In this document: positions 1 to 64,000 of the stretch, in pieces
How the letters are laid out: the number at the start of each line of letters is the position of its first letter
Position numbering within the stretch: the first letter of the stretch is position 1
Source: Lachnospiraceae bacterium
Lineage (GTDB): Bacteria > Bacillota > Clostridia > Lachnospirales > Lachnospiraceae
Length of the DNA: 64,000 nucleotides
Assembly (NCBI GenBank): GCA_017399685.1
Contig: JAFQBM010000035.1
Span: 2,174 to 66,173, forward strand
Reading direction: 5' to 3'
The notes under the pieces: generated by a model
What the model was told of the DNA's origin: nothing
Database searches by the model: none
Seen by the model: the letters and a program-made list of their open reading frames with translations, nothing else
Program-made: the position numbers and the translations under genes

Positions 1-225
1 GAATCTGAAAGTATCATACAGAATAATCTGAAAGAAATATGTAAAGGAAGAACTGTTCTGATTATTGCCCACAGACTTTCGACTTTGAAAGATGCAAAGA
101 AAATAATGGTAGTTGACAAGGGCAGTCTGGTGGAATATGATACCCATGAAAATCTGATGAGACAAAAGGGACTGTACTGTCATCTATATCAGCAACAGAA
201 AAGGGGTGATGTAGATGGAGCATAA
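1..225 (+). CDS. ABC transporter ATP-binding protein, C-terminal fragment (5' end outside the window)
   Basis: Frame-1 translation ...GRTVLIIAHRLSTLKDAKKIMVVDKGSLVEYDTHENLMRQKGLY... matches the ABC H-loop and C-terminal region. The stop at 223-225 overlaps the ATG at 215 of the HlyD-family gene. Confidence 0.8.
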   Translation, partial: ESESIIQNNLKEICKGRTVLIIAHRLSTLKDAKKIMVVDKGSLVEYDTHENLMRQKGLYCHLYQQQKRGDVDGA

Positions 226-1456
226 ATTAACGGAGTATATTTTAAAGCACAGTAAAATGAAGGACAAGGAATTAAAATATGACTTTATGCCTTCCATGCT
301 TGAAATCATAGAGCGGCCTGCTCATAAAGCCGGAACGGTAATCATATTAGGTGTATTTACTCTTTTCATTGCAGTAATCGTATGGGCATGCCTGTCTGAA
401 ATAGATGTGGTGATAACTTCAAACGGAACCATTCAGCCGGTTGGAAATGTTAATATTGTCCAGTCTTATACTGGAGGGACGGTAGAAGCGATTTATGCAA
501 CAGAAGGGGCGTATGTGGAAAAAGGAGAGGTTTTAATAGAACTGAACACCGAAAATCTTGAAATTGATGAGAGTCAACTGAAACATCAAAGGGTGGTTCT
601 GGAAACACAAGAATCCATATATCATAAGATAAGGCTGGGAGAAGATATATCTGCTATTAATATAGAAGAATATGAAGAAGAGTTGAAGCCCTATGTCCAA
701 ACAATTTTAGATACAGATACAAGTTATAAAAATACTTTAAATAATCTTGAAATAGAAAAAAGCAACATTGAGTTAAATCAACAGATTGCTGAGATTCAAC
801 TGAAAGAGTATAAAGCAAATGGAACCAAAGGTGAAATTCAAATGCAGGAACTTATGATACAGCAGTACGCACTTGCCCTAGAGCAGTCGGATTTGCAGAT
901 TGCGGATGCAAAAACTCAGTATAGTGCCCAGATTCATACCAGATTGTCAGAAATCCAAAGTCAGCTGGAGGAGCTTGATTCTAATCTTGAGAAGTACAGG
1001 ATATCGAAAGAATATCAAACCATAACAGCACCTGTCAGTGGCTATATAAATAGCATTTCTGTCAATACCATTGGGGAAACAGTAACTCAAGCCCAGCAGC
1101 TGATTACGATTGTTCCTGAACATACTCCGGTTGAAATGGTGTGCTATGTCCAAAATAAAGACATTGCTGATGTGGAAATTGGAATGGAAACGGAGATAAA
1201 ACTGGAGGCTTATCCTTATAATAAGTATGGAACTGTAAATGGGATTGTAAAGTATATTAGTCCAAGTTCGTTTACAAGTGAAGAATTAGGGAGTGTTTAC
1301 CTTGTAAAGATAGATGTGGAGGATTCCAATGAAAACATCGATATCATTTCAGGTTTGTCTGGAACAGTGGAAATAAAAACAGACAAGAGGACGGTAATGG
1401 AATACTTTATGGAGCCGGTTATTAAGGGATTTGGTGAAAGTCTAAAAGAGAAATAA
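215..1456 (+). CDS. HlyD-family secretion / membrane-fusion protein
   Basis: 413 aa. It has an N-terminal TM helix, a long coiled-coil and a C-terminal barrel motif (ITAPVSGYI...). It is coupled to the upstream ABC exporter. Confidence 0.8.
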   Translation: MEHKLTEYILKHSKMKDKELKYDFMPSMLEIIERPAHKAGTVIILGVFTLFIAVIVWACLSEIDVVITSNGTIQPVGNVNIVQSYTGGTVEAIYATEGAYVEKGEVLIELNTENLEIDESQLKHQRVVLETQESIYHKIRLGEDISAINIEEYEEELKPYVQTILDTDTSYKNTLNNLEIEKSNIELNQQIAEIQLKEYKANGTKGEIQMQELMIQQYALALEQSDLQIADAKTQYSAQIHTRLSEIQSQLEELDSNLEKYRISKEYQTITAPVSGYINSISVNTIGETVTQAQQLITIVPEHTPVEMVCYVQNKDIADVEIGMETEIKLEAYPYNKYGTVNGIVKYISPSSFTSEELGSVYLVKIDVEDSNENIDIISGLSGTVEIKTDKRTVMEYFMEPVIKGFGESLKEK

Positions 1457-1596
1457 CAAGTTGTTTTAAAATAAATACAAAAAAATATGAAATAACACTT
1501 GAAAAAACACAAAAAATAGTATAATATCTGTATAGCAAAGACAGTTGTTCGCGTAAGAAAAACAAAATGCGAAATATTGTTATATGTATGATACTA

Positions 1597-1651
1597 GGGT
1601 CAAAAGGTCATGCAATTCATGCTTGCATGAAATTGTATGACTTTGTGACCC
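1597..1651. repeat. Long imperfect hairpin in the asd leader
   Basis: GGGTCAAAAGGTCATGCAATTCATG ... ATGAAATTGTATGACTTTGTGACCC. The first 12 nt are identical to 12282-12293. Confidence 0.5.
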
Positions 1652-1802
1652 GTACAAACATGAGAAAGTAGCACGAATAGGGCGGATTTCGAATGTTTGC
1701 AGAATTACGGGAGCTTATCCAGCGAAGTAATTCTGAGTATCATAGGGACAAAATACCTTTTGCCCCAACATCATATATATTTAGAAAGAATGGAGAATTA
1801 TC

Positions 1803-2897
1803 ATGAGTGAAAAGTTAAGAGTTGGTATTCTTGGTGGTACCGGTATGGTAGGTCAAAGATTTATTGCATTATTGGAAAATCATCCTTGGTTTGAAGTTGT
1901 AACCATCGCAGCAAGCCCAAGAAGTGCAGGAAAGACATACGAAGAAGCAGTTGGTGACAGATGGAAGATGGATACACCAATGCCGGAAGCTGTTAAGAAA
2001 ATCATCGTTCATAATGTAAATGACGTAGAAGAAGTTGCAAAGACAGTTGACTTTGTATTCTCTGCAGTAGATATGACAAAAGAAGAAATCAAGGCAATTG
2101 AAGAAGCATATGCTAAGACAGAAACACCGGTTGTTTCTAATAACAGTGCCCACAGATGGACTCCTGATGTACCTATGGTAGTACCGGAAATCAATCCGGA
2201 ACACTTCGAAGTAATCAAATTCCAGAAGGAAAGATTAGGTACTAAGAGAGGTTTCGTTGCTGTAAAGCCTAATTGTTCGATTCAAAGTTATGCTCCGGCA
2301 CTTACTGCATGGAAAGAATTTGAACCAACCGTTGTAGTTGCCACTACTTATCAGGCAATTTCAGGAGCTGGTAAGAACTTTAAAGACTGGCCGGAAATGG
2401 TAGGAAATATCATTCCTTACATTGGTGGAGAAGAAGAAAAGTCTGAACAGGAACCATTAAGATTATGGGGAAAGATTGAAGACGGAGTGATTAAGAAGTC
2501 AGAAGACGGTCCTGTAATTACCTGTCAATGTATCCGTGTTCCTGTATTAAACGGACATACCGCAGCAGCTTTCGTATCCTTTAAGAAGAAACCAACAAAG
2601 GAACAATTAATTGAAAAATTAGTAAATTTCAAAGGATTACCACAGGAATTAGAATTACCAAGTGCGCCAAAGCAGTTTATCCAATACTTAGAAGAAGATA
2701 ACCGTCCACAGGTTGCATTGGATGTAGATTATGAAAGAGGTATGGGTGTATCCATCGGACGTTTAAGAGAAGATGCAGTATATGACTTTAAGTTCGTAGG
2801 ATTATCTCACAATACCGTTCGTGGTGCAGCAGGTGGTGCTGTATTATGTGCTGAATTATTAAAGGCTCAGGGATATATCACAGCAAAGGAAGACTAA
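1803..2897 (+). CDS. asd: aspartate-semialdehyde dehydrogenase
   Basis: N-terminal Rossmann motif VGILGGTGMVGQRF, active-site region PNCSIQ, 364 aa. The RBS GGAGA lies upstream. Confidence 0.9.
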   Translation: MSEKLRVGILGGTGMVGQRFIALLENHPWFEVVTIAASPRSAGKTYEEAVGDRWKMDTPMPEAVKKIIVHNVNDVEEVAKTVDFVFSAVDMTKEEIKAIEEAYAKTETPVVSNNSAHRWTPDVPMVVPEINPEHFEVIKFQKERLGTKRGFVAVKPNCSIQSYAPALTAWKEFEPTVVVATTYQAISGAGKNFKDWPEMVGNIIPYIGGEEEKSEQEPLRLWGKIEDGVIKKSEDGPVITCQCIRVPVLNGHTAAAFVSFKKKPTKEQLIEKLVNFKGLPQELELPSAPKQFIQYLEEDNRPQVALDVDYERGMGVSIGRLREDAVYDFKFVGLSHNTVRGAAGGAVLCAELLKAQGYITAKED

Positions 2898-3159
2898 TGA
2901 TTAGAACTTGCAGGAATTGTATCACCACATAGCAGTTTCTGTTATTAGTGAATGGTAAGATTTATTCTGAACGATTACAGATTATGAATAAAATTAAGAA
3001 AGAACCTGGAAGGGAAAACAGAAAAAGGTAAGATTTTCTGGCTTTTATCTTTCGGGTTCTTTTTTGATTTTCGAAGTAGTGAGATAATTGCGTTGTTTTT
3101 TTGTCTGTTTTGGTGTAAAATATAAATAATTAGTTCGTATGAAGAGAGGAGATAAAATC

Positions 3160-5385
3160 ATGGGCAAGATGACAGAATATATTAATTGGAGCGAGGTAGA
3201 AGCCTTAGTCGAAACAAAACACGACAATCCTCATCATATTTTGGGACCACACGAGGTAAAAGAAGGAATCTTATATAATGTGTATTTTCCAGATGCAGTG
3301 GGCATGGAAATCGTGGATGATATTAATGGACGGGTATTCGGATTATGCAGAACGAAGGTAAAAGGATTCTTTAGCGGAATTATCAAAGAAAAGAAATGGG
3401 CGGCATACCGTTTGAGAGCCTTTTTTGAGGATCAGAGTACTTATGAATACTTAGATCCATATGCTTTTGAGCCAATCATGGATTCCATGGATGTAAACCG
3501 TTTTAATGCAGGAATTCACTACGAAGTGTATGAATGTCTGGGAGCACATCATAGAATTATTGGACAGACAGAAGGTGTCGTATTTGCTGTCTGGGCACCG
3601 AATGCACAAAGAGTCAGTGTAGTGGGAGATTTTAATAATTGGGATGGAAGAAGACATCCTATGAGACGATTAGAATATTCCGGTATATATGAAATATTTA
3701 TCCCAGGAGTTAAAATTGGAGATATTTATAAGTTTGAAATTAAGACCAGAGAAGGTAATATTTTAATCAAAGCAGACCCTTATGCAAATCAGGCAGAATT
3801 AAGACCGAATACAGCTTCCAAAGTAGCTAATTTATATTATGACTGGAACGACCAGGAATGGATGAAGAAGAGAAATAAAGTCCAGGCGAAAGACAAACCA
3901 ATGTTTATTTACGAGATGCATTTAGGTTCCTGGAAAAGACCGAAAGATGGTAGAGAATTCTATAATTACAGGGAAATCGCTCCTTTATTGGTGGAATACA
4001 TTCAGGAAATGGGATATACCCATGTGGAATTTATGCCTGTAATGGAACACCCATTTGACCCTTCCTGGGGATATCAGGTAACAGGATATTATGCACCTAC
4101 TTCCCGTTATGGAGAGCCAAAGGATTTTATGTATCTGATTGAATACCTTCATAAAAATGAAATCGGTGTGATTTTAGACTGGGTGCCGGCACATTTTCCA
4201 AAGGATTCCCATGCACTAGGAAGATTTGATGGAACGGCACTTTACGAACATCAGGACCCAAGACAGGGCGAACATCCACATTGGGGAACTTACATTTTTA
4301 ATTATGGAAGAAATGAAGTAAAAAACTTTTTAATTTCCAATGCTTTGTTCTGGGCAGAGAAATATCATATTGATGGAATTCGTATCGATGCAGTTGCTTC
4401 TATGTTATATCTGGATTATGGACGGGAAGAAGGACAATGGATTCCAAACATGTATGGAGATCATGATAACTTAGAAGCCATTGAATTTTTAAAGCATTTA
4501 AATTCTGTGATGCATGAGAAATTTGAAGATGTAATCATGATTGCAGAAGAATCTACAGCATGGCCGATGCTAACCCATGATTTGGACAAAGGTGGTATCG
4601 GATTCAATTATAAATGGAATATGGGATGGATGAATGATTTCATTAATTATATGCGACAGGACCCATTGTTCCGTAAGTATCATCATGGAGAATTAACTTT
4701 TAGTATGGTATATGCCTATAGTGAAGACTTTGTATTGGTTCTTTCCCATGATGAGGTGGTACATGGAAAAGGCTCTATGGTAAATAAAATGCCAGGCGGT
4801 TACTATGAAAAATTTGCGAATTTAAGAGCCTTCTATGGATTTATGATGACCCACCCTGGAAAGAAGTTATTGTTCATGGGACAAGACATTGCACAGTTTG
4901 ATGAATGGAACGAAAGCACCAGTATTGAATGGAATTTATTGGAATTTGATTCCCATATACAGATGAAGCAATATGTGAAGGCGTTGAACACTTTATATCG
5001 TCAGGAACCGGCACTTTACGAACTGGATCATTCACCGGAGGGATTCCAGTGGATTAACTGTATTTCTGCCAATGAAAGTATTGTTATCTTCCAAAGAATG
5101 AGCAAAGACGAAAAAGATACCTTAGTGGTGGTTTGTAATTTTACACCAGTAAGTTATGAAAATCATAAAATCGGAGTACCTTACAGAGGAAAATACAAAG
5201 AAATCTTTAACAGTGATGCTATGGAATTTGGCGGTTCTGATTGTTTGAACACCACACTAAAACAGACGAAAAAAGAAGAATGTGATGGAAGAGAAAATTC
5301 TATCCGGATTAATGTTGCACCATTTGGTGTGCAGGTATTTAAGATGGTTCCTCCAGCGGCAAAGAAGTCCAAAAAGGAAGAATAA
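3160..5385 (+). CDS. glgB: 1,4-alpha-glucan branching enzyme
   Basis: GH13 motifs are visible (DWVPAHF, GIRIDAVASMLY, IAEEST, LSHDEV). I prefer the ATG at 3160 because GAGGAG lies 8 nt upstream; the ORF track starts at 3139. Confidence 0.9.
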   Translation: MGKMTEYINWSEVEALVETKHDNPHHILGPHEVKEGILYNVYFPDAVGMEIVDDINGRVFGLCRTKVKGFFSGIIKEKKWAAYRLRAFFEDQSTYEYLDPYAFEPIMDSMDVNRFNAGIHYEVYECLGAHHRIIGQTEGVVFAVWAPNAQRVSVVGDFNNWDGRRHPMRRLEYSGIYEIFIPGVKIGDIYKFEIKTREGNILIKADPYANQAELRPNTASKVANLYYDWNDQEWMKKRNKVQAKDKPMFIYEMHLGSWKRPKDGREFYNYREIAPLLVEYIQEMGYTHVEFMPVMEHPFDPSWGYQVTGYYAPTSRYGEPKDFMYLIEYLHKNEIGVILDWVPAHFPKDSHALGRFDGTALYEHQDPRQGEHPHWGTYIFNYGRNEVKNFLISNALFWAEKYHIDGIRIDAVASMLYLDYGREEGQWIPNMYGDHDNLEAIEFLKHLNSVMHEKFEDVIMIAEESTAWPMLTHDLDKGGIGFNYKWNMGWMNDFINYMRQDPLFRKYHHGELTFSMVYAYSEDFVLVLSHDEVVHGKGSMVNKMPGGYYEKFANLRAFYGFMMTHPGKKLLFMGQDIAQFDEWNESTSIEWNLLEFDSHIQMKQYVKALNTLYRQEPALYELDHSPEGFQWINCISANESIVIFQRMSKDEKDTLVVVCNFTPVSYENHKIGVPYRGKYKEIFNSDAMEFGGSDCLNTTLKQTKKEECDGRENSIRINVAPFGVQVFKMVPPAAKKSKKEE

Positions 5386-5522
5386 AAAATAGGATTCTTA
5401 TGTGAACGACATGGAATAACTTAGCAAGCGGATTTATGATGTTAAGTATGGCAGTGAATCACTAAGGGGATAAATTAGGGTTAAAGGAAACGAAAGATTT
5501 GTAGATTAAGGCGGTGCAGAGA

Positions 5523-6161
5523 ATGAGCGAGAAAGAGATTTCGTCTGCAGTCATCAAGCGGTTACCCAGATATTACCGGTATCTGGGGGAACTGCTTCGA
5601 AATAATGTAGACCGAATTTCCTCACAGGAACTAAGCAAAAAAATGAATGTAACTGCGTCCCAGATACGACAGGATTTAAATAATTTTGGAGGATTTGGAC
5701 AACAGGGATATGGGTATAATGTAGAATATCTACATACAGAAATCGCGAAGATTCTTGGATTAGACCAGGAAAACAAGTTAATCATTGTAGGTGCCGGTAA
5801 TTTAGGACAGGCGCTTGCAAATTATGACTTTTCCAAAAAAGGATTCCGGATTATAGGGATATTTGATATCAATGAAGAGGTCATTGGAAAAGAAATTGGC
5901 GGACTGGTTGTGCAGCATATAGATAAGATGAAAGAAGTTGTGGAAGAAAACGGAGTGAATATGGCAGCATTGACCGTCCCCAAAACGGCAGCTAAGGGAA
6001 TTGCTAAAAGCTTGGTAGAGTATGGAATTAGGGCCTTTTGGAATTTTGCTTCTATAGATTTGCAGCTTTCAAAAGAAGAGGTAGTAGTGGAGAATGTACA
6101 TCTGGCAGAAAGTTTAATGCGTTTATCCTATAATGTAAACAAGCAAAGGAACAAGGAGTGA
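5523..6161 (+). CDS. rex: redox-sensing transcriptional repressor Rex
   Basis: KRLPRYYRYL winged-helix motif followed by the GAGNLGQAL Rossmann motif. The start could instead be the GTG at 5514. Confidence 0.85.
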   Translation: MSEKEISSAVIKRLPRYYRYLGELLRNNVDRISSQELSKKMNVTASQIRQDLNNFGGFGQQGYGYNVEYLHTEIAKILGLDQENKLIIVGAGNLGQALANYDFSKKGFRIIGIFDINEEVIGKEIGGLVVQHIDKMKEVVEENGVNMAALTVPKTAAKGIAKSLVEYGIRAFWNFASIDLQLSKEEVVVENVHLAESLMRLSYNVNKQRNKE

Positions 6162-6168
6162 TTTTTTA

Positions 6169-6759
6169 ATGGCAAAGAAGAAAACATTTTCTTATGAAGA
6201 AATACGGGAATTATTTGCCGGTTCCAGTGTTCCTTTGGTTACTGTAGATAAGCGGTGGCATGAACTTTTTCCGGAAAAATATAAGACTTCAAAAATCAAA
6301 ACCTTAGAGTCCAATGTAAAGTCCCTTGTAAAGAAACAGGGAAAACTGGTAAATGAGAATAAGGATTTAAAACGTGCCAAGAAAAAGCTGATGAGTGACA
6401 TTGTAAAAAATATGGAAGATGCCCAGAATCCGGTGATAAAAAAAGGTAAAAAACTCATGGAGGAACTGAATGAGAAGATTATTGCCAATGAAGATGAACT
6501 GGCAAAGATACCTTATGAGTTACGGGAAGCCAACGAGGAACTTATGGCATATTCCATGTTGGAATGTTATGAAAGAATGGTGGAAAACCGGGAAAAAATT
6601 GATAAAATCAAAGTATGGATGGATGACGTGAAGGAGCAGGTAAAGGAGAAAAAAGTAAAACAGCTTATGCTGGAAGAAGATACACAAAAGATTTATTCTT
6701 ACCTGCATGATTTGGTAGGTCCGGAAGCCATGAACCGCTTTGACAAGGATAGAAAATAG
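6169..6759 (+). CDS. hypothetical coiled-coil protein
   Basis: 196-aa lysine/glutamate-rich ORF packed tightly between rex and acpS. I recognise no family. Confidence 0.5.
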   Translation: MAKKKTFSYEEIRELFAGSSVPLVTVDKRWHELFPEKYKTSKIKTLESNVKSLVKKQGKLVNENKDLKRAKKKLMSDIVKNMEDAQNPVIKKGKKLMEELNEKIIANEDELAKIPYELREANEELMAYSMLECYERMVENREKIDKIKVWMDDVKEQVKEKKVKQLMLEEDTQKIYSYLHDLVGPEAMNRFDKDRK

Positions 6760-6843
6760 ACGTATAAATATGAAGTCTGGCTATGATGGTGGCAGTTTAC
6801 AAAATATGCTATGAATCATGGAAGATTTGGAACGGAGGTCAGG

Positions 6844-7209
6844 ATGATTATAGGTGTTGGAACAGATATGATAGAAATCAGCCGTGTGAAGAGTGCTTAT
6901 GAGAATCCCTCTTTTCGTAAAAAATATTTTACTGTTTTAGAGCAGGAGTGCATTGGGGAGTCTTTTGCAAAAGCTGCAGGAAATTTTGCAGTGAAAGAGG
7001 CAGTGTCAAAAGTATTTGGAACAGGTTTTTCCGGTTTCTCTCTCATAGATATCGAGGTATTAAGGGATGAAAAAGGAAAACCATTCGTAAATCTGTATCA
7101 TGGTGCAAAAGACATGGCGAAAAAGCTGGAAGTGGCAAATATTCAGGTATCTATCAGTAATACCAAAGAGTTTGCCATTGCGTATGCAATAGGAGAAAGT
7201 TTAAAATGA
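6844..7209 (+). CDS. acpS: holo-[acyl-carrier-protein] synthase
   Basis: MIIGVGTDMIEISRV N-terminus typical of AcpS. The start was moved to the internal ATG at 6844. Confidence 0.85.
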   Translation: MIIGVGTDMIEISRVKSAYENPSFRKKYFTVLEQECIGESFAKAAGNFAVKEAVSKVFGTGFSGFSLIDIEVLRDEKGKPFVNLYHGAKDMAKKLEVANIQVSISNTKEFAIAYAIGESLK

Positions 7210-8714
7210 AATGTATTGTAGATAGAGAACAAATGGCTCAAATTGATGAATATAGTATAAAAGCAGTGGGGATTCCATCCATGGTATTGATGGAACGCGC
7301 TGCTTTCTCTGTTTTAGAGCAAATCAGAAACAGATTTAAGGCAGATATGTCGGTTTTGATTGTGGTAGAAAGTGGAAATAATGGGGCAGACGGACTGGCA
7401 CTTGCCCGGATGTTGTTTTTAGAAAAAATCCAGGTAGAAGTATACTATATTCATGGGTTGACAAAAGAAAGCAATGAATTTATGTTGCAAAGCCATGTTT
7501 TAAAGAATATGGGAGTTGAAATAAAAGAAGAACTGGATACGAAGAAATCCTATGATATGATTATAGATGGAATCTTTGGAAATGGTCTTTCAAAACCGGT
7601 AAGGGGAATTCATGAATCCGTTTTGGAAAAGATAAACCATATGCCGGGAGATAAAATTGCCATCGATATGCCTACGGGAGTGGATGCTTCTACGGGGAAA
7701 ATTCTTGGAACCTGCTTTAAAGCAGACTTAACCGTTACTTTTGGATATTATAAAATCGGTCAATTGCTTTATCCGGGAAGACAGCATTGTGGTGAAGTGG
7801 TGGTAACACAGATTGGCTTTGCTCCCAGGGCTGTTTCTTTCTTAGAGAAAAAAGCATTTATGTATGAAGAATCTGATTTGCAAAGGCTGCCAAAACGGAG
7901 ACCAGATGGAAATAAAGGTAGTTTTGGAAAGGTAGCTGTCATTGCGGGCAGTAAGGACATGGCAGGAGCCGTTTATTTTTCCGCTCACAGTGCTTATGTT
8001 ACAGGGGCTGGATTGGTAAAAGTATTCACTCATGAAAACAACAAGGGGATGTTGCAAAGTAATATTCCTGAAGTGTTGATAGAAACTTATTCTGACGAAA
8101 TGGAAGAAAATCATTTTACCGGGCTGGGTGAAAAAATAAAAAATATTTATGACTGGGCAGATGCGGTGATTTTAGGACCGGGACTTGGGAAAAATAAGAT
8201 TTCCTATGAAATTGTCCATGCATGCATGAACAATATCACAAAACCTACGGTGATAGATGCAGATGCCATTAATATTTTAAGTGAGTTTCCAATGTGGATA
8301 CCTGCAGGAAAACCCATGATTTTTACACCTCATTTAATGGAACTTTCCCGTATTTCAGGCATTACCCTGGAGCAAATCAAAGAAGACATTATTTCTGTGG
8401 CAAGACAGATGGCAGAAAAATATTCCTGTGTTTTTATTTGCAAAGATGCCTCCACGGTGGTGGCAGATTACGAAAATCAAACATATATTAATGTATCAGG
8501 AAATCATGGAATGGCAACAGGAGGTTCTGGTGATGTTTTAACCGGAATTTTAGGAGGATTGCTGGCACAGGGAATGGATAGAAAAGAGGCAGCAGGCTTA
8601 GGTGTTTATCTCCATGGATTGGCGGGGGATGAAGCTGTAAAAAATGTAGGTTTCTATGGACTAATCGCAAGAGATTTGATACAATACATTCCGAAGGTAA
8701 TGATGAAGTGTTAA
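7206..8714 (+). CDS. nnr: bifunctional NAD(P)H-hydrate epimerase/dehydratase
   Basis: 502 aa. It has an N-terminal YjeF_N-like domain (GNNGADG) and a C-terminal carbohydrate-kinase-like domain (GSGDVLTG). It overlaps the acpS stop by 4 nt. Confidence 0.85.
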   Translation: MKCIVDREQMAQIDEYSIKAVGIPSMVLMERAAFSVLEQIRNRFKADMSVLIVVESGNNGADGLALARMLFLEKIQVEVYYIHGLTKESNEFMLQSHVLKNMGVEIKEELDTKKSYDMIIDGIFGNGLSKPVRGIHESVLEKINHMPGDKIAIDMPTGVDASTGKILGTCFKADLTVTFGYYKIGQLLYPGRQHCGEVVVTQIGFAPRAVSFLEKKAFMYEESDLQRLPKRRPDGNKGSFGKVAVIAGSKDMAGAVYFSAHSAYVTGAGLVKVFTHENNKGMLQSNIPEVLIETYSDEMEENHFTGLGEKIKNIYDWADAVILGPGLGKNKISYEIVHACMNNITKPTVIDADAINILSEFPMWIPAGKPMIFTPHLMELSRISGITLEQIKEDIISVARQMAEKYSCVFICKDASTVVADYENQTYINVSGNHGMATGGSGDVLTGILGGLLAQGMDRKEAAGLGVYLHGLAGDEAVKNVGFYGLIARDLIQYIPKVMMKC

Positions 8715-8848
8715 AATTTTTGTAATGATTTTGGGCAAAGCAGAATAATGATAAAAAATTTTTAAATTTTACTCGTATACATCCAAATTATTTTGGCGAT
8801 ACTAAAGATAAGAAAAGTGAACCAAAAATTATAGGATGGAGTGAGATT

Positions 8849-9196
8849 ATGACTGTAAAACGTGGAGATATTTATTATGCAGATTTAAGACCGGTGGTAG
8901 GTTCGGAACAAGGAGGAATCCGGCCGGTGTTAATCATACAAAATGAAACTGGAAACAAACACAGTCCAACCGTGATTTGTGCAGCCATTACCAGTAAGAT
9001 GAATAAGGCGAAACTGCCAACCCATGTTGAATTGGATTCTTCAAAATATAGTATTATGAAGAATTCCGTGGTGTTATTAGAACAGGTTAGAACCATTGAT
9101 AAAAGACGATTAAAAGAAAAGGTTTGTCATTTAGATAATGAAATTATTGAAGAGGTAAACCATGCGTTGTTAATCAGTTTAGATTTGGCTACATAA
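8849..9196 (+). CDS. mazF: MazF/EndoA-type endoribonuclease toxin
   Basis: [32 protein letters not shown]... is the canonical PemK/MazF N-terminus. 115 aa. Confidence 0.85.
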
Positions 9197-9218
9197 GAAA
9201 AGGAAGGGAAAAGGATTT

Positions 9219-10064
9219 ATGGCAAAAGGTGGGCCCAAGCAGAGAAAAGGGTTATTTTCAATTTTTAATAATGAAATAGATGAAGAACAGGTGGAAGAAG
9301 AAATCATTTCCATGGTAAATGAAGGTCATGAACAGGGCTTAATTGAAACAGATGAGATGGAAATGATTTCCAATGTGTTCGAATTTGGTGACAAAGAAGC
9401 AAAAGATATTATGGTGATACGAAAGAAAATTGTTGCCATCGAGGCTGACATGGAATTAGAAGCAGCCATTCGTTTTATGTTGGAAGAAAACTATTCCAGA
9501 TATCCGGTTTATGAGAATGATTTAGACCATGTCATTGGTGTATTGTATTTTAAGGACGCTATGAGAGCATATATGAATAAAGAAGGAAATGTGGTGCGAA
9601 AAATCATCCGAACTCCTTTTTTTGTTCATAATACCCAAAGCATCAGTAAGCTGTTTAGCCAGATGCAGTCCAAAAAGATTCATATGGCGATAGTGCTGGA
9701 TGAATATGGACAAACAGATGGTATTGTTGCCATGGAAGATATTTTAGAAGTTGTAGTAGGTAATATTCTGGATGAATACGATGAAGAAGAAAAGAATATT
9801 TTTTATCAGGAAAAAGAAGATTCTTATTTGATGAAGGGCATGACCAGATTAGAAGAAATAGAAGATTTACTACATATTTCTTTTCCGGAAGTGGATGTGG
9901 ATACTTTGAATGGATTTTTAATTCATGAAATGGGAAGACTTCCAAAGGCAAAAGAGCAGGTGGAAGTAAAGTATGGCGGGTATCGTTTTATTACAGTGGA
10001 TGTACAGGATAATATGATTACCCAGGCCAAGGTAATAAAAGAAGAAACAAAAGATGAAGAGTAA
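9219..10064 (+). CDS. CBS-pair / CorC_HlyC domain protein (no DUF21 membrane domain)
   Basis: The layout is a CBS pair followed by a transporter-associated C-terminal domain (GFLIHEMGRLP). 281 aa. Confidence 0.7.
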   Translation: MAKGGPKQRKGLFSIFNNEIDEEQVEEEIISMVNEGHEQGLIETDEMEMISNVFEFGDKEAKDIMVIRKKIVAIEADMELEAAIRFMLEENYSRYPVYENDLDHVIGVLYFKDAMRAYMNKEGNVVRKIIRTPFFVHNTQSISKLFSQMQSKKIHMAIVLDEYGQTDGIVAMEDILEVVVGNILDEYDEEEKNIFYQEKEDSYLMKGMTRLEEIEDLLHISFPEVDVDTLNGFLIHEMGRLPKAKEQVEVKYGGYRFITVDVQDNMITQAKVIKEETKDEE

Positions 10065-10097
10065 GGAGAAATTTTGATTTTTACATGGGGAAAAAAT

Positions 10098-10231
10098 GTT
10101 ACTGTTCACACAGTAACCTGACACTTGCTGTCAGGTTACGTAATAGAGTGATTCAGGGGTTGGTTTTTGCTTCGCGAAGCGAATTTGCATGCAAAAACCA
10201 ATTCGTAACTGTTCACGTGTGAACAGTTACG
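10098..10231. repeat. Cluster of nested palindromes (GTAAC/GTTCAC family)
   Basis: Four palindromic units are present: GTTACTGT-tcac-ACAGTAAC; GTAACCTGACA-cttgc-TGTCAGGTTAC; GGTTGGTTTTTGC...GCAAAAACCAA; and CGTAACTGTTCAC-GT-GTGAACAGTTACG. Confidence 0.7.
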
Positions 10232-10388
10232 AAAAAATGAGATTTAGACTATGACCGGATGATACAATCTTGATTATTTTAGTTACTTATGATAAAATGG
10301 ATTGATATTAGGTGTCTGCGGGAATGAACTTTATTTTCCCAATGTGATGCACGAGATTGATAGTAAGATAAAAGGAGCGTTTTTACCA

Positions 10389-11117
10389 ATGTCAGGACAT
10401 TCAAAATTTGCAAATATTAAACACAAAAAAGAAAAAAATGATGCTGCCAAGGGAAAGATTTTTACCATTATTGGTCGTGAAATCGCAGTTGCAGTAAAGG
10501 AAGGCGGACCAGACCCAGCCAATAACAGTAAGTTACGAGATGTCATTGCAAAGGCAAAGTCTAATAACATGCCAAACGATACCATTGAACGTGGAATTAA
10601 GAAGGCTGCCGGAGATGCCAATGCTGTAAACTATGTATCGATTACATATGAAGGTTATGGTCCTAATGGTACTGCTATTATTGTTGACGCTTTAACAGAT
10701 AATAAGAATCGTACTGCAGCTAACGTAAAGAACGCATTTACTAAGGGTGGCGGAAATGTAGGTACTCCTGGATGTGTATCTTTTATGTTTGATAAAAAAG
10801 GTCAGATTATCATTGATAAAGAGGAATTTGAAGGAGATGCAGACGAATTAATGATGACTGCATTGGATGCTGGTGCAGAAGATTTTAATGAAGAAGAAGA
10901 CAGCTTTGAAATCGTGACAAATCCGGATGATTTTAGTGCAGTCAGAGAAGCTTTAGAAGCAGCGAAAGTTCCTATGGCATCTGCAGAAGTAACCATGATT
11001 CCACAAAACTGGGTAGAGCTTACTGCAGAAGATGATATTAAGAAGATGAACCGTATCCTTGATTTATTAGATGAGGATGATGATGTACAAAACGTATATC
11101 ATAACTGGGACGAATAA
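10389..11117 (+). CDS. YebC/PmpR-family DNA-binding regulator
   Basis: [17 protein letters not shown]-terminus typical of the family, with AAAGGAG upstream. The ORF track's start at 10302 is probably too long. Confidence 0.9.
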
Positions 11118-11121
11118 AGGC

Positions 11122-11165
11122 AAAAAAGCCAGCCTGAGTTTTTGACTTTGGATGGCTTTTTCTAT
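11122..11165 (+). terminator. Rho-independent terminator after the YebC-family gene
   Basis: AAAAAAGCCA ... TGGCTTTTTC stem followed by a T-run. Confidence 0.6.
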
Positions 11166-11185
11166 TAAAAACGGGAGGAATTTCT

Positions 11186-12238
11186 ATGAAAGCATGGGAA
11201 AAGAATATTCGTAAGGTGGTTCCCTATGTACCAGGTGAACAGCCGCAACTGGAAAAAATGATAAAATTAAATACCAATGAAAATCCATATCCACCTTCGC
11301 CAAAGGTTATGGAAACAAGGGATAAAATAGAAAATCTCCGTCTGTATCCGGATCCTATGGTATCAAAATTAGTAAATGCCATTGCTGGTTATCATGGTTT
11401 GGAGCCGGAACAGGTTTTTGTAGGAGTTGGTTCTGACGATGTTTTGGCTATGGCATTTTTAACTTTCTTTAACAGTGAGAAACCGATTCTGTTTCCAGAT
11501 ATCACCTATTCCTTTTATGATGTATGGGCAGAACTTTATAAGATTCCATATAAGCAGCCGGAATTAGATGAGAACTTCCGAATTCGTAAAGAAGATTATA
11601 TGGAGGAAAATGGAGGTGTCATTTTCCCGAATCCGAATGCACCTACAGGAGTTTATGAAAATCTGGATTTCATCGAAAGTATCTTAAAAGCAAATCAGGA
11701 TGTCATTGTGATTATTGATGAGGCATATATTGATTTTGGAGGTACTTCTGCATTAGAATTGTTACCGAAATACGAGAATCTATTGGTGGTTCGTACATTT
11801 TCTAAATCCCGTTCCATGGCTGGAATGCGAATTGGTTATGCCATGGGAAATAAGGAATTGATTCAGGCATTGAACGTTGTCAAGCATTCCTATAATTCTT
11901 ACACCATGAATCAGCCTTCTATCTGTATGGGAGTTGCATCCATAGAGGATGAGGAGTACTTTAAAGACAAAGTAGAGAAAATTATTGCCACCAGAGAGCA
12001 GTTTAAAAAAGATTTGGCAGAACTGGGATTTTCCTTCCCGGATTCAAAATCTAATTTTGTCTTTGCTACACATAAGACAGCAAAGGCTAAGGATATCTTT
12101 GAAGCTGCCAAGAAAGAAGGAATCTTTCTTCGATATTTTAACCAGCCTAAAATTGATAACTATTTAAGAATCAGTATAGGTACGGAGGAAGAAATGAAAG
12201 CTCTGGTTGCATTTTTTAAGAGCTATTTAAATCAATAA
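11186..12238 (+). CDS. hisC: histidinol-phosphate aminotransferase
   Basis: LNTNENPYPPSP motif and a PLP-lysine region (TFSKSRSMAGMRIGY). 350 aa. Confidence 0.85.
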   Translation: MKAWEKNIRKVVPYVPGEQPQLEKMIKLNTNENPYPPSPKVMETRDKIENLRLYPDPMVSKLVNAIAGYHGLEPEQVFVGVGSDDVLAMAFLTFFNSEKPILFPDITYSFYDVWAELYKIPYKQPELDENFRIRKEDYMEENGGVIFPNPNAPTGVYENLDFIESILKANQDVIVIIDEAYIDFGGTSALELLPKYENLLVVRTFSKSRSMAGMRIGYAMGNKELIQALNVVKHSYNSYTMNQPSICMGVASIEDEEYFKDKVEKIIATREQFKKDLAELGFSFPDSKSNFVFATHKTAKAKDIFEAAKKEGIFLRYFNQPKIDNYLRISIGTEEEMKALVAFFKSYLNQ

Positions 12239-12339
12239 GAGATAAAACTTTGAATCAGGAGCATTAAGAAATATGATGTTGGGGTCAAAAGGTATTTTGG
12301 CCCTGGTATTAAGAAGATGTAATCATAAGGAGTAGAAAA

Positions 12340-13200
12340 TTGAATCAGGATAAATTAATGGACTATTTAGAACAGGCATTAGACTGGTGTATTCAAAAAG
12401 TAGGCAGTGTACTTGTTACCCTTATTTTTGTATACATTGGTTTCCGACTGATAAAGGTAATCCAAAAGTTTTTGAAGAAAAGCCTGCAAAAGGCTGGTAT
12501 TGAGCCTGGTGTGATTACTTTTTTGTCATCATTTGTAAATATTGCATTGAAAATCGTAATTTTATTATCTGCAGCCGCCGGGCTGGGATTTAAGGTTACT
12601 TCCGTTCTTACTTTACTTGGTTCTGCCGGTGTTGCCATAGGGCTGGCACTTCAGGGCAGTCTTTCCAATCTTGCAGGAGGAGTTTTGATTTTAGTGTTAA
12701 AACCATTCCGGGTTGGTGATTATATTATAGAAGACAATAAAGGAAAAGAAGGAACTGTTACTGCAATCGATATTTTTTATACAAAACTGCTGACATCAGA
12801 TAACCGCGTAGTAGTAATCCCGAATGGAACTTTATCCAACACCAGTTTAACCAATGTTTCCAAAGAAGCAAAAAGAAGACTGGATTTAACCATGTCAGTG
12901 GATTATGAGCAGGATATCAAAGAAGCAAAACGGGTAATTTATGAGGTATTAGCAGGAAATGAGAAAGTATTGGAAAAAGAACCTATCTCTATTTTTCTGC
13001 AAAGCTTTGATGCCAGTGCCATCGTAATGGGAATTCGTTTTTGGGTAAAAACAGAGGACTATTGGGATGTGAAATGGGAATTACAGGAGAAGTTTAAGGA
13101 AGCTTTTGATGAAAATGGAATTGCAATTCCATACAATCATATGGATGTAACGGTTTTAGCCAAAGAACCAGAAGGAACTCAAAAAGAGAAAACATTATAA
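12340..13200 (+). CDS. mechanosensitive ion channel (MscS family)
   Basis: Three TM helices followed by the MscS beta-domain motif (FRVGDYI ... G.V..I......L...DN..V.IPN). TTG start with AAGGAG upstream. Confidence 0.8.
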   Translation: MNQDKLMDYLEQALDWCIQKVGSVLVTLIFVYIGFRLIKVIQKFLKKSLQKAGIEPGVITFLSSFVNIALKIVILLSAAAGLGFKVTSVLTLLGSAGVAIGLALQGSLSNLAGGVLILVLKPFRVGDYIIEDNKGKEGTVTAIDIFYTKLLTSDNRVVVIPNGTLSNTSLTNVSKEAKRRLDLTMSVDYEQDIKEAKRVIYEVLAGNEKVLEKEPISIFLQSFDASAIVMGIRFWVKTEDYWDVKWELQEKFKEAFDENGIAIPYNHMDVTVLAKEPEGTQKEKTL

Positions 13201-13240
13201 AACGCAAAATTAGAGAAAAAGAGAAAAGAGGTACAAGAAT

Positions 13241-14620
13241 ATGGCACAACTATGGGGCGGTCGTTTTACAAAGGAATTAGACCAACTTGCATATAACTTT
13301 AACGCATCGATTACATTTGATCAGAAATTATATCGTCAGGATATCAGAGGCAGCATTGCCCATGTAACCATGCTGGCAAAGCAGGGTGTACTGACGGAAG
13401 AAGAAAAAAATGTGATTATCGATGGATTAAATGGAATTTTAAAGGATGTGGAAGAAGGAAAATTACAGATTACTACAGAATATGAAGACATTCATAGTTT
13501 CCACGAGGCAGTTTTAATTGAGCGTGTGGGAGAAGCAGGAAAGAAACTTCATACCGGAAGAAGCAGAAATGACCAGGTTGCTTTGGATATGAGACTTTAT
13601 GTAAGGGATGAAATTGTGGCAATCAAAGAATTGGTAGTAAATCTGTTAAAGGTGCTTCATAAATTAATGAAGGAAAATACCACTACTTACATGCCAGGAT
13701 TTACTCATTTACAAAAGGCACAGCCGGTAACTTTGGCACATCACCTGGGTGCATACATGGAAATGTTTAAAAGAGATTATTCCCGTTTAGAGGATATTTA
13801 TGAAAGAATGAATTATTGTCCCCTTGGTTCTGGAGCATTGGCGGGAACTACTTATCCATTAGACAGAGAGTATACTGCCAGTTTACTGGATTTTAAAGGA
13901 CCGACTCTAAACAGTATGGACAGTGTTTCTGACAGAGATTATATCATTGAATTATTGTCAGCACTTTCAACGATTATGATGCATTTAAGCCGTTTTTCAG
14001 AAGAAATTATCATCTGGAATTCCAACGAATATCAGTTTATCGAATTAGATGATGCTTTTAGTACGGGAAGTTCCATTATGCCTCAGAAGAAGAATCCTGA
14101 TTTTGCAGAATTGATTCGTGGTAAGACAGGAAGGGTGTATGCAGCACTGACTGCAATGCTGACTACCATGAAGGGATTGCCTTTGGCATATAATAAGGAT
14201 TTACAGGAAGATAAGGAATTTACCTTTGATGCTATTGATACCGTAAAGGGTTGCCTGACTTTATTTGCAGGAATGTTAAAGACTATGACTGTGCAGAAGG
14301 ACAAGATGGAGGCAAGTGCAAAGAATGGATTTACCAATGCTACCGATGCCGCAGATTATCTGGTAAATCACGGAGTTGCATTTAGAGATGCCCATACCAT
14401 AGTTGGACAATTAGTACTTTATTGCATTGAAAAGAACATTGCCCTTGATGATATGACTTTAGAAGAGTTTAAAGCAATTTCACCGGTATTTGAAGAAGAT
14501 ATTTATGAAGCAATCAGCTTAAAAACTTGTGTTGAATTAAGAAATACCATCGGTGCACCAGGTCCAAAGGCGATGGAACAGGTCATTGCAATCAATGAAG
14601 AATTTTTAAATTGTTTATAA
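13241..14620 (+). CDS. argH: argininosuccinate lyase
   Basis: MAQLWGGRF N-terminus and the fumarate-lyase signature GSSIMPQKKNPD. Confidence 0.9.
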   Translation: MAQLWGGRFTKELDQLAYNFNASITFDQKLYRQDIRGSIAHVTMLAKQGVLTEEEKNVIIDGLNGILKDVEEGKLQITTEYEDIHSFHEAVLIERVGEAGKKLHTGRSRNDQVALDMRLYVRDEIVAIKELVVNLLKVLHKLMKENTTTYMPGFTHLQKAQPVTLAHHLGAYMEMFKRDYSRLEDIYERMNYCPLGSGALAGTTYPLDREYTASLLDFKGPTLNSMDSVSDRDYIIELLSALSTIMMHLSRFSEEIIIWNSNEYQFIELDDAFSTGSSIMPQKKNPDFAELIRGKTGRVYAALTAMLTTMKGLPLAYNKDLQEDKEFTFDAIDTVKGCLTLFAGMLKTMTVQKDKMEASAKNGFTNATDAADYLVNHGVAFRDAHTIVGQLVLYCIEKNIALDDMTLEEFKAISPVFEEDIYEAISLKTCVELRNTIGAPGPKAMEQVIAINEEFLNCL

Positions 14621-14631
14621 AAAGTAAAAAA

Positions 14632-14667
14632 TGTGGAAAAGCTTTTAAAATCAGAAGCTTTTCCACA
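14632..14667 (+). terminator. Hairpin after argH
   Basis: TGTGGAAAAGCTT-10 nt-AAGCTTTTCCACA. The T-tract is weak. Confidence 0.5.
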
Positions 14668-14709
14668 AATGCAGTTTTAGATTTCAGCAATGGAGACAAG
14701 GAGGTAACA

Positions 14710-14979
14710 ATGAACAAGCAGACAAAAGCGAAAGTAGAATTAGCACGAAAAATGTTAAGCGTGAAAATTGATGTAAGTGAAGTAATTTTAGTAACAGAAC
14801 TTCCAGAAGATATGGTACTTAAGATAAAAGAAGAGATAGATGCAGAAAGAAAGAAGAATTTTGAAGGGCTGGATGAACTGGATATCGATTTTGGAAGAGT
14901 CATCCAGGATGATTTTGATGATCATGGCTTGGGATTTGATACCTTAAGTATGGCAGCAGAAATGGAAGAAGAGGAATAA
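14710..14979 (+). CDS. hypothetical small acidic protein
   Basis: ATG at 14710 preceded by AAGGAGG. The longer 14611 start in the ORF track would run through the argH hairpin. Confidence 0.4.
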   Translation: MNKQTKAKVELARKMLSVKIDVSEVILVTELPEDMVLKIKEEIDAERKKNFEGLDELDIDFGRVIQDDFDDHGLGFDTLSMAAEMEEEE

Positions 14980-14982
14980 AGT

Positions 14983-15507
14983 ATGACATTGATTTTATCA
15001 ATTCTTGTGTTTTTGGTAGTGTTTGCAATGGAGTTTAAACTTCTAAAAATGAAGCAGCCTAGATGCAGAATATTCCGTGGCTTTTTTGAAGGCAGATTTT
15101 ATGAGGTTATGGTTTGTGGAGTAGGTGTTTGTCTTGGGTTTTCCAGTATTATAAACATTGCCATGGGAGTGGACTCCGGAAAATCTCAGGCACTTCTTGC
15201 CTTTGTTTCTAGTATTGCAGCCCTAAGTTTCTCACTTTTTGAATTTCGCATGGTGGGGGAAGGCTTATTTGAAGAAGGAATTGTCATTATGGGGGTAGTA
15301 TATGATTGGAAAAATATCATAGATTATCAGGTAAAACCAGTGTCAAAACGAGAAGGCTGGGCTTCCCTAACCATTTTAATAAAAAAGAAAAGTGGAAAAA
15401 ACGTATACCGAATGCTGCTAATTCCTAGTTCGGATTATGAGAAGTTTAAAACCAATATGCAAAAAGGTATGGAACGATTGGGAAAGAAGCAGGAAGAAGA
15501 GGATTAA
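14983..15507 (+). CDS. hypothetical membrane protein
   Basis: 174 aa. Three predicted hydrophobic helices are followed by a soluble C-terminus. It sits 4 nt after the preceding ORF. Confidence 0.4.
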   Translation: MTLILSILVFLVVFAMEFKLLKMKQPRCRIFRGFFEGRFYEVMVCGVGVCLGFSSIINIAMGVDSGKSQALLAFVSSIAALSFSLFEFRMVGEGLFEEGIVIMGVVYDWKNIIDYQVKPVSKREGWASLTILIKKKSGKNVYRMLLIPSSDYEKFKTNMQKGMERLGKKQEEED

Positions 15508-15562
15508 GTGAGTCAGAAGATTTTGATTTACTGTTTAAAGCATTTATATAATTTAAGTTTGT

Positions 15563-15601
15563 AAAAAAAGAACACATCCAAATTACAGATGTGTTCTTTT
15601 G
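15563..15601. terminator. Bidirectional terminator between convergent genes
   Basis: AAAGAACACATC-9 nt-GATGTGTTCTTT, flanked by an A-run and a T-run. Confidence 0.7.
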
Positions 15602-15642
15602 CTTTATAAGGATAAAGATTTTCGATAATTCACGATATATCT

Positions 15643-16857
15643 TTATTTATTGTTTAAGCCTTTCATAGCTCTAACCTTCATGGATAAACCAAATAAATTG
15701 ATGAATCCTTCTGCATCGTGGTGGTCATATAACTCACCAGTAGTAAAGCTTGCTAATGATTCGCTGTATAATGAATATGGAGAAGTAGTTCCAGCTTTGA
15801 TGATGTTACCTTTGTATAACTTGAATTTTACTTCACCGGTAACATATTCCTGAGTAGATTCTACGAATGCCTGTAGTGCTTCTCTAAGTGGAGTAAACCA
15901 CTTTCCTTCGTATACTAAATCAGCGAACTTGGTAGCAACTAATTTCTTGTATGCTAAAGTATCTCTGTCTAAGATTAATTCTTCTAACTGAGTATGAGCT
16001 TCCATAAGGATAGTTCCACCTGGAGTTTCATAAACACCACGGGATTTCATACCTACTACACGGTTTTCTACGATATCAATGATACCAACACCATGCTTTC
16101 CGCCTAATACGTTTAATTCACGGATGATGTCAGAAGCCTTCATGGCTTTACCATTTAACTTGGTAGGAACACCTTTTTCAAAAGAAAGAGTTACATATTC
16201 CCCTTCTTCAGGAGCCTTTTCAGGAGAAACACCAAGAACTAATAAATGGTCATAATTTGGTTCATTGGCTGGATCTTCTAACTCTAAGCCTTCATGGCTG
16301 ATGTGCCATAAGTTACGGTCGCGGCTGTAACTGTTATCAGCAGAGAAAGGAAGGTCGATTCCGTGAGCTTTACAGTATTCGATTTCATCTTCACGAGACT
16401 GCATCTTCCAGGTATCATTGCATCTCCAAGGAGCAATAATCTTTAAATCAGGAGCCAAAGCCTTAATAGAAAGTTCGAAACGAACCTGATCGTTACCCTT
16501 ACCGGTAGCACCGTGGCAGATAGCAACTGCACCTTCTTTACGTGCAACTTCTACTAATTTTTTTGCGATAACCGGTCTTGCGAAAGAAGTACCTAATAAA
16601 TACTTGTTTTCGTATACAGCATTTGCCTGAACAGTAGGAACTACATAGTCATCTATGAATTCATCTACGACATCTTCGATATATAATTTAGTAGCACCGG
16701 AAAGCTTTGCTCTTTCTTCCAGTCCATCTAATTCATTTCCTTGTCCAACATCGATACAGCAGCAGACAACATCATAATCATAGTTTTCCTTTAACCATGG
16801 GATGATGGCTGTAGTATCAAGACCACCAGAGTACGCTAATACAACTTTTTCTTTCAT
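15643..16857 (-). CDS. argG: argininosuccinate synthase
   Basis: [17 protein letters not shown]-terminus (AYSGGLDTS-type ATP-binding motif). The start was moved to 16857, which has AGGAGG upstream. Confidence 0.9.
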
Positions 16858-16966
16858 AGTAAAAAGTCCTCCTAAATATTTATTTTCACTTATCATAAAT
16901 ATACAGCAAGGATGTATATTATGCAAGGATTTTTTCGATAAAAGTAGAAGAAGGAAAGAAAAAGTA

Positions 16967-17008
16967 GTTACTGTTCACACAGTAACCTGACATTTGCCAT
17001 AAGGTTAT
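16967..17008. repeat. Second copy of the GTTACTGTTCACACAGTAACCTGACA element
   Basis: The 26-mer at 16967-16992 is identical to 10098-10123. The following ~17 nt are a diverged copy of 10124-10140. Confidence 0.75.
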
Positions 17009-17072
17009 CTAAAATAATTTAATATCATAAGGAACGAAATAGGATGTTGAAATGTTACGGATGAAAGATAGA

Positions 17073-17124
17073 ATGAATATTTATAAATATATATCATAAA
17101 TATTCATTCGGGATGAATATTTAT
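17073..17124. promoter_or_regulatory. Putative ArgR (ARG-box) operator in the divergent argG / argB control region
   Basis: The 12-mer ATGAATATTTAT occurs at 17073-17084 and 17113-17124, and inverted (ATAAATATTCAT) at 17096-17107. TGAAT/ATTCA half-sites are the core of ARG boxes. Confidence 0.5.
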
Positions 17125-17303
17125 AAAACGGGCAGATTCAAGTTATGTTTAGAAAAATAAGAAAAAAAGAGGCAAAAGTTTTACTTGCATAATATACAAT
17201 GTGGATGTATAATTATGAAGTATTTTTAAAGAAAAGAACGTAAAAACGGATATCGGGATTTACATAAAAAGTATCCCTTGTAAGAAGGAAAGGAAAGAAC
17301 GTT

Positions 17304-18179
17304 ATGATGGAACAAGAATTAATCAAAGCACAAACCCTGATAGAGGCACTTCCATATATTCAGAAGTTTTCAAATAAGAAGATTGTGGTAAAGTATGGCG
17401 GAAGTGCTATGTTAGATGATAACTTAAAGTACAATGTAATCAAAGACGTAGCTTTGCTTAAATTAATTGGATTAAAGCCGATTATCGTACATGGTGGCGG
17501 TAAGGAAATCAGTAAATGGGTGGAAAAAGTAGGAAAAGAACCGGAATTTATCAATGGCTTACGTGTAACAGATGAAGAAACCATGGAAATTGCAGAAATG
17601 GTGTTAAATAAAGTAAATAAAGGCTTAGTTGCCATGATGGAAAAACTGGGATTAAAGGCAGTTGGAATCAGTGGAAAAGACGGCAGCCTGATGCAATGTG
17701 ACAAGAAACTTTCCGGTGGAAAAGACATTGGATATGTAGGAAATGTTACAAAAGTAGATGCGAAAATTCTGGATACCTTATTGGAAAATGATTTTATTCC
17801 TGTCATTGCTCCAATCGGTATTGGAGAGGAAGATTACCACAGCTATAATATCAATGCAGATGATGCAGCCTGTGCAGTAGCCACTGCCATTGGAGCAGAA
17901 AAACTGGTATTCTTAACAGATATTGAAGGCGTGTTTGTAGACCCTATGGATAAGTCTACTTTGATTTCTGAAATGACCATTGAAGAGGCACAGAACTTCA
18001 TTGACAGCGGAGTTGTAGGCGGTGGAATGTTGCCAAAATTAAATAACTGTATCGATGCCATGAGAAACGGAGTAAGTCGTGTGCATATTTTGGATGGAAG
18101 AGTTGAACACTGTTTATTACTGGAATTCTTTACTACCAAGGGTATTGGAACTGCAATTTTATCGGAACCTATTTTTTAG
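17304..18179 (+). CDS. argB: acetylglutamate kinase
   Basis: The amino-acid kinase motifs VVKYGGSAM and IVHGGG are present. 291 aa. Confidence 0.9.
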
Positions 18180-18251
18180 TTTATTCAGATGATATAGTAT
18201 TTTATGGAATTGATTCTTTCAGTTCCCCTGTTTAAAAAGGAGGAGATTTGT

Positions 18252-19427
18252 ATGAATTATATGGAACAAGCTGATAAAGTAATGATTAAAACCTATAACC
18301 GTTTTCCTGTAGTATTGGACAGGGGAGAAGGGGTTTATCTTTATGATGTTGATGGAAAGAAATATCTGGATTTTGCAGCAGGAATCGCAGTATTTTCTTT
18401 GGGATATAATAATAAAAAGTACAACGATGCATTAAAGGCTCAGATTGATAAATTATTACATACTTCTAATTTATTCTATAATGTACCGGCAATCGAAGCC
18501 GCTACGAAGATAGTAAATGCCACAGGGCTGGATAAGGTATTTTTTACCAATAGTGGAACAGAAGCCATTGAAGGTGCATTAAAAGTAGCGAAAAAGTATG
18601 CTTACAATAAAGATAATACCAAAGAATACGAATTTATTGCCATGAAGCATTCTTTCCATGGAAGAAGCAATGGAGCGTTGGCAGTGACCGGAAATGAAAA
18701 ATATCAGGAAGGTTTTGTACCAAAACAATTTCGTGCAGTATTTGCAGAATATAATAATTTAGAAGATGTGGTATCTAAGATTACAGATAAAACCTGTGGT
18801 ATTATTTTAGAAACCGTACAGGGAGAAGGCGGAATCTTTCCAGCTAAGAAAGATTTTTTAGAAGGAATAAGAAAGATTTGTGACGAAAAAGATATTTTAT
18901 TAATTTTCGATGAAGTTCAATGTGGTATGGGAAGAACTGGTTCTATGTTTGCATACCAGCAATATGGTATCAAACCGGATGTAGTGGCACTTGCGAAAGC
19001 TTTGGGCTGTGGTGTACCAGTAGGTGCCTTTGTAGCATCTGAAAAATGTTCTTCTGCCTTAGTGCCAGGAGATCATGGAACTACTTATGGTGGTAATCCT
19101 TTTGCTACAGCCGCAGTCAGCACAGTGTTTGATTTATATGAAGAATTAGATGTCATTTCCCATGTAAAAGAAGTGGGAGCTTATTTAGGAACAAAGCTTG
19201 AGGAAATGGCAGAAAAACTGGATTCCATAAAGGAACATCGAGGAATCGGTCTGATGCATGGTCTGGAATTAAATGTTCCGGTAGGAGAAGTTGTGAATAA
19301 GGCTTTGGAAAAGGGATTGATTGTGATTTCTGCTGGATGTAATACTTTAAGAATGGTACCACCATTGATTGTAACAAAAGAAGATATCGATGAAATGATA
19401 AAGATTCTGGAAAGCTGCCTTGTATAA
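18252..19427 (+). CDS. argD: acetylornithine aminotransferase
   Basis: Class-III aminotransferase features (FTNSGTEA, DEVQCGMGRTG, and the PLP lysine in the LAKALG context). ATG at 18252 with GGAGGAG upstream. Confidence 0.85.
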   Translation: MNYMEQADKVMIKTYNRFPVVLDRGEGVYLYDVDGKKYLDFAAGIAVFSLGYNNKKYNDALKAQIDKLLHTSNLFYNVPAIEAATKIVNATGLDKVFFTNSGTEAIEGALKVAKKYAYNKDNTKEYEFIAMKHSFHGRSNGALAVTGNEKYQEGFVPKQFRAVFAEYNNLEDVVSKITDKTCGIILETVQGEGGIFPAKKDFLEGIRKICDEKDILLIFDEVQCGMGRTGSMFAYQQYGIKPDVVALAKALGCGVPVGAFVASEKCSSALVPGDHGTTYGGNPFATAAVSTVFDLYEELDVISHVKEVGAYLGTKLEEMAEKLDSIKEHRGIGLMHGLELNVPVGEVVNKALEKGLIVISAGCNTLRMVPPLIVTKEDIDEMIKILESCLV

Positions 19428-19505
19428 AGCAGCTTTTCAGATATGGAAGAAGTTTAAAAGATATGTCGTGAATAATTGAGGTTTAATTACCTTTACGGAG
19501 GATTT

Positions 19506-20756
19506 ATGAAAAAAAAACTTAGATTATTGTTATCTGGAGTGCTTTTGACTTCGGTATTGTTTTCTGGATGCGGGAAAAAGGAACCAGAAGTTCAGGAGAA
19601 AAAAGAAATTGCAAGCTATGCAGAATTGGAAGCATCCATAGAAGTAAATAAAGAAAATTCCTTAACGATTTGGTGTTGGGACGAAGCTGACTTCTTATAC
19701 CTTTCAGAAGCTGCAAAGACGTTTTACAGTAGATATGGCATTGCAGTTACCGTGGAACAAAGAAATCCCACCGGTTTTTTGCAACAGGTAAATGATGCCA
19801 CCATTCAGAAAGAGGGACCGGATTTATATCTGACTACCAATGATCAGTTAAAGATTGCTCACGAAGCTGGACTGGCGGAGACCAATACTTTGTTTACAGA
19901 TGCGTATTGGGAGCATTATTTTCCTGAAATCACAAAAAATGCTGTAACTTTGGATGGAAAAACGGTAGGTTTTCCTTTATATTTAGATACTTATTTTTTG
20001 TTTTATGATAAGACCATCGTAGCTGAGAAACCGAATACGTTGGAAGATGTGTTAAGTTTTGCAGACACCTTTGAAGATGAAGAAAATGAAAGAGAAATTT
20101 TTAATTTTGACGTATCTGACCCATATTACAGTTTTATGTTTATGGGGAATTATGGAAACTTCTTTGGAGCATATGGGGATACTTATGAAGAATTTCAGGT
20201 AAATACAGAAGAGACCATAAGCAGTATGGAGTATTATCAGGCCTTTGGTGAGTTCTTATCTGTAGAATATGAAAATTCCAATGATGAAGTGATTTTAAAT
20301 GGATTAATAGATGGAAGACTTATTTTTGCCATTGGAAATACAAAGATGTATCAAAAATTAAATGAAAATGAGAACAACTATGCCATTACCATGTTGCCGG
20401 ATTTAAGCGATACCTTAGAGTCCAAGGGAATTTCCACCACCACTACCGTAGTGGTTTCTCCGTATTCAAGGCATCAGCAGGAGGCAGAATTATTTGGTGC
20501 TTATCTAACCTGTGAATTTGTAGAAGGACAGTATTCTTTGTCTGGAAAAATTTCACCTTGTAAAACTGTGGAATATACAAATCCGGATTTGAATTGCATT
20601 GTTGCTCAATATGAAGAGGCTCTTCCGGCACCAAAAGTATTGGCAGTAGGTGATTTTTGGAGTCAGGCTCAGATTAGCTTTCAAAAAATCTGGGAAGGGG
20701 AAGATGTAAAGACGGTGCTGGATGAATTTCAGGCAGTGATAACAAGCAGACAATAA
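19506..20756 (+). CDS. extracellular solute-binding lipoprotein (ABC-type), with no adjacent permease genes
   Basis: Signal peptide with lipobox LFSGC. The length and composition fit family-1 sugar-binding proteins. Confidence 0.65.
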   Translation: MKKKLRLLLSGVLLTSVLFSGCGKKEPEVQEKKEIASYAELEASIEVNKENSLTIWCWDEADFLYLSEAAKTFYSRYGIAVTVEQRNPTGFLQQVNDATIQKEGPDLYLTTNDQLKIAHEAGLAETNTLFTDAYWEHYFPEITKNAVTLDGKTVGFPLYLDTYFLFYDKTIVAEKPNTLEDVLSFADTFEDEENEREIFNFDVSDPYYSFMFMGNYGNFFGAYGDTYEEFQVNTEETISSMEYYQAFGEFLSVEYENSNDEVILNGLIDGRLIFAIGNTKMYQKLNENENNYAITMLPDLSDTLESKGISTTTTVVVSPYSRHQQEAELFGAYLTCEFVEGQYSLSGKISPCKTVEYTNPDLNCIVAQYEEALPAPKVLAVGDFWSQAQISFQKIWEGEDVKTVLDEFQAVITSRQ

Positions 20757-20862
20757 TATGGTAATAAAATTTCATGAAAAAAATATTGTAAAATTTGAAT
20801 AGATTCGTTACAATAGAATATGTGTAAAGACCAAGAACAGACGCAAGGAAAGGAGAATTTTT

Positions 20863-21414
20863 TTGCGTCATTCTTTTATTATTTTATGTGTATTTTTTTC
20901 GCTGATTTATTTCTTATCCGGTTGCAGCGAAAAAGAATTAGAAACGAACCGGATGACAACACAGACATTAGAACAGAGTGTTGACTCAGTTGCAAATGAG
21001 GAAGAAATGGCTGTGGTGACCTTTTATATCTGCGGTCAGGTAAAAAATCCCGGAGTATATACTTTGCCGGAAGGCAGCAGGGTGGAAGATGCCATTGTTG
21101 CTGCTGGTGGAACTTTAGAGGAGGCTGACTTAAGTCAGGTGAATCTGGCAAGATGTGTAAAGGAAGAAGAGCAGATTACCATTTATGCAAAAGGTGAGGC
21201 AGCAGATTCGTCCACGGATGATAAAATTCATTTAAATTATGCCACGAAGGAACAGTTAATGACATTAACAGGCATTGGTGAAAGCAAGGCTCTGGAAATT
21301 ATTGCATACAGGAAAGAACATGGAGGCTTTCAAACCAAAGAAGAATTGATGAATATTTCAGGAATAAAAGAAGGAACTTATAATAAAATAAAAGATGAGA
21401 TTGTCTTAGACTGA
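20863..21414 (+). CDS. comEA: ComEA-family DNA receptor (SLBB + helix-hairpin-helix)
   Basis: SLBB-like GQVKNPGVYTLPEGSRVEDAI and C-terminal HhH LMTLTGIGESKALEII. Confidence 0.75.
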   Translation: MRHSFIILCVFFSLIYFLSGCSEKELETNRMTTQTLEQSVDSVANEEEMAVVTFYICGQVKNPGVYTLPEGSRVEDAIVAAGGTLEEADLSQVNLARCVKEEEQITIYAKGEAADSSTDDKIHLNYATKEQLMTLTGIGESKALEIIAYRKEHGGFQTKEELMNISGIKEGTYNKIKDEIVLD

Positions 21415-21438
21415 TAGTAAGAATATGGGGAATAGAAA

Positions 21439-22128
21439 ATGGATAGAAAAGTTTTAGTAGTAGACGATGAAAAATTGATTGTAAAAGGAATTAAATTCAG
21501 CCTAGAGCAGGATGATATGAAGGTGGATTGTGCCTATGATGGAGAAGAAGCCTTGGAATTAGTAAAGAAAAATGAATATGATGTTATGCTTTTAGATATT
21601 ATGCTGCCTAAAATGTCCGGTTTAGAAGTGTGTCAGCAGATTCGTGAATTTTCGGATGTTCCGATTATTATGCTGACTGCCAAGGGCGACGATATGGACA
21701 AGATTTTAGGGTTGGAATATGGAGCAGACGACTACATTACAAAGCCTTTCAATATCCTTGAGGTAAAGGCGAGAATTAAGGCGATTATGAGAAGGAGAGC
21801 TACTAAAAATGTAGCACAGGCTCATGATAAGCAAAGACTAATCCGTGGTTTGATGATTGATGTGGAAGCAAGAAGAGTAACTGTGGATGATAAGCCTATT
21901 AACCTGACTGCCAAGGAATTTGATTTACTGGAACTACTTATTTTCAATGCCAATAAAGTTTATTCCCGGGAAGAATTATTAAAGACAGTCTGGGGCGAAG
22001 ATTATCCGGGAGATGTCAGAACTGTAGATGTGCATATCCGGAGATTGCGGGAAAAAATAGAAAAGAATCCGGGGGATCCAAAGTATGTGCAGACCAAATG
22101 GGGAGTAGGATATTACTTTCAAAAATAG
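21439..22128 (+). CDS. OmpR-family response regulator
   Basis: Receiver domain (VLVVDDE ... LLDIMLP) plus a winged-helix C-terminus (TKWGVGYYF). Confidence 0.9.
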   Translation: MDRKVLVVDDEKLIVKGIKFSLEQDDMKVDCAYDGEEALELVKKNEYDVMLLDIMLPKMSGLEVCQQIREFSDVPIIMLTAKGDDMDKILGLEYGADDYITKPFNILEVKARIKAIMRRRATKNVAQAHDKQRLIRGLMIDVEARRVTVDDKPINLTAKEFDLLELLIFNANKVYSREELLKTVWGEDYPGDVRTVDVHIRRLREKIEKNPGDPKYVQTKWGVGYYFQK

Positions 22129-22141
22129 TGAATGAGGGGAC

Positions 22142-23602
22142 TTGGAACCAATGATGAAAAAACCTTTTTCAAACATTAAAAGCATGAAGTTTTTTGTTGG
22201 AATTTCCTTCTTTGTTTTAGTAATTGCTTTAATTACGTTCTATTCTCAGATTGTTCAAAAATCCTATGAAAAGAAATCCATGGAATTAAGGATTTCCTAT
22301 GTGCAGAGCCAAAGCAATATTTTAGCGACCCAGCTTTTGGCATCTAACTTTGTATTAAATGGGGAAAATACAAAGGACTTAGAAGCAGAGATTGACCAGC
22401 TTGCCAGCGTTTTGGAAGGCAGAGTTATTGTCATTGATTATAATTACCGTGTCATTAAAGATACTTATACCATTCAGCAGGGGAAATATATGTTGTCAGA
22501 AGATGTATTTCAGATTATGCGGGGTGGGAATTATGAGCCGTATGAAATAAAGAGTAATTATATCAAGGTGTTTACTCCCATTATAAGCAGTAGCGGGGGA
22601 GAATGCAGAGGGGTTATCATTGTTACTGCACCCACAAAAGAAATTGAAGCTACCAGCCAGTATGTAAAAGAAAAAGCGGATAATTTCTATCTTATTACTG
22701 TGATTTTGGCTTTGCTTCTGGCTTGTTTTATTGCAATGATTACCACAAAAGATTTTAAGAAAATGAAAAAGCACTTAGAACTTGTGTCAGAAGATACTAT
22801 GGAAGACAATGAGATTAAAATTAAGGGCTTTTCTGAAATGCAGGATTTAGCAGCATCTTTAAATCAGATTATCCATCGTATTAATCATTTGGAAGATTCC
22901 AGACAGGAATTTGTATCGAATGTGTCCCATGAACTAAAAACCCCGATTACTTCTATGAAGGTGCTGGCAGAATCACTGCTCATTCAAGAAGATGCTCCAG
23001 CAGAGATGTATCGGGAATTTATGGGAGATATTGTGGCAGAAATAGACAGGGAAAATCAGATTATCAATGATTTGTTATCTTTAATTAAAATGGATAAGAA
23101 AGCTACGGCATTAAACATTTCCAGTGTAAACATTAATGAATTACTGGAATTGCTGTTAAAACGATTGAAACCACTTGCTGCCAAACGTAACATAGAAATT
23201 GTATTTGAAAGTTTTCGAACCGTAACTGCGGAAATTGACGATGTAAAACTTTCTCTTGCGATTTCTAATCTAATTGAAAATGCCATTAAGTACAATGTGG
23301 ATAATGGATGGGTAAGAGTTTCACTAAATTCGGACCATAAGTATTTTTATATCAAGGTTGCAGATTCCGGGGTAGGAATTCCAGAAGACTGTCAGACACA
23401 AGTGTTTGAAAGATTTTACCGTGTGGACAAGGCAAGATCCAGAGATACCGGAGGTACAGGACTTGGACTATCCATTACAAGAAATGCTATTTTAATGCAC
23501 AAAGGTGCCATTAAATTATACAGTAAACCGGAAGAAGGAACTACCTTTACCATGAGAATTCCGCTTACTTATACCGGACAGGTGGTAAATAAGGAAAATT
23601 AA
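22142..23602 (+). CDS. sensor histidine kinase
   Basis: H-box FVSNVSHELKTP, N-box NAIKYN, and G-boxes DSGVGIP and GGTGLGLSI. The start could be 22151 or 22154. Confidence 0.85.
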   Translation: MEPMMKKPFSNIKSMKFFVGISFFVLVIALITFYSQIVQKSYEKKSMELRISYVQSQSNILATQLLASNFVLNGENTKDLEAEIDQLASVLEGRVIVIDYNYRVIKDTYTIQQGKYMLSEDVFQIMRGGNYEPYEIKSNYIKVFTPIISSSGGECRGVIIVTAPTKEIEATSQYVKEKADNFYLITVILALLLACFIAMITTKDFKKMKKHLELVSEDTMEDNEIKIKGFSEMQDLAASLNQIIHRINHLEDSRQEFVSNVSHELKTPITSMKVLAESLLIQEDAPAEMYREFMGDIVAEIDRENQIINDLLSLIKMDKKATALNISSVNINELLELLLKRLKPLAAKRNIEIVFESFRTVTAEIDDVKLSLAISNLIENAIKYNVDNGWVRVSLNSDHKYFYIKVADSGVGIPEDCQTQVFERFYRVDKARSRDTGGTGLGLSITRNAILMHKGAIKLYSKPEEGTTFTMRIPLTYTGQVVNKEN

Positions 23603-23612
23603 GAGAGATGAT

Positions 23613-23640
23613 TGTAACCGTTCACATGTAAACAGTTACA
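23613..23640. repeat. Third member of the GTAAC-GTTCAC palindrome family
   Basis: TGTAACCGTTCACATGTAAACAGTTACA lies directly after the kinase stop codon. Confidence 0.6.
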
Positions 23641-23689
23641 GATGATTCACGGATGAATAGGTCGTAAATCAATAAGATTCGCTACAGGA

Positions 23690-24643
23690 ATGGAGATTAC
23701 TATGCCAAAAAAAAGGATAACCATGATTTGCCTTTTTTGGTGCCTGCTTTTCTTAACTGCGTGTAGTAACCATGCAAAGGAGAAAACAGAAGACACAAAA
23801 CTTGAGCTTCAGGAAGGGCAGATTAAAATTTATTATGCAAATTTAGAGCAAACCCAGTTGGTTCCAGTTCCTTATAATGTAAATAATAGTATTGGTGTTG
23901 AAAATCAGGCAGAAGAGATTTTAGAAATATTATGCCAGAGCAACGAGGAAGAAGGGTATCAGGCGGCGATTCCGTCCAGTATTAAAATTACCGGAATTGA
24001 ATGGTCAGAACCGAATATTTCTGTCCTTTGTGAAGTAGATTATAACATTTTAAAAGGATATGAGGAGATTCTTGCCAGGGCAGCTATTGTAAAGAGCCTA
24101 TGTCAGTTAGAAACGGTTGAGTCTGTAGATTTTAAGGTAAATGGAAATATGCTGACGGACAGCAATAATAATCTGGTGGGAAGACTGAATGACACTTCTT
24201 TTGTGGACGAGGGAGAAGAAAGCAGCACCTTGGGAGAAGTGGTGTTATATTTCGCAGATGATACAGGGGAACAATTGGTAAGACAACATGTTATTGTTGA
24301 TTTAAGCCAGGATGTTTCCATAGAAGAAATTGTATTAAGTTGTCTGATTGCAGGACCGGGTGGAACCGGAGCATATGCCTGTATTCCTTCAAAAACAAAG
24401 GTACTAAAAGCTGCCACCAAAGATGGAGTCTGTTATGTGGATCTTAGCAAAGAGTTTTTGGATTCCATAGAAGGTGTAAAAGATGTTGTGAAAGTTTACG
24501 CCATTGTAAATTCTTTGGTGGAACTTCCTACTGTAAGCAAGGTATCTTTTACTGTGGAAGGTGAAAAAATAACAGAATATTATGATAATATGACTTCCGG
24601 TGACTTTTTTGAAAGAAAACTGGATTTAATTAAAGAATCATAA
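23690..24643 (+). CDS. GerMN-domain lipoprotein
   Basis: Lipobox LTAC. The two-repeat architecture and composition resemble GerM-type proteins. Confidence 0.55.
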   Translation: MEITMPKKRITMICLFWCLLFLTACSNHAKEKTEDTKLELQEGQIKIYYANLEQTQLVPVPYNVNNSIGVENQAEEILEILCQSNEEEGYQAAIPSSIKITGIEWSEPNISVLCEVDYNILKGYEEILARAAIVKSLCQLETVESVDFKVNGNMLTDSNNNLVGRLNDTSFVDEGEESSTLGEVVLYFADDTGEQLVRQHVIVDLSQDVSIEEIVLSCLIAGPGGTGAYACIPSKTKVLKAATKDGVCYVDLSKEFLDSIEGVKDVVKVYAIVNSLVELPTVSKVSFTVEGEKITEYYDNMTSGDFFERKLDLIKES

Positions 24644-24725
24644 AAAAGAGGTAACGTTTTGGAGCCTGGCAGTTTGTCTATAAGCCTGGCTCTAAATCGT
24701 TACTTAAATTTGAAAAGGAGAGTAC

Positions 24726-27230
24726 ATGAAAAAACGACCTTTGGCATTTACAGCCATTTTCATCGTGCTTGGAGAGGCATTTGGGTTGATGGCACTTTGG
24801 CAGGGGTTACTTCTTTGTATCCTGATTCTTATGTTTGTAGGATGGAAGGAAAAAAGTAGATTTGTTTTATTTTTATTTGGTATTGTTTTGCTGTTTTATG
24901 TTCAAGGAGCAAAAGCAAAGAATACCTTGCTTCAGGAAAAGGAAAGGGATGGAAACTTTGTTACTTTGATAGGAACGGTAACCGGGAGTTTTGAGGGAGA
25001 GAATCCTTATTTTTACCTAAAAACAGAAAAAATAGAAGATGTAGAAGAAATAGAAGAAACAACCATTCAGATAAAGGTAATGAATCGTTCTGTTGTAGTA
25101 GAAAAAGGGGATAAAGTTGAGGTACAAGGTGAATTACTTACTTTTTCTGAGCCTACCAACCCTGGAGAATTTCATGTCGATTATTATTATCACAGCATTG
25201 GAATTTCGTACCAATGCATTTCTAGTCAAGTCATTGTTTTGAAAGAAAATCAAAATCCAATCTATCAATTATCAAAAGATTGTTCCAAAACCTTAAAAGA
25301 ATTTTATGTTCAATTCATGAAATCAGAAAATGCAGGAATACTCACAGGAATTATATTAGGGGATAAAACTAACATAGCAGAAGAAGACAAAAACCGGTAT
25401 CAAGAGGCAGGAATCAGTCATATTCTGGCTATTTCAGGATTACATATGGGTTGCATTGGAATGAGTATATTCCGATTCTTGCGAAAAAGGGGAGTTTCGT
25501 ATTTTTTCTCAGCTCTTTTTGCACTTCTTTTTTTATCCTTATATACGATTATGGTAGGAAACTGTGTATCCATGGAGAGGGCATTTCTTATGCTGTGTAT
25601 TTCACTTATTGGAGAGGTTATGGGAAGAAAGAGTGATATGTTGACGACACTTTCTCTGGTGGCAGCATTAGTGGTGGTAAAACAGCCCTATGTATTACTT
25701 CATTCCACCTTTTATTTATCCTTTCTGGCAGTTTATTCACTGGCGGTTTTTCCGGACTTGATAGAAAAAATATGGCAAGGGAAATCGGTTTGGAAAAAAT
25801 ATTTTATGTCTGGTTTTTGTGTTCAGCTTGGTTTGTTTCCTGTTTTTGCAGAATCCAATCACTATCTTGTGACCTATTCTTTTCTCACGAATTTCTTGGT
25901 ATTATTTTTCTTTTCCTATTTTTTAACCTTTTCCTTTTTGGTGTCGGTCTTAAGTTTTTTATTGCCGGAGACAGCAGGCTTTTTATTGAATTTCATTGAG
26001 ATTTTCTTAGAAGGAGTCCGATTTATTACTAAAATCAATGAAATGCTGCCATTTTATAAAATCAGAATACCCCATAATCCATGGTGGTGGTATGTAATCT
26101 ATTATGTTTTAATAGTTCTTAGCTTTTACATATTGGGAAAATCTTCGAAAATCATGGCAAATGAGAGGTATTCGAAAGATAGAAAGAGAAAAACAACCTA
26201 TGGATGTATGAACACATGTAAAGTGGAGGGAAGATTAGCTTTAAATGATAGGGATGGATATAAGAAAAAGCAGAAAGTAAAGCAAAATCAAAAGAATGCA
26301 GATAAGCATAATTCAACACGAAAGCTTAGAAAAGGTTTAACGGGCAGAGGTGATGATAAGGAGTTAAAACGGAATGGCTTCATAGAATCTGTTAAGGTTA
26401 GTTTTTGCACGTTATTTAAGGAAAATAAGAAATTTTTTTATGTCTTATGTCTTTGGCTCTTATTTTTCTTCGGAATGTACGGGTTTCATCATCAAGGGAA
26501 ATTACACGTAGCAATATTAGATGTAGGACAAGGAGATGGTATTTTAATAAAACAGGAAGGCGGAGTAAATCTTCTGATTGACGGAGGAAGCAGTTCGAAA
26601 AAACAACTTGGAAAGTACACGCTGGTTCCTGGCATGGATTATTATGGGATGGAACAGATTGATTATGCCTTTCTTTCTCATCTGGATACAGACCATATTT
26701 CCGGAGTTATGGAGCTTTTGGAAATGGGAAAAATTAAAAAGGTAGTGATATCTTCCTACACTGCAGAAAATGACTTGAAAGAAAGCGAATTAATGCAGTA
26801 TTTGACAGAAGAAAATACCATGATTGTGACAGAAGGAATGGAACTTCGTCTAAAAGATTTGGAAATAAAGATACTGGGACCTGAAAATGATAGAAAATAT
26901 GAAGATGGAAATGAAGCTTCTATGGTAATGGAACTATCCTACCACGGAAGAACCATGCTCTTTACCGGTGATATTGGCGAAGAGACAGAGGCCACTTTAT
27001 TAGAAAAAGTTTCAGAAGAAATAGATTTGCTTAAAGTTCCACATCACGGTTCCAAATATTCCACCAGCGAAGGTTTTCTGGATAGAATAAATCCTGTCAA
27101 TGCAGTCATATCCTGTGGGAACAATAATTATGGACATCCTAGTGCAGAAGTATTAGAACGACTTGGTATAAGAGGAATAAAAGTTCATAATACAAAAGAA
27201 GAAGGGGCGATGGTGTTTGTGATACCATAA
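24726..27230 (+). CDS. comEC: DNA internalization competence protein ComEC/Rec2
   Basis: The competence-domain motif GISHILAISGLHMG is followed by a C-terminal metallo-beta-lactamase fold (LDVGQGD ... SHLDTDHISG ... VPHHGS). Confidence 0.85.
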   Translation: MKKRPLAFTAIFIVLGEAFGLMALWQGLLLCILILMFVGWKEKSRFVLFLFGIVLLFYVQGAKAKNTLLQEKERDGNFVTLIGTVTGSFEGENPYFYLKTEKIEDVEEIEETTIQIKVMNRSVVVEKGDKVEVQGELLTFSEPTNPGEFHVDYYYHSIGISYQCISSQVIVLKENQNPIYQLSKDCSKTLKEFYVQFMKSENAGILTGIILGDKTNIAEEDKNRYQEAGISHILAISGLHMGCIGMSIFRFLRKRGVSYFFSALFALLFLSLYTIMVGNCVSMERAFLMLCISLIGEVMGRKSDMLTTLSLVAALVVVKQPYVLLHSTFYLSFLAVYSLAVFPDLIEKIWQGKSVWKKYFMSGFCVQLGLFPVFAESNHYLVTYSFLTNFLVLFFFSYFLTFSFLVSVLSFLLPETAGFLLNFIEIFLEGVRFITKINEMLPFYKIRIPHNPWWWYVIYYVLIVLSFYILGKSSKIMANERYSKDRKRKTTYGCMNTCKVEGRLALNDRDGYKKKQKVKQNQKNADKHNSTRKLRKGLTGRGDDKELKRNGFIESVKVSFCTLFKENKKFFYVLCLWLLFFFGMYGFHHQGKLHVAILDVGQGDGILIKQEGGVNLLIDGGSSSKKQLGKYTLVPGMDYYGMEQIDYAFLSHLDTDHISGVMELLEMGKIKKVVISSYTAENDLKESELMQYLTEENTMIVTEGMELRLKDLEIKILGPENDRKYEDGNEASMVMELSYHGRTMLFTGDIGEETEATLLEKVSEEIDLLKVPHHGSKYSTSEGFLDRINPVNAVISCGNNNYGHPSAEVLERLGIRGIKVHNTKEEGAMVFVIP

Positions 27231-27332
27231 TAGCGAAATTCGTTGAAGGACTAGGATTTTTGTGTTAATATGATTATGATGAAACGGATTTGTAAGAGAG
27301 TCCGGTGAGAGAAAAAGAAAGAGGAAACGGGA

Positions 27333-29582
27333 ATGAATCAAGATATAAAAAACAATGAAATCGAAACGTATATTGAGAATAAGGAATATATTGCAAATAT
27401 GTATGTAATGAAATGTTTTTCAGTTACCATGCTGGTTTTTATAGTGGCATTTTTGTTGAATTTAGGTGGTATTTTTACGATTGAACAAAAATTAATGTGG
27501 AAGCCCTTTGTAATATCTATGCTAATCTATATCATTTTATATATTACCACCAGATTTGTATCATTATCAAATGAAAAAATGAAATATTTTATTATGTTTT
27601 GCAGTATACTAGTCTTTACCATAACAGGTATATTTATTACCTATCATGTCATATTAATCTCCCTTTTGCCATTTTTATATGCAACACTATATTCATCGAA
27701 ACCTATGATGCGGTTTGTGTATTGTTTGAATGTAATAAGTACGGTGATTATTGTATATGGTGGATATTACTATGGCTTGTGTGATGCGAACATGTTAATG
27801 TTAACCAGCGGAAGGGTTCAGGAATATGTACTAAATGACCAGCTTATTCAGATGGGAGTAAATCCAAATCCGGTTTTTTCACTTATGTTGTTTTTTATCA
27901 TTCCACGATGTTTGATATATGTGGCCTTCATGACGGTATGTAGGAGCATATTTAATATTGTTAGCGGAAGTGTGGAAAAAGCGAGATTAACGACTGAATT
28001 AGAGAAAGCAAGGGAGAAAGAAGAAAAAGCAAATCGGGCAAAAAGTGAATTTTTAGCAAAGTTTTCGCATGAGATAAGAACCCCAATCAACACTGTGTTA
28101 GGCATGAATGAAATGATTCTTAGAGAAAGCAATGAAAAAGAGATTCATGAATATGCAAGTGATGTAAAAGAAGCATCGTTACTATTATTAAATATGTTGA
28201 ATGATATATTGGATTCCACCAAAGTGGAAGCCGGTAGGATGGAAATTATAAATGTAAATTATGAAATCAAAAGTTTGTTAAACGATTTATATCATATGAC
28301 AGATATAAGGGCAAAAGAAAAAGGTTTAAATTTAATTTTTGACATTGATCCTTCGTTACCTTCGGGATTTTTGGGGGATGACAAAAGAGTGAAACAGGTT
28401 TTATTAAATCTGCTTACCAATGCAATTAAATACACAAAGGAAGGAACGGTGACCCTGAAAGTAAGCGGTACAAAAGAGGGAGAAAAAGCATTCCTTAATT
28501 ATTCAGTGGCGGATACCGGAATTGGTATTAAAGAAGAGGATATTGGTAGAATTTATGATGCTTATTTTAGATTTGATGTAGAAATAAACAGAGAAATTGA
28601 AGGCACCGGTCTTGGTATGAATATCGTGCAACAATTGTTGAATTTATTAGGAAGCGAATTACAGATAAAGAGCGAGTATGGAAAAGGGAGTGAATTCTCC
28701 TTTGTTATCGAGCAAAAAATTATAAACGAAGAACCGGTAGGAAGTTCCTGGAAGAAATCATCAGATTCAAAAGAAAGAAAAGATTATCATACACCATTTG
28801 TTTCACCAAATGTAAAAATATTGGTTGTGGATGATTATGATATGAACCTGAAAGTGTTTAAAAACCTGTTAAAACAAACAAAAATACAGGTATTCTCTGC
28901 GGAAAGTGGGAAGGAATGCTTGGAGCAATTGAAACTACAGTCTTTTGATATGATATTTTTAGATCATATGATGCCGGGGCTGGACGGCATAGAAACCTTT
29001 CGTTTGATGCAAGAGAATCAGCTTTGTGAAGAAATTCCTGTTATTATGTTGACGGCAAATACAAATGTTGGAGAACGAGACAGATATATTAGGGAAGGAT
29101 TTACGGATTTTTTATCGAAACCAATCCTACAGGATAAATTAGATAAAATGATTTTAAAATATTTACCGACTAAGTGTATGGAAACTCAAAAAGCAGAGGA
29201 AATGTCGGTTTCTGTTATGAGTGGAGAAATGTTGATCCAACAATTGGAAAAGGCACTTCTGGAAATAGATTTTGCAGCAGGGATTGAGATTTGTACCGGA
29301 GATAAGGATTTTTACCTGGAAATACTGCATGATTTTACACATTTATCCATCAAACAGGAGTTAGAAAGATATCTCTTAGAAGGTGATGATAAAAATTACT
29401 GTATCAAGATACATGGATTTAAAAACAGTGCATATTCCGTAGGAGCTAAAAAACTGGGAGATTTGGCATATGAACTGGAGAAAGGTTCTAAGGATCGTTT
29501 TTCGGAAGAAATCGGGGAACTGCAGTCAGAACTTTTTAAACAGTATGATAGAATTTGTATGCAATACAAATTGTTGACGTAA
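27333..29582 (+). CDS. hybrid sensor histidine kinase (membrane sensor-HisKA-HATPase-REC-HPt)
   Basis: H-box FLAKFSHEIRTP, N/G boxes (NAIKYT, DTGIGI, GTGLGM), a receiver domain (ILVVDD ... DMIFLDHMMPGLDG) and a C-terminal HPt-like segment (IHGFKNSAYSVGA). Confidence 0.8.
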   Translation: MNQDIKNNEIETYIENKEYIANMYVMKCFSVTMLVFIVAFLLNLGGIFTIEQKLMWKPFVISMLIYIILYITTRFVSLSNEKMKYFIMFCSILVFTITGIFITYHVILISLLPFLYATLYSSKPMMRFVYCLNVISTVIIVYGGYYYGLCDANMLMLTSGRVQEYVLNDQLIQMGVNPNPVFSLMLFFIIPRCLIYVAFMTVCRSIFNIVSGSVEKARLTTELEKAREKEEKANRAKSEFLAKFSHEIRTPINTVLGMNEMILRESNEKEIHEYASDVKEASLLLLNMLNDILDSTKVEAGRMEIINVNYEIKSLLNDLYHMTDIRAKEKGLNLIFDIDPSLPSGFLGDDKRVKQVLLNLLTNAIKYTKEGTVTLKVSGTKEGEKAFLNYSVADTGIGIKEEDIGRIYDAYFRFDVEINREIEGTGLGMNIVQQLLNLLGSELQIKSEYGKGSEFSFVIEQKIINEEPVGSSWKKSSDSKERKDYHTPFVSPNVKILVVDDYDMNLKVFKNLLKQTKIQVFSAESGKECLEQLKLQSFDMIFLDHMMPGLDGIETFRLMQENQLCEEIPVIMLTANTNVGERDRYIREGFTDFLSKPILQDKLDKMILKYLPTKCMETQKAEEMSVSVMSGEMLIQQLEKALLEIDFAAGIEICTGDKDFYLEILHDFTHLSIKQELERYLLEGDDKNYCIKIHGFKNSAYSVGAKKLGDLAYELEKGSKDRFSEEIGELQSELFKQYDRICMQYKLLT

Positions 29583-29672
29583 AAGTACCTATGTACATAA
29601 ATCATGGGGCAAGATAGTTTTGATTTCAATATCGGAATGCAATGTGAATGAAAGTATTAGCGGAAGGGAAGA

Positions 29673-31742
29673 ATGGGTAAAATGGTAACAGGATTTTATT
29701 TTTTAGTGTTTTTGTTTGCACTATTTATGACAGGAAGCTTTCTCATTAGAAATAAAAAAGTAGATTCTGTATATTTATTTTTTAGTATATTAGTTACAAT
29801 TAATTGTTTTGGCCGGTATATGCAGGCGGAAGCTGAAAGTGTTGAGATGGCAATATGGGCAAATAAGCTTTTGTATGTAGGGGGATGCTATGCCCCTTTG
29901 TTAACCGTACAAGTCTTGGGAAAACTATGTGGAATAAAAATGCCTAAGAGTTTATCTGCCTTTTTGGTGTTGTATTCAACTGTGATTATGGGTCTTGTAT
30001 TTACCATTGGACATTCCACGATATATTATAAGCATGTGGAACTGGTAATTGGTGATGGATATCATTATTTAGATAAAACATATGGTCCGTTACATATTTT
30101 ATATCCTGTTATGATGGGATTATATGCAATGATTATGATTATATATCTTTTAATTGCATTAAGAAAAAGAAAAGAGATATCTTTTCAATTGGTTGTTACA
30201 ATATGTGCAACTGCTTTTTCTATCTTTTTTATGTATATTTTGGAACGTATCACGGAATCAAATGTTAGTTTTTTATCTGTTGGTTATTTGGTTGGTATCG
30301 TATTTTTGGATAAATATTTTGAACGCATTAATATGTATGATATGTCTGTCAATATATCAGTTTCAGCGGAAAGAATGAATCATTATGGCTACATTGTATT
30401 TGACAACAAGTTTCGATATGTGAATGCAAATCAGTATATAAAAGAATTATTTCCTGAAATGAAATTATGGAGTGTTGATAAAGAGGTATGTGCTTCGGAT
30501 AGTTACCTGTATAAAGAATGCATACAGTATCTTAAGGAGTGGAATGGAGAAGAAAGCGGGCATAAATATATTAATGTGGACGATAAGTATTATCAGTTTG
30601 ACATTCGTCGGATTTCATACCGGAAAAAAGCATTTATAGGCTATTTGTTAGAATTTATAGATCGGACACTAGAAAAAGAATATTATAATACCATTGAAAA
30701 GTATAATACTGTAATGGAAAAGAAGGTTGAAGAAAAAACAAAAGAAGTAAAACAACAGGAAATGAGAACAAAACAGCTTTTTATACAGACGGTGACAGCC
30801 TTAAGTGAAGCAGTGGATGCAAAGGATAGATATACCAGTGGTCATTCAAAAAGGGTGGCAGAGTATTCACGCATGATTGCAGAACGTTTAGGAAAAAGTA
30901 AAGAAGAACAGGATGAAATTTATCGGGCAGGTCTTTTACATGATGTAGGAAAAATACGTATTCCGGCAGAAATTATCAATAAACCCGGAAAACTGACGGA
31001 GGAAGAATATAACATTATCAAGATTCATTCCATAACCGGTTATCATATTTTAAGGGGAATTTCCGATAGCAGTGATATTGCAGTTGCTGCAAAGTATCAT
31101 CACGAAAGATATGATGGGAAAGGATACCCCAATGGACTCGATGGGAAAAATATACCGGAAGTAGCCAGAATTCTTGCCATTGCAGATGCATATGATGCAA
31201 TGGCAAGTAATAGAAGTTACCGAAAGGCATTGCCTCAGGAGGTTGTAAGAAGTGAAATTGAAAAAGGGAAAAATAGCCAGTTCGATCCTTACATAGCGGA
31301 AATAATGTTAAGAATGATAGAGGAAGATGAAGGATATTTAATGAGGGAAATTGATTCCAGAAAGCGAAAGATTCTTACAGTAGATGATGAAGTGATCAAC
31401 AATAAGATTATCACACATATTATGAGTGATGAATCAAGATATGAGGTGGTTTCCGCCAGCAGTGGAAAGGAAGCACTTGATGTTCTCCAACATCAAGCCT
31501 TTGATTTGATTTTATTAGATGTTAAAATGCCTGAACTGGATGGATTGGAAACATTGAAATTAATCAGAGAAAAATACCGGACCCCGGTGGTACTTATGAC
31601 AAGTGAAAAAACACTGGATTTATCACTTGGATTTTCAGAATACGGATGCGATGACTACATTACAAAGCCATTTTTGCCGCTTTTGGTAAAAGAGGTCGTT
31701 CATAATATGACAGAAAGAACCAATATAGAAAAACATGTATGA
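29673..31742 (+). CDS. membrane-anchored HD-GYP phosphodiesterase with a C-terminal receiver domain
   Basis: Multi-TM N-terminus; HD motif (GLLHDVGK); HHERYDGKGYPNGL (GYP); C-terminal REC (ILTVDDE ... LILLDVKMPELDG). Confidence 0.8.
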   Translation: MGKMVTGFYFLVFLFALFMTGSFLIRNKKVDSVYLFFSILVTINCFGRYMQAEAESVEMAIWANKLLYVGGCYAPLLTVQVLGKLCGIKMPKSLSAFLVLYSTVIMGLVFTIGHSTIYYKHVELVIGDGYHYLDKTYGPLHILYPVMMGLYAMIMIIYLLIALRKRKEISFQLVVTICATAFSIFFMYILERITESNVSFLSVGYLVGIVFLDKYFERINMYDMSVNISVSAERMNHYGYIVFDNKFRYVNANQYIKELFPEMKLWSVDKEVCASDSYLYKECIQYLKEWNGEESGHKYINVDDKYYQFDIRRISYRKKAFIGYLLEFIDRTLEKEYYNTIEKYNTVMEKKVEEKTKEVKQQEMRTKQLFIQTVTALSEAVDAKDRYTSGHSKRVAEYSRMIAERLGKSKEEQDEIYRAGLLHDVGKIRIPAEIINKPGKLTEEEYNIIKIHSITGYHILRGISDSSDIAVAAKYHHERYDGKGYPNGLDGKNIPEVARILAIADAYDAMASNRSYRKALPQEVVRSEIEKGKNSQFDPYIAEIMLRMIEEDEGYLMREIDSRKRKILTVDDEVINNKIITHIMSDESRYEVVSASSGKEALDVLQHQAFDLILLDVKMPELDGLETLKLIREKYRTPVVLMTSEKTLDLSLGFSEYGCDDYITKPFLPLLVKEVVHNMTERTNIEKHV

Positions 31743-31830
31743 TGGTAGATGTCGGAAGTTGCCATTGTACATTTGGAACAAGAGATGAGGCAAAGTAACA
31801 AAGAATCAAAATAGGAAAGAAGGAAATCTT

Positions 31831-33162
31831 ATGTTAGCAGACTCCAGTCAATTAATTATATATCGAAATATCCGAAATGCAGTTCCATTCGTAGGATTTT
31901 TAAAAGTAATCGAACATTACAAAATAGAAGGAATGGATCAGGAAATACTGATTAATACTCTATATGACAGTGTAAATCAGCTGGTAGAATTAAGCCAGAA
32001 TCAAAGCTTTTCCGGTAATTTATGGCACACCTATCTGACTTACCTGATTGCCAATGATGAAAACTCCTTTAGCCGCTTTTGTGAGAAAAAAGGAAAAGTA
32101 GACGGCACCATTAATGAATTGGTATTAAATGACCTGAAAATCATAAAAAGTCTCTTTGAGTTTGACTGGTCAGAATTAGAAAGCAGATTAGGAATCAAAG
32201 CCATGAGTATGCTTAAAAACTATGAGCCGGCCAATATGGAGGGAATTGTTTTTAATAAAAGAGTTCGTGACCGTATCAACGAGTTAAGCGTAAAGCTTGC
32301 AAAATCAAAGGATGAATACGAACTCTTAGAGCATATCAGTGAATTTTACAATGATTATGGAGTAGGAAAGTTTGGCTTGCACAAATCTTTCCGTATCGTC
32401 CATCAAGGCGAACAGGTAAATATTGAACCTATTACTAACGTGGAACATAAAAAACTGGATGATTTGGTGGGATATGAACTTCAAAAGAAACAACTGGTAG
32501 AAAATACCCTTGCTTTTATCAAAGGAGAAAAAGCTAACAATGTATTGCTTTTTGGCGACAGTGGAACGGGAAAATCTACTTCAGTAAAAGCTATATTAAA
32601 TGAGTATTTTCCTCAGGGACTTCGTATGATAGAAGTGTACAAGCATCAATTTCAGGATTTATCCTATGTAATTTCCCAGATTAAAAATAGAAATTACAAA
32701 TTCATCATCTATATGGATGACTTATCCTTTGAAGAAACCGAGTTAGAATATAAATACTTAAAAGCTATTATCGAAGGTGGGCTTGAGAAGAAACCGGACA
32801 ATGTATTAATTTATGCTACTTCTAATCGAAGGCATCTGGTAAAAGAAACCTGGAATGATAAGAAACAGGCTCCGGATGATGTACATGGAAACGATGCAAA
32901 ACAGGAAAAATTATCTCTTTATGCCCGTTTTGGTGTTACCATTATGTTCGGCTCCCCTTCTCAGAAAGAATTTCTGGAAATCGTAGATACCCTTGCTGAA
33001 AAACGAGGAATTGTTATGGATAAAGAACTACTGCACCAACAGGCGATTCGTTGGGAATTAACCCATGGAGGATTTTCAGGCCGTGCAGCAGAACAAGTCA
33101 TTACACAGGTGCTGGCATTGCAAAATTTGAAAGGAAATGAAAGAAGGAATGGAACGAATTAA
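31831..33162 (+). CDS. P-loop ATPase (DUF815-like)
   Basis: Walker A at LLFGDSGTGKST and Walker B-like IIYMDDLSF. 443 aa. Confidence 0.6.
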   Translation: MLADSSQLIIYRNIRNAVPFVGFLKVIEHYKIEGMDQEILINTLYDSVNQLVELSQNQSFSGNLWHTYLTYLIANDENSFSRFCEKKGKVDGTINELVLNDLKIIKSLFEFDWSELESRLGIKAMSMLKNYEPANMEGIVFNKRVRDRINELSVKLAKSKDEYELLEHISEFYNDYGVGKFGLHKSFRIVHQGEQVNIEPITNVEHKKLDDLVGYELQKKQLVENTLAFIKGEKANNVLLFGDSGTGKSTSVKAILNEYFPQGLRMIEVYKHQFQDLSYVISQIKNRNYKFIIYMDDLSFEETELEYKYLKAIIEGGLEKKPDNVLIYATSNRRHLVKETWNDKKQAPDDVHGNDAKQEKLSLYARFGVTIMFGSPSQKEFLEIVDTLAEKRGIVMDKELLHQQAIRWELTHGGFSGRAAEQVITQVLALQNLKGNERRNGTN

Positions 33163-34126
33163 TAAAGATATAGCATCCTTTACATTTTCACCTTATTACT
33201 TATTGTGTGGGGATGAAGATTATTTAAAGTCACAAGCCTTGTCAAAATTACAAAAAGCCATATTAAAAGACGGATTGGATATGAATTATACCTGCTTTGA
33301 AGGGAAAAAATTTAAAGAGGAAGAGTTTATATCTTTTGGACAGACTCTGCCATTTTTTGCAGAATACCGTCTGGTGGTATTAAAAGATACCAACTTTTTT
33401 AAAGAGAATTGTGACAGCTTTATAGAAGCATTAAATTCCATTGCTTCCACTACCATTGTGATATTTGTAGAGTCTGCCATTGATAAAAGAAACCGTCTCT
33501 ACAAACTGGTTAAAGAAAAAGGATATATCAGCGAACTGAATGCTCTGGATGAAAAAAGCCTTCTGATATGGCTGAAAAAGAAATTTATAGAAGAAAAAAA
33601 GAAGATTTCAGACACAGACATTGCTTATTTCCTGGAATGCATCGGGAAAGATATGAATCTTTTAAAAAATGAAGTGGAAAAGCTTTGTTGTTATCTTGCA
33701 GACCAAGAAGAAATTACAAGAAAAGACATGGATGAAATCATGGTGCTGCAAATAGAAGGTAAGGTATTTGATATGCTAAGTGCCATTGGAAACCGAAACA
33801 AACAAAGGGCATTGGAACTATATCATGATTTGCTTGCGGTGAAAGAGCCTGCTATGAAAATCTTTTTCTTGTTGGTAAGACAGTTTAATATCATTTTACA
33901 AACCAAATCAGCAAAGGAAAACGGGCTTTCCAACAGTGAAATAGCACAAAAAGTAGGAATCCCTCCCTTTGCAGTAGGAAAGACCATAGAACAGACAAGA
34001 CAGTTTGAAAAGGCAGAACTGGGTTCTATCTTAGAAGAATGTGCTGAGATGGAAAGAAAAATAAAATTAGGAATCATAAAAGATCAAATGGCATTAGAAT
34101 TGCTGATTGTGTCATTTTCTTCGTAG
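33137..34126 (+). CDS. holA: DNA polymerase III delta subunit
   Basis: Size, N-terminal YLLCGDEDYL motif and position next to comEC and rpsT, as in other Firmicutes. The start could be 33149. Confidence 0.75.
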   Translation: MKEGMERINKDIASFTFSPYYLLCGDEDYLKSQALSKLQKAILKDGLDMNYTCFEGKKFKEEEFISFGQTLPFFAEYRLVVLKDTNFFKENCDSFIEALNSIASTTIVIFVESAIDKRNRLYKLVKEKGYISELNALDEKSLLIWLKKKFIEEKKKISDTDIAYFLECIGKDMNLLKNEVEKLCCYLADQEEITRKDMDEIMVLQIEGKVFDMLSAIGNRNKQRALELYHDLLAVKEPAMKIFFLLVRQFNIILQTKSAKENGLSNSEIAQKVGIPPFAVGKTIEQTRQFEKAELGSILEECAEMERKIKLGIIKDQMALELLIVSFSS

Positions 34127-34210
34127 GAACAGAGTAAAGTGGACAAGTTCACATCCTGCATATATTTATTTTTAAATCATAGGAGATTTCGGTGAAATTC
34201 CTATGTTTTA

Positions 34211-34252
34211 AAAAAGCAACTATCCGGTGAGAGAGATAGTTGCTTTTCTTTT
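34211..34252. terminator. Bidirectional terminator between holA and rpsT
   Basis: AAAAGCAACTATC-10 nt-GATAGTTGCTTTT with flanking A and T runs. Confidence 0.7.
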
Positions 34253-34267
34253 TCTTTATGTTTTAAA

Positions 34268-34540
34268 TTAAGCCATCTTAGAAACTGCTTTTGATAAACG
34301 AGCAACTTTTCTGGCAGCGTTGTTCTTGTGGTAAACGCCCTTAGAAGCAGCCTTGTTGATTTCAGAAACAGTTAATTTTAATCTTTCTTGAGCTTGAGCC
34401 TTATCACCAGCAGCGATAGCAGCTTCTAACTTCTTAACAAGAGTCTTAACCTTAGTTTTGATCATTTTGTTTCTTAATGTTTTAGTTTCGATTACAAGAA
34501 TTCTCTTCTTTGCAGATTTGATATTAGCCAAATCGGACAC
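34268..34540 (-). CDS. rpsT: 30S ribosomal protein S20
   Basis: ANIKSAKKRI N-terminus. 90 aa and basic. Confidence 0.9.
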   Translation of the reverse strand: MSDLANIKSAKKRILVIETKTLRNKMIKTKVKTLVKKLEAAIAAGDKAQAQERLKLTVSEINKAASKGVYHKNNAARKVARLSKAVSKMA

Positions 34541-34931
34541 CTCTTTCTTAAATGATTATAGTTTTATAGATACTTTGTTTTCATTATATCGGACACGGAC
34601 AATTAATGTAAACATACTATTAAATAATAGCGAACACCTGGCTGGTTGTCAATAGTTTTTTTATATATAATGGGAAAATTTTGTTGTATTTTTTTGTTGA
34701 AATTTATGGTATCGGAAGCAGAAAGTCATGAATTGTATTACTGCGTCTGATTTTAATATTTCGTAACTCTAAAATATACTGATGAAAAGGTGATGTATGA
34801 AAAAACAGTTTTATGGCAATCCTATTAAGTATTAGAGACGATTCACAGGTGATATAAAAACATGGCATCACTTTATAAGATGTGTCGTGAATCAACGAAG
34901 AGTAAGAAGAAAAGTAGGAATGGAGGATACC

Positions 34932-35831
34932 ATGGAGAATATAGCAAGAACAGACCTAGCCTTAGAGAGAAAAGAAGATGTAAAAGAAGAAACCTTGCAA
35001 GGTGTGATAGTAGAAACTCAGAATCGTGAAGGAAAAGATATCGAAAAAACCACCATCATTATTGAAAATGAAGAAGGAGAAAAAGCACTGGGAAAGCCAA
35101 AAGGAACTTACATTACCATAGAAAGTGAATCTTTAAGGGAGTTTGATGAGGACTATCATAGAGAACTAAGTGAAGAACTGAGAGAGACATTGAAAACCTT
35201 ATTGGGTGGAACAAAAGAGATTTTAGTCGTAGGATTGGGAAACCGTCAGATTACACCAGATGCTCTGGGTCCTTTTGTGGTAGATAACCTTTTTATTACC
35301 CGCCATTTAAACAAGGAAGGAATATTAAATACTTATTATGATATCAGTGCTATTGCACCGGGAGTAATGGCACAAACAGGAATTGAAACCGGGGAAATCA
35401 TAAAAGGAGTATTGAAAGAATCGAAAGCCAAGGCTTTAATTGTGATTGATGCGCTGGCTGCAAGAAACACGGAAAGGCTCAATAAAACCATACAGATTTC
35501 TGATGCAGGAATTTGTCCGGGGGCTGGTATTGGAAATAACCGGGTTCCGATTAATAAAGAAACTATGGGAGTAAAGGTAATTGCCATTGGGGTTCCTACA
35601 GTAATTGCAGTGCCGTCCATTGTAAATGATTCTATGGGAAAGATGTTAGAAGCCTTGGATAGACTGGATGCAAAAAAGGTAATAAAGAAATTTACAGAGG
35701 AAGAAAGATATCGTCTTGCCTGTGAAATCTTAGAGCCTTATTTATCAGAAATGTTTGTAACTCCCAAAAACATTGATGAAGCAGTAAAAAGAATCAGTTA
35801 TACCATTTCAGAAGCAATCAATCAGATGTAA
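34932..35831 (+). CDS. gpr: GPR germination endopeptidase
   Basis: IRTDLALE N-terminal motif and GLGN...TPDALGP. ATG at 34932 has GGAGG 6 nt upstream; the ORF track starts at 34887. Confidence 0.8.
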   Translation: MENIARTDLALERKEDVKEETLQGVIVETQNREGKDIEKTTIIIENEEGEKALGKPKGTYITIESESLREFDEDYHRELSEELRETLKTLLGGTKEILVVGLGNRQITPDALGPFVVDNLFITRHLNKEGILNTYYDISAIAPGVMAQTGIETGEIIKGVLKESKAKALIVIDALAARNTERLNKTIQISDAGICPGAGIGNNRVPINKETMGVKVIAIGVPTVIAVPSIVNDSMGKMLEALDRLDAKKVIKKFTEEERYRLACEILEPYLSEMFVTPKNIDEAVKRISYTISEAINQM

Positions 35832-36002
35832 GATTATGAATGTGAACAGTCATATATGTATGGATAAGTACTCATAATTTTTTGTACCTTGGAATATAAA
35901 TAATTGTGGCAGCTGTTAAGTGTGAGAAGTGATAAAAAGACTAAAAAAGCCATATTGCAACCATTTGACAGATTGACTATGTAAGCTTAAGGAAGGGATA
36001 TC

Positions 36003-37064
36003 ATGAATAAACACCATTATGCAAAAACAGGGAAAAAAATCATGATACTTCTTCTTTTTTTTGTTATTTTTTTAGAAGAAATAAGTCAGGGTATTCCGGC
36101 TTTTTTAGTAGATCAAATGTTCCCATATTTTTCAAATGATGTGAAAGAAAACGATACAAGCCTGCTTTCCATGCTGACATTAAAAGAAACTGTAACCAAA
36201 GAAACAAAGGAAGAAACAAATATCACATTGGCAGAAAGTACGGAAGAACCGGAGCCGGAAGTGGAAGAAACAGTTTCGGTTTCTACGCCTGTAGTTTACA
36301 ATAGGACGGATTTGGAAAATTATGACTTTCTCCTGTCTAATTTCTATCTGGTGGACAGTACCACCACCATAACTCAAAATGAACTAAACGGTTCTATACT
36401 TTTGGATATGGACCTTTCTTTGAATTTGGAAGGGACAGAGCCTAAAATTCTGATTTACCACACCCACGGAAGTGAAACTTTTGTTGATAGCAGGGCAGGA
36501 GTGATAGAGGATTCTGTGATTGGAGTAGGGGATGAACTTGCGAGGATTTTGCAGGAAGAATATCATGTCGCAGTTTATCATGACCGAACCATCTATGACC
36601 AGGTAAATGGTAAATTGGATCGCAACAAGGCCTATGAAATGTCCAGAAAAGGAGTAAAAGAAATCTTAGAACAATACCCATCCATTGAAGTAGTCATTGA
36701 CTTGCACCGGGATGGAGTCAATGAAAATACACATTTAGTAACTTCAATCAATGGAAAACCAACAGCAAAAATTATGTTTTTTAATGGAATGAGTCGAAGT
36801 GCTACCAATGGAGACATTGATTATTTATATAATGAAAACAAACAGCAAAATTTGGCATTTTCCCTTCAGATGCAGATAAAAGCGAAATCATATTATCCGG
36901 ATTTTGTCCGAAAAATATATTTAAAAGCATATAAATATAATCTGGATTTAAAACCAAGGGCGGCCTTAGTAGAAGTGGGAGGTCAGACCAATACAGTGGA
37001 AGAAGCAAAGAATGCCATGGAACCTTTTGCAAAAATTTTAGTGGAAGTGTTAAGTCAAAAATGA
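36003..37064 (+). CDS. spoIIP: stage II sporulation protein P
   Basis: N-terminal TM helix; ILIYHTHGSE and DLHRDG motifs typical of SpoIIP amidase-like proteins. Confidence 0.8.
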   Translation: MNKHHYAKTGKKIMILLLFFVIFLEEISQGIPAFLVDQMFPYFSNDVKENDTSLLSMLTLKETVTKETKEETNITLAESTEEPEPEVEETVSVSTPVVYNRTDLENYDFLLSNFYLVDSTTTITQNELNGSILLDMDLSLNLEGTEPKILIYHTHGSETFVDSRAGVIEDSVIGVGDELARILQEEYHVAVYHDRTIYDQVNGKLDRNKAYEMSRKGVKEILEQYPSIEVVIDLHRDGVNENTHLVTSINGKPTAKIMFFNGMSRSATNGDIDYLYNENKQQNLAFSLQMQIKAKSYYPDFVRKIYLKAYKYNLDLKPRAALVEVGGQTNTVEEAKNAMEPFAKILVEVLSQK

Positions 37065-37116
37065 AATAAAGACTTTACACTTTTGAATAACTTTGTTGCT
37101 ATAAGAAAAAGGGGGT

Positions 37117-37347
37117 GTGGATGTGACAGATAACGAATTATTATTGGCAATTTCAGATATGTTAGATACAAAACTGAAATCTGAATTAAAACCAATAAAA
37201 GAAGATATTCGAACGTTAAAAGAAGATGTGCAAATTGGATTTTCCTTAAGTATTAGTTTCATTGCGTCACCTCCTGTACCTATCATATCTTTTCGCTTAC
37301 TAAATTTCAACAATCATGCAACTAACTTACAAAACAACACTACTTAG
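37117..37347 (+). CDS. questionable small ORF (GTG start)
   Basis: The first ~38 codons look protein-like (coiled-coil, LKEDIRTLKEDV). The rest is low-complexity. A strong terminator follows. Confidence 0.25.
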   Translation: MDVTDNELLLAISDMLDTKLKSELKPIKEDIRTLKEDVQIGFSLSISFIASPPVPIISFRLLNFNNHATNLQNNTT

Positions 37348-37352
37348 TTACA

Positions 37353-37405
37353 AAAAAAGGTATTCTGTATCAGCCACTTAAACTGATATAGAATACCTTT
37401 TTTTG
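37353..37405 (+). terminator. Rho-independent terminator
   Basis: AAAAAGGTATTCTGTATCAG-9 nt-CTGATATAGAATACCTTTTTTT. Confidence 0.75.
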
Positions 37406-37568
37406 CATCTCATTATTCAAATAATAAATTCCCACATTTATTAAAAAAGGGCTAGTTTAATATAAAAAAATGTTGTAAAATGTATTTATCTCGTCCTTAA
37501 ATTACGGAGCTCATTTTGAATCCGTAAAGGATTGGACTTATAGGAAAAAAAGCATAGGAGGTTGTTTC

Positions 37569-39110
37569 GTGAAAAAAGAATTGATAGTTGTTCTTGATTT
37601 CGGCGGACAGTATAATCAGCTGATTGCAAGACGAGTGCGCGAATGTAATGTGTATTGTGAAGTTCATCCGTATAATATGGGTTTGGACAAGTTAAAGGAA
37701 ATGAATCCAAAAGGTATCATTTTTACTGGTGGACCAAACAGTGTTTATGGTGAAGATTCTCCTCGTTGTGAAAAGGAAATTTTTGAAATGGGAATTCCTA
37801 TTTTAGGAATTTGCTATGGTTCACAACTTATGTCATATATGTTAGGTGGTAGTGTAAAAACTGCACCTGTAAGTGAATATGGAAAGACTGAAGTAGATGT
37901 AGAAGCTGGTTCTGTTTTATTGGATGGTGTAAGTCCTAAGACAATTTGCTGGATGAGCCATACTGATTATATTGAAAAAGAGCCGGAAGGATTTAAGATT
38001 ATTGCCCATACTCCTGTCTGCCCTGTTGCAGCTATGGAAGATGTCAGCCGTAATCTTTATGCAGTTCAGTATCATCCGGAAGTAATGCATACTCAGGAAG
38101 GTATGAAGATGCTTTCTAACTTCGTATACCAGATTTGTAAATGCTCCGGTGACTGGAAGATGGATTCTTTCGTAGAAACTACCATCAAAGAAATCAAAGA
38201 AAAAGTTGGAAACGGAAAAGTACTTTGTGCATTGTCCGGTGGTGTAGATTCTTCTGTTGCAGCAGTACTTTTAGCAAAGGCAATTGGAAAACAGCTTACT
38301 TGTGTTTTCGTAGACCATGGTTTACTTCGTAAAAATGAAGGCGATGAAGTTGAGGCAGTTTTTGGACCAGAGGGACAATACGACCTAAACTTTATCCGTG
38401 TAAATGCCCAGGAGAGATTTTACGAAAAATTAAAGGGTGTAGAAGAACCTGAAAGAAAACGTAAGATTATCGGTGAAGAATTTATCCGTGTATTTGAAGA
38501 AGAAGCAAAGAAAATCGGAGCTGTGGATTTCTTAGTACAAGGTACTATTTATCCGGACGTAATTGAATCCGGACTTGGAAAATCAGCAGTCATTAAGTCA
38601 CACCATAATGTAGGCGGACTTCCTGATTGTGTTGATTTTAAGGAAATTATTGAACCATTGCGTTTATTATTTAAGGATGAAGTTCGTAAGGCAGGTTTGG
38701 AATTAGGTATTCCTGAATATTTGGTATATCGTCAGCCATTCCCAGGTCCGGGACTTGGAATCCGTATCATCGGTGAAGTAACTGCAGAAAAGGTAAAGAT
38801 TGTCCAAGATGCAGATTATATTTATCGTGATGAAATTGCAAAAGCAGGAATTGACAAAGGCTTAGGACAATATTTTGCTGCATTGACTAATATGCGTTCC
38901 GTAGGTGTTATGGGTGACGAAAGAACCTATGACTATGCAGTAGCATTAAGAGCCGTAAATACTTCTGACTTTATGACAGCAGAAGCATCCGAAATTCCTT
39001 TCGAAGTATTACAAAAGGTAATGACAAGAATTATCAATGAAGTAAAAGGTGTAAACAGGGTAATGTACGATTTAACCAGTAAGCCACCTGGAACGATTGA
39101 GTTTGAGTAA
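37569..39110 (+). CDS. guaA: GMP synthase (glutamine-hydrolysing)
   Basis: GATase domain (GICYGSQLM), the ATP-PPase motif SGGVDSSV and the C-terminal ...[12 protein letters not shown] start with AGGAGG upstream. Confidence 0.95.
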
Positions 39111-39287
39111 AAAAACGGGTTTTAAAAAGCCAGTATTTATGCGGTTTTCAAACAAAAATGTTTAAGTTTTGGCAACGATTTGGCAACATTTTGACTCTAC
39201 TCAAAAAATAAATTTACTTTAAGAGCACAAGAAAACCTTACTGATTTTCAGATATGACAACTGAAAATTGGTAAGGTTTTTTCGTGC

Positions 39288-39845
39288 TTATTTTTTCTTT
39301 TTGCGTTTCGTTTCTTTCTTTTCTTCTTCTATTTCTTTTAGTCCGGCGAGAAGTATATCGCTGACTTCCTGTGAAGGAACCTTTGCCCAACGTTGGTGAG
39401 TATCAAACTCCGGATATTTGTACCGCCATTCATCATATTCCTCTTTGGTAATTTCGCCATTTTCCAACTTGGCTGCTTCTGCCTGCCATGCACGAAGCAT
39501 TTTGTCCATAGAAGAATAGGTAGAATAATCGGACTTGTCCAGACGAAGGCAGATTTCTCCATCTACCTCACTAATTTTCAGTCCATACATATCTTCCAAA
39601 GCAAAAAAGGTGTGCATAAGCCCAATATAAGTATCTATATTTGGCACAGATAGAGCATGAGTGCTGACATCAAGAAATTGAGCCATATTTTTTACAAGCT
39701 CATGTTTCGGTATTCTTGCTTCAGACTCATACTGCGCCATACGGACGTCAGAGGTTTTTCCTAAAAAACCTAAGTGTTCGCCGAGCTGTTTTTGCGTCAT
39801 TCCTTTTCGATTGCGGAAAAATTTAATACGTTGCCCGATTGCCAT
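39288..39845 (-). CDS. XRE-family HTH regulator (phage-repressor-like)
   Basis: N-terminal HTH IKFFRNRKGMTQKQLGEHLG. It is divergent from the xis/int module. 185 aa. Confidence 0.75.
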   Translation of the reverse strand: MAIGQRIKFFRNRKGMTQKQLGEHLGFLGKTSDVRMAQYESEARIPKHELVKNMAQFLDVSTHALSVPNIDTYIGLMHTFFALEDMYGLKISEVDGEICLRLDKSDYSTYSSMDKMLRAWQAEAAKLENGEITKEEYDEWRYKYPEFDTHQRWAKVPSQEVSDILLAGLKEIEEEKKETKRKKKK

Positions 39846-40005
39846 AATAATTCCTCCTTGTTTTCCAGAGGAAAATGCGACTGCCCTTGCAGGAGCAGAG
39901 GAATTATCCTCCTAACTAGATTTGTTTAGAGCAAGTATAACATGAGTAAATGAGGATAGCAAGAAGAACTTAAATAAAAAAGTTTAAGATTTTTTTGAAA
40001 ACCAC

Positions 40006-40034
40006 TTGACTTAACTTAAAATGTTTAGTAATAT
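40006..40034 (+). promoter_or_regulatory. Sigma-A-type promoter for the xis-int operon
   Basis: TTGACT (40006-40011), a 17-nt spacer and TAATAT (40029-40034). The inverted repeat TGTTTAGT...ACTAAACA overlaps it. Confidence 0.4.
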
Positions 40035-40091
40035 ATGCGATACAAACACTAAACAAATAAATTTAAGTTTCGAGAGAAAGGAGAAAAAGTT

Positions 40092-40271
40092 ATGGAAAAT
40101 AAGAACTTTATGACAGTGGATGAAGTGGCACAGGAATTGAATGTTTCAAAATCATATGCCTATAAGGTAGTCAGAGAGTTAAATGCAGAAATGCAGCAGT
40201 TAGGCTATCTGACAGTGACCGGAAGAGTAAACACGAACTTCTTCCGTAAGAAATTATGTTACAGCGAATAA
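40092..40271 (+). CDS. xis: excisionase-family HTH DNA-binding protein (59 aa, below the ORF-track cutoff)
   Basis: My own translation is MENKNFMTVDEVAQELNVSKSYAYKVVRELNAEMQQLGYLTVTGRVNTNFFRKKLCYSE. The MTVDEVA...S..Y pattern is typical of MerR-like excisionase HTH proteins. The RBS AAGGAGAAAAAG lies upstream. Confidence 0.6.
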   Translation: MENKNFMTVDEVAQELNVSKSYAYKVVRELNAEMQQLGYLTVTGRVNTNFFRKKLCYSE

Positions 40272-40301
40272 AAGAGATACAGAGGGAAAGGAGCTGATGT
40301 T

Positions 40302-41378
40302 ATGGCTGTATATAAAGACGGAGACAAATGGCGTGTCATTTACCGCTACACCAACTACAAAGGGGAGCGGAAGCAGACACAGAAACGAGGTTTTACGACT
40401 AAGCGAGAAGCGGTTGCATGGGAGCGGGAGGTCATGTTAAAGAGTGGATCAAAGCTGGATATGACCTTTGCCAGCTTCTTTGAAATCTATGAGGAAGATA
40501 AGAAAAAACGAGTAAAGGAAAATACATGGGAGTCTAAAAGTCATGTAATCCGTACCAAGATACTTCCTTATTTCGGAGAGCGCAAGATTGCGGAGATTGA
40601 GCCGAAGGATGTGATTGCGTGGCAGAATGAACTTCTTGCCTACAAGGGAGAGAATGGGGAAGTTTATTCCCCGACCTACTTGAAAACGATACACAGTCAG
40701 CTAAGTGCTATTTTCAATCACGCAGTCAGGTATTACCATTTGCCGAGCAATCCGGCACAGAAAGCCGGTTCCATGGGAAGTGAGGAACACAAGGAAATGC
40801 TGTTCTGGACAAAGGAAGAATATCTGAAATTTGCAGATGTGATGATGGATAAGCCTGTTTCTTATTATGCGTTTGAAATGCTTTACTGGTGCGGCATTCG
40901 TATGGGAGAGCTGCTTGCATTGACACCAAAGGATTTGGATTTTGAAAAGCAGACACTTACCATTAACAAATCATATCAGAGATTAAAGGGAAAGGATGTG
41001 ATTACTTCCCCGAAAACACCAAAAAGTAACAGAACCATTAAGATGCCCAAATTTCTATGTGAGGAAATGCAGGAGTATATTGGTATGTTGTATGAGATTG
41101 GAGAAGATGAAAGGTTGTTTCAGATTACCAAGTCTTATCTGCACCACGAGATGGACAGGGGAGCAAAAGCAGCCGGAGTAAAGCGTATTCGTGTTCATGA
41201 TTTAAGGCATAGTGCAATCTCGCTTTTAATAGAAATGGGATTTTCGGCTTTGGCGATTGCAGAAAGAGTTGGGCATGAAAGTATTGATATTACTTATCGG
41301 TATGCACATTTATATCCGACCAAGCAGACAGAAATGGCAAATAAATTGGATGTGGAAAGAATGAGAAAGGAGATGTGA
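40302..41378 (+). CDS. int: tyrosine site-specific integrase
   Basis: N-terminal arm-binding-like domain (KDGDKWRVIYRY). The catalytic residues are visible: GIRMGELLAL, VHDLRHSAIS, and GHESIDITYRYAHL. Confidence 0.9.
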   Translation: MAVYKDGDKWRVIYRYTNYKGERKQTQKRGFTTKREAVAWEREVMLKSGSKLDMTFASFFEIYEEDKKKRVKENTWESKSHVIRTKILPYFGERKIAEIEPKDVIAWQNELLAYKGENGEVYSPTYLKTIHSQLSAIFNHAVRYYHLPSNPAQKAGSMGSEEHKEMLFWTKEEYLKFADVMMDKPVSYYAFEMLYWCGIRMGELLALTPKDLDFEKQTLTINKSYQRLKGKDVITSPKTPKSNRTIKMPKFLCEEMQEYIGMLYEIGEDERLFQITKSYLHHEMDRGAKAAGVKRIRVHDLRHSAISLLIEMGFSALAIAERVGHESIDITYRYAHLYPTKQTEMANKLDVERMRKEM

Positions 41379-41381
41379 TGG

Positions 41382-41702
41382 ATGGATAAGAATTTAGACT
41401 GTAAAGGACGTTGGAGAAATAAGACGGTAGCGTTTCGTGTATCAGAGGAAGAAGGAAAGCTGATTGATAATTGCGTAGCGTTATCCGGTCTTACGAAACA
41501 GGATTATATCGTCAGACGGTTGCAATGCCGGGATGTGGTGGTGCAGGGGAATCCAAGAGTTTACAAAGCACTTCGCAATCAGATGGCTGATATTTATGAG
41601 GAATTGAAACGGTTGGAGAAATGCAGTGCAGAAAATGAAGAACTGCTCTACACAATACAACTGATTACAGAAATAATGAATGGACTAAAGGAGAAAGATT
41701 GA
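41382..41702 (+). CDS. ribbon-helix-helix protein (MobC-like)
   Basis: KTVAFRVSEEEGKLIDNCVALSGLTKQDYIVRRL resembles RHH relaxosome accessory proteins. The family assignment is tentative. Confidence 0.4.
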   Translation: MDKNLDCKGRWRNKTVAFRVSEEEGKLIDNCVALSGLTKQDYIVRRLQCRDVVVQGNPRVYKALRNQMADIYEELKRLEKCSAENEELLYTIQLITEIMNGLKEKD

Positions 41703-42856
41703 TGGCAGAAAATAAAAAAGCGACTGCTCCGGTTTCATCAGTTGGCGCAGATGGGAAGCAGTCGTTATGTAATAAACACAAGGAAATTATAGCAGATTTG
41801 CCCTCGCAGGGCAATCTGCAAGCCACAAATAATCGTGGTTTTTGTGCAGAAATTCAGACAGATAAACAGGATAGGATGGATAGATTGAAAACAGTTTCCA
41901 TGACAGAACTTTATGATACCGTTTATCCGCCAAAAATCCCAATTGTAGATGGTCTGATATACGCAGGTACTTATCTTTTTGTAGGTGCGCCTAAAGTAGG
42001 AAAGTCTTTCTTTATGGCACAGCTTGGCTATCATGTGAGCATGGGGCTGGATTTGTGGGATTATCCGGTGCGAAAGGGTACAGTGTTGTATCTGGCACTG
42101 GAGGATGATTATGCAAGATTACAGAAACGATTATCAAAAATGTTTGGCATGGAAAGCAGTGAAAACTTTCATTTTGCCACACAGTCCAAAAACTTGAATG
42201 AGGGATTGGAAGAACAGCTAAACCAGTTTGTCAAAGAGCATACAGACGCAAGGCTGATTATCATTGATACGTTGCAGAAAGTAAGGGAAGTTAGCGGAGA
42301 TAAATTCAGTTATGCAAGTGACTACGAGATTGTGACAAAGCTGAAAGAATTTAGTGATGTTCATGGTATTTGTCTTTTGGTAGTACACCATACAAGAAAG
42401 ATGGAGTCCTCAGACAGTTTTGATATGATTTCCGGTACAAACGGATTGTTAGGAGCAGCAGACGGAGCCTTTGTTATGCAGAAAGAAAAGAGAACGGACA
42501 ACAAGGCAGTTTTAGAGGTTGCAGGACGTGACCAGCAAGACCAAAGGCTATTGCTCAATTTTGACAGAGAGCAATGTGTTTGGAAGCTGACTAAAGCAGA
42601 AACGGAACTTTGGAAAGAACCGGCTGATCCGGTGCTGGAAGCTGTTGCAAAGGTGGTATCAGAAGAACAGCCACAGTGGAGTGGAACCGCTTCGGAATTG
42701 TTACAGCTTTTGCCGGAGATGGATATACAGCCAAATGTGTTGACAAGGAAACTGAACATAGGAGCAGAGAAACTGTTTATAGATTATGGTATTTGTTATG
42801 AAAGCAGCAGAGGTCATAGTGGGCGCATGGTAAAACTGGAGCTTGTGAAAGCGTAA
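41699..42856 (+). CDS. RepA-like P-loop ATPase (AAA_25-type)
   Basis: Walker A GAPKVGKS, Walker B LIIIDTL and LVVHHTRK. This resembles RecA-fold replicative/primase-associated ATPases of integrative elements. Confidence 0.65.
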   Translation: MMAENKKATAPVSSVGADGKQSLCNKHKEIIADLPSQGNLQATNNRGFCAEIQTDKQDRMDRLKTVSMTELYDTVYPPKIPIVDGLIYAGTYLFVGAPKVGKSFFMAQLGYHVSMGLDLWDYPVRKGTVLYLALEDDYARLQKRLSKMFGMESSENFHFATQSKNLNEGLEEQLNQFVKEHTDARLIIIDTLQKVREVSGDKFSYASDYEIVTKLKEFSDVHGICLLVVHHTRKMESSDSFDMISGTNGLLGAADGAFVMQKEKRTDNKAVLEVAGRDQQDQRLLLNFDREQCVWKLTKAETELWKEPADPVLEAVAKVVSEEQPQWSGTASELLQLLPEMDIQPNVLTRKLNIGAEKLFIDYGICYESSRGHSGRMVKLELVKA

Positions 42857-42858
42857 GC

Positions 42859-42941
42859 GTGACGATATGTGACGGTTGTGACGGTATTTTATATAACGGT
42901 GTCGGTATAGAAAATATCGTCACTATCGTCACGACCGTCAC
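42859..42941. repeat. Iteron-like array: 3 x GTGACG, an AT-rich centre, then 3 x CGTCAC
   Basis: GTGACG occurs at 42859, 42869 and 42878. CGTCAC occurs at 42918, 42927 and 42936. The array lies in the gap after the RepA-like gene. Confidence 0.7.
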
Positions 42942-42946
42942 GTGGA

Positions 42947-43201
42947 TTGATGGAAAGGATTGATAAAATGAAAAATATACAGATTTCAGAGCGGTTATTT
43001 TTTGCACTTTTGAAATATCATTTGTTGGAAGCAGACGAAGTGTTGCCAGAGATAAAGAAAGGTTTGGAAGAAAAACTGGAAGCAATGGTAAGACGGGAAC
43101 TTTATACAAAATATAAGACTGCACCAACAGAAGAAGAACGTGAAAAAGCAAGGCAGGAGTATTTGGAAAAGGTGGGAATGCATCGGGACTTTCGATGGTA
43201 A
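42947..43201 (+). CDS. hypothetical protein
   Basis: 84-aa charged helical ORF. The start is uncertain (42950 or 42968 are possible). Confidence 0.4.
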   Translation: MMERIDKMKNIQISERLFFALLKYHLLEADEVLPEIKKGLEEKLEAMVRRELYTKYKTAPTEEEREKARQEYLEKVGMHRDFRW

Positions 43202-43349
43202 ATTTTTTCTTCGTTGTGTATAACGAGAGCGTGGCACGCTCTTGTAAATATGGTTAAGGAGAAATGCGGTGCGATGATACAGTGTACGATTACAGATATT
43301 TAAGCAAAGTGTTTTGTTATTTTGAAAAACGAGAAAGAAGGTGCGTTTT

Positions 43350-43571
43350 ATGACAGAAGGAAGATTAGGATACAATCCGGCAAATGACAGATATGGATTG
43401 TTGGTATCGGATTTATGGGTGGATAACGGATTTCATTGTGGTGAATGTTTAGAAGTTTTTGTAGATGGAAAGTGGATAAGTACCAGAATGGAAATGTCAG
43501 CAGAAAGAAAATGGTATCTGGTGGACACACCTTACTATGGAAATCTGGAATACGTGAAAGCTCGTATTTGA
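43350..43571 (+). CDS. DUF5348-like small protein
   Basis: MTEGRLGYNPANDRYGL...FHCGECLEVFVDGKW resembles the DUF5348 family seen on clostridial mobile elements. This is from memory. Confidence 0.45.
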   Translation: MTEGRLGYNPANDRYGLLVSDLWVDNGFHCGECLEVFVDGKWISTRMEMSAERKWYLVDTPYYGNLEYVKARI

Positions 43572-43802
43572 ATTAAAGTGATGGCTTGTTGCTTTAAGGC
43601 AGAATGATAAAGAACGCATAGGTAAATGCGGTAGCAAGCCCCCGGCAGGGCGCAAAACCTGACTTGTCAGGTTGCATTTTTGATACCGCAGGTGTCAAAA
43701 GTGCTTTTGCGTTACTTTCGGCGAAAGTAACAAAGCCTGTGTGCCTGTCGGCACAAAATAGGACGGATAAAAAAGAGAAAACGAAAGAGAGGTGTCAGCC
43801 TA

Positions 43803-44432
43803 TTGGAGAGAACGATTAGCGGCATGATGGGGAAGGCCAATAGTGAAGCAAGGTGGAGTAATGCACGATTAACAGAGGAAAATAAGCTGTTACAAACCGA
43901 AATAAATGATTTAGCCGGGGAAAAGGCAAAACTGCAATCCGACAATAGGGAGTTGGAGGAGCAACAGCAGAAGCTTCAGGCAGAAATAGAAGCTATGGCA
44001 GGCTCTAAAGTGAAATTGGAACGAAATGTAAGAGCTTATGATGAGGAAGAACAATGGAGGTTGCCGGAACCGGGAGCATTTACAAGCGCAAAGTCTTATC
44101 GGGAAAATAGTGCAAAGCCACTGGTAACAAGGCTGAAAGAACTTGTAAAGAGCCTGACAATTAAATGTGTTAATCTTATGGAACAGGTGAAAAGGTTGAA
44201 AGAGCAGGTAACACAGCAGACTTCGGATATTGAGTGGTACAAAGGAAAACTAAGAGAACAGGCTGGTGTTGTGGAACAGTTGCAGGAAAAAGTAGCCGAT
44301 TTGGAGCGTGTAAAGCGTTATGCCGGGGCTGAAAAGGTGCAGAGTATGATTGACAGCGTGAAAGAGGTTGAAAGGCTGGAAAACGAGCAGAAACGGTTAC
44401 AAAGAAACTATAACAGAGGAATGAGCAGATAG
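43803..44432 (+). CDS. hypothetical coiled-coil protein
   Basis: 209-aa Q/E/K-rich coiled coil with a TTG start. No relaxase motifs are present. Confidence 0.45.
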   Translation: MERTISGMMGKANSEARWSNARLTEENKLLQTEINDLAGEKAKLQSDNRELEEQQQKLQAEIEAMAGSKVKLERNVRAYDEEEQWRLPEPGAFTSAKSYRENSAKPLVTRLKELVKSLTIKCVNLMEQVKRLKEQVTQQTSDIEWYKGKLREQAGVVEQLQEKVADLERVKRYAGAEKVQSMIDSVKEVERLENEQKRLQRNYNRGMSR

Positions 44433-44445
44433 GAGATGGATTGAT

Positions 44446-44844
44446 ATGATGGATAATGAAAAGGTGTTGGAGAAACATATCATTGGAGAAAATGGAATAA
44501 GCTACACACTTGGAGAGGATGGTTTATACTATCCGGATTTGAAATTGCTGGAGGGAACACATTATGAGATAGGAAAGTATGGATTAATGCGGTGGGAGTA
44601 TTTGAAAAACTACCGCAGAGGGGAGTATATTAAGTTGCTGATGGAAGGAAAACTAAATGAACATCTGCATGAGGTTGATGAAGAATGTCATGAGAGAGTG
44701 GAGCTTATTATGGAGCAGATGAAAGTCGGGGCAGGTATTACGGAAGAATTAAAAGCTACTGACCAGATGAAGTGGGTAGGGCTTATGAATAACGTGAAAA
44801 GTGCTGCGGAGGAGATTGTGTTGAGAGAAATAGTGTACATTTGA
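44446..44844 (+). CDS. TnpV-like transposon-associated protein
   Basis: GENGISYTLGEDGLYYPDL ... GKYG..R..YLK pattern resembles TnpV of clostridial mobilisable transposons. This is from memory. Confidence 0.55.
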   Translation: MMDNEKVLEKHIIGENGISYTLGEDGLYYPDLKLLEGTHYEIGKYGLMRWEYLKNYRRGEYIKLLMEGKLNEHLHEVDEECHERVELIMEQMKVGAGITEELKATDQMKWVGLMNNVKSAAEEIVLREIVYI

Positions 44845-44862
44845 TTATATATACTTAAAATA

Positions 44863-44896
44863 GCGGGCAGTTCGTTGCGAACTGCTCTGTTTTATT
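44863..44896 (+). terminator. Rho-independent terminator at the backbone/cargo boundary
   Basis: GCAGTTCG-TTG-CGAACTGC followed by TCTGTTTTATTT. Confidence 0.65.
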
Positions 44897-45040
44897 TGCG
44901 AAATGATGTGAAAACAAAAGAAAATAAAACTTCTGATAATAAATTATGAGAACTCATAATTAGTTCTGGAAAAACATATTGCATAATATAAGGAATTGTG
45001 ATATGATAACAGAAAGTATGTTCGAAAGATGGAGGCATAT

Positions 45041-45250
45041 ATGAAAATAAGTTATAAGAAGTTATGGAAATTGTTGATAGACAAAGACATGATGAAAAAA
45101 GATTTGGCGGAATCTGCTCAAATAAGTACAGCTTCAATAGCAAAATTAGGAAGAAATGAAAATGTTAATACAGACATTTTGCTTAGAATATGTCAGGCAT
45201 TGGAATGTGATATATCAGACATTATGGAAGTAGTTGAAGATACTGAATAG
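45041..45250 (+). CDS. XRE-family HTH protein (possible R-M controller)
   Basis: KDLAESAQISTASIAKLGRNENV is a Cro/C1-type HTH. The gene lies first in the Vsr-MTase-REase cluster. Confidence 0.65.
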   Translation: MKISYKKLWKLLIDKDMMKKDLAESAQISTASIAKLGRNENVNTDILLRICQALECDISDIMEVVEDTE

Positions 45251-45265
45251 TTTGGAGTGTTTGTT

Positions 45266-45718
45266 ATGGACAGGTTGACAAAAGAACAACGCCATAAAAA
45301 TATGAGTAACATAAAAAATAAGGATACAGGTATTGAAGTAAAGCTGAGAAAAGCACTTTGGGAAAAAGGTTACCGGTATCGTAAAAATTTTAATGCATTA
45401 CCTGGAAAACCGGATATCGTATTAACAAAATATAAAATAGCAATTTTTTGTGATAGTGAGTTTTTTCATGGAAAAGATTGGGATGATTTGAAGGCACAAC
45501 TTGAACGTGGTAAAAATGCAGATTTTTGGATTAAGAAAATATCAAGAAACCGAGAAAGAGATGAAGAAATAAATAAGCAATTAATGTTTATGGGATGGAC
45601 AGTCATAAGGTTTTGGGGAAAAGATATAAAGAAAGATGTTGAAGAATGTGTCAAAGTTGTGGAAGAAACCATATTTGAATTGACTATAGCTATCAATGAA
45701 GAAGATATTTTAGACTAA
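45266..45718 (+). CDS. vsr: very-short-patch repair endonuclease
   Basis: The Vsr motifs are visible: LPGKPDIVL, IFCDSEFFHG, and the GW.VIRFW C-terminal region. Confidence 0.85.
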   Translation: MDRLTKEQRHKNMSNIKNKDTGIEVKLRKALWEKGYRYRKNFNALPGKPDIVLTKYKIAIFCDSEFFHGKDWDDLKAQLERGKNADFWIKKISRNRERDEEINKQLMFMGWTVIRFWGKDIKKDVEECVKVVEETIFELTIAINEEDILD

Positions 45719-45734
45719 AGGAGACGAACTGACA

Positions 45735-46739
45735 ATGTATACATCAATAGATTTGTTTGCCGGAATAGGTGGAATTAGAAAAGGGTTTGAAAATGCTTTT
45801 GGAAAAGATATTTCAACGGTGTTTGTGAGCGAGTGGGACGAACACGCACAAAAAACATATAGAGCCAATTATGTAGATAATTTTGAAATAGCAGGGGACA
45901 TAACTAAGATTGACGAAAAAGAAATCCCTGCATTTGATATTTGTTTAGCAGGATTTCCATGTCAGGCTTTTTCAATGGCAGGTAAAAGAATGGGATTTGA
46001 TGATGATTATAAAGGGATGTGTAGAGGTACATTATTTCAAGATGTAGTACGAGTTTGCGAATATCATAAACCAAGCGTTATTTTTTGTGAAAATGTAAAA
46101 GGATTGACAATCCATGATAGAGGAAGAACCTTTAAAGTTATTAAACGTGCATTTGAGCAGATAGGCTATACCGTTTATGATAAAGTTTTAAATAGTAAGG
46201 ATTTTGGTGTGCCACAGAATAGAGAACGTATTTATATTGTTGCTTTTCGCAATGATATAGACAGTACAAGTTTTAAGTTTCCGGTAGGAAACAATTCAGA
46301 TACAAAGATTAAAGATATAATGGAAGAAAATGTTGTAAGTGTAAAGTACTATCTTTCAACAACTTATTTAGAAACTCTGGAGCGACACAAGGAAAGGCAC
46401 AAAGCCAGAGGAAATGGTTTTGGCTATGAAATACGCGATATAAATGGTCAAGCGGGAGCTATTGTATGTGGAGGAATGGGGAGAGAAAGAAATCTGATTG
46501 TGGATAAGCGATTGAAGAATTTCACCCCTGTTACGCATATAAAAGGTGAGGTTAACAGGTTGGGAATAAGGAAAATGACACCAAGAGAGTGGGCGAGATT
46601 GCAGGGATTTCCGGATAGCTTTAAATTGGAACTTGCAGATACGCATTTATATAAACAGTTTGGTAACAGTGTAACGGTTAATGTTATTGAAGCAATTGCA
46701 AAAGAGATAAGGAGGATACTTGAAAATGGCAAAAAATGA
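45735..46739 (+). CDS. dcm: DNA (cytosine-5)-methyltransferase
   Basis: Motif I DLFAGIGG, motif IV GFPCQAFS, motif VI ENVKGL, motif VIII QNRERIY and motif X GNSVTV. Confidence 0.9.
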   Translation: MYTSIDLFAGIGGIRKGFENAFGKDISTVFVSEWDEHAQKTYRANYVDNFEIAGDITKIDEKEIPAFDICLAGFPCQAFSMAGKRMGFDDDYKGMCRGTLFQDVVRVCEYHKPSVIFCENVKGLTIHDRGRTFKVIKRAFEQIGYTVYDKVLNSKDFGVPQNRERIYIVAFRNDIDSTSFKFPVGNNSDTKIKDIMEENVVSVKYYLSTTYLETLERHKERHKARGNGFGYEIRDINGQAGAIVCGGMGRERNLIVDKRLKNFTPVTHIKGEVNRLGIRKMTPREWARLQGFPDSFKLELADTHLYKQFGNSVTVNVIEAIAKEIRRILENGKK

Positions 46740-47808
46740 TGGAAGAATGTCAGGAAATAAAGGCGAATGGTCGGAATTATATGCATTTATGAAATTATTA
46801 AGTCAGGGAAGGGTATATGCAGCAACTGAGAAGGTAGAAAAAATAGATGATGTTTTTTATCCGATTCTTAAGATTATGCGTGAAGAACAAAAAGGACAGA
46901 TTATTGATTATGTAATTACTGAAGATAATATTGATATCGAAATCGAGTCAAGAACGATTATGTCTGTTTCAAGAAAAGAATTCGATGATAATGCAAATTT
47001 TTTGTTACAGGAAATTGCTACTCATAGTGGAAGTTTTGAATTGGAAGAAGTTGCCAAATTTGCAAATGGAATTAAGGTAACAAAGATAAAAGCACCGTCT
47101 TCTGATACAACGGATATTTCTATGCAGATACAGGATATACATACAAATTATATTCGTAATGTTGGTTTTTCAATAAAATCAGAAGTGGGTAATGCTCCTA
47201 CTTTACTCAATGCAGGGCAGACTACGAATTTTATCTATAAGGTTACCGGAATTACAGCGGAACAGGCACAGGAAATTAATGCAATAGATACCTCAACTAA
47301 GATTAAAGACAGAATAAAAGCAATCAAAGAACTGGGCGGTACTATTAGTTATGTTGATATGAATCATCAGGGATTTAAACGTAACCTGATAATGGTGGAT
47401 AGCAGTATGCCGCAAATTATTGGCAATATGCTTTTGTATTATTTTGAAGAAGATATTAAAGAATGTGATAAATTAGTTGAGCTTGCAGGACAGAGAGATC
47501 CGCTTGGATATGGGGACGCTATGATGTATGAATATAAATTTAAAAAGTTCCTTTGTTCATGCGCATTGGGAATGAAGCCTGCAAAGAAATGGGATGGTTT
47601 GGATGAAGCCAATGGCGGTTATATAATTGTAAAAGCTGATGGTGAGATACTGGCATATCATATTTATAACAGAAATTTCTTTGAACAGTATTTGTTGGAT
47701 AATACTATTTTGGAAAGGGCTTCTACAAGCAGACATGAGTATATGCGTTTATATGAGGAAGAGGGAGAAATGTTTATTAAATTTAATTTGCAGGTAAGGT
47801 TTAGATAA
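46720..47808 (+). CDS. type II restriction endonuclease, HpaII-like
   Basis: The N-terminal NKGEWSELYAFMKLL motif recalls the HpaII REase family (from memory). It overlaps the methyltransferase stop. TTG start with AAGGAGG upstream. Confidence 0.55.
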   Translation: MKMAKNDGRMSGNKGEWSELYAFMKLLSQGRVYAATEKVEKIDDVFYPILKIMREEQKGQIIDYVITEDNIDIEIESRTIMSVSRKEFDDNANFLLQEIATHSGSFELEEVAKFANGIKVTKIKAPSSDTTDISMQIQDIHTNYIRNVGFSIKSEVGNAPTLLNAGQTTNFIYKVTGITAEQAQEINAIDTSTKIKDRIKAIKELGGTISYVDMNHQGFKRNLIMVDSSMPQIIGNMLLYYFEEDIKECDKLVELAGQRDPLGYGDAMMYEYKFKKFLCSCALGMKPAKKWDGLDEANGGYIIVKADGEILAYHIYNRNFFEQYLLDNTILERASTSRHEYMRLYEEEGEMFIKFNLQVRFR

Positions 47809-47855
47809 AAGAAAGTAAAGATAAATGGCTAATTTAGAACATTGATGGAAAAAAT

Positions 47856-48830
47856 GTGTTAGAGGTGATGAACGTGTCTATAGCTGAAGAATATAGGAAA
47901 ATATACAATGTGTATGTATGCAAGGAATTGGAACAAGAAATTGCAATATACGAGGCGGAAAAAGGGATAAATAATTATCAACCATTAAGTCATAATTGCG
48001 CACAAAAATGTGCTGGTAACTGTAATCATCAATGCCATAAAAGTCTTGGAAAATTAATGAGAAAAAATATTGTATTTTATTGTTATGGCGAAGACGAGAT
48101 AGTAACCAATTTTCAAAATGGACTTTTTTCTGATTTGGAAAAAGCTACGAAAGCAGCCTATAGATTGCGTTTACCCAAACGCCAACCAAACATGGATGGA
48201 TTACCAAGTGAGGTTTTATTGGATGCAATTATTCAATCATTATTTCCTGATGCATATAAAATGGCTGTTAGGACAATATTTAGGCAAAATGATAACAATG
48301 AAATAAAGGGCTATGATTTAACTTATTTTACTAATATGCATGGAACAATTACATTATGGCTGGGACAAGCTAAATTGGGGAGTAAACAATATTGTAAAAA
48401 TGGTATTTTAGAAGATTTAGAAAAAAAGTATACAGATTTGTATATGGCTAATCAAATTTATTTTATGGCAGATAAACCTACTGGACTTACAGAAGAAGGA
48501 AAACAAATTGCAAATTTATTGAATAGGTTAAATATGTTGAATGCATATGAAGATGATGATAATCGAGCTGAGCAACTCATGCAATTTTTAAAGACACAAA
48601 ATATAGATATATGTATACCATGTCTTTTGGCATATAACAAGGCAGATGTGTATGCGGATGTTAGAAAACTTGAAAATAAAATGAAATCTGAGATGGCATG
48701 GGCAAAAGGAATTTTTGAAAAATATTTTAAATTTGCAGGAATTGAGCCAAAATTGATTTTTATAATATTTCCAATAGATGATATTGAAGCCTTACGAGGA
48801 GATGAAGGATTTTATGAAGGATTATGTTAA
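47856..48830 (+). CDS. DUF1837-like (HamA-like) putative PD-(D/E)xK effector
   Basis: The pattern GLPSEVLLDAII ... KGYDLTYF ... LWLGQAKLG fits the E...D...(E/Q)xK layout. It overlaps the downstream SF2 helicase gene. The start is uncertain. Confidence 0.5.
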   Translation: MLEVMNVSIAEEYRKIYNVYVCKELEQEIAIYEAEKGINNYQPLSHNCAQKCAGNCNHQCHKSLGKLMRKNIVFYCYGEDEIVTNFQNGLFSDLEKATKAAYRLRLPKRQPNMDGLPSEVLLDAIIQSLFPDAYKMAVRTIFRQNDNNEIKGYDLTYFTNMHGTITLWLGQAKLGSKQYCKNGILEDLEKKYTDLYMANQIYFMADKPTGLTEEGKQIANLLNRLNMLNAYEDDDNRAEQLMQFLKTQNIDICIPCLLAYNKADVYADVRKLENKMKSEMAWAKGIFEKYFKFAGIEPKLIFIIFPIDDIEALRGDEGFYEGLC

Positions 48831-51216
48831 TTTGCTTTTGGATGCGATAAACAATTATAATGATGAAGATATGAGCAGTAAAAATAAATTGCGTGATTTA
48901 GTATGTATAATTTCTGAAAACGATAATATAAAAAACGATCCGCTTATTAGGGAATTATTATATACTGCTTCTCATAAGATGCGCATTTTTGGTTATAATG
49001 TGCAGAACGGTTTTTATAAGCAGGATATTCTAATTGAACAAAATTCATCCGAATTAATGTATCTTCGCAATCAAAGTATTATTAGCAGGTATCGGTCTAA
49101 AGTAAGAAGTAATAATATACTTGATAAAAGTCAACAAAATATTATTGATTTTTATCAATCTTTGGATAAAAAGCGAATGCTGGTTAGCGCACCGACTTCA
49201 TATGGAAAAACTTTTATTATGCGTGAGATATTATATTTGAATCAAGAAAGATATAATAATGTATTACTTGTGTTTCCGACAGTAGCATTATTACGAGAAA
49301 ATGCATTGAATATGGAAGAATTAAACCGTGAAAAGAAAATGGGATATAATGTTATCAAATCCATTGATGGCGAAATAAATAGTCAAGAAAGAAATATTTT
49401 CGTATTTACGCCTGAAAGAGCAATGCAGCTATTAGCAAACTACCCGGATATTAAGATAGATTTCTTTTTTTATGATGAAATGTATAAAATTGACGAAGAT
49501 TACTGTAATGAAGAGACAGATGATAATGAGGAGCAAACAAGGAAAAATCCTTATACAGAACATACATTTTTAGACGAGGCGAGGGCAAAAACATTTCGCA
49601 TTTGTTTATACATTCTTTCGAAAAGGGTAGAAGATTATTATTTGGCTGGACCTAATTTAAAAAGAGATAAATTCGGAAAGGGAATGCAGAGATATATTGC
49701 AACAAATGACATAAAAATTAAAGAAATTGAATTTGAGCCTACAAAACGAATACAAGTAAAAGCATATAATAAGACAATTGATGAAGATTATACAGATTTG
49801 CCTTATTTAGAAAAACCAGAGTTGGCTAGTATGCACAGTAAAGTCAATGATAGAATTTGTGATGTGGTTGAGTATATTGAAAAAAAAGGATACGGAGCGA
49901 CAATGCTATATTGCACAACTCCTGCAAAAGCAAATGAATACGCAACTAAGTTGGCACAAAGACATCGGGAGAATGTAGTAACAAACAAAAGATTTTCCTT
50001 GTTTATTGAACATCTCAAAAGAAATTATAATATAGACGATTCTATTAATGAATGGAGTTTTGTGAATGTATTGGAGAAAGGTTTTGGAATGCATCATGGA
50101 AAAATGCCAAAATATATTCAAAAAGAGGTATTGGATTTGTTTAATGATGGTGTATTTAATTTGCTTTTTTGTACGTCAACAATTGTTGAGGGGGTTAACA
50201 CTAATGCAAAGAATATGGTTGTATTAAATCATAAAAAAGGTGGAAGTGATTTAACGGTTTTTGATTTTAAAAATATTATCGGAAGGGCTGGAAGATATTA
50301 TCATAATTTTGTTGGAAGATATTTTTTAGTTGATAAGGAATTGAAAAAATTTGAGCATACTGAAGATTTGGAACTTAATTTTATTACTTATGATGAACAA
50401 ATTTTAGATCCTATAGATATAGATAATTCTGAATATGATGATTTGACGTATGAGAATAAGAAACTTAAACAAAAGAGATTAGAGGAACAACGAGAATATA
50501 TATTAAAAGATGAAGTGTATGAAAAAAATAGACTGATTAAAAAAGAGTATCAGGAAATACTTTTAAAATTTTTGATAAATAATGATGAACTTTACAATAA
50601 GTTTTATAATTATACTACTTTCCCGGACATATTGGCACAGTTTACTACTTACCATGCTATGAGTACTGTACTTGACATATTTGAACAGTCAGGTCTGCTT
50701 GAGAAGATGATTGTTTCCAGATACAAGGCTATCAGTAATACATATTGTAGTGAGGGTTTTCGAGGTCTGTTGAAATATGAAATTGATAATGCCTGGAAAG
50801 AAAAATATGATAAGTATGGAAATAAAGTGAAAAAGAGCATAGATAGGGCATACATGGATGCATTTAAAACACAAAAGGAAATTATCGAACATAAGATACC
50901 CAAAATGTTGGCACTATTTGAAACTATTTTTTTATATGCGTCTTCAGTTAAAGGGAGAAAAATAAGTAAATTTTCGCTGTCAAAAGTTACACGTTTTTAT
51001 GAAACTGGTGTAAAAAGTTATTTTGGAGAGCAACTGGTTGAATTTGGATTTCCAGTTGATGCAATTAAAAGGATAGAAGATAGTAATGTGAAATTAGTGT
51101 CTATGGATGCGGATTCAAGTAAGAAGTATATACAGGAAAATTTGAATGATATTAGTAAGGTATTGGATATGTATGAAAAGGAATTATTAAATAGGGCTTT
51201 AAAATCTATTTTTTAG
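48814..51216 (+). CDS. SF2 (Ski2-like) DEAD/DEAH-box helicase, HamB-like
   Basis: Motif I APTSYGKT (GKT at 49204-49212), motif II YDEM (49471-49482), MHHGKM, TSTIVEGVN and GRAGR. The ORF is open from 48778; 48802 and 48814 are the possible ATG starts. Confidence 0.75.
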   Translation: MKDYVNLLLDAINNYNDEDMSSKNKLRDLVCIISENDNIKNDPLIRELLYTASHKMRIFGYNVQNGFYKQDILIEQNSSELMYLRNQSIISRYRSKVRSNNILDKSQQNIIDFYQSLDKKRMLVSAPTSYGKTFIMREILYLNQERYNNVLLVFPTVALLRENALNMEELNREKKMGYNVIKSIDGEINSQERNIFVFTPERAMQLLANYPDIKIDFFFYDEMYKIDEDYCNEETDDNEEQTRKNPYTEHTFLDEARAKTFRICLYILSKRVEDYYLAGPNLKRDKFGKGMQRYIATNDIKIKEIEFEPTKRIQVKAYNKTIDEDYTDLPYLEKPELASMHSKVNDRICDVVEYIEKKGYGATMLYCTTPAKANEYATKLAQRHRENVVTNKRFSLFIEHLKRNYNIDDSINEWSFVNVLEKGFGMHHGKMPKYIQKEVLDLFNDGVFNLLFCTSTIVEGVNTNAKNMVVLNHKKGGSDLTVFDFKNIIGRAGRYYHNFVGRYFLVDKELKKFEHTEDLELNFITYDEQILDPIDIDNSEYDDLTYENKKLKQKRLEEQREYILKDEVYEKNRLIKKEYQEILLKFLINNDELYNKFYNYTTFPDILAQFTTYHAMSTVLDIFEQSGLLEKMIVSRYKAISNTYCSEGFRGLLKYEIDNAWKEKYDKYGNKVKKSIDRAYMDAFKTQKEIIEHKIPKMLALFETIFLYASSVKGRKISKFSLSKVTRFYETGVKSYFGEQLVEFGFPVDAIKRIEDSNVKLVSMDADSSKKYIQENLNDISKVLDMYEKELLNRALKSIF

Positions 51217-51397
51217 CTGCTTCATATCAAAAAATATATGGTTACACATTTATGATAGTTAAGGTAGGGGCATTGTTACAATGCGTGCACTGTGTGTGAA
51301 CAATTTAAATATTTAAGCTATAAAAGAAAGTTGAAAACAGAAGAATATCTGAAGAAAATTTGAGTTATCTTCAAGGGTTTTAGAAAGAGAGGTACTT

Positions 51398-53623
51398 ATG
51401 GAAGAGTTAAAGATGAAATTAGAAAACTGTTTTGGTATTCAAAATATGCAACAAGATATTAATTTTTCAAAAAATAATGTAGGGGTAATATATGCACCGA
51501 ATGGAACAATGAAATCGTCGTTAGCTAAAACATTTGAATACATTAGAGCTGGCAAGGTGGTTGAAGAAAAAATATTTGGTGCTAATAGTTCTTATTCTAT
51601 TACGGATGAAAATGGTAAAGATATTTTACCGGAAAATATAATGGTCATTAATCCGTTTGACGAAAAGACATATGAAAATCAGGGGATGTTAATGGCAAAT
51701 GCAGAATTAAGAAAGAAATATTTATTAATTCATAAAGATATTGATGACAAGAAGGAAGCCTTATATGAGGAGTTGAAGTCACTATTGGGTTATTCGTCAA
51801 GAAGTTCTTTTAATGTTGAGAGTACAATGTTATTAGATTGGAAAAGTACTAAAAAAGAATTGTTTTTATGTTTGGAGAATATATCCAATGTGCTTCATGA
51901 TTCAGATATGAACTGTTGTTTGAAAGTGGATGAAATAGATTATAATACTTTATTCAATGATAAAGTATATTCTATGATTACTACTGGAAAAACGTCAGAG
52001 TTGATTGAAGAATATGAAAAGAAATATAACGAGCTAGTTGAAAAGTCTTTATATATGCAGAAGGGGATTATTGATCATAATAATTACACGAATATTAGTG
52101 ATTCATTGAATAATAATGGATTCTTTGGAGCAAATAACGAGATAAAGTTGAATGCAAAGGATGGAAGCACATCAATAATGATTAAATCACAAGTAGAATT
52201 AAATGATTTAATTAAGAATGAAAAAGAACAGGTTCTCAATACAAAAGAATTAAAAGAATTGTTTGAAAAAATAAATAAAGCAATTAGTAAAAATAAAGAT
52301 ACACAAGCATTTAATGCGTTTTTACAGCAGCATCCTGACATAGTATCTGAATACAAAGATATAGAAAAATTCAAGAAAAAGATATGGGTAAAGGTTTTTT
52401 TGGCTTCTGAAACAAAATTATCAGAACTATTAGCTGATTATAAAAAAGCTCAAGATGAACTTAAAGTATTGAGGAACAAAGCTAAGCAAGAAACGACAGA
52501 TTGGAATAAGGCATTGGATCTGTTTAAGGAAAGATTTTTTGTACCATTTACTATAGAAACCGCAAATCAGGAAGATGTTATTCTTAATATGGATATGCCA
52601 AGTTTTAAATATATATTTTCTGATGAGAGGGGAATTAAGGAAGTTGCAAAAGAAAATTTACTGGAAGTATTGAGTACTGGGGAGAAAAGGGCATATTATA
52701 TCCTGAATTTAATATTTCAGATTTTGGTAGCAAAAAATGAGGGGAAAGAAAAAATAGTGATTTTGGATGATATATCAGAGTCATTTGATTATAAAAATAA
52801 GCACGCAATTATTGAGTACATAAGTGATATATCAGGATTTGTTGATGCACAAGGGAATAAGCTATTTAAAGTACTATTGCTGACACATAACTTTGATTTT
52901 TATAGGACAGTTGCGTTGAGAATAACAACACGGGCAAATGCTTATATAGCTTTTACGGATAAAGGCGAGGTGAAGTTTGAAAAAGGTCAGTACACAAAAA
53001 ATATTTTTGGGCATTATAAAGAACTTCTTATTAAGGGAAATTGTGATAATATTATAATTGCAGCGATTCCGTTTGTTAGAAACTTAATAGAATACACGGA
53101 AGGTGATAGTGATGCAGATTATTTGCGTTTAACAAGTATATTACACTATAAAACAGACACAAAGACAATCACATTAAAAGATGTTCAAGACATATTTAAC
53201 AGGCATTGGTGTAAGAATGGAAATTTTAGTTTTGCAGTGGGGCGAGAAACTGAATTGATATATGATATCATTATGGCTGAAGCGAATAAAATCACAAATA
53301 TAGAAAAATTAGAGATAGAAAGCAAACTGATTTTGTCAATGGCAATAAGATTAAAATCTGATGAATTTATGACACAGCAGATTTTGACAAAATTACCAAA
53401 TGGTTTAGATGTTATCAATGATATATATAGTAAGAAGAATCAAAGTGCGTGGTTGATTAAGGAATATAAGAAAAATATAAACGATGACGTGATGGGAACA
53501 TTGGAACAGGTTGCTATGCTTACCCCTGAAAATATACACTTAAATTCTTTTATGTTTGAACCTATTTTAGATATGTCCTTGGTACATTTATATGATTTAT
53601 ATCAGAAGGTAAAAGCATTTTAG
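51398..53623 (+). CDS. ABC/Rad50-like ATPase with a helical insert and a PrrC/RloC-like C-terminal domain
   Basis: Walker-A-like APNGTMKS (51494-51517), signature LSTGEK, Walker B IVILDD, H-loop LLTHN, then a C-terminal R561-x3-E565...H583 motif. Confidence 0.5.
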   Translation: MEELKMKLENCFGIQNMQQDINFSKNNVGVIYAPNGTMKSSLAKTFEYIRAGKVVEEKIFGANSSYSITDENGKDILPENIMVINPFDEKTYENQGMLMANAELRKKYLLIHKDIDDKKEALYEELKSLLGYSSRSSFNVESTMLLDWKSTKKELFLCLENISNVLHDSDMNCCLKVDEIDYNTLFNDKVYSMITTGKTSELIEEYEKKYNELVEKSLYMQKGIIDHNNYTNISDSLNNNGFFGANNEIKLNAKDGSTSIMIKSQVELNDLIKNEKEQVLNTKELKELFEKINKAISKNKDTQAFNAFLQQHPDIVSEYKDIEKFKKKIWVKVFLASETKLSELLADYKKAQDELKVLRNKAKQETTDWNKALDLFKERFFVPFTIETANQEDVILNMDMPSFKYIFSDERGIKEVAKENLLEVLSTGEKRAYYILNLIFQILVAKNEGKEKIVILDDISESFDYKNKHAIIEYISDISGFVDAQGNKLFKVLLLTHNFDFYRTVALRITTRANAYIAFTDKGEVKFEKGQYTKNIFGHYKELLIKGNCDNIIIAAIPFVRNLIEYTEGDSDADYLRLTSILHYKTDTKTITLKDVQDIFNRHWCKNGNFSFAVGRETELIYDIIMAEANKITNIEKLEIESKLILSMAIRLKSDEFMTQQILTKLPNGLDVINDIYSKKNQSAWLIKEYKKNINDDVMGTLEQVAMLTPENIHLNSFMFEPILDMSLVHLYDLYQKVKAF

Positions 53624-53832
53624 AAAAAGAAGTTATGTTTTAAAAATTTGCTGATTGATTTAATTACCTGTTATGCTATAATATTCTCATGGCAACACTT
53701 TGGCAACAGAAAATCAGTAAGCCAAAATAAATTATGCAAATGAAGTAAAATCTCGGCAGTTTTCAGATAAAACCTAAACAAAAAGATTTAAGTTTGAGCA
53801 ACAACTTGCCGAGTTTGAATAGTAGACATTTT

Positions 53833-53877
53833 GTTCCGAAATACTGAATTTATCGGTGTTTCGGAACTTTTTATTTT
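53833..53877 (+). terminator. Rho-independent terminator with no gene directly upstream (candidate displaced guaA terminator)
   Basis: GTTCCGAAA-17 nt-TTTCGGAAC followed by TTTTTATTTT. Confidence 0.6.
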
Positions 53878-54092
53878 CTCCGTGATGTTAATATGATGTT
53901 GCCAGAAGAAAGTGTTTACTTTTCCTACCCAAAATCGAGGCTAACTTGTAAAAGTAAATTCCGTATGAAAGAGTAAATTTCATCTGCGTATAAAAATTGC
54001 GAACGTAAAGTTCATATTGAGAAAAACGGTGATGTGTAATACAATGAGATATATTAGGGTTATTATGCTTATTTCTAGAAGGGGGATTAAAT

Positions 54093-54701
54093 ATGAGTAG
54101 ACGATTTTCATTACAAATTCTACTTCCTATAGAAGGCTATGAGGAAGATAAGATATACACATGCGAAGACATTGAGCTTAAAGTGGTGAATTCTAATCTG
54201 AAGCCGGATAATATATATTATAGACGTTTAAAGGAAAAATCTGTTTATACATCTTTTGATGATATTGCTGCATTTGCTTGCCAAAAATATTCGCTAGGAG
54301 AAATACATAACTTTTCTATGCATACCGATTATTTTGGTGCTCGCGAGATTGAATATGCAGGCAATAGATACATTGTTACAGAAGATGAAGTAAAACAGCT
54401 TGAAAGAGAACATATTACAGAATCTGTATATTGTAATGAATTCAAATACTGTAGTTTGAGTTGGTTTTATACCAGTATTGGGGACGAGCTTCTTCCGGAA
54501 GATATGGCTGTCGTGGATGATGAGCTGATACAAAAAGCTTCATCTTTAGTGGGATATGAGTCAGAGAAAGATTTTGCGAGCAAGTTGGCTGATGTTATAG
54601 AGGAGGAAGCCGATTGGGAAGACAAGTTTATAGCATCGCTCATATTGGCAAAGGAAATTGCTGGACGTGTGAATGGAAGAGCGGTTTTGTGGTATGACTG
54701 A
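54093..54701 (+). CDS. hypothetical protein
   Basis: 202-aa ORF with GGGGGA upstream. I recognise no family. Confidence 0.4.
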   Translation: MSRRFSLQILLPIEGYEEDKIYTCEDIELKVVNSNLKPDNIYYRRLKEKSVYTSFDDIAAFACQKYSLGEIHNFSMHTDYFGAREIEYAGNRYIVTEDEVKQLEREHITESVYCNEFKYCSLSWFYTSIGDELLPEDMAVVDDELIQKASSLVGYESEKDFASKLADVIEEEADWEDKFIASLILAKEIAGRVNGRAVLWYD

Positions 54702-54722
54702 TAAAAGAAAGTTGGTGAATAT

Positions 54723-56111
54723 ATGAAGGAAAAAGAGCATCAATCTATAGAGTGGAAAGAGTCTTGGCAGGATGAGTATTTAAAATGGATTTGTGGATAT
54801 GCTAATGCTTACGGTGGAACATTATATATAGGTACTGATGACGATGGTAATGTGGTGAGGATTGACAATGCAAGAGAGCTTTTGGAACGAATCCCTAATA
54901 AAATTACTGATATGATGGGTATCATCGCGGATGTAAATTTATTGTATAAAGACGACCTTGAGTATTTGCAGATAGTTGTTGATAAATATCCGTCTTTAAT
55001 AAGTTTCCGTGGAAAATATTACTATCGTTCAGGAAGTACCATGCGTGAGATTACCGGAAAGGAATTGGAAAGAGCTTTGTTAAAGACGCAGGGAAGAACG
55101 TGGGATGGCGTACCATTGCCTAAAATATCAGTGGATGATTTAAAACAGGATGCAATACAACTGTTTAAGGAGAAGGCTGTAAAGAGAGGTAGACTTACGC
55201 AAGAGGAAGCTGGCGTTGAAGATTCTATTTTGATGGACAACCTGCATCTTATTGATGAAGAGGGATATTTGATAAGGGCAGCCATGTTGGCTTTTTATAA
55301 AGATCCTGAAAAGTGGGTAACCGGTTCCTATATTAAAATCGGTTACTTTGGCAAGTCTGATGCAGATTTGGTATATCAGGATGAAGTGCATGGTCCGTTG
55401 ATTGAGCAGGTAGATAAGACAGTTGATTTAGTATATACAAAATATATGAAAGCGCTAATTGCTTATGAGGGAATTCAGAGAGTGGAGCAGTTTATGTTCC
55501 ATAAGGATGCTTTTCGTGAAATTCTTTTGAACGCAATTGTTCATAAGGATTATAGTAGTTGTAATCCTATTCAGATCAGCGTTTATGAGGATAAGATATA
55601 CATTTGGAACGACGGTGAAATGCCACCTAACCTGGATTCTACGGACAAGCTGTTTATGAAGCATTCGTCTAAGCCATATAATCCGAAATTGGCAAATGTA
55701 TTCTTAAAAAGCGGTATGATTGAAGCCTGGGGAAGAGGTTTTGAAAAGATTAAAGAAGCATGTGGATTGTACGATGGTCCGTTGCCGGAATATGAGATAA
55801 ATGAGTCTGGTATTATGGTGTTGTGTAAGGCTTGTGATAGATATTTGGAGTTGCTGTCAGGGCAAGAAAAAGTCGATTCGCTCATTTCAGATGAGCGAAT
55901 TATGAGCGAAAAAATGAGCGAATTAAAGAAAGAACCAATTGTTAAAATAGTAAATTACTTAAAAGATAATGAAGAAATTACTACAGCAAAAGGTGTTGAA
56001 ATCACAGGGAAATCAGTAGCTCAGGTGAGAAGATATTTAAAAACATTATGTGATTTAGGAATCATAAAGAGTACACGCACTACTAAGGGTAATGTGTATG
56101 TGAAGGTATAA
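54723..56111 (+). CDS. AlbA_2 (Schlafen-like) / HATPase_c_4-type putative DNA-binding protein
   Basis: N-terminal IEWKESW...GGTLYIGTDDDGNV, a central ILLNAIVHKDY region and a C-terminal winged-helix-like tail. Confidence 0.6.
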   Translation: MKEKEHQSIEWKESWQDEYLKWICGYANAYGGTLYIGTDDDGNVVRIDNARELLERIPNKITDMMGIIADVNLLYKDDLEYLQIVVDKYPSLISFRGKYYYRSGSTMREITGKELERALLKTQGRTWDGVPLPKISVDDLKQDAIQLFKEKAVKRGRLTQEEAGVEDSILMDNLHLIDEEGYLIRAAMLAFYKDPEKWVTGSYIKIGYFGKSDADLVYQDEVHGPLIEQVDKTVDLVYTKYMKALIAYEGIQRVEQFMFHKDAFREILLNAIVHKDYSSCNPIQISVYEDKIYIWNDGEMPPNLDSTDKLFMKHSSKPYNPKLANVFLKSGMIEAWGRGFEKIKEACGLYDGPLPEYEINESGIMVLCKACDRYLELLSGQEKVDSLISDERIMSEKMSELKKEPIVKIVNYLKDNEEITTAKGVEITGKSVAQVRRYLKTLCDLGIIKSTRTTKGNVYVKV

Positions 56112-56147
56112 ATAATTCGCTCATGAAAATGAGCGAATTATGATTGA

Positions 56148-56528
56148 ATAGTATTTATTCCAAAGTACAGAAAGAAAAAAGTATATGGTCAGGTAAAGGA
56201 GGATGTACGAGAAATTATCAGTACATTATGTAAATGCAAAGATGTAGAAATAATAGCAGGTGCAGCATGTGTAGACCATGTACATCTTAGTGTTGCAATA
56301 CCACCCAAAATGAGTGTTTCGAGTTTTATGGGGTATTTGAAAGGTAAAAGTACACTTATGATATATGATAGGCATCCGGAGTTACAAAGCAAGTGGAATA
56401 AAGCATTTTGGGCGAGAGGATATTATGTAGAAACAATATGTAATATAACAGAAGAAGCAGTTAAAAAGTATATTAAAGAGCAGGCAGAAGAGTCACAGAA
56501 AGAAGATACAAGAGGTACCGCTTTTTAG
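56148..56528 (+). pseudogene. tnpA: IS200/IS605-family Y1 transposase (tnpA), 5'-truncated
   Basis: My own translation from 56148 is IVFIPKYRKKKVYGQ...VDHVHLSVAIPPK...GYLKGKS...FWARGYYV. A stop lies at 56145-56147 and there is no in-frame start for the missing N-terminus. Three hairpins follow at 56555-56625. Confidence 0.7.
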
Positions 56529-56696
56529 CGGACCAGTGATAGTGCTTGCGATATCGCCCTTTTGGGCGAGCAGTAAGAAAGCCCTTTTTAGGGCTAATAA
56601 CAAACCACCAGTTGAACTGGTGGTTGCTGACTTGAAAAGATAGATATAAAGAAAAGTGCTGAGCTTTGGTGGGATAAACATTACAAGAGCACTATA

Positions 56697-56924
56697 ATGG
56701 CTATATTGTTAAAGAAACGTACCAAGAATAAATACGCCGGGGATAAATGTTTTAATTTTACAGAGCCATATATTAGGTTGTATGTAGGCAAGGATGAAAT
56801 CATCTTTAAAAAGAAATTTCCAGACGAAGTGGATACAAGCGATGCATGTGAATTTAGAATGTGGTGGGATGATATCAATAAAGGCTTTAATCAGCTGGGA
56901 TATTGGCTATTTGATGAAGGGTAA
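56697..56924 (+). CDS. hypothetical small protein
   Basis: 75-aa ORF, first of three same-strand small ORFs. Confidence 0.35.
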   Translation: MAILLKKRTKNKYAGDKCFNFTEPYIRLYVGKDEIIFKKKFPDEVDTSDACEFRMWWDDINKGFNQLGYWLFDEG

Positions 56925-56951
56925 ATTAATTTTGTATAGGAGCAAATTATT

Positions 56952-57458
56952 GTGAGTGATTGGAAGAATACAGAATGGCGCAAGAGTCTGAAAAATAAGC
57001 CTTTAAAATATTGGATTCGTGATGAAATAGAGGAAATAATTAAAGAGGAGCATATAGATAGAAAAAGATTTGGAGAATATTCCAAGCTTAAGTATGAAGA
57101 GGTAGTCAAACGTTTTTACTATACCTATATGAATTATGAGAAGTATCCACAAATTGAATTGGCATATTGTTGGTTACATTTTCGAGATTCCTTGTATAAG
57201 GGCGACAATATTTGTGTAGGTGGAGATTGGAAATATTTTTTGCATCAGTTAGGAGAATTAATCGAAGAAAAAGAAGATACAAAGCTTTATATGATTTTAT
57301 CACAAGGCTGGGTGTATGAAGGATTTATAAAAGAAATATTGGATGTGTTAGGAGAAACAGACGGTTTATTAGAAGACTTTTATATTGTTTCACCGGAGTT
57401 TGACTGGATGATTGCTTACTGTGATGATGGAGAAAGTGTAGCTCTGTATAGAATATAG
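56952..57458 (+). CDS. hypothetical cytoplasmic protein
   Basis: 168 aa. GTG start with TAGGAGC upstream. No TM segment or signal peptide. Confidence 0.4.
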   Translation: MSDWKNTEWRKSLKNKPLKYWIRDEIEEIIKEEHIDRKRFGEYSKLKYEEVVKRFYYTYMNYEKYPQIELAYCWLHFRDSLYKGDNICVGGDWKYFLHQLGELIEEKEDTKLYMILSQGWVYEGFIKEILDVLGETDGLLEDFYIVSPEFDWMIAYCDDGESVALYRI

Positions 57459-57480
57459 TGAATAAGAAGCAGGAGAGGTT

Positions 57481-57948
57481 ATGGAAGAGTTATTGGCATA
57501 TGCGTATTTACTTGGAATGGATTTGATTTCTGAAGAGATATATGAGGAAAAACTAAATGAATTATTTCTGCAAAATCCAACAGATGAAGATTTGTTGGAT
57601 TTAGAGTTTTTGAACAGAAACAGAAAAGAAACGATAATATATATTCAGACACATCTAAATTATAATTCTATGGATTTTGATAAATTTGGAAGAGTGTTGT
57701 TTGGATTATTAAAACCAATTTATGCGTCTATGGATATTCGGAGATTTGGGAACGCCATGTATTCGTTGTGGGAAAAATTACCGGGGAATTTGCAAGATAT
57801 GCAACCGTTTTTGATACTATGCTATGCGGACGATCCTTTGTCGTGGGGAGATGAGAAACAAAGTAGAGAGATATATGAAGAAATGTTAGAATACTATGAA
57901 GCTGATAGTCTTTATGAAATGGATAATAAAAGTTTAGCACCAAAATAG
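57481..57948 (+). CDS. hypothetical cytoplasmic protein
   Basis: 155 aa with AGGAGAGG upstream. Acidic and helical. Confidence 0.4.
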   Translation: MEELLAYAYLLGMDLISEEIYEEKLNELFLQNPTDEDLLDLEFLNRNRKETIIYIQTHLNYNSMDFDKFGRVLFGLLKPIYASMDIRRFGNAMYSLWEKLPGNLQDMQPFLILCYADDPLSWGDEKQSREIYEEMLEYYEADSLYEMDNKSLAPK

Positions 57949-58383
57949 AGAGAAACAGAAAAAACACTTACAATAGATGAAAAGAATATGCGTAAATCAC
58001 TTAACAGATGGTATTACACAACAAAGAAAAGAACATTGAAGAATTGCAACACTCTTGCAAAATTATTATAAGCCAATTTTAAAAAGGAAAGGCATTGTTG
58101 CAGAAGTGGAAGATAAACTTGCTGCTAAAGAAGAAAGTGACAATGATACCACTATCAAGGAAGAGGAAAACTTGTCAGAAGAAGATGCAGAAGATTAATT
58201 TTAACATTGAGGATTGCGAAAAGGTATTTGAAGAATTTTATAACAATGGGAAGTAAGGGAAAAGGGGAACTCTGGTCTTAGTGGCTGGAGTTCTTTAAAA
58301 TACAGAATTTCTTTTTAGCTAAAATTATTGATAAAATCGTACGATTAGAGTATAATAATAGTACGAAGAAAGGATGTGATTCT

Positions 58384-58599
58384 ATGTCAATTACTGCAAC
58401 TGAATTAAAAAACAATTTGGGTAAATATTTGATGTTATCCGCAACAGAAGATATATTTATTACAAAGAATGGAAAGATTATTGCGAAGCTGACCAATCCA
58501 TATCAGGACAGGGTGGAAACAGCAAAATCATTGTTTGGTATTTTACCAAAGGATGTTGATTTAGAAGAAGCAAAGGCAGAGAGGTTAGGTGCAAAATAG
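58384..58599 (+). CDS. Phd/YefM-type antitoxin
   Basis: MSITATELKNNLGKYL...ITKNGK is a typical Phd/YefM N-terminus. Its stop abuts the PIN gene start. Confidence 0.75.
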   Translation: MSITATELKNNLGKYLMLSATEDIFITKNGKIIAKLTNPYQDRVETAKSLFGILPKDVDLEEAKAERLGAK

Positions 58600-59019
58600 A
58601 TGAAGATTCTTGTAGATACAAATGTTGTCATTGATGCACTTACGGGAAGAGAACCATGGAATGTAAGTGTTGAAAAGATATTTCTTCTTGGAGCAAATCA
58701 TATCGTGGATATGTACATTACTGCAAGCTCTGCGACAGATATATACTATATCATCAGAAAGCATTTGCATGATACACAGGCTGCAAAACAGGTTATGGGG
58801 AAATTGTATTCCCTTATGGGAATATTGGAAGTGACTGGAACTGACTGTGTGGAAGCCATTGCGTCACCGATTACAGATTATGAGGATGCAGTGGTGGAAA
58901 AGGTAGCATCAAGAAAAGATATGGATTATATTGTAACCAGAAACGTTAAAGATTATCAAAATGGTAGTATGAAAGCTATTTTACCAGATGATTTTATTGT
59001 GGTGATGGAAGAAGAATAA
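58600..59019 (+). CDS. vapC: PIN-domain toxin (VapC-like)
   Basis: MKILVDTNVVIDAL N-terminus with conserved acidic residues. 139 aa. Confidence 0.8.
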   Translation: MKILVDTNVVIDALTGREPWNVSVEKIFLLGANHIVDMYITASSATDIYYIIRKHLHDTQAAKQVMGKLYSLMGILEVTGTDCVEAIASPITDYEDAVVEKVASRKDMDYIVTRNVKDYQNGSMKAILPDDFIVVMEEE

Positions 59020-59417
59020 ATAAACATATTGCTTCTAAGAAGAAAAAGAAGTTGCCATGAAAAATGAGGATGCAATTCTTTTTTAGAAAAGGAAAGACAA
59101 GAAATTTTAAAGCGAAGGGATGCAATGTTTGACCGAATAAAAGCCTTGCCGGTGGAAGTTTTTTTGATCTGGGTGGACAGACGATGGATATAGGTCGAAG
59201 ATTTAGCGGATCAAGCGAAAATGGAACAAACAATATGTTAGCATAGGCGCAGGAGTATCTTGAAAATAGTGGGATAGACTTCACAATGGACGATTATGAT
59301 AAAGAATGATACGAAAAGTTGGTTGATTTATTAACCGAAAGTGGATACCAAATCAACCATTTACATAACAAAGAAAACCAAACAGAATTATTACAATTCA
59401 AAGAGCTGGAAATAATA

Positions 59418-59486
59418 CCAGCAAGACCTATCTACATTCTAACGGTATGGGGTGTAGGGTATAAATTTAATGGAGAAATTCAATGA
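59418..59486 (+). pseudogene. Remnant of an OmpR-family response regulator C-terminus
   Basis: My own translation is ...PARPIYILTVWGVGYKFNGEIQ*. Only the last winged-helix strand is present, and a stop lies upstream at 59307. Confidence 0.35.
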
Positions 59487-59640
59487 GCAGATGTTGTATG
59501 TTGGTGCAATATCTGCTCATTTATTGTTCTGATAATGAATAGAACTGCAATTTTTGAATATAATATTGTAAAGCAAAAGTATGACAAATGCTTTACAAAC
59601 AATAATAGACATGGTAAAATTAAAGTAAAGAAAAGGAGGG

Positions 59641-59907
59641 ATGATTATGGCACAGGCAATGATTAACTTTCGTATGGATGAAGAGTTAAAGAAAAACATG
59701 GAAGAAACATGTAAAGATTTAGGATTAAGCATGACAACTGCATTTACCATATTCGCAAAAAAAATGACTAGAGAAAAAAGAATTCCGTTTGAAGTATCTG
59801 TAGATCCTTTTTATTCGGAAAGTAATATGACCTATTTGAAAAAGGTAGTAGAGGATATTGAATCGGGAAAAGCTGTTCTTGCTGAGCACGAACTGATTGA
59901 GGATTAA
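59641..59907 (+). CDS. RelB/DinJ-family antitoxin
   Basis: INFRMDEELKKNMEETCKDLGLSMTTAFTIFAKK is the RelB/DinJ RHH N-terminus. Confidence 0.8.
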   Translation: MIMAQAMINFRMDEELKKNMEETCKDLGLSMTTAFTIFAKKMTREKRIPFEVSVDPFYSESNMTYLKKVVEDIESGKAVLAEHELIED

Positions 59908-59910
59908 TAT

Positions 59911-60171
59911 ATGAAGATACTTTGGGATGAACGAGCTTGGGAAGAGTATCTTGAATGGCAGACACAGGATAAGAAAACTTTGAAAAGAATTAATATGCTT
60001 ATTAAGGATATACAAAGGGATTGTTACGAAGGTATTGGAAAACCAGAGCCACTAAAAAACAATTTGAGCGGTTGGTGGAGCAGACGGATTGATGAAGTCA
60101 ATAGAATAGTGTATAAAGAAAAAGATGGAGCGGTTATTATAGCGTCATGTAAAGGACATTATGAGGATTAA
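59911..60171 (+). CDS. yoeB: YoeB/Txe-family toxin
   Basis: ILWDERAWEEYLEWQTQDKK...GIGKPEPLK...WSRRI...NRIVY...GHY is canonical for YoeB. Confidence 0.85.
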   Translation: MKILWDERAWEEYLEWQTQDKKTLKRINMLIKDIQRDCYEGIGKPEPLKNNLSGWWSRRIDEVNRIVYKEKDGAVIIASCKGHYED

Positions 60172-60363
60172 ATATGTTTTGCAAGGGAGAAGTTCTACGG
60201 TTGATGGTAGGTGGAATTTTTCCCTTTATGCATTGTGCTTTAAGTTGGAAAGAATAATTGTGGAAAAACATCAGTTCTTACTGCACTTACAAAGTTTTCG
60301 GGTATAAAAAAGTAAAATTATTTTATGAGAATTGTGGGAGTTGTACCGAGTATACTTGACGAA

Positions 60364-60405
60364 TGTATCAGTTTGATATATATTTATATATATCAAACTG
60401 ATACA
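60364..60405. promoter_or_regulatory. Perfect 20-bp inverted repeat (putative PadR operator)
   Basis: TGTATCAGTTTGATATATAT-tt-ATATATATCAAACTGATACA ends 2 nt before the RBS GGAGG of the PadR gene. Confidence 0.6.
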
Positions 60406-60418
60406 TGGAGGAAAAGCA

Positions 60419-60961
60419 ATGGCAATAGAAAAGAAGATTGACTGTGTGATTTTGGGATTACTAAGCCATGAAGATTTGACAGGATATGAAATAAAAAAAC
60501 GAATGGATACTTTTTTAAAGTATTTTTGGGGAGCAAGTTATGGCAGTATATATCCAGCACTTAGCGACCTGGTAAAACGTGGATTAGCCGGTAAACGGGA
60601 TGGAGCAGAAAATAATCGAAGGAAAATAATATATTCTATTACAGAAGAGGGAAGAAGTTATTTAAAGGAATGGCTTCGGATTCCTGTGGAAAAAGATGAG
60701 TTGCGTTATGAAACACTGCTTAAATTATTTTTTGGTAATGAAGCCGGGGTGTTACAAGCCATATCTCACATAGATGCATTTGAGGAGAAGATTAAGAGCG
60801 AGTTGCCTTATCTTATAGGGGCAGCAGATACGCTTAAGAATCATATTGAAATGGATGATACACACAAATATTATCTGCTTACGGTAGAGTTTGGAATTAA
60901 AACATATCGTGCTTATTTGGAATGGTGTAAGGAAGCGAAAGCAATGTTAGAGAAGGAGTGA
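60419..60961 (+). CDS. PadR-family transcriptional regulator
   Basis: ILGLLSHEDLTGYEIKKRMD...GSIYPALSDLVKRGL matches the PadR winged helix. 180 aa. Confidence 0.85.
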   Translation: MAIEKKIDCVILGLLSHEDLTGYEIKKRMDTFLKYFWGASYGSIYPALSDLVKRGLAGKRDGAENNRRKIIYSITEEGRSYLKEWLRIPVEKDELRYETLLKLFFGNEAGVLQAISHIDAFEEKIKSELPYLIGAADTLKNHIEMDDTHKYYLLTVEFGIKTYRAYLEWCKEAKAMLEKE

Positions 60962-60967
60962 GAGAGT

Positions 60968-61444
60968 ATGCTTGGAACTTTGGGTTTTTCCTATATTGGG
61001 TTACTGTTTTTGATTATGTTAATGGTTCCTAATTTGATATGGACGAAGAATCAGCCCAAAGGTTATACTGCGGAAAATGAAAATAGAATTCTGGCTATTT
61101 TCGAGCGGGTAGGGGAAATGCTTACTACGTGCTGTGCTCTTGTGTTTTCAGATTTTAATTTACGAGAATGGTCCATGTGGTCGTTGTGGCTTGTGGCTGC
61201 GTTTATTTTGATGATAATGTATGAGGTATGGTGGGTGCGGTACTTTAAGAGTGGGCGAAGATTGGATGATTTTTACAGTGGATTTTTAGGAGTTCCGGTT
61301 GCCGGAGCAACATTACCGGTCATGGCTTTCTTTTTGCTTGGTATTTATGGAAAAGTAGTATGGATGCTGATTGTGTGTGTTATTTTGGGGATAGGGCATA
61401 TAGGGATTCATTGGCAACATCGTTGTGAGATGAATTCAAAGTGA
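60968..61444 (+). CDS. hypothetical membrane protein (PadR-linked)
   Basis: 158 aa with about 4 hydrophobic helices. It sits 6 nt after the padR stop. Confidence 0.5.
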   Translation: MLGTLGFSYIGLLFLIMLMVPNLIWTKNQPKGYTAENENRILAIFERVGEMLTTCCALVFSDFNLREWSMWSLWLVAAFILMIMYEVWWVRYFKSGRRLDDFYSGFLGVPVAGATLPVMAFFLLGIYGKVVWMLIVCVILGIGHIGIHWQHRCEMNSK

Positions 61445-61556
61445 GACTTTGATAAAGAAAAAATACTAAGTTCTTATGGAAAGTATACTTGACATAAGGA
61501 CTTTTTTTTGATATTCTCTTCATGGAAAGTGAACTTTACATGGAAGGGAGAATGCT

Positions 61557-61754
61557 GTGAAAAATCGACTTGAAGAATTGCGAAAAGAAAGAGGTGTTAA
61601 GCAGGAGGATTTAGCTGCAGCGATGGAAGTATCAAGACAAACGATAAGTTCTTTGGAAAATGGAAGATATAATCCATCCATTATACTTGCTTTCAAACTT
61701 GCTCGTTATTTCGATGTGAGCATAGAAGATATTTTTATTTATGAGGAGATGTAA
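61557..61754 (+). CDS. XRE-family HTH regulator (65 aa)
   Basis: LRKERGVKQEDLAAAMEVSRQTISSLENGRYNPS is a Cro/C1 HTH. GTG start. Confidence 0.8.
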   Translation: MKNRLEELRKERGVKQEDLAAAMEVSRQTISSLENGRYNPSIILAFKLARYFDVSIEDIFIYEEM

Positions 61755-61757
61755 GAA

Positions 61758-62189
61758 ATGAAAAGAAATCATATAGAATATGTGATAACAATTGTGGGAG
61801 CATTGTTGCTTGTGTCAGGTTTATGCCTGACAAAGATGACAGATGTTTCAGAGGGTATCATGGCTACATTGCCATATATTTGTATAGGGCTGGGGTGTGT
61901 TATCTTTGGTTATGGTGTGGGAGAAATTTGCACCAGGAAGGCTGAAAAAGCAGCCCCTGAATTAGCAAAACAAATTTCTATTGAGAACAATGATGAACGT
62001 AACGTTGCGATTAGTAACAAAGCAAAGGCAAAAGCTTATGATATGATGGTTTTTATTTTTGCTGCATTGCAAATTTCATTTGGATTAATGGGAATTGGTC
62101 TGTCTGCAATATTGATGTTAAATGTTGCATATTTGTTAGTGATAGGATGTGGAATATATTATCGTAAAAAATTTGATAAAGAGATGTAG
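61758..62189 (+). CDS. hypothetical membrane protein (XRE-linked)
   Basis: 143 aa with 4 hydrophobic helices. It starts 4 nt after the HTH gene. Confidence 0.5.
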   Translation: MKRNHIEYVITIVGALLLVSGLCLTKMTDVSEGIMATLPYICIGLGCVIFGYGVGEICTRKAEKAAPELAKQISIENNDERNVAISNKAKAKAYDMMVFIFAALQISFGLMGIGLSAILMLNVAYLLVIGCGIYYRKKFDKEM

Positions 62190-62267
62190 TAGCTGCATCA
62201 TAATGAATAATATTTATATCCCCCGGTTGAAATGGGGGTTGCTAACTTGAGGATTGGAATTTAAAGG

Positions 62268-62903
62268 ATGAAATACATGGTAAAATTTATAAGAAAAAAG
62301 CTTTTTGATGATAACATTGGGGTTAGAATAGTAACTTTGGTGTGTATATTTTGTTTCTTATTTTTAGGGGTAACAATAATTAGTTACTACTTATTACCGG
62401 AAGGTTTTTTACGAAACAAGAACAGCACAACTGATTTTGAAACTTCGAAAAATATTTTTGTTGGTGCGATGCAGATATTTCTTTATAATTCGATATCTGT
62501 TTTCGCCATTATTTTTGGTAGTTTGTTTGCGAAGAAAAAGGATGGGGTGTATGTGTCATATGGTTATAGTTGCTTTGTGGTAGGTATCGTTTTAGCTGCA
62601 ATTACGTTAGGTACCGGTTCTTTTACGGATGCCACTGTTAATGTGCCACTTTTAGAACGGTTAGTTTCTCTTTTTTATGTTACAAAATACGCAGGATTAG
62701 TGGAAATGATGGGGCAAGTATTGATAACCTGTTCATTGGCAGGTAAGGCTTTGGTTATGACAGAGGGCAAAGTAACGACTACTCGAAAAGTGAAAGATTT
62801 AAGATGTAAAAAAATAGAAGTGGCTGTTTTTGCGTGTGGATTGTTGCTGATGTTTTTGGGAGCTGTCATTGAAAGTAATACAATTGTAAATATGGGAGTG
62901 TGA
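62268..62903 (+). CDS. hypothetical polytopic membrane protein
   Basis: 211 aa with multiple TM helices. Any resemblance to SpoIIM-like proteins is weak. Confidence 0.4.
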   Translation: MKYMVKFIRKKLFDDNIGVRIVTLVCIFCFLFLGVTIISYYLLPEGFLRNKNSTTDFETSKNIFVGAMQIFLYNSISVFAIIFGSLFAKKKDGVYVSYGYSCFVVGIVLAAITLGTGSFTDATVNVPLLERLVSLFYVTKYAGLVEMMGQVLITCSLAGKALVMTEGKVTTTRKVKDLRCKKIEVAVFACGLLLMFLGAVIESNTIVNMGV

Positions 62904-63039
62904 TAACTGTCACAGAGAAAGCCGGAAGGTGCTTTCACATTAGGTAAAAATAACACAAGAAATGTAGTGACTTATAACAATTGTTCATAAAAAAATACGC
63001 CCCATGTAAAACGTTATACATGAGGTCGCATTTGTAATT

Positions 63040-63963
63040 TTATTCTTCTATATCCAAACTTTCTTCCTCTAACTCCTCTTCCATAGGTTCCATCAGAAAT
63101 TTGGTAGGGTTGAAACTAACTTCCGTCACTTCACATTCAAGTTTCACATTGTCGCAATATACTTCCAGTTCCAGCTCTTTTTCAGAGTCTGCCTGGATAC
63201 AGTAAACTAACTTATCTGCCGGTTCACCGCTACTAAATTCTACCAACAGACTTTCCTTAAAGAAACCGTTATATGCCACACTTACTCCGGAAGAACTTGC
63301 GGCTTCTGGAACATAAAGCAGGTAATAAGAGTGTTTCGTTCCATCTTTGTCAGTGTATGCATATTGTAGGGCATATGCTTTACCAGGCTCAGCCTCTAAG
63401 GACTCAATCCAGTTTTTAACTTCCGGGTTATCTTGTACTTCATACAGTTCTTCCAGTGACATTTCACCCATTGTAGAAGAAGCTCCATCTTGTAACATTG
63501 TAGTGCATAGAAAAATTAATGTTATTATGAGCAAAAGCGGAATTATAATCACAACAGCTAATATTTTCCCTAAGGAAGTATCTTTGGGATAGTACGGTGC
63601 TGTAATGTCTTCATACTGCTCAGGGAGCGGTTCGGTGCATTTTGGACAATGGTTCCAGTCTGTTTCTACCGGTGTTGCACAGTTAGGGCAGGAGGGCTTA
63701 AGTTTTACTCCGCACTTCGGACAGATGACATATTGCTCTGTAATAGAAGTATTACATTTCGGGCATTTCAGATTCGAATAACTGCCTCGAATAAGCAGGT
63801 ATATGATGAAGCCAATCAGTGATGGGGCAAGAACTGCATCCAAAGTCCACAGTGTAGCATTCATGTTTCGTTTCTTGGCATCACGATGAACGTAAACGCC
63901 AACGATAACAGGGATGATAAGGGTAATAAATAAAATAGGAAAAACAACAATACTAGCAGTCAT
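63040..63963 (-). CDS. membrane protein with double zinc-ribbon
   Basis: The ATG at 63963 has GGAGG upstream. The N-terminal TM pair carries HRDAKKR (PLD_N-like), followed by CPKC...CPKC...CPNC...CPKC zinc ribbons. Confidence 0.6.
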   Translation of the reverse strand: MTASIVVFPILFITLIIPVIVGVYVHRDAKKRNMNATLWTLDAVLAPSLIGFIIYLLIRGSYSNLKCPKCNTSITEQYVICPKCGVKLKPSCPNCATPVETDWNHCPKCTEPLPEQYEDITAPYYPKDTSLGKILAVVIIIPLLLIITLIFLCTTMLQDGASSTMGEMSLEELYEVQDNPEVKNWIESLEAEPGKAYALQYAYTDKDGTKHSYYLLYVPEAASSSGVSVAYNGFFKESLLVEFSSGEPADKLVYCIQADSEKELELEVYCDNVKLECEVTEVSFNPTKFLMEPMEEELEEESLDIEE

Positions 63964-64000
63964 ATTGATAACCTCCTTTAACATATACAATCGTGAAGCA

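Follow-up and report, generated by a model that had tools for sequence, protein, structure and literature searches.

In Staphylococcus aureus, both SaPIbov1 and Tn5801 use the same 3' end of guaA that is occupied at the locus described here. SaPIs are phage satellites with packaging functions, and Tn5801 is conjugative. Integrative and mobilisable elements (IMEs), too, are known from the guaA 3' end, and tandem accretion has been described (PMC5357655; PMC5704250). Streptococcal IMEs with Tyr_3-family integrases target it (Coluzzi, 2017, PMC5357655); further guaA islands are ATE-1, the Brucella IncP island and GIsul2 (Guedon, 2017, PMC5704250). We analysed a 64-kb stretch of Lachnospiraceae DNA, here termed the window, in which an island follows guaA. 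Judged from its sequence, 39099-53818 is very probably one integrated IME of a family that docks at the guaA stop codon in Lachnospiraceae; this estimate covers jointly the whole reading, i.e. with the integration, transfer, cargo and history set out below. The 14.7-kb guaA island is a decayed IME with well-delimited ends, the relaxase domain of which is lost. The kind of island is already known and very common; it is an ordinary example and reveals no new mechanism. The initial annotation had placed here an integrase-borne, non-conjugative island with a mobilisable-element backbone and a stack of defence modules of about 9 kb as cargo. This picture held in all tests run. The island at the 3' flank of guaA is real and every gene that had been named was found in its place (Table 1).

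Table 1. Features of the guaA island and its borders (positions in the window).
Feature	Position	Strand	Evidence and remarks
guaA (GMP synthase), target gene	37569-39110	+	Pfam GATase and GMP_synt_C; ORF intact, ends ...IEFE(stop)
attL core/overlap GAGTTTGA, 8 bp, last guaA codons	39099-39106	+	Inter-host homology of elements starts here
Left-arm boxes CCAGTATTTATGCGG and palindromic AAAC-N-GTTTAAG motif	39130-39166	+	Invariant alignment columns
Left arm-type site pair TGGCAACgatTTGGCAACA, 7-mer, 11-nt period	39170-39188	+	59 nt past guaA stop
Strong bidirectional terminator, element-borne, common to guaA read-through and convergent XRE gene	39223-39289	.	Fold -35.2 kcal/mol, z = -11.3
XRE-family regulator, divergent from xis-int	39288-39845	-	HTH_31/HTH_3; homologues at same position in relatives
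Excisionase (Xis), 59 aa	40092-40271	+	NCBIfam ICEBs1 Xis 1.6e-16, under curated cutoff; phrog_989
Tyrosine integrase with N-terminal arm-binding domain	40302-41378	+	Arm-DNA-bind_4, SAM_3, Phage_integrase
NikA-like RHH relaxosome accessory protein	41382-41702	+	PF21983 1.9e-10
AAA_25 RecA-fold ATPase	41699-42856	+	Pfam and PHROGs
84-aa protein without family and DUF5348 protein (43341-43571)	42947-43571	+	Pfam; both conserved in relatives L080 and L092
Putative oriT: conserved inverted-repeat block 5' of mob gene	43630-43755	+	Alignment with relatives
MobV relaxase remnant, 209 aa	43803-44432	+	In-frame deletion of ~255 codons takes out Mob_Pre catalytic domain
TnpV (44446-44844) and its terminator	44446-44887	+	Pfam; marks backbone end and GC break
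Type II R-M cassette: HTH_26 controller-like gene, Vsr, C5 cytosine methyltransferase, HpaII-family endonuclease (RE_HpaII)	45029-47808	+	Pfam and PADLOC
Hachiman pair: HamA (DUF1837) and HamB superfamily-2 helicase	47856-51216	+	PF08878; PADLOC HamA1 2e-18, HamB1 8e-94
PDC-S46, 741-aa ATPase, single-gene phage-defence candidate	51398-53623	+	PADLOC 3e-233, residues 1-740
Putative outward-facing promoter-like site TTGATT-16-TGnTATAAT, just 5' of right arm pair	53655-53682	+	TATAATA invariant in 5 elements
Right arm-type site pair TGGCAACacTTTGGCAACA	53690-53708	+	Repeat search and alignment of relatives
attR core GAGTTTGA (53811-53818), then displaced former guaA end ATAG	53811-53822	+	Right-end homology of element stops here
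Putative left-arm remnant of second guaA element, TGATGTT-arm family	53819-53941	+	Hairpin 53833-53867 and T-run, arm pair 53883-53900, conserved box; no integrase follows

The island is bracketed by two exact copies of the 8-bp GAGTTTGA, with 14,712 bp from repeat to repeat. Within the 64 kb, GAGTTTGARTAR occurs at 39099 and 53811 only (0.18 matches expected) and TGGCAACNNTTTGGCAACA at 39170 and 53690 only (0.00 expected). A 19-nt tandem arm-site pair, TGGCAACnnTTTGGCAACA, is located inside each island end; no such pair is expected by chance. Alignments of left and right ends demonstrated that homology between elements begins and ends exactly at the core. The smallest core common to the relatives is GAGTTTG, which is all that L088, an element at a non-guaA site, shares. 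Offset and period of the left arm pair are unchanged in about 28 related loci. The palindromic motif of the left arm is also present in the right arm; the boxes at 39130-39166 do not form a significant hairpin (fold z = -0.8). The last guaA codons and the stop codon are rebuilt by the element, and its terminator at 39223-39289 is conserved in related elements. Earlier, the ends had been set at 39150 and 53823, bracketed by imperfect direct repeats. The right end was correct within a few bases, the left one lies at 39099 at the guaA terminus. The 33-nt imperfect repeat (39150-39182 and 53776-53808, 26/33 identical) does exist, yet it is an internal arm motif and was rejected as the crossover.

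Three further candidates for junctions were discarded. A hairpin-like stretch after the guaA stop (39118-39146), considered as core or replacement terminator, folds no better than shuffled sequences, and element homology begins further left at GAGTTTG. The Logan unitigs L003 and L004 both start at 53711; this is not the true right junction, because relatives conserve what lies right of 53711, namely arm pair, palindromic box and core. Most likely, the same samples contain related elements that have this conserved arm in common, hence the break at 53711. The guaA docking site is exactly where many MAG contigs break. Finally, an internal att remnant at the junction of backbone and cargo (44.85-45.03 kb) was rejected because neither a core nor an arm pair is present there.

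The integrase is full length compared with its homologues, and its R...HxxR...H...Y region aligns to PDB 3NKH and to the Tn1549 integrase. Among relatives the arm sequence covaries with the N-terminal domain of the integrase; the catalytic domain is more conserved. The integrase does not belong to some larger element bounded elsewhere. The anatomy suggests that the integrase would bridge the tandem TGGCAAC arm-type repeats (11-nt period) that lie close to either end, the role of the repeats being assigned by analogy, and that recombination would take place inside the 7-8-bp overlap GAGTTTG(A), i.e. in the last guaA codons. As the element brings its own stop codon along with the strong bidirectional terminator, guaA would be kept intact. 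By analogy, excision would be controlled by the divergent XRE regulator and the small Xis. At the proposed ends it would yield the predicted attP junction ...CAACTTGCCGAGTTTGAGTAAAAAAACGGG... and the predicted repaired site ...GGAACGATTGAGTTTGAATAGTAGACATTTTG.... Because genes and sites are intact, the element can probably still excise.

An IME has its own recombinase with attL and attR, and its own relaxase. The island has the former: a full-length integrase and a unique core plus arm repeats at both ends, conserved in relatives. Of a relaxase the island retains no more than a remnant without the Mob_Pre domain. The initial annotation had seen no relaxase; actually, the 209-aa gene which it described as coiled-coil is a MobV relaxase minus its catalytic domain, with the conserved oriT-like block retained upstream. 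Residues 1-13 of the remnant correspond to residues 7-19 of the Mob protein of L063, residues 21-209 to 276-462. Similarly, the remnant matches phrog_31146 over positions 263-453 of 456 only. With the C-terminus of P0122, a Mob_Pre-bearing protein, the remnant shares 95% identity, and judging by this identity to an intact version the deletion is recent. A tblastn search of the island retrieved neither a catalytic-domain remnant nor a full-length relaxase elsewhere. Relatives have intact relaxases at the syntenic position. Some 65 nt of the oriT-like block hardly vary when the window, L063/L065 and L056 are compared, although their Mob proteins are just 37-49% identical.

Formerly, the element would have had an oriT and a MobV relaxase besides the NikA-like protein. 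At present its transfer would require both a conjugative pore and a cognate relaxase in trans. Mobilisation in trans had been proposed before, and this stands in the strict sense of in trans only; the reason is decay of the element, the catalytic domain of its relaxase being lost, and not a family without relaxases. As reported initially, conjugation genes are absent: domains of type IV secretion or of a coupling protein were detected in none of the 17 island ORFs scanned. Short homologues of the 209-aa protein without a relaxase domain are common, on long contigs too. The short form, instead of being just a product of decay, might have a function as a protein.

The backbone has a GC content of 40-43% and the cargo one of 28-34%, compared with about 32-39% in the flanks. 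Rfam families had zero matches across 37-57 kb. The low-GC cargo block 3' of TnpV measures 8.6 kb and consists of three modules, as the initial annotation had it (R-M with Vsr, a Hachiman-like pair and an ABC-like ATPase); all were confirmed. Methyltransferase, endonuclease and Vsr are in one operon (PF00145 5e-95, PF09561 2e-121 and PF03852 8e-29, respectively). HamA and HamB are adjacent. The third module was identified as the PADLOC candidate PDC-S46; the protein has ABC/SMC-like ATPase motifs, an LSTGEKR signature and an IVILDD Walker B. PDC-S46 is a predicted defence system, a candidate by guilt-by-embedding in PADLOC.

The junction repeats are conserved, i.e. the same architecture exists in many independent relatives. 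The guaA core, followed after about 58 nt by a 7-mer pair with an 11-nt period, is present behind guaA in about half of the related species (~28-36/67). A distal arm pair and, about 100 nt on, a copy of the guaA terminus were found in the window and in six related loci (L063, L065, L014, L053, L054 and L037). The same backbone with other cargo, for which the initial annotation suggested a search, was indeed found: relatives carry PARIS-like genes, a reverse-transcriptase cassette, resistance genes or redox genes. Backbone proteins are 86-95% identical in distant hosts. In L092 they reside beside a guaA which is just 55% identical, in L088 at a non-guaA site.

Right of the island is a strong hairpin, which had been suggested to be the original guaA terminator, displaced by the insertion. 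The island would then be as described above with no second element downstream. The hairpin itself is real (53833-53867 with T-run; -21.7 kcal/mol, z = -6.6; 53833-53877 initially). It directly follows the displaced guaA end GAATAG, neither an integrase nor a second TGATGTT pair is present in 54-64 kb of the window, and at truly empty guaA sites in other species (L008, L017) a terminator likewise comes directly after guaA. Nevertheless, a native terminator is improbable. A TGATGTTaataTGATGTT pair is positioned 60 nt past the displaced stop with the exact offset and period of element left arms. The succession of guaA core, hairpin and TGATGTT arms was encountered in at least 120 metagenomic loci; wherever the downstream sequence is long enough (~80/120 loci) a reverse-oriented integrase comes next. 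Between 53811 and about 53941, a stretch that takes in a box past the arms, the identity of the window to these loci is 71-74%; homology ends there. Further, the same junction of two families was found again in 6 loci. By these alignments the locus is a case of tandem accretion: the terminator is part of the predicted left arm of a second guaA element that belongs to another family, with TGATGTT repeats, and has lost its integrase. The island would have inserted beside this older element of other arm specificity, of which just a left arm of about 125 bp, including the 'orphan' terminator, is recognisable now.

Could the island be a phage-inducible chromosomal island or satellite like the SaPIs, or a prophage remnant, rather than conjugatively mobilised? 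SaPIbov1 shares the site, divergent regulators plus xis and int are present, and the AAA_25 ATPase resembles the helicase part of phage primase-helicases. Its primase domain is absent, however, and Pfam and PHROGs detected no terminase, capsid, packaging, capsid-redirection or primase genes; conjugative mobilisation is indicated by the NikA-like gene, by the relaxase remnant and by the relaxases that all close relatives have. We regard a phage origin as extremely unlikely. Somewhat less remote, though still unlikely, is a fixed island in which integrase, Xis and att sites look intact, excision has ceased and the defence cargo is kept by selection alone. Its relaxase is dead, and the empty site suggested by the initial annotation was not found in the same species: exact-protein look-ups of guaA and of the downstream 202-aa protein returned occupied contexts only, so every contig with the exact guaA or the exact flank is occupied. 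An exact scan of metagenome contigs with the right flank had zero matches. A search for an excised circle or a repaired attB had also been suggested; in the sequence collections no attP or circular form and no attB were found for the host species, and viral contigs and related loci contained neither attP nor a same-family tandem signature. Yet the host species is rare in collections (about 5 contigs), which makes the absence of empty sites weak evidence, and it is absent from the one-genome-per-species set, where the best guaA match is 90%. Identical core repeats, two intact arm pairs, full-length int, xis and XRE genes and the recent date of the relaxase deletion also speak against immobility. 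We prefer the reading as a decayed IME which probably can still excise.

The locus invites a broader idea, which we consider doubtful. In gut Lachnospiraceae, mobilisable elements of a whole superfamily may dock at GAGTTTG at the guaA stop; their integrase arm domains and arm repeats would have diverged into a dozen or more specificities, with the core and the core-to-arm geometry of about 58 nt remaining fixed. If so, elements of different specificity would stack in tandem without cross-excision, and multi-system defence islands would be built stepwise. The in-frame relaxase deletion may then not be simple decay; the C-terminal coiled-coil protein, putatively expressed, would perhaps be kept because it hampers the mobilisation machinery of competing elements or takes a ride on it. 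Standalone versions of this protein are common.

For a very abundant and apparently undescribed family of guaA-docking IMEs of gut Lachnospiraceae, the base-level ends, the core and the arm sites are now available. The family ferries interchangeable defence, resistance and redox cargo among distant hosts. A natural context is supplied for the candidate PDC-S46. This should help when gut metagenomes are annotated for mobile elements and defence islands.

How does the island compare with known systems? The gene sets of SaPIbov1 and Tn5801 are both absent. With Tn916/Tn1549-type integrases it shares the Arm-DNA-bind_4 N-terminus and direct-repeat arm sites at both ends; in contrast to these, it targets one specific site instead of AT-rich sites, and the match to the solved Tn1549 integrase is remote (E ~1e-7). 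The excision module resembles that of ICEBs1 in having a small Xis, the nearest match of which is ICEBs1 Xis, and an XRE regulator in divergent orientation, but Xis scores 59.8 bits against an NCBIfam cutoff of 100 and an ImmA-like anti-repressor is absent from the island. As for MobV modules (Mob_Pre, pMV158 MobM-type), L063, L056 and P0122 have Mob_Pre relaxases at this position. The island still has 10-13 residues of the N-terminus, the coiled-coil half at the C-terminus and, upstream, the conserved block, whereas the catalytic domain including the HxDE...PHxH motif is missing; in some equally close backbones the relaxases are of the MobA_MobL or PF03432 family. HpaII-type R-M with Vsr, Hachiman and PDC-S46 are matched at the family level over the full length of each island protein, HpaII being a family assignment, with CCGG as the putative specificity. 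The island also resembles the guaA IMEs of Firmicutes: a tyrosine integrase at the guaA 3' end with short direct repeats, a mobilisation module of relaxase (here the remnant), accessory protein and oriT (here putative), no conjugation pore, a variable cargo region, and tandem accretion with decayed elements. Compared with those, the present island resides in Lachnospiraceae, the catalytic domain of its relaxase is deleted, and its cargo consists of three defence modules in place of resistance or other traits.

All genes named in the initial annotation of the island that follows guaA were recovered by an ORF map and by family scans. The backbone has a GC content of 40-43% and the cargo one of 28-34%; the flanks lie at about 32-39%. 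The gene neighbourhood upstream of guaA indicates a spore-forming Firmicute as host. A protein identical to one from the island is listed by NCBI under a Lachnospiraceae bacterium MAG.

Features of the island and its surroundings (window coordinates)
Feature	Position	Remarks
Upstream genes	33137-37064	holA (DNA polymerase III delta), germination protease (Peptidase_A25), spoIIP
guaA terminus GAGTTTGA(G/A)TA(A/G)	39099; 53811	
guaA end	39110	
19-nt tandem pair TGGCAACnnTTTGGCAACA	39170; 53690	
Bidirectional hairpin	39223-39289	current guaA terminator
XRE regulator, divergent (minus strand)	39288-39845	-
Xis, 59 aa	40092-40271	best NCBIfam match ICEBs1 Xis
Tyrosine integrase	40302-41378	Arm-DNA-bind_4, SAM_3, catalytic domains
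Backbone after integrase, in order		NikA-like RHH protein, AAA_25 ATPase, 84-aa ORF, DUF5348 protein, 209-aa "coiled-coil" protein, TnpV
Inverted-repeat block	43675-43739	putative oriT
Cargo after TnpV, in order		HTH_26, Vsr, C5 methyltransferase, RE_HpaII, HamA, HamB, 741-aa ATPase
Promoter-like site	53655-53682	outward-facing
Displaced former guaA end (GAA TAG)	53817-53822	
Hairpin and T-run	53833-53867	
TGATGTTaataTGATGTT	53883-53900	
Downstream region	54093-64000	202-aa orphan, Schlafen AlbA_2/HATPase_c_4 protein, DUF6756, PIN_3 toxin with small upstream ORF, PadR

The guaA terminus and the 19-nt tandem pair each occurred twice and nowhere else in the 64-kb window (0.18 and 0.00 matches expected by chance, respectively). 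In alignments, homology between elements began at the core GAGTTTG(A) in attL, even for an element with a non-guaA left flank, and ended right after ...CTTGCCGAGTTTGA in attR. Because homology starts and stops at the core and the repeats are confined to the ends, the element is taken to span 39099-53818 (14,712 bp repeat to repeat), starting at the guaA core and not at 39150 as initially annotated. Crossover probably occurred inside GAGTTTG(A). The present guaA stop codon (GAG TAA) is supplied by the element. The current guaA terminator, a very strong hairpin (-35.2 kcal/mol, z = -11.3), is likewise carried by the element and is kept in related ones. The right arm pair is immediately preceded by an outward-pointing, promoter-like sequence (TTGATT-16-TGnTATAAT, extended -10); its TATAATA is invariant across five related elements. 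Transcription from this site might cross attR or, in a circularised element, attP. The Logan unitigs L003 and L004, which are independent and come from different runs, both begin precisely at 53711 within the conserved right arm. This suggests an assembly-graph branch, i.e. other elements or variants with the same arm in those samples.

To test the repeats as att features, 80 guaA loci were fetched, one genome per species; the window's own species was absent from this set and the best GuaA match was 90%. Counts are based on the 67 loci in which 100 nt or more follow guaA. In about 28 of these, a perfect tandem 6-7-mer of 11-nt period begins 56-61 nt past the guaA stop; with imperfect pairs included, tandem-pair loci made up about half. 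The repeat sequence varies by element (GGCAAC, GATAAC, GGTACT, GACAAT, GTTCCC, GCTACT, TTGCATT and others). Truly empty guaA sites in other species (e.g. L008, L015, L017) had a terminator only. The window and six related loci (L063, L065, L014, L053, L054, L037) each have their own pair again at the distal end of the element; the guaA terminus, with a stop codon, is repeated about 100-115 nt to the right of it. The integrase N-terminal domains of elements with GGCAAC arms were 65-95% identical to that of the window; in elements with other arms identities were 38-56% in this domain and 50-81% in the catalytic domain. The arm repeats thus co-vary with the N-terminal domain, which would fit arm-type sites read by Arm-DNA-bind_4. 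Many MAG contigs stop 30-300 nt past guaA (e.g. L005, L007, L016, L024, L025, L035, L051, L055), consistent with assemblies or bins breaking at a variable hotspot.

In relatives a relaxase is encoded between DUF5348/AAA_25 and TnpV, either Mob_Pre (L063/L065, L056), MobA_MobL (L080) or PF03432 (L042). This position is occupied by the 209-aa gene in the window. Residues 1-13 of its product align with 7-19 of the L063 MobV protein and residues 21-209 with 276-462 (49% identity, 2e-52). The product shares 95% identity with the last 199 residues of the related protein P0122, which runs upstream into a Mob_Pre domain with an HxDE...PHIH motif. The PHROGs match was confined to positions 263-453 of a family 456 residues long, and no remnant of a relaxase catalytic domain was found elsewhere in the window. 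Judged from these alignments, the gene is most probably a MobV relaxase that has recently lost about 255 codons in frame. Upstream of it, an inverted-repeat block some 65 nt long is nearly invariant among elements with no more than 37-49% identity between their Mob proteins; we infer a putative oriT. The element is an IME that probably can still excise. With a decayed relaxase and no type IV secretion or coupling-protein genes in the island, it could be transferred only when relaxase and pore are supplied in trans. Mobilisation in trans and the lack of conjugation genes had been proposed initially and stand; the statement that no relaxase is visible needs correction in view of the MobV remnant. 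Relaxase genes are fragmented or truncated in other close backbone relatives (L092, 13240-14265; L088, 11026-11997), and many short homologues of the 209-aa protein lack a relaxase domain. Loss of the relaxase seems to be common in the family.

The integrase belongs to a very large family, which numbers 8000 or more proteins at E <= 1e-30. The expectation that the same backbone carries different cargo elsewhere was borne out. The 8.1-kb element of L092 has arms and core as in the window and closely similar backbone proteins (Int 94%, Xis 95%, NikA 89%, AAA_25 89%), the adjoining guaA being only 55% identical; its cargo consists of TetR, flavodoxin-like and FMN-binding genes. In loci L085-L091, from a very abundant gut species (>1000 index blocks), an element with a 92% identical Int lies away from guaA, flanked by an rlmB-type methyltransferase gene on one side and a sigma-factor gene on the other. 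GAGTTTG is the only sequence shared by its attL and attR (e.g. L088, 8861 and 17557-17640), and it carries a hydrolase, YhcG and an AAA_15/21 + DUF4435 (PARIS-like) pair. Window-type backbones at guaA carry a transpeptidase and an RVT_1/DUF6602 pair (L096), an ABC-F-type protein and an aminoglycoside nucleotidyltransferase (L056), or EcsC and an Eco57I-type methylase (L080). From these comparisons, therefore, the backbone exists with other cargo and has moved between distant hosts. None of the outcomes initially named as refuting the island was encountered.

The restriction-modification cassette comprises a controller-like HTH_26 protein, Vsr, a Dcm-type methylase and an HpaII-family endonuclease, each matching its family definition, as does the HamA/HamB pair. 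The 741-aa ATPase is a full-length match (3e-233) of the PADLOC candidate PDC-S46, with an ABC signature LSTGEKR, a Walker B motif IVILDD and a non-canonical P-loop. PDC systems are guilt-by-embedding predictions, and PDC-S46 is a candidate only. In a different assembly of this island (L002, 10,147 bp) the only departure from the window is at its position 1213 (window 46352), a TAT to TAA nonsense change (Y206*) in the C5 methyltransferase; the HpaII-family endonuclease is intact. Either the assembly is wrong here or the population contains this variant, in which case the restriction gene would be expected to be toxic or silent.

The hairpin beyond attR had been interpreted as the original guaA terminator pushed away by the insertion. 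The hairpin is real and terminated guaA before the island arrived. It is, however, element-derived and not native. TGATGTTaataTGATGTT lies 60 nt past the displaced guaA stop, exactly the geometry of a left arm. Metagenomes were scanned for the guaA core followed after 50-66 nt by TGATGTT-N4-TGATGTT. At least 120 loci matched, and guaA preceded the core in most of those listed. A reverse-oriented integrase, 37-51% identical to that of the window, followed wherever enough downstream sequence was present (about 80 of the 120 loci listed), usually 30-600 nt downstream among these matches. From 53811 to about 53941, a stretch that takes in a conserved box past the arm pair, the window is 71-74% identical to TGATGTT left arms, and homology does not extend further; neither an integrase nor a second TGATGTT pair was found in 54-64 kb. 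Six loci share this compound junction, a GGCAAC-type right arm and then a TGATGTT-type left arm, and several genome loci have other second elements directly 3' of attR. The island thus inserted between guaA and an older TGATGTT-arm element, and the left arm is all that can still be recognised of the latter. Such tandem accretion has been described for IMEs (PMC5704250).

The region further downstream looks accessory. In L012 (11571-12698, 82% aa) its Schlafen-like gene comes immediately after guaA; in L181 (2034-3183, 93% aa) the gene is 8 kb upstream of a junction of guaA core, TGATGTT arms and integrase. Because of these positions it may be element cargo.

The interest of the island lies in the precise anatomy of the site, the abundance of the family and a context for PDC-S46; it implies no new mechanism. 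No paper joining guaA, integrase, integrative elements and Lachnospiraceae was found in the literature. SaPIbov1 and Tn5801 likewise use the guaA 3' end. The island is a partly decayed IME of an already known type, and the guaA 3' end, initially named as a hotspot, is indeed well known as a place where IMEs and other islands integrate (PMC5357655, PMC5704250).

What the first reader, a model, noticed from the sequence alone, without database searches (positions are those of the whole stretch)
47856..51216. Hachiman-like two-gene module (DUF1837-like + Ski2-like helicase) with an atypical effector
**Seen in the sequence:**
- A 324-aa ORF overlaps an ~800-aa SF2 helicase ORF by 17-53 nt, depending on which start is used.
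- The helicase has motif I APTSYGKT, motif II DEMY, MHHGKM, TSTIVEGVN and GRAGR.
- The small protein shows the E...D...xK arrangement expected of a PD-(D/E)xK fold (SEVLL ... GYDLTYF ... LGQAKLG).

**Established knowledge:** Hachiman defence systems consist of HamA (DUF1837, a PD-(D/E)xK nuclease) plus HamB (an SF2 helicase).

**Two unusual points:**
- The position I expect to be the catalytic acidic residue of the ExK element is Gln (CAA, 48366-48368).
- The N-terminal region carries a tight Cys cluster, C48-x3-C52-x3-C56-x3-C60-H61 (47997-48038). I do not associate this with HamA. It looks like a small metal-binding or redox knuckle.

The module may therefore be a divergent or non-canonical Hachiman subtype.
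Basis: partly seen in the sequence, partly recalled or inferred. Interest (0 to 1): 0.72.

Follow-up and report, generated by a model that had tools for sequence, protein, structure and literature searches.

The report
Hachiman defence pair, QxK-type HamA
This is an ordinary two-gene Hachiman anti-phage system (HamA nuclease plus HamB helicase) on a mobile defence island of a gut Firmicute. Its nuclease belongs to a branch that uses Gln instead of Glu in the catalytic motif, and it carries a small, conserved four-cysteine loop of unknown role.

Summary
The 324-aa ORF scores 51.6 bits against Pfam HamA/DUF1837 (cut-off 25) and 2e-18 against PADLOC HamA1. The helicase scores 8e-94 against HamB1. 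The overlapping hamA-hamB pair recurs in 30+ unrelated loci with no conserved third gene.

Q171 does occupy the position of the catalytic Glu (E138 in E. coli HamA). It is not a lesion. It is invariant in 113/113 close homologues and in all 26 more distant full-length cluster representatives of a discrete "QxK clade". E119, D154 and K173 stay invariant. D-QxK is a known active variant of the motif (Mrr-like/Type ISP nucleases, Cap4 domain of AbpA).

The CX3CX3CX3C loop is real and conserved as an all-or-none unit: 76 homologues have at least 4 Cys, 37 have 0-1, and none have 2-3. It is an 8-residue insertion confined to a mainly Lachnospiraceae sub-clade. It lies just before the helix-loop-helix that aligns with the HamB-docking element of E. 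coli HamA. Its cofactor and role cannot be determined here.

Verdict: a new member of a known system, in a divergent but probably functional HamA branch. "Atypical effector" is overstated. The Cys loop is the only undescribed feature.

The parts
47856..48830 (+). hamA (DUF1837/HamA, PD-(D/E)xK-fold nuclease). It is 324 aa from GTG 47856. The probable true start is GTG 47874 (318 aa).
   Evidence: Pfam PF08878 51.6 bits against a cut-off of 25. PADLOC HamA1 2.3e-18. AF2 model pLDDT 85, with E. coli HamA 8vx9_A/8vxy_A as the only significant Foldseek PDB hits. Homologues are 318 aa.
47861..47868 (+). Shine-Dalgarno-like AGAGGTGA, 5 nt upstream of GTG 47874
   Evidence: Read directly from the sequence. 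Consistent with the 318-aa homologues.
47991..47993 (+). H46 codon. Invariant in the QxK clade and absent from ExK-clade HamA.
47997..48038 (+). Cys loop C48-x3-C52-x3-C56-x3-C60-H61. It arises from an 8-residue insertion (residues 49-56) between strand 40-46 and helix 60-76.
   Evidence: At least 4 Cys in 76/113 homologues, 0-1 Cys in 37/113, none intermediate. The Cys-less set is monophyletic. Secondary structure from the AF2 model.
48195..48224 (+). Helix-alpha1 acidic residues: D114-G115-LPS-E119 ... D123. G115 and E119 are shared with all HamA. D123 is specific to the QxK clade.
   Evidence: These residues align with the 'GDLGE' segment of E. coli HamA.
48315..48317 (+). D154, the invariant catalytic Asp of the PD-(D/E)xK core
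   Evidence: Invariant in 66/66 representatives of both clades. Aligns with the D of 'RGED' in 8vx9_A.
48366..48374 (+). Q171-A172-K173, the (E/Q)xK element. Q171 is equivalent to E138 and K173 to K140 of E. coli HamA.
   Evidence: Q in 113/113 close homologues and in 26/26 QxK-clade representatives, against E in 40/40 distant HamA. Residue-level alignment to 8vx9_A T-E138-A-K140.
48814..51216 (+). hamB (SF2 Ski2-like helicase, AbpB-like subgroup with DExY motif II). It is 800 aa from ATG 48814, or 812 aa from ATG 48778.
   Evidence: PADLOC HamB1 8.2e-94 over residues 13-807. PDB hits: 8zue_B (AbpB) 5.5e-35 and 8vx9_B (HamB) 3.9e-13. Start inferred from homologous loci.
48814..48830 (+). 17-nt hamA/hamB overlap (probable translational coupling)
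   Evidence: Overlaps of 14-35 nt (modal 17) were found in 30+ homologous loci.
49189..49212 (+). HamB motif I (Walker A), APTSYGKT
49474..49485 (+). HamB motif II (Walker B), DEMY. AbpB has DEFY at the aligned position.
   Evidence: and the alignment
50089..50295 (+). HamB RecA2 motifs: MHHGKM (50089-50106), TSTIVEGVN (motif V, 50173-50199), GRAGR (motif VI, 50281-50295)
   Evidence: Pfam Helicase_C 1.2e-10.

Best explanation
The locus is a type I Hachiman anti-phage system. It is carried as cargo in a defence island of an integrative element inserted next to guaA in a spore-forming gut Firmicute, probably a Lachnospiraceae.

By homology with the characterised E. coli systems, the mechanism is inferred as follows. 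HamA and HamB form a 1:1 complex in which the helicase holds the nuclease inactive. Entry of a 3' ssDNA end or damaged DNA into HamB triggers ATP hydrolysis, which activates or releases HamA. HamA then degrades DNA indiscriminately, giving abortive infection.

This HamA belongs to a discrete clade in which the metal-site Glu of the ExK element is replaced by an invariant Gln. E119, D154 and K173 are retained, and there are clade-specific extra carboxylates (D123, D187). I infer that this D...QxK site is catalytically competent, as in Mrr-like/Type ISP nucleases and the Cap4 domain, and that HamA is the sole effector.

The four-cysteine loop is an 8-residue insertion gained within this clade. 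It sits at the N-terminal end of the helix-loop-helix that aligns with the HamB-docking element of E. coli HamA. The most likely role is a small structural metal (Zn or Fe-S) or disulfide staple that stiffens this docking element.

Shown here: family membership, residue equivalences, conservation patterns and operon conservation. Inferred: complex formation, DNA-damage sensing, nuclease activity of the QxK site, and any metal binding.
For: Family membership:
- HamA and HamB HMM hits.
- The HamB PDB relatives are AbpB and HamB.
- The AF2 model of HamA matches only E. coli HamA in the PDB.

Catalytic site:
- The profile alignment puts Q171/K173 on E138/K140 of 8vx9_A. Mutating those residues abolishes defence (PMC12278908).
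- Q171 is invariant in 113/113 close homologues and 26/26 clade representatives, down to about 25% identity, although a single CAA-to-GAA change would restore Glu.
- E119, D154 and K173 are invariant in both clades.
- The truly inactive AbpA DUF1837 has lost these residues (LWIGFSELV against LWLGQAKLG, aligned by eye).
- QxK is active in the Cap4 domain (D45/Q58/K60, PMC11914072) and is typical of Mrr-like/Type ISP nucleases (PMC3874165, PMC11037411).

Two-gene architecture:
- The overlapping hamA-hamB pair sits among unrelated flanking genes in 30+ loci, with no conserved third gene.

Cys loop:
- It shows all-or-none conservation.
- Variants of it occur in archaeal and other Bacillota copies.
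- It lies before helices 60-76/79-87, which align with E. coli HamA residues from about 36 onward, within the 30-63 interface region (PMC12278908).
Against: - I did not find any QxK-clade HamA that has been assayed. All characterised active HamA proteins are ExK (E138/K140, E150/K152, E147/K149).
- The published classification treats absence of (D/E)xK as a sign of an inactive scaffold (PMC11914072).
- The sequence link to 8vx9_A is weak on its own (E = 0.039). It rests on agreement with Foldseek (TM 0.41-0.49, 13% identity).
- The CX3C spacing is not a recognised Zn or Fe-S signature. I had no model coordinates, so I could not check whether the four thiols converge.
- The interface assignment of the loop is by alignment offset only.
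Confidence: 0.8

Rival explanations
1. HamA here is a catalytically dead scaffold, like the DUF1837 domain of AbpA. Loss of the ExK Glu would abolish metal binding. Toxicity or defence would then come from HamB alone or from another gene of the island, for example PDC-S46 182 nt downstream.
For: The strict (D/E)xK motif is absent. The closest solved HamB relative is AbpB, whose partner has an inactive DUF1837 (PMC11914072). No QxK HamA has been assayed in the papers read.
Against: - There is no extra effector domain: the protein is 318-324 aa and DUF1837-only.
- No third gene is conserved across 30+ loci, and PDC-S46 is absent from the homologous loci.
- E119, D154, Q171 and K173 are under strict conservation across a deep clade, whereas AbpA has lost them.
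- QxK is active in other PD-(D/E)xK nucleases (PMC3874165, PMC11914072).
Confidence: 0.12
2. The Cys loop is a regulatory sensor and not a passive staple. It would be an O2- or redox-labile Fe-S or Zn-thiolate site whose state controls HamA-HamB docking or HamA release in strictly anaerobic hosts.
For: - There are four co-conserved Cys with all-or-none distribution.
- The loop is located next to the predicted HamB-docking helix-loop-helix.
- It is restricted to anaerobic gut lineages, including methanogenic archaea.
Against: - Sister-clade systems in equally anaerobic hosts lack the loop and keep the same HamB architecture.
- The spacing varies slightly (3-3-3, 3-2-3, 2-4-3, 2-3-3) and matches no known cluster motif.
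- There are no coordinates or biochemistry.
Confidence: 0.15
3. The Cys cluster is an artefact of a wrong start or a strain-specific insertion without function.
For: It is absent from a third of close homologues and from all more distant HamA. The annotated GTG start is probably 18 nt too far upstream.
Against: The loop lies 40+ residues inside the ORF, whichever start is used. All four Cys are retained in 76 homologues, down to about 45-49% identity, and in an archaeal copy.
Confidence: 0.02

Closest known systems
E. coli ECOR31 HamAB (PDB 8VX9/8VXY; Tuck et al., Cell 2024, PMC12278908)
   Same: Both are two-gene HamA (DUF1837, PD-(D/E)xK fold) plus HamB (Ski2-like SF2 helicase) systems. This is the only significant structural match of the HamA model. 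The catalytic D, K and helix-alpha1 Glu align.
   Different: - The HamA proteins share 13% identity.
- The catalytic E138 is Gln here.
- ECOR31 HamB is 1174 aa with an OB-like C-terminal domain and a DEGH motif II. HamB here is 800 aa with DEMY, and the sequence match is weaker (3.9e-13).
- There is no Cys loop in the stretch of ECOR31 HamA aligned here (residues 36-182), and no zinc or cysteine is mentioned in the paper.
E. coli K-12 AbpAB / type I-B Hachiman (PDB 8ZUE; PMC11914072)
   Same: AbpB is the closest solved relative of this HamB (5.5e-35, aligned through the C-terminal helical domain, with a DEFY-type motif II).
   Different: AbpA is 538 aa, with an N-terminal Cap4 nuclease domain and a degenerate DUF1837 (GFSE in place of GQAK). 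HamA here has no Cap4 domain and keeps D154 and K173.
Type I-A Hachiman of E. coli DEC14B and type III-B of S. thermophilus (PMC11914072, PMC13064477)
   Same: Both have a DUF1837-only HamA acting as a HamB-dependent non-specific DNase. The essential residues (G89/D90/E93, D127, E147/K149 in S. thermophilus) have the same order and spacing as D114-G115..E119/D123, D154 and Q171/K173 here.
   Different: Those enzymes have ExK. This clade has QxK plus its own invariant residues (H46, D123, G175, C180, D187, C256, Y266).
Mrr-like PD-QxK nuclease domains of Type ISP/Type IV restriction enzymes (PMC3874165, PMC11037411)
   Same: They use the same D...QxK catalytic variant, coupled to an SF2-type ATP motor.
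   Different: There is no detectable sequence relationship, since the only Pfam hit is HamA. Those enzymes are single polypeptides with methyltransferase and target-recognition modules.

Membership tests
Hachiman (type I) defence system | HamA protein with a DUF1837/PF08878 domain | tested here: met
   Pfam HamA 51.6 bits against a cut-off of 25. Six PADLOC HamA models match, the best at 2.3e-18. Foldseek matches 8vx9_A with probability 1.00.
Hachiman (type I) defence system | HamB SF2 (Ski2-like) helicase matching HamB profiles, with intact ATPase motifs I and II | tested here: met
   PADLOC HamB1 8.2e-94 over nearly the full length. Pfam DEAD/ResIII/Helicase_C hits. Motifs APTSYGKT, DEMY and GRAGR are present.
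Hachiman (type I) defence system | hamA immediately upstream of hamB on the same strand, forming a two-gene module without HamC | tested here: met
   The genes overlap by 17 nt here. The same overlapping pair occurs in 30+ loci with unrelated flanks. The best PADLOC hits are HamA1/HamB1.
Hachiman (type I) defence system | HamA-HamB heterodimer and protection against phage | not testable with these tools
   This needs co-purification, a multimer prediction, or phage challenge.
Hachiman type I-A (classification of PMC11914072): DUF1837-only HamA with conserved (D/E)xK active site | DUF1837 is the only domain | tested here: met
   A single Pfam hit covers residues 63-303 of 324.
Hachiman type I-A (classification of PMC11914072): DUF1837-only HamA with conserved (D/E)xK active site | Catalytic D ... 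(D/E)xK present | tested here: inconclusive
   D154 and K173 are present and invariant. The (D/E) position is an invariant Gln. The literal motif is not met, but the site is conserved and QxK is a known active variant. Activity was not tested.
AbpAB / type I-B Hachiman | HamA with an N-terminal Cap4 nuclease domain and a degenerate DUF1837 | tested here: not met
   There is no Cap4/DUF4297 hit, and the protein is only 318-324 aa. The AbpA DUF1837 has lost D, E and K, whereas this one keeps D and K.
PD-(D/E)xK nuclease superfamily | alpha-beta-beta-beta-alpha-beta core with an acidic residue on helix alpha1, Asp at the start of beta2, and (D/E/Q)xK on beta3 | tested here: met
   In the AF2 secondary structure, helix 116-129 carries E119, strand 155-161 is preceded by D154, strand 164-175 carries Q171/K173, and helix 177-191 follows. 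The fold matches HamA.
Fe-S 'iron staple' PD-(D/E)xK nucleases (AddB/Cas4/Dna2 type; considered from memory) | One Cys N-terminal and a CX2CX5C triad C-terminal of the nuclease core, which together clamp the domain | tested here: not met
   The four Cys here are contiguous (residues 48-60) and lie N-terminal of the core. No C-terminal triad is present.

The most novel reading that the evidence does not exclude
The four-cysteine loop is a metal or redox switch (Zn-thiolate or O2-labile Fe-S) placed at the base of the HamB-docking helix-loop-helix. In these strictly anaerobic hosts, release or activation of the HamA nuclease would then respond to redox or metal status as well as to DNA damage. 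In addition, the QxK clade as a whole (invariant H46, C180, C256, D123, D187) may have a remodelled active or metal site with different cofactor or substrate preferences from ExK HamA.
Probability: 0.15. Interest if true: 0.55.

Novelty: new member of a known kind. Interest (0 to 1): 0.28.

Why it matters
Practically, it shows that standard tools annotate this locus correctly as Hachiman. It also shows that a literal '(D/E)xK present or absent' test would misclassify a whole, deeply conserved QxK branch of stand-alone HamA nucleases as inactive scaffolds. That branch has about 46 clusters at 50% identity. It is found mainly in gut, rumen and soil Bacillota and in gut methanogens.

If the QxK site is active as inferred, the active/inactive dichotomy used to subdivide type I Hachiman needs a third state. 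The conserved Cys4 loop is a cheap, testable handle (Cys-to-Ser mutants, metal analysis) on how HamA is held by and released from HamB. That step is still the least understood part of the Hachiman mechanism.

Tried and rejected
- Single-sequence and narrow-profile searches of HamA against PDB sequences found nothing. Only a broader profile spanning both clades reached 8vx9_A, and only weakly.
- An HMM alignment of AbpA's DUF1837 to my profile covered only the C-terminal part. The catalytic-strand comparison with AbpA is therefore by eye, on the LW[LI]G anchor.
- I looked for a partner difference that could explain the Cys loop. HamB is about 780-800 aa in both the Cys+ and Cys- clades, so there is no gross co-variation.
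- I looked for att direct repeats bounding the integrative element and found nothing convincing.
- The promoter and terminator scan gave no signal above shuffled controls.
- NCBIfam has no model for this HamA.
- tblastn against PLSDB plasmids found no match.
- A literature search for the CX3CX3CX3C spacing gave only extracellular minicollagen disulfide domains and one singleton ferredoxin subtype. No cofactor can be assigned from that.
- No paper linking DUF1837/HamA with cysteines or zinc was found.
- I could not obtain model coordinates, so the thiol geometry and the proximity of H46, C180 and C256 were not checked.
- I could not establish whether the founding B. cereus Hachiman is QxK or ExK.
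Full report
OBSERVATION. One is a 324-aa ORF at 47856-48830 (GTG start). The other is an 812-aa ORF at 48778-51216. Both are on the + strand. In-frame ATGs at 48778, 48802 and 48814 give overlaps of 53, 29 and 17 nt with the hamA stop at 48828-48830. All quoted helicase motifs, the CAA Gln codon at 48366-48368, and the Cys-rich segment at 47997-48038 were verified. There are two refinements. Most homologues are 318 aa and begin MS[VI]AEE. An AGAGGTGA ribosome-binding site precedes the GTG at 47874, so the real hamA start is probably 47874. HamB is called at 800 aa with a 17-nt overlap in homologous loci, which points to ATG 48814 here.

IDENTITY. The small protein passes Pfam's HamA (PF08878, formerly DUF1837) threshold with 51.6 bits against 25. 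It matches six PADLOC HamA models, the best at 2.3e-18. The helicase matches PADLOC HamB1 models at up to 8.2e-94 over almost its whole length. It also matches Pfam DEAD, ResIII and Helicase_C. Its closest solved relatives are AbpB (8zue_B, 5.5e-35), an unnamed HamB-like chain (9wh1_B), and E. coli HamB (8vx9_B, 3.9e-13), followed by Pol-theta, Brr2, Ski2, Mtr4 and Hel308 helicases. An AlphaFold2 model of HamA built on 28 homologues is confident (pLDDT 85, pTM 0.87). Its only significant Foldseek hits in the PDB are the two E. coli HamA chains (probability 1.00, 13% identity). The locus is therefore a Hachiman type I system.

IS THE TWO-GENE MODULE AUTONOMOUS? In metagenomic and genomic loci encoding relatives of this HamA, hamB always follows. 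The relatives range from 87% down to 33% identity. The hosts are Lachnospiraceae, Oscillospiraceae, Erysipelotrichaceae, Flavonifractor, Sporobacter, Selenomonadaceae, Paenibacillus, Rossellomorea and two Methanomassiliicoccales archaea. The overlap is 14-35 nt, with a mode of 17. The flanking genes are unrelated between loci, and none of the window's neighbours (HpaII R-M, PDC-S46) recurs. No third effector gene is conserved.

THE GLN IN QAK. Three lines of evidence place Q171 at the position of the catalytic Glu.

- First, in a MAFFT alignment of 71 full-length representatives from a search of 1.84 billion cluster representatives, the strand "LWLG-Q-A-K" of the nearer relatives aligns column for column with "LWFG-E-A-K" of the more distant HamA proteins.
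- Second, a profile spanning both groups has E. coli HamA 8vx9_A as its best PDB hit. That hit aligns T137-E138-A139-K140 with G170-Q171-A172-K173. It also aligns the E. coli "GDLGE" and "RGED" segments with G115...E119 and G152-Y-D154. E138/K140 are the residues whose mutation abolishes defence (PMC12278908).
- Third, the order and spacing match the six residues tested in S. thermophilus HamA, five of which proved essential (PMC13064477).

The Gln is not a defect of this strain, however. It is present in 113/113 close homologues. It is also present in all 26 full-length QxK-clade representatives in alignment A2, which fall to about 25% identity with the query. All 40 more distant HamA representatives have Glu. 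Of the 66 aligned proteins, 56 match Pfam HamA individually. G115, D154 and K173 are invariant, and E119 is nearly invariant, across both groups.

The QxK clade also has its own invariant residues that the ExK group lacks: H46, D123, G175, C180, D187, C256 and Y266. D123 lies one helical turn after E119, and D187 lies on the helix after the QxK strand. They are plausible compensating carboxylates, but this is inference.

By contrast, the DUF1837 domain of AbpA has "LWIGFSELV" at this strand. It has lost both the acid and the Lys (aligned by eye). The authors regard that domain as an inactive scaffold (PMC11914072).

D...QxK is an established active variant of the motif. It is the typical form in Mrr-like endonuclease domains, including Type ISP enzymes, where it is coupled to an SF2-like motor (PMC3874165, PMC11037411). 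The Cap4 nuclease domain of AbpA itself uses D45/Q58/K60, and mutating these abolishes defence (PMC11914072).

I therefore conclude that this HamA is most likely an active nuclease and the sole effector of the module (about 0.75-0.8). The caveat is that no QxK-clade HamA has been assayed in the literature I could read.

THE CYS CLUSTER. The cluster is real and conserved. Among 113 full-length close homologues, 76 have at least four Cys in the loop between H46 and L64. Of these, 62 have the exact 3-3-3 spacing. The rest have 3-2-3, 2-4-3 or 2-3-3 spacing, or an extra Cys. The other 37 have 0-1 Cys, and none has two or three.

The Cys-less proteins differ by a clean 8-residue deletion (residues 49-56). 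They form a monophyletic group in a neighbour-joining tree built without the loop columns. All more distant HamA proteins also lack the insertion. The loop was therefore gained within the QxK clade.

It occurs mainly in Lachnospiraceae (Acetatifactor, Roseburia, Agathobacter). It also occurs in another Bacillota MAG and in a termite-gut methanogen, Candidatus Methanoplasma, whose loop reads HHCANCATRCDDDCY.

In the AF2 model the loop is a coil (pLDDT about 81) between strand 40-46 and helix 60-76. By the alignment to 8vx9_A, helices 60-76 and 79-87 correspond to the E. coli HamA 30-63 helix-loop-helix. That element docks onto the N-terminal helical domain of HamB (PMC12278908).

All-or-none retention of four thiols is what a joint metal site or a pair of disulfides would produce. 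However, the CX3C spacing matches no recognised Zn or Fe-S signature. The partner HamB shows no gross difference between the Cys+ and Cys- clades. I had no coordinates to test the geometry. My best guess is a structural metal staple at the base of the HamB-docking element (about 0.5). A regulatory redox or metal switch is possible but less likely (about 0.15).

MECHANISM. Family membership, residue equivalences, conservation and operon structure are shown here. The rest is inferred by homology with the ECOR31, DEC14B, K-12 and S. thermophilus systems (PMC12278908, PMC11914072, PMC13064477). In that model HamA and HamB form a heterodimer in which HamA alone is inactive. HamB binds DNA, and ATP hydrolysis on encountering 3' ssDNA ends or damaged DNA activates or releases HamA. 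HamA then degrades phage and host DNA non-specifically, causing abortive infection.

CONTEXT. The genes upstream of 39 kb are housekeeping and sporulation genes: comEC, holA, gpr, spoIIP and guaA. After guaA come an HTH gene on the opposite strand, a tyrosine integrase (40302-41378), an AAA_25 ATPase, TnpV and a Cro/C1 HTH. These are followed by a Vsr, 5mC-methyltransferase and HpaII-endonuclease cassette (45257-47808), then hamAB, then a PDC-S46 candidate defence gene (51398-53623, 3e-233), and then an AlbA_2/HATPase_c_4/wHTH protein. GC content falls from about 0.36-0.41 to 0.28-0.31 across 48-54 kb. This is a defence island on an integrative element. I could not find its att repeats.

COMPARISON AND NOVELTY. 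The system is a member of Hachiman type I by every testable criterion. Within the published sub-classification (I-A: DUF1837-only with (D/E)xK; I-B/C/D: extra effector domain and motif lost) it fits I-A in architecture, but it does not carry the literal motif. I found no description of a QxK HamA clade or of a Cys-rich HamA loop in the papers available. The substitution is conservative with clear precedent, and the architecture and predicted mechanism are unchanged. I therefore rate it a new member of a known kind, of modest interest. Its main value is a caution for motif-based classification and a small testable feature near the HamA-HamB interface.

Noticed in passing
window 45257-47808 (+): A complete HpaII-type restriction-modification cassette with its own repair nuclease sits immediately upstream of hamA. 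It comprises Vsr (45257-45718, PF03852 8e-29), a C5-cytosine methyltransferase (45735-46739, 5e-95), and an HpaII-family endonuclease (46720-47808, PF09561 2e-121).
   Followed up: partly
window 51398-53623 (+): A 741-aa protein matches the PADLOC candidate single-gene defence system PDC-S46 end to end (3e-233). It has only faint SMC/RecF-type ATPase similarity. It lies 182 nt downstream of hamB but is absent from the homologous Hachiman loci, so it is probably an independent system.
   Followed up: partly
window 39288-45250: An integrative-element backbone lies next to guaA (37569-39110). It comprises an HTH repressor on the minus strand, a tyrosine integrase (40302-41378), an AAA_25 ATPase (41699-42856), TnpV (44446-44844) and a Cro/C1 HTH (45029-45250). 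GC drops to 0.28-0.31 over 48-54 kb. No att direct repeats were found.
   Followed up: partly
window 54723-56111 (+) and 54093-54701 (+): A Schlafen AlbA_2 + HATPase_c_4 + winged-HTH protein has weak PADLOC hits to pAgo-associated and SIR2-PNTD models. It is preceded by a 202-aa protein with no family match. These may be further defence or regulatory cargo.
   Followed up: no
HamA residues H46, D123, G175, C180, D187, C256, Y266 (e.g. window 47991-47993, 48393-48395): This set of residues is invariant in the QxK clade and absent from ExK-clade HamA. D123 and D187 could be relocated metal ligands. H46, C180 and C256 could form a clade-wide structural metal site. Neither idea could be checked without model coordinates.
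   Followed up: partly
L017 6001-6936; L032 6001-6504: QxK-clade HamA genes occur in Methanomassiliicoccales archaea. One is in a Methanomassiliicoccaceae MAG (46% identity, Cys-less). The other is in Candidatus Methanoplasma reticulitermitis (58% identity, with a C-x2-C-x3-C-x3-C loop). This indicates transfer between gut Bacillota and gut methanogens.
   Followed up: partly
L004 8950-11351; L023; L026: Some homologous loci carry disrupted or truncated hamB. In L004 it is split into ORFs of 270 and 549 aa, while identical neighbours have an intact 800-aa gene. L023 has a 446-aa hamB and L026 a 561-aa one. This is consistent with occasional inactivation of a costly system, or with assembly errors.
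   Followed up: no
window 49474-49485: HamB motif II is DEMY (DExY) and not the DExH typical of Ski2-like helicases. AbpB has DEFY at the aligned position, so this is a trait of the AbpB-like HamB subgroup and not an anomaly.
   Followed up: partly

Follow-up and report, generated by a model that had tools for sequence, protein, structure and literature searches.

A candidate defence ATPase of the PDC-S46 family with a methionine in its P-loop and profile similarity to PrrC anticodon nucleases

Described relatives and the PDC-S46 family

PrrC and RloC are fusions of an ABC-ATPase to an anticodon nuclease (ACNase) carrying an Arg-x3-Glu...His triad which has been validated by mutagenesis (PMC2610378). 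PrrC is a protein of about 396-400 aa that has neither a coiled-coil nor a helical insert and carries a PrrC box after Walker A; for all ten plasmid PrrC homologues examined here the gene lay inside a type I R-M (hsd) locus. RloC, at about 740-800 aa, is similar in size to the protein described below and is laid out in the same way, its ABC head being split by a helical insert and its C-terminal domain carrying Arg-x3-Glu...His; its linkage to R-M is only occasional, as is that of the present family (PMC2610378). Rad50, SbcC and SMC proteins, together with the heads of LmuB, JetC, PtuA, AriA, GajA/OLD and HEC-04, resemble it in the ABC head fold and in having an insertion between the two lobes.

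The gene lies in a 64,000-nt stretch of DNA from a Lachnospiraceae bacterium, the whole of which is referred to as the window. Its 741-aa product was matched over its full length by the PADLOC HMM for PDC-S46 (PDLC05023), residues 1-740 aligning with profile positions 1-717 of 719 (E 3e-233, 774.6 bits), and by that match is a member of PDC-S46, a candidate single-gene defence family. PDC-S46 was put forward as a single-gene candidate because its members are embedded in known defence systems or associated with them (Payne et al., bioRxiv 10.1101/2024.01.29.577857). The designation 'PDC-S46' occurred in none of the papers or supplements searched, and the PADLOC catalogue entry carries no description or mechanism. 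A reading of the gene made earlier from its sequence only had taken it for a candidate novel defence factor, perhaps uncharacterised, which has to be withdrawn in so far as the family was already catalogued by PADLOC.

At 50% identity the family, which is found in both bacteria and archaea, falls into at least 2,041 clusters; of about 186,000 species-representative genomes, more than 559 carry it. Its hosts are gut Firmicutes, Proteobacteria, Bacteroidota, CPR bacteria and archaea, among which it occurs sporadically and at about 35% identity, and members are found on plasmids and on integrase/recombinase elements.

The gene and its ATPase head

The ORF is complete and is preceded by a Shine-Dalgarno-like sequence (Table 1). 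All the motifs listed in the sequence-only reading were found in the translation, ie A33-P-N-G-T-M38-K-S, LSTGEK (425-430), IVILDD (453-458), LLTHN (494-498), VR561-NLI-E565 and H583. Homologues at 68-85% identity agree with it in length and start, and the identical protein is encoded on seven independent metagenomic contigs. A scan of the region from 39 to 64 kb against Rfam gave no RNA family, ie no evidence of an associated ncRNA.

Table 1. Features of the PDC-S46 gene and its flanks (window coordinates)
Feature	Position	Strand	Basis
Shine-Dalgarno-like GAGAGG, 5 nt before ATG	51387..51392	+	Read from sequence
Complete ORF, ATG start, 741 aa and stop	51398..53623	+	Read from sequence
ABC-ATPase N-lobe, residues 1-100 (beta-hairpin, strand 28-32, P-loop, helix 39-50)	51398..51697	+	AlphaFold secondary structure; hhalign vs PrrC
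Deviant Walker A, A33-P-N-G-T-M38-K-S40 (M38 at 51509-51511)	51494..51517	+	Translation; family motif Y-A-x-N-G-x-M-K-[ST]
All-helical insert, residues ~101-380 (~280 aa)	51698..52537	+	AlphaFold
ABC-ATPase C-lobe, residues 381-530	52538..52987	+	AlphaFold, Foldseek; weak RecF and SMC_N profile matches
ABC signature, L425-S-T-G-E429	52670..52684	+	S426, G428 and E429 at least 99% conserved
Walker B IVILDD and extended D-loop ISESFDYKNK	52754..52801	+	D458, F463, D464, Y465, N467 and K468 invariant
H-loop, L-L-T-H497-N-F-D-F-Y-R503	52877..52906	+	H497, N498, D500 and F501 invariant
C-terminal all-alpha domain, residues 531-741 (predicted effector)	52988..53620	+	AlphaFold
R561-N-L-I-E565	53078..53092	+	Aligned with PrrC catalytic R320-N-L-Y-E324
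H583, invariant His at end of helix 573-582 (candidate third catalytic residue)	53144..53146	+	Conservation, AlphaFold
K643...R651-x3-E655, second conserved basic/acidic cluster, long helix 640-665	53324..53362	+	Conservation, AlphaFold; no PrrC counterpart found
Near-invariant loop T709-P-E-N-I-H714-L-N716-S-F-M-F-E721-P-I-L-D725	53522..53572	+	Low model confidence (pLDDT about 60)
Terminator-like hairpin and T-run, 210 nt past stop codon	53833..53877	+

In the AlphaFold model of the protein (pLDDT 88.3) an ABC head of the Rad50/SMC type bears a helical insert and is followed by an all-alpha C-terminal domain that stands apart from it. The best Foldseek matches were the heads of Rad50, SMC, LmuB, JetC, PtuA and AriA, with E values from 1.9e-6 to 1e-3, so that the proposed ABC/Rad50-like ATPase with a split head and a fused C-terminal domain is supported by structure prediction. 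Within the insert the long helices 102-129 and 338-379 resemble a short stalk, between which there is a helical cap; a long antiparallel coiled coil is not seen. The insert had been described as about 380 aa long and K/E-rich: a helical insert is indeed present, but it is about 280 aa long and the enrichment is only mild (24.6% K/E, against 20% in the whole protein). The reported lack of a CxxC zinc hook extends to the entire protein, in which Cys occurs only at 11, 158, 173, 174, 549 and 605.

Beyond the fold, the protein has in common with SMC proteins the D-loop pattern LDxxN, and with the defence ABC ATPases the general logic of an ATPase sensor coupled to an effector. In sequence it is only marginally similar to all of these, no PDB entry scoring above 12.6 bits and LmuB being matched at E 2e-4. 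The single sequence gave no match in a PDB sequence search, and the family profile gave only noise and a marginal match to the Smc4 D-loop. It differs from them further in that the effector is fused, in that this effector is not TOPRIM, HNH, Cap4-like or any recognised nuclease fold, and in that there is no partner gene.

The conservation of the motifs was counted in 144 relatives sharing 31-59% identity. K39 was present in every one of them and M38 in all but one (143/144), a degree of divergence across which chance is ruled out as the source of the motifs. Residues near-invariant or fully invariant in the family alignment are K39, S426, D458, D464, N467, K468, H497, R561, H583, H714, N716, E721 and D725. 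The canonical Walker A pattern, [AG]xxxxGK[ST], is not matched because Met stands at the Gly position, and the Met preceding the P-loop Lys might block normal nucleotide binding. The earlier statement that both invariant glycines are replaced is right for M38, which is anomalous; Ala33 fits the classical pattern and is Ala in PrrC also (IYAFNGTGKT). Two further deviations are found in the head: Asp458 takes the place of the usual catalytic Glu of Walker B, and the Q-loop Gln is not conserved in the family.

A canonical P-loop does not normally tolerate Met for Gly in its GK[ST], and taken by itself such a change would suggest a decaying or inactive allele. Against this, the ORF is of full length, the remaining ATPase motifs are invariant, and both the spread of M38 through relatives as distant as 31% identity and the recurrence of the identical protein on independent contigs show it to be maintained. 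The decaying-allele explanation was rejected, being ruled out by this conservation, and we give it practically no weight. The P-loop, which had been called compromised, is better described as carrying a family-wide, selected Met.

Similarity to PrrC and the C-terminal domain

Neither Pfam AAA_13 (PF13166), which is carried by all true PrrC homologues, nor the PADLOC HMMs for PrrC and RloC matched the protein at E <= 1. Comparison by hhalign with a PrrC alignment built for this analysis gave a probability of 88.3% and an E value of 2.9e-6 over 136 columns, residues 454-600 being placed on PrrC 212-354. This alignment is colinear from Walker B through the R-N-L-x-E helix, and in it R561 and E565 fall on the PrrC catalytic residues R320 and E324. 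The N-lobe alone gave a probability of 95.5% (E 1.4e-8). With HMMER, the highest score of the family HMM among PrrC homologues was 25.9 bits (E 3.2e-5, Z = 177,635), compared to a best score of 12.6 bits in the whole PDB, and the reciprocal PrrC HMM matched family members at E 3e-4 in alignments that reached residues 586-608. By these profile comparisons, the nearest detectable relatives of the PDC-S46 family are the PrrC anticodon nucleases.

The resemblance extends from the architecture, an N-terminal ABC NTPase fused to a C-terminal effector, to details of the motifs. Both proteins have the Walker A context I-Y-A-x-N-G-T-x-K-[TS], the signature LSxGE, a Walker B ending in Asp-Asp rather than Asp-Glu and followed by an S-x-[LF]-D D-loop (FIDDPVSSLD in PrrC), and an H-loop of the form T-H-x-x-x-F-[YF] (ITTHSPLFYN in PrrC). 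Their secondary-structure elements follow one another in the same order, and the distance from the H-loop to the Arg of R-N-L-x-E is 64 residues here and 69 in PrrC. There are also clear differences. Only the present protein has the 280-aa helical insert and Met at the second P-loop Gly, and its 741 aa include about 140 additional C-terminal residues, many invariant polar ones among them, for which PrrC has no equivalent. The PrrC box has no convincing conserved counterpart, nor has R349 (Rx6H) of PrrC a conserved equivalent. The Glu-to-His spacing is 17, compared to 31 in PrrC (Arg320-x3-Glu324-x31-His356), and H583 was not aligned with PrrC H356 by hhalign.

RloC was compared through models and its published description. 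It differs from the present protein in having a zinc hook and a long antiparallel coiled coil where there is here a stalk with a helical cap, in a Glu-to-His spacing of 36-52, and in the residue before the His, often Ser in RloC and Leu here; the RloC and AAA_13 models were silent. An alternative triad, R651-x3-E655-x58-H714, also lies outside the RloC range of spacings, and its mapping onto PrrC received no support from hhalign; a candidate internal duplication of the C-terminal domain was likewise unsupported by hhalign. The proposed PrrC/RloC kinship, though better founded than a motif of three residues would lead one to expect, is to be kept in a narrower form. The colinear profile matches to PrrC are significant and place R561/E565 on its catalytic pair, and some relatives occupy PrrC's type I R-M position (see below), whereas assignment to PrrC or RloC proper is contradicted by the silence of the AAA_13 and PADLOC models, the missing zinc hook, the Glu-to-His spacing and the lack of a conserved HEPN arginine.

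The last of these points concerns the HEPN motif Rx4-6H. The window copy could supply it as R577-x5-H583, but R577 varies (R/C/K/T/L) even in close homologues, and no other conserved Arg was found 4-6 residues ahead of a conserved His in the family alignment. Foldseek detected no HEPN four-helix fold in the C-terminal domain model, Cas13d being returned at E 3.5 with a probability of 0.02. In the R-N-L-x-E helix itself R561 is 100% and N562 98% conserved; E565 is kept less strictly than R561 and H583, its conservation being 60-90% or more according to the alignment used.

Modelled alone, the C-terminal domain was predicted with good confidence (pLDDT 90.7, pTM 0.89). A Foldseek search of this model against PDB and BFVD gave nothing below E 1, the best PDB match being at E 1.2; Pfam gave only scattered chance matches, and no family, on 40 C-terminal domains; and the domain profile gave noise against PDB sequences. 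Compared with PrrC in isolation, the domain was not significant (hhalign probability below 1-12%). Its top local match within PrrC was nevertheless the catalytic region, with a score of 18.5-20.5, where all 40 column shuffles scored lower (maximum 13.9) and the reversed control reached 15.0.

These results bear on a rather unlikely alternative, in which the protein would still couple a defence ATPase to a fused effector, but one whose substrate is DNA or some molecule other than RNA. The C-terminal domain might then be a new-fold nuclease or an NTP/NAD-type hydrolase, and the PrrC match would reflect only a shared ABC head and linker helix. Such a reading would fit the lack of significant similarity of the isolated domain to PrrC or HEPN structures, the pairing of DNases with many defence ABC ATPases (OLD, Gabija, Wadjet, HEC-04), and the extra invariant residues E655, E711, H714, N716, E721 and D725, which would suit a metal-dependent site. 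It sits less well with a local PrrC match that falls exactly on the catalytic R-N-L-x-E helix and exceeds its controls, with the near-equal spacing and agreeing secondary-structure order noted above, and with a domain that has no structural match to a known DNase fold either.

Genomic setting and proposed mode of action

The window copy lies in a guaA-adjacent integrative element with Vsr, M.HpaII, R.HpaII and Hachiman genes. The defence-gene setting proposed for it was confirmed, as was its position outside a type I R-M locus, the gene following Hachiman and the type II R-M genes. That it is the terminal cargo gene, as it had been taken to be, is not supported: further accessory genes lie downstream. 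A search downstream of 45 kb for an att site marking the right end of the island, as a direct repeat (at least 14 nt) of the 3' end of guaA, gave none.

Neighbouring genes were compared by all-vs-all clustering in 79 diverse loci. No neighbour family was present in more than eight of the loci, ie in more than about 10%, and neighbour positions varied, which excludes an obligate linked partner; the two candidates for such a partner, the downstream 202-aa ORF and an AlbA_2/HATPase_c_4 gene, were rejected on this basis. The commonest neighbours were HsdM, HsdR, HsdS, C5-MTase, type III Mod/Res and nSTAND3. In about 18% of the loci the gene lay in or beside a type I or type III R-M operon. About four were embedded as hsdS-X-hsdR (L060, L072, L034 and L087), the exact position of PrrC, and about five more were adjacent; most PDC-S46 copies, that in the window included, are outside type I R-M loci, in which they differ from PrrC. 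PDC-S46 is a large, horizontally transferred family without a conserved partner gene, which recurs in mobile elements beside or inside R-M and other defence loci.

This setting argues strongly against a housekeeping DNA-repair or chromosome-maintenance ABC ATPase of the Rad50/SbcC/RecF/RecN kind, a role to which the Rad50 and SMC heads at the top of the Foldseek matches and the weak SMC_N and RecF profile matches might otherwise point. A sporadic distribution from Firmicutes to archaea, carriage on plasmids and integrase/recombinase elements, the absence of an Mre11/SbcD-type partner from the 79 loci, and variable neighbours that are mostly R-M and defence genes make such a role very improbable. 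Somewhat more credible, though still distinctly unlikely, is a non-catalytic C-terminal sensor or adaptor, the protein, as an SMC/Rad50-like sensor of nucleic acids, modulating in trans other systems such as R-M, whether neighbouring or unlinked. The domain is of novel fold without an enzyme match, the gene often has a type I or type III R-M operon next to it in the same orientation, and the invariant loop 709-725, predicted to be flexible, is like a possible interaction surface; set against these are the exclusion of an obligate linked partner, the modelling of PDC-S46 by PADLOC as a single-gene system, and a density of invariant charged and His residues that is more typical of an active site.

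The explanation we favour, to which we would give about even chances, is that the gene encodes an intact, self-contained PrrC/RloC-type defence protein in which a nucleotide-controlled ABC-ATPase 'switch' is joined to a C-terminal toxic effector, a candidate RNase. The head would dimerise around nucleotide, as the invariance of the trans-acting signature and D-loop suggests, and would serve as a slow NTPase with a regulatory and not a motor role, given the Met-for-Gly P-loop, the Asp in place of the catalytic Glu and the lack of a conserved Q-loop Gln. An infection cue would then shift the state of the head and so release the C-terminal domain. Where the gene is linked to R-M the cue could be loss of the R-M partner; where it stands alone, as here, it could be something sensed by the helical insert. 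The C-terminal domain would act as a metal-independent RNase using R561, E565 and H583, with K643, R651, E655, H714, N716, E721 and D725 shaping the substrate site. The outcome would be abortive infection by RNA damage, most plausibly to tRNA, the choice of tRNA as target being speculative and the least secure step.

A bolder form of the favoured explanation, which we put forward tentatively, is that PDC-S46 is a third, unrecognised branch of the PrrC/RloC ACNases, with a rebuilt HEPN-type core, a sensor head and a translation-disabling suicide response. The HEPN-type RNase core may have been rebuilt into a larger domain that has no solved structural relative. The Met P-loop, the Asp Walker B and the missing Q-loop Gln may turn a hydrolysing motor into a sensor of the nucleotide pool or of a signal, which would parallel the use of GTP and dTTP by PrrC. 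The sensor may gate the suicide response, either as guard of a type I or type III R-M system or alone.

PDC-S46 is widespread and yet unnamed, and its effector domain has no Pfam family. The link to PrrC supplies a concrete, testable mechanism and the residues to mutate, namely M38, K39, D458, R561, E565, H583 and H714. Should the RNase prediction fail, the family would still be a widespread single-gene defence candidate with a structurally new effector domain. If the prediction holds, PDC-S46 would add a new effector fold and further R-M-guarding or stand-alone enzymes to those that bring about abortive infection by targeting tRNA or RNA, and it would provide, of interest to the enzymology of P-loop NTPases, a natural P-loop that works with Met in the place of an 'invariant' Gly.

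The gene and its island

Translation confirmed a real 741-aa reading frame on the forward strand, together with the motifs of the sequence-only reading: A33-P-N-G-T-M38-K-S, LSTGEK (425-430), IVILDD (453-458), LLTHN (494-498), VR561-NLI-E565 and H583. CxxC occurs nowhere in the 741 residues, in agreement with the reported absence of a zinc hook.

Coordinates of features in the window (nucleotides) and in the target protein (residues)
Feature	Position	Details
guaA	37569-39110	
HTH gene	between guaA and integrase	
Tyrosine integrase	40302-41378	
NikA, AAA_25 protein, TnpV	after the integrase, in this order	
Vsr, C5-MTase (M.HpaII-like), HpaII-type REase (R.HpaII-like)	45257-47808	complete cassette
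hamA	47856-48830	Hachiman
hamB	48778-51216	Hachiman; directly before target gene
GAGAGG ribosome-binding site	upstream of 51398	5 nt 5' of target ATG; read from sequence
Target gene	51398-53623 (+)	ATG start, 741 aa; translation
K643, R651-x3-E655 codons	53324-53362	
Non-coding spacer	53624-54092	470 nt; no Rfam match
Strong terminator-like hairpin	53833-53867	in spacer, ~210 nt 3' of target gene; 15 bp stem + T-run
202-aa ORF	54093-54701	first downstream; no Pfam or PADLOC match
AlbA_2 (Schlafen)/HATPase_c_4/wHTH protein	54723-56111	
Y1 transposase fragment	~56330-56530	66 aa
DUF6756 gene	56952-57458	
Phd/YefM-like antitoxin gene, then PIN_3 toxin gene	~58380-59019	toxin 58600-59019
N-lobe	residues 1-100	strand 28-32, P-loop, helix 39-50; AlphaFold
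All-helical insert	residues ~101-380	AlphaFold
C-lobe	residues 381-530	signature helix, Walker B strand, H-loop strand; AlphaFold
C-terminal domain	residues 536-741	separate, all-alpha; AlphaFold

The order guaA, integrase, NikA, then R-M, Hachiman and target gene places the latter in an integrative mobilisable element that adjoins guaA and is rich in defence genes. The proposed defence island is therefore upheld, with HamA/HamB, Vsr and the M.HpaII-like and R.HpaII-like proteins encoded upstream. The target was also taken to be the terminal cargo gene, which is not supported: the Y1 fragment, DUF6756 and Phd/PIN_3 genes carry the accessory region past it, and no att direct repeat of at least 14 nt was found for the island. 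The hamA and hamB frames as listed overlap by 53 nt; metagenome gene calls start hamB 12 codons later.

The PADLOC candidate family PDC-S46 matches the target protein over its full length (E 3e-233), the next best models being LmuB (E 2e-4) and mad8. Pfam gave only a sub-threshold SMC_N match (E 0.002), and NCBIfam a sub-threshold RecF match spanning the signature/Walker B region. The name PDC-S46 was found in no paper or supplement searched, which leaves the family catalogued without a description; the novelty of this candidate defence factor holds for the literature searched but not for PADLOC. PGAP labels homologues 'hypothetical' or 'AAA family ATPase', apart from one Rhizobium 'phage infection protein'. 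The latter is a RefSeq name (WP_254962493.1, locus L009 6001-8178, Rhizobium anhuiense plasmid), and no NCBIfam model matches the family.

Islands with a PDC-S46 gene have repeatedly inserted at the 3' end of guaA, ie in the window, in four Dialister loci (L005-L008) and in loci L002 and L015, where guaA lies upstream of the homologue. The Dialister order is guaA, Vsr, a 42-aa frame and the homologue. Only an orphan Vsr (7113-7541) stands immediately upstream there, whereas the window cassette is complete, suggesting that the cassette was lost or replaced at this shared hotspot. In Eubacterium CAG:161 contigs (L001-L004, 4889-7505) a 307-aa unknown ORF and a 557-aa AlbA_2/HATPase_c_4 protein lie directly upstream of the homologue, comparable to the 202-aa ORF and AlbA_2 gene directly downstream of the window target. 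The pair, which the wider family does not conserve, may be a separate two-gene module that accompanies PDC-S46 in gut Firmicutes.

When all neighbours were clustered over 79 loci, no family occurred in more than 8, the commonest being HsdM (8), HsdR (8), C5-MTase (7) and HsdS (6), followed by type III Mod (5), nSTAND3 (5) and type III Res (4). At locus L060 the order is hsdM...hsdS-X-hsdR (X being the PDC-S46 gene), with a 4-nt overlap and a 3-nt gap, which is PrrC's position; three further copies (L072, L034, L087) are likewise embedded in type I operons. The earlier statement that the window copy is not so embedded holds; these homologues differ from it. In five loci (L045, L055, L065, L067, L068) the gene abuts type III Mod/Res on the same strand. 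Elsewhere, a Eubacterium homologue is preceded by an AlbA_2 gene and followed by helicase, HIRAN and type I R-M genes, a homologue on another contig adjoins HEPN_Swt1, and a 41%-identity homologue (L010 3697-8737; L011) adjoins an 840-aa HD-CE/HATPase_c_3 (paraMORC-like) gene, this last pair being carried by a small element that also encodes a serine recombinase and a Rep protein. PDC-S46 is a stand-alone gene with recurrent, non-obligatory R-M linkage, and in this resembles RloC, as described (PMC2610378), more than PrrC.

Family-wide conservation of the methionine P-loop

A word-indexed search gave 2,336 relatives. The best 120 of these, with lengths near 742 aa and identities to the target of 68-85%, all belong to gut Firmicutes (Clostridiales, Eubacterium CAG:161, Dialister invisus), and YAPNGTMKSS is invariant among them. 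When 1.84 billion cluster representatives were searched exhaustively with a profile, 2,041 matched at E <= 1e-3, of which 808 had E <= 1e-30; nearly all of the matches are full length (710-760 aa). A one-genome-per-species scan found more than 559 relatives, in most bacterial phyla, CPR lineages and archaea (Methanohalophilus, Woesearchaeota), and the gene is also present on 27 plasmids. Full-length archaeal and CPR members (L054, L070, L027, L073, L086), 35-38% identical to the window protein, come from Methanohalophilus euhalobius, where the gene adjoins a complete type I R-M system, a Woesearchaeota MAG and CPR Saccharibacteria.

The family alignment comprised 144 profile-search relatives at 31-59% identity to the target. 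Its Walker A is Y-A-x-N-G-x-M-K-[TS]-S, with Met in 143 of 144 and Lys in all. The classical consensus is [AG]xxxxGK[ST]. Of the two glycine replacements originally reported, M38 is indeed unusual, but the alanine is permitted by the consensus and is the same in PrrC. The homologues therefore keep the Met-bearing motif in place of a canonical P-loop, and 'compromised' is not an apt description; M38 is a trait under selection in the whole family. A decaying allele was ruled out by the Met in 143/144 relatives, the invariance of the other motifs, and the identical protein found in the same island on 7 independent metagenomic contigs.

Also invariant or nearly so are S426, G428 and E429 (signature); D457, D458, S462, F463, D464, Y465, N467 and K468 (Walker B/D-loop); T496, H497, N498, D500, F501 and R503 (H-loop); and, in the C-terminal domain, R561, N562, H583, K643, R651, E655 and Q682, then H714, N716, F718, E721, P722 and D725. 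E565 is less strict (60-90% or more, varying with the alignment). The second Arg-x3-Glu pair, R651/E655, is better conserved than E565, with the invariant H714 58 residues after it; hhalign gave no support for mapping R651/E655...H714 onto the PrrC triad.

Relationship to PrrC and RloC

The EcoPrrC sequence was taken from Supplementary Fig. 12 of PMC11555353. The collected PrrC homologues all carry PF13166. Ten diverged plasmid homologues (30-56% identity), every one adjoining hsdS and lying between hsdS and hsdR or hsdM, were added to give a diverse profile of 15 sequences (A5).

Motifs of PrrC and the window protein aligned by eye
Motif	PrrC	Window protein
Walker A	LIYAFNGTGKTRLS	VIYAPNGTMKSSLA
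Signature	LSKGEE	LSTGEK
Walker B/D-loop	FIDDPVSSLD	ILDDISESFD
H-loop	ITTHSPLFYNV	LLTHNFDFYRT
Catalytic helix	LLR320NLYE324KT	FVR561NLIE565YT

In hhalign the family matched the single EcoPrrC sequence at 69.9% probability (E 4.1e-5), a narrow PrrC profile (A4) at 75% (E 2.5e-5) and A5 at 88.3% (E 2.9e-6, 136 columns); the N-lobe alone matched PrrC at 95.5% (E 1.4e-8). The A5 alignment pairs residues 454-600 with PrrC 212-354 and sets R561/E565 on the catalytic R320/E324. With HMMER (search space set to PDB size) the family HMM scored PrrC homologues up to 25.9 bits (E 3.2e-5), whereas its maximum against the whole PDB was 12.6 bits, though every major ABC clade is present there. The reciprocal PrrC HMM matched family members at E 3e-4, with alignments reaching residues 586-608. 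Both proteins have the order helix, two strands, helix, RNLxE helix, and the H-loop His lies 64 residues from the Arg in the window protein compared with 69 in PrrC.

Profile comparison of the C-terminal domain alone with PrrC was not significant. Within PrrC its best local match was the catalytic region, with a score of 18.5-20.5; the reversed profile scored 15.0, and none of 40 column shuffles exceeded 13.9. E565 and H583 are 17 residues apart, compared with 31 in PrrC and 36-52 in RloC (PMC2610378), and hhalign did not pair H583 with PrrC H356. No residue conserved in the family corresponds to the invariant PrrC R349 (Rx6H, the HEPN motif), and R577 differs even between close homologues. 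No PrrC equivalent of residues 605-741, and no internal duplication in the domain, was found. On these profile comparisons PrrC appears to be the nearest known family, homology being well supported through the ATPase into the first effector helices, and equivalence of the whole C-terminal domain with the PrrC nuclease domain plausible. The proposed kinship stands to that extent.

Predicted structure and a possible mechanism

An AlphaFold model of the full protein, built with a 136-sequence alignment, had mean pLDDT 88.3 and pTM 0.75. Foldseek against the PDB matched its ABC head to those of Rad50, SMC/condensin/cohesin, SbcC, LmuB, JetC, retron and Septu PtuA, and AriA (E 1.9e-6 to 1e-3), which with the modelled lobes bears out the ABC/Rad50-like reading. 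The helical insert is present but is about 280 aa, not 380, and only mildly K/E-rich (24.6% compared with 20% for the whole protein). Its long first and last helices (102-129 and 338-379) resemble a short stalk, with a helical cap and small beta-hairpin between them. The C-terminal domain modelled alone (531-741) gave pLDDT 90.7 and pTM 0.89. Foldseek found nothing below E 1 in the PDB (best E 1.2, probability 0.09; Cas13d E 3.5, probability 0.02) and no match in BFVD; a Pfam scan of 40 C-terminal domains and a profile search of PDB sequences gave only noise.

The protein thus has a Rad50/SMC-class ABC head and a fused C-terminal domain rich in invariant polar residues. It lacks a partner gene, occurs on mobile elements, in defence islands and near R-M genes, and has PrrC as its nearest relative. 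The ABC signature and D-loop have a role only in a head-to-head dimer. That both are invariant implies that nucleotide-sandwich dimerisation is retained, and the heads would dimerise around nucleotide. Slow or altered nucleotide chemistry is suggested by Met38, by Asp458 at the position of the catalytic Glu and by a Q-loop Gln not conserved in the family alignment. The head would then be a switch and not a motor, a role described for PrrC (PMC2610378; PMC3710099). In the predicted C-terminal effector, R561, E565 and H583 may be the central residues of a metal-independent RNase site. The later invariant residues, among them those of a flexible T-P-E-N-I-H-x-N-x-F-M-x-E-P-x-x-D loop, would complete this site or gate it. 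More speculatively, the substrate could be tRNA, and the trigger either a loss of R-M function or a signal sensed through the helical insert.

PADLOC already lists the family, and the general design, an effector fused to an ABC ATPase, is well known (10.1101/2024.01.29.577857). What appears to be new is a confidently predicted effector domain without structural relative in the PDB or BFVD, the connection to PrrC in which catalytic residues align, the PrrC-like embedding within some type I operons, and a Met-substituted P-loop throughout the family.
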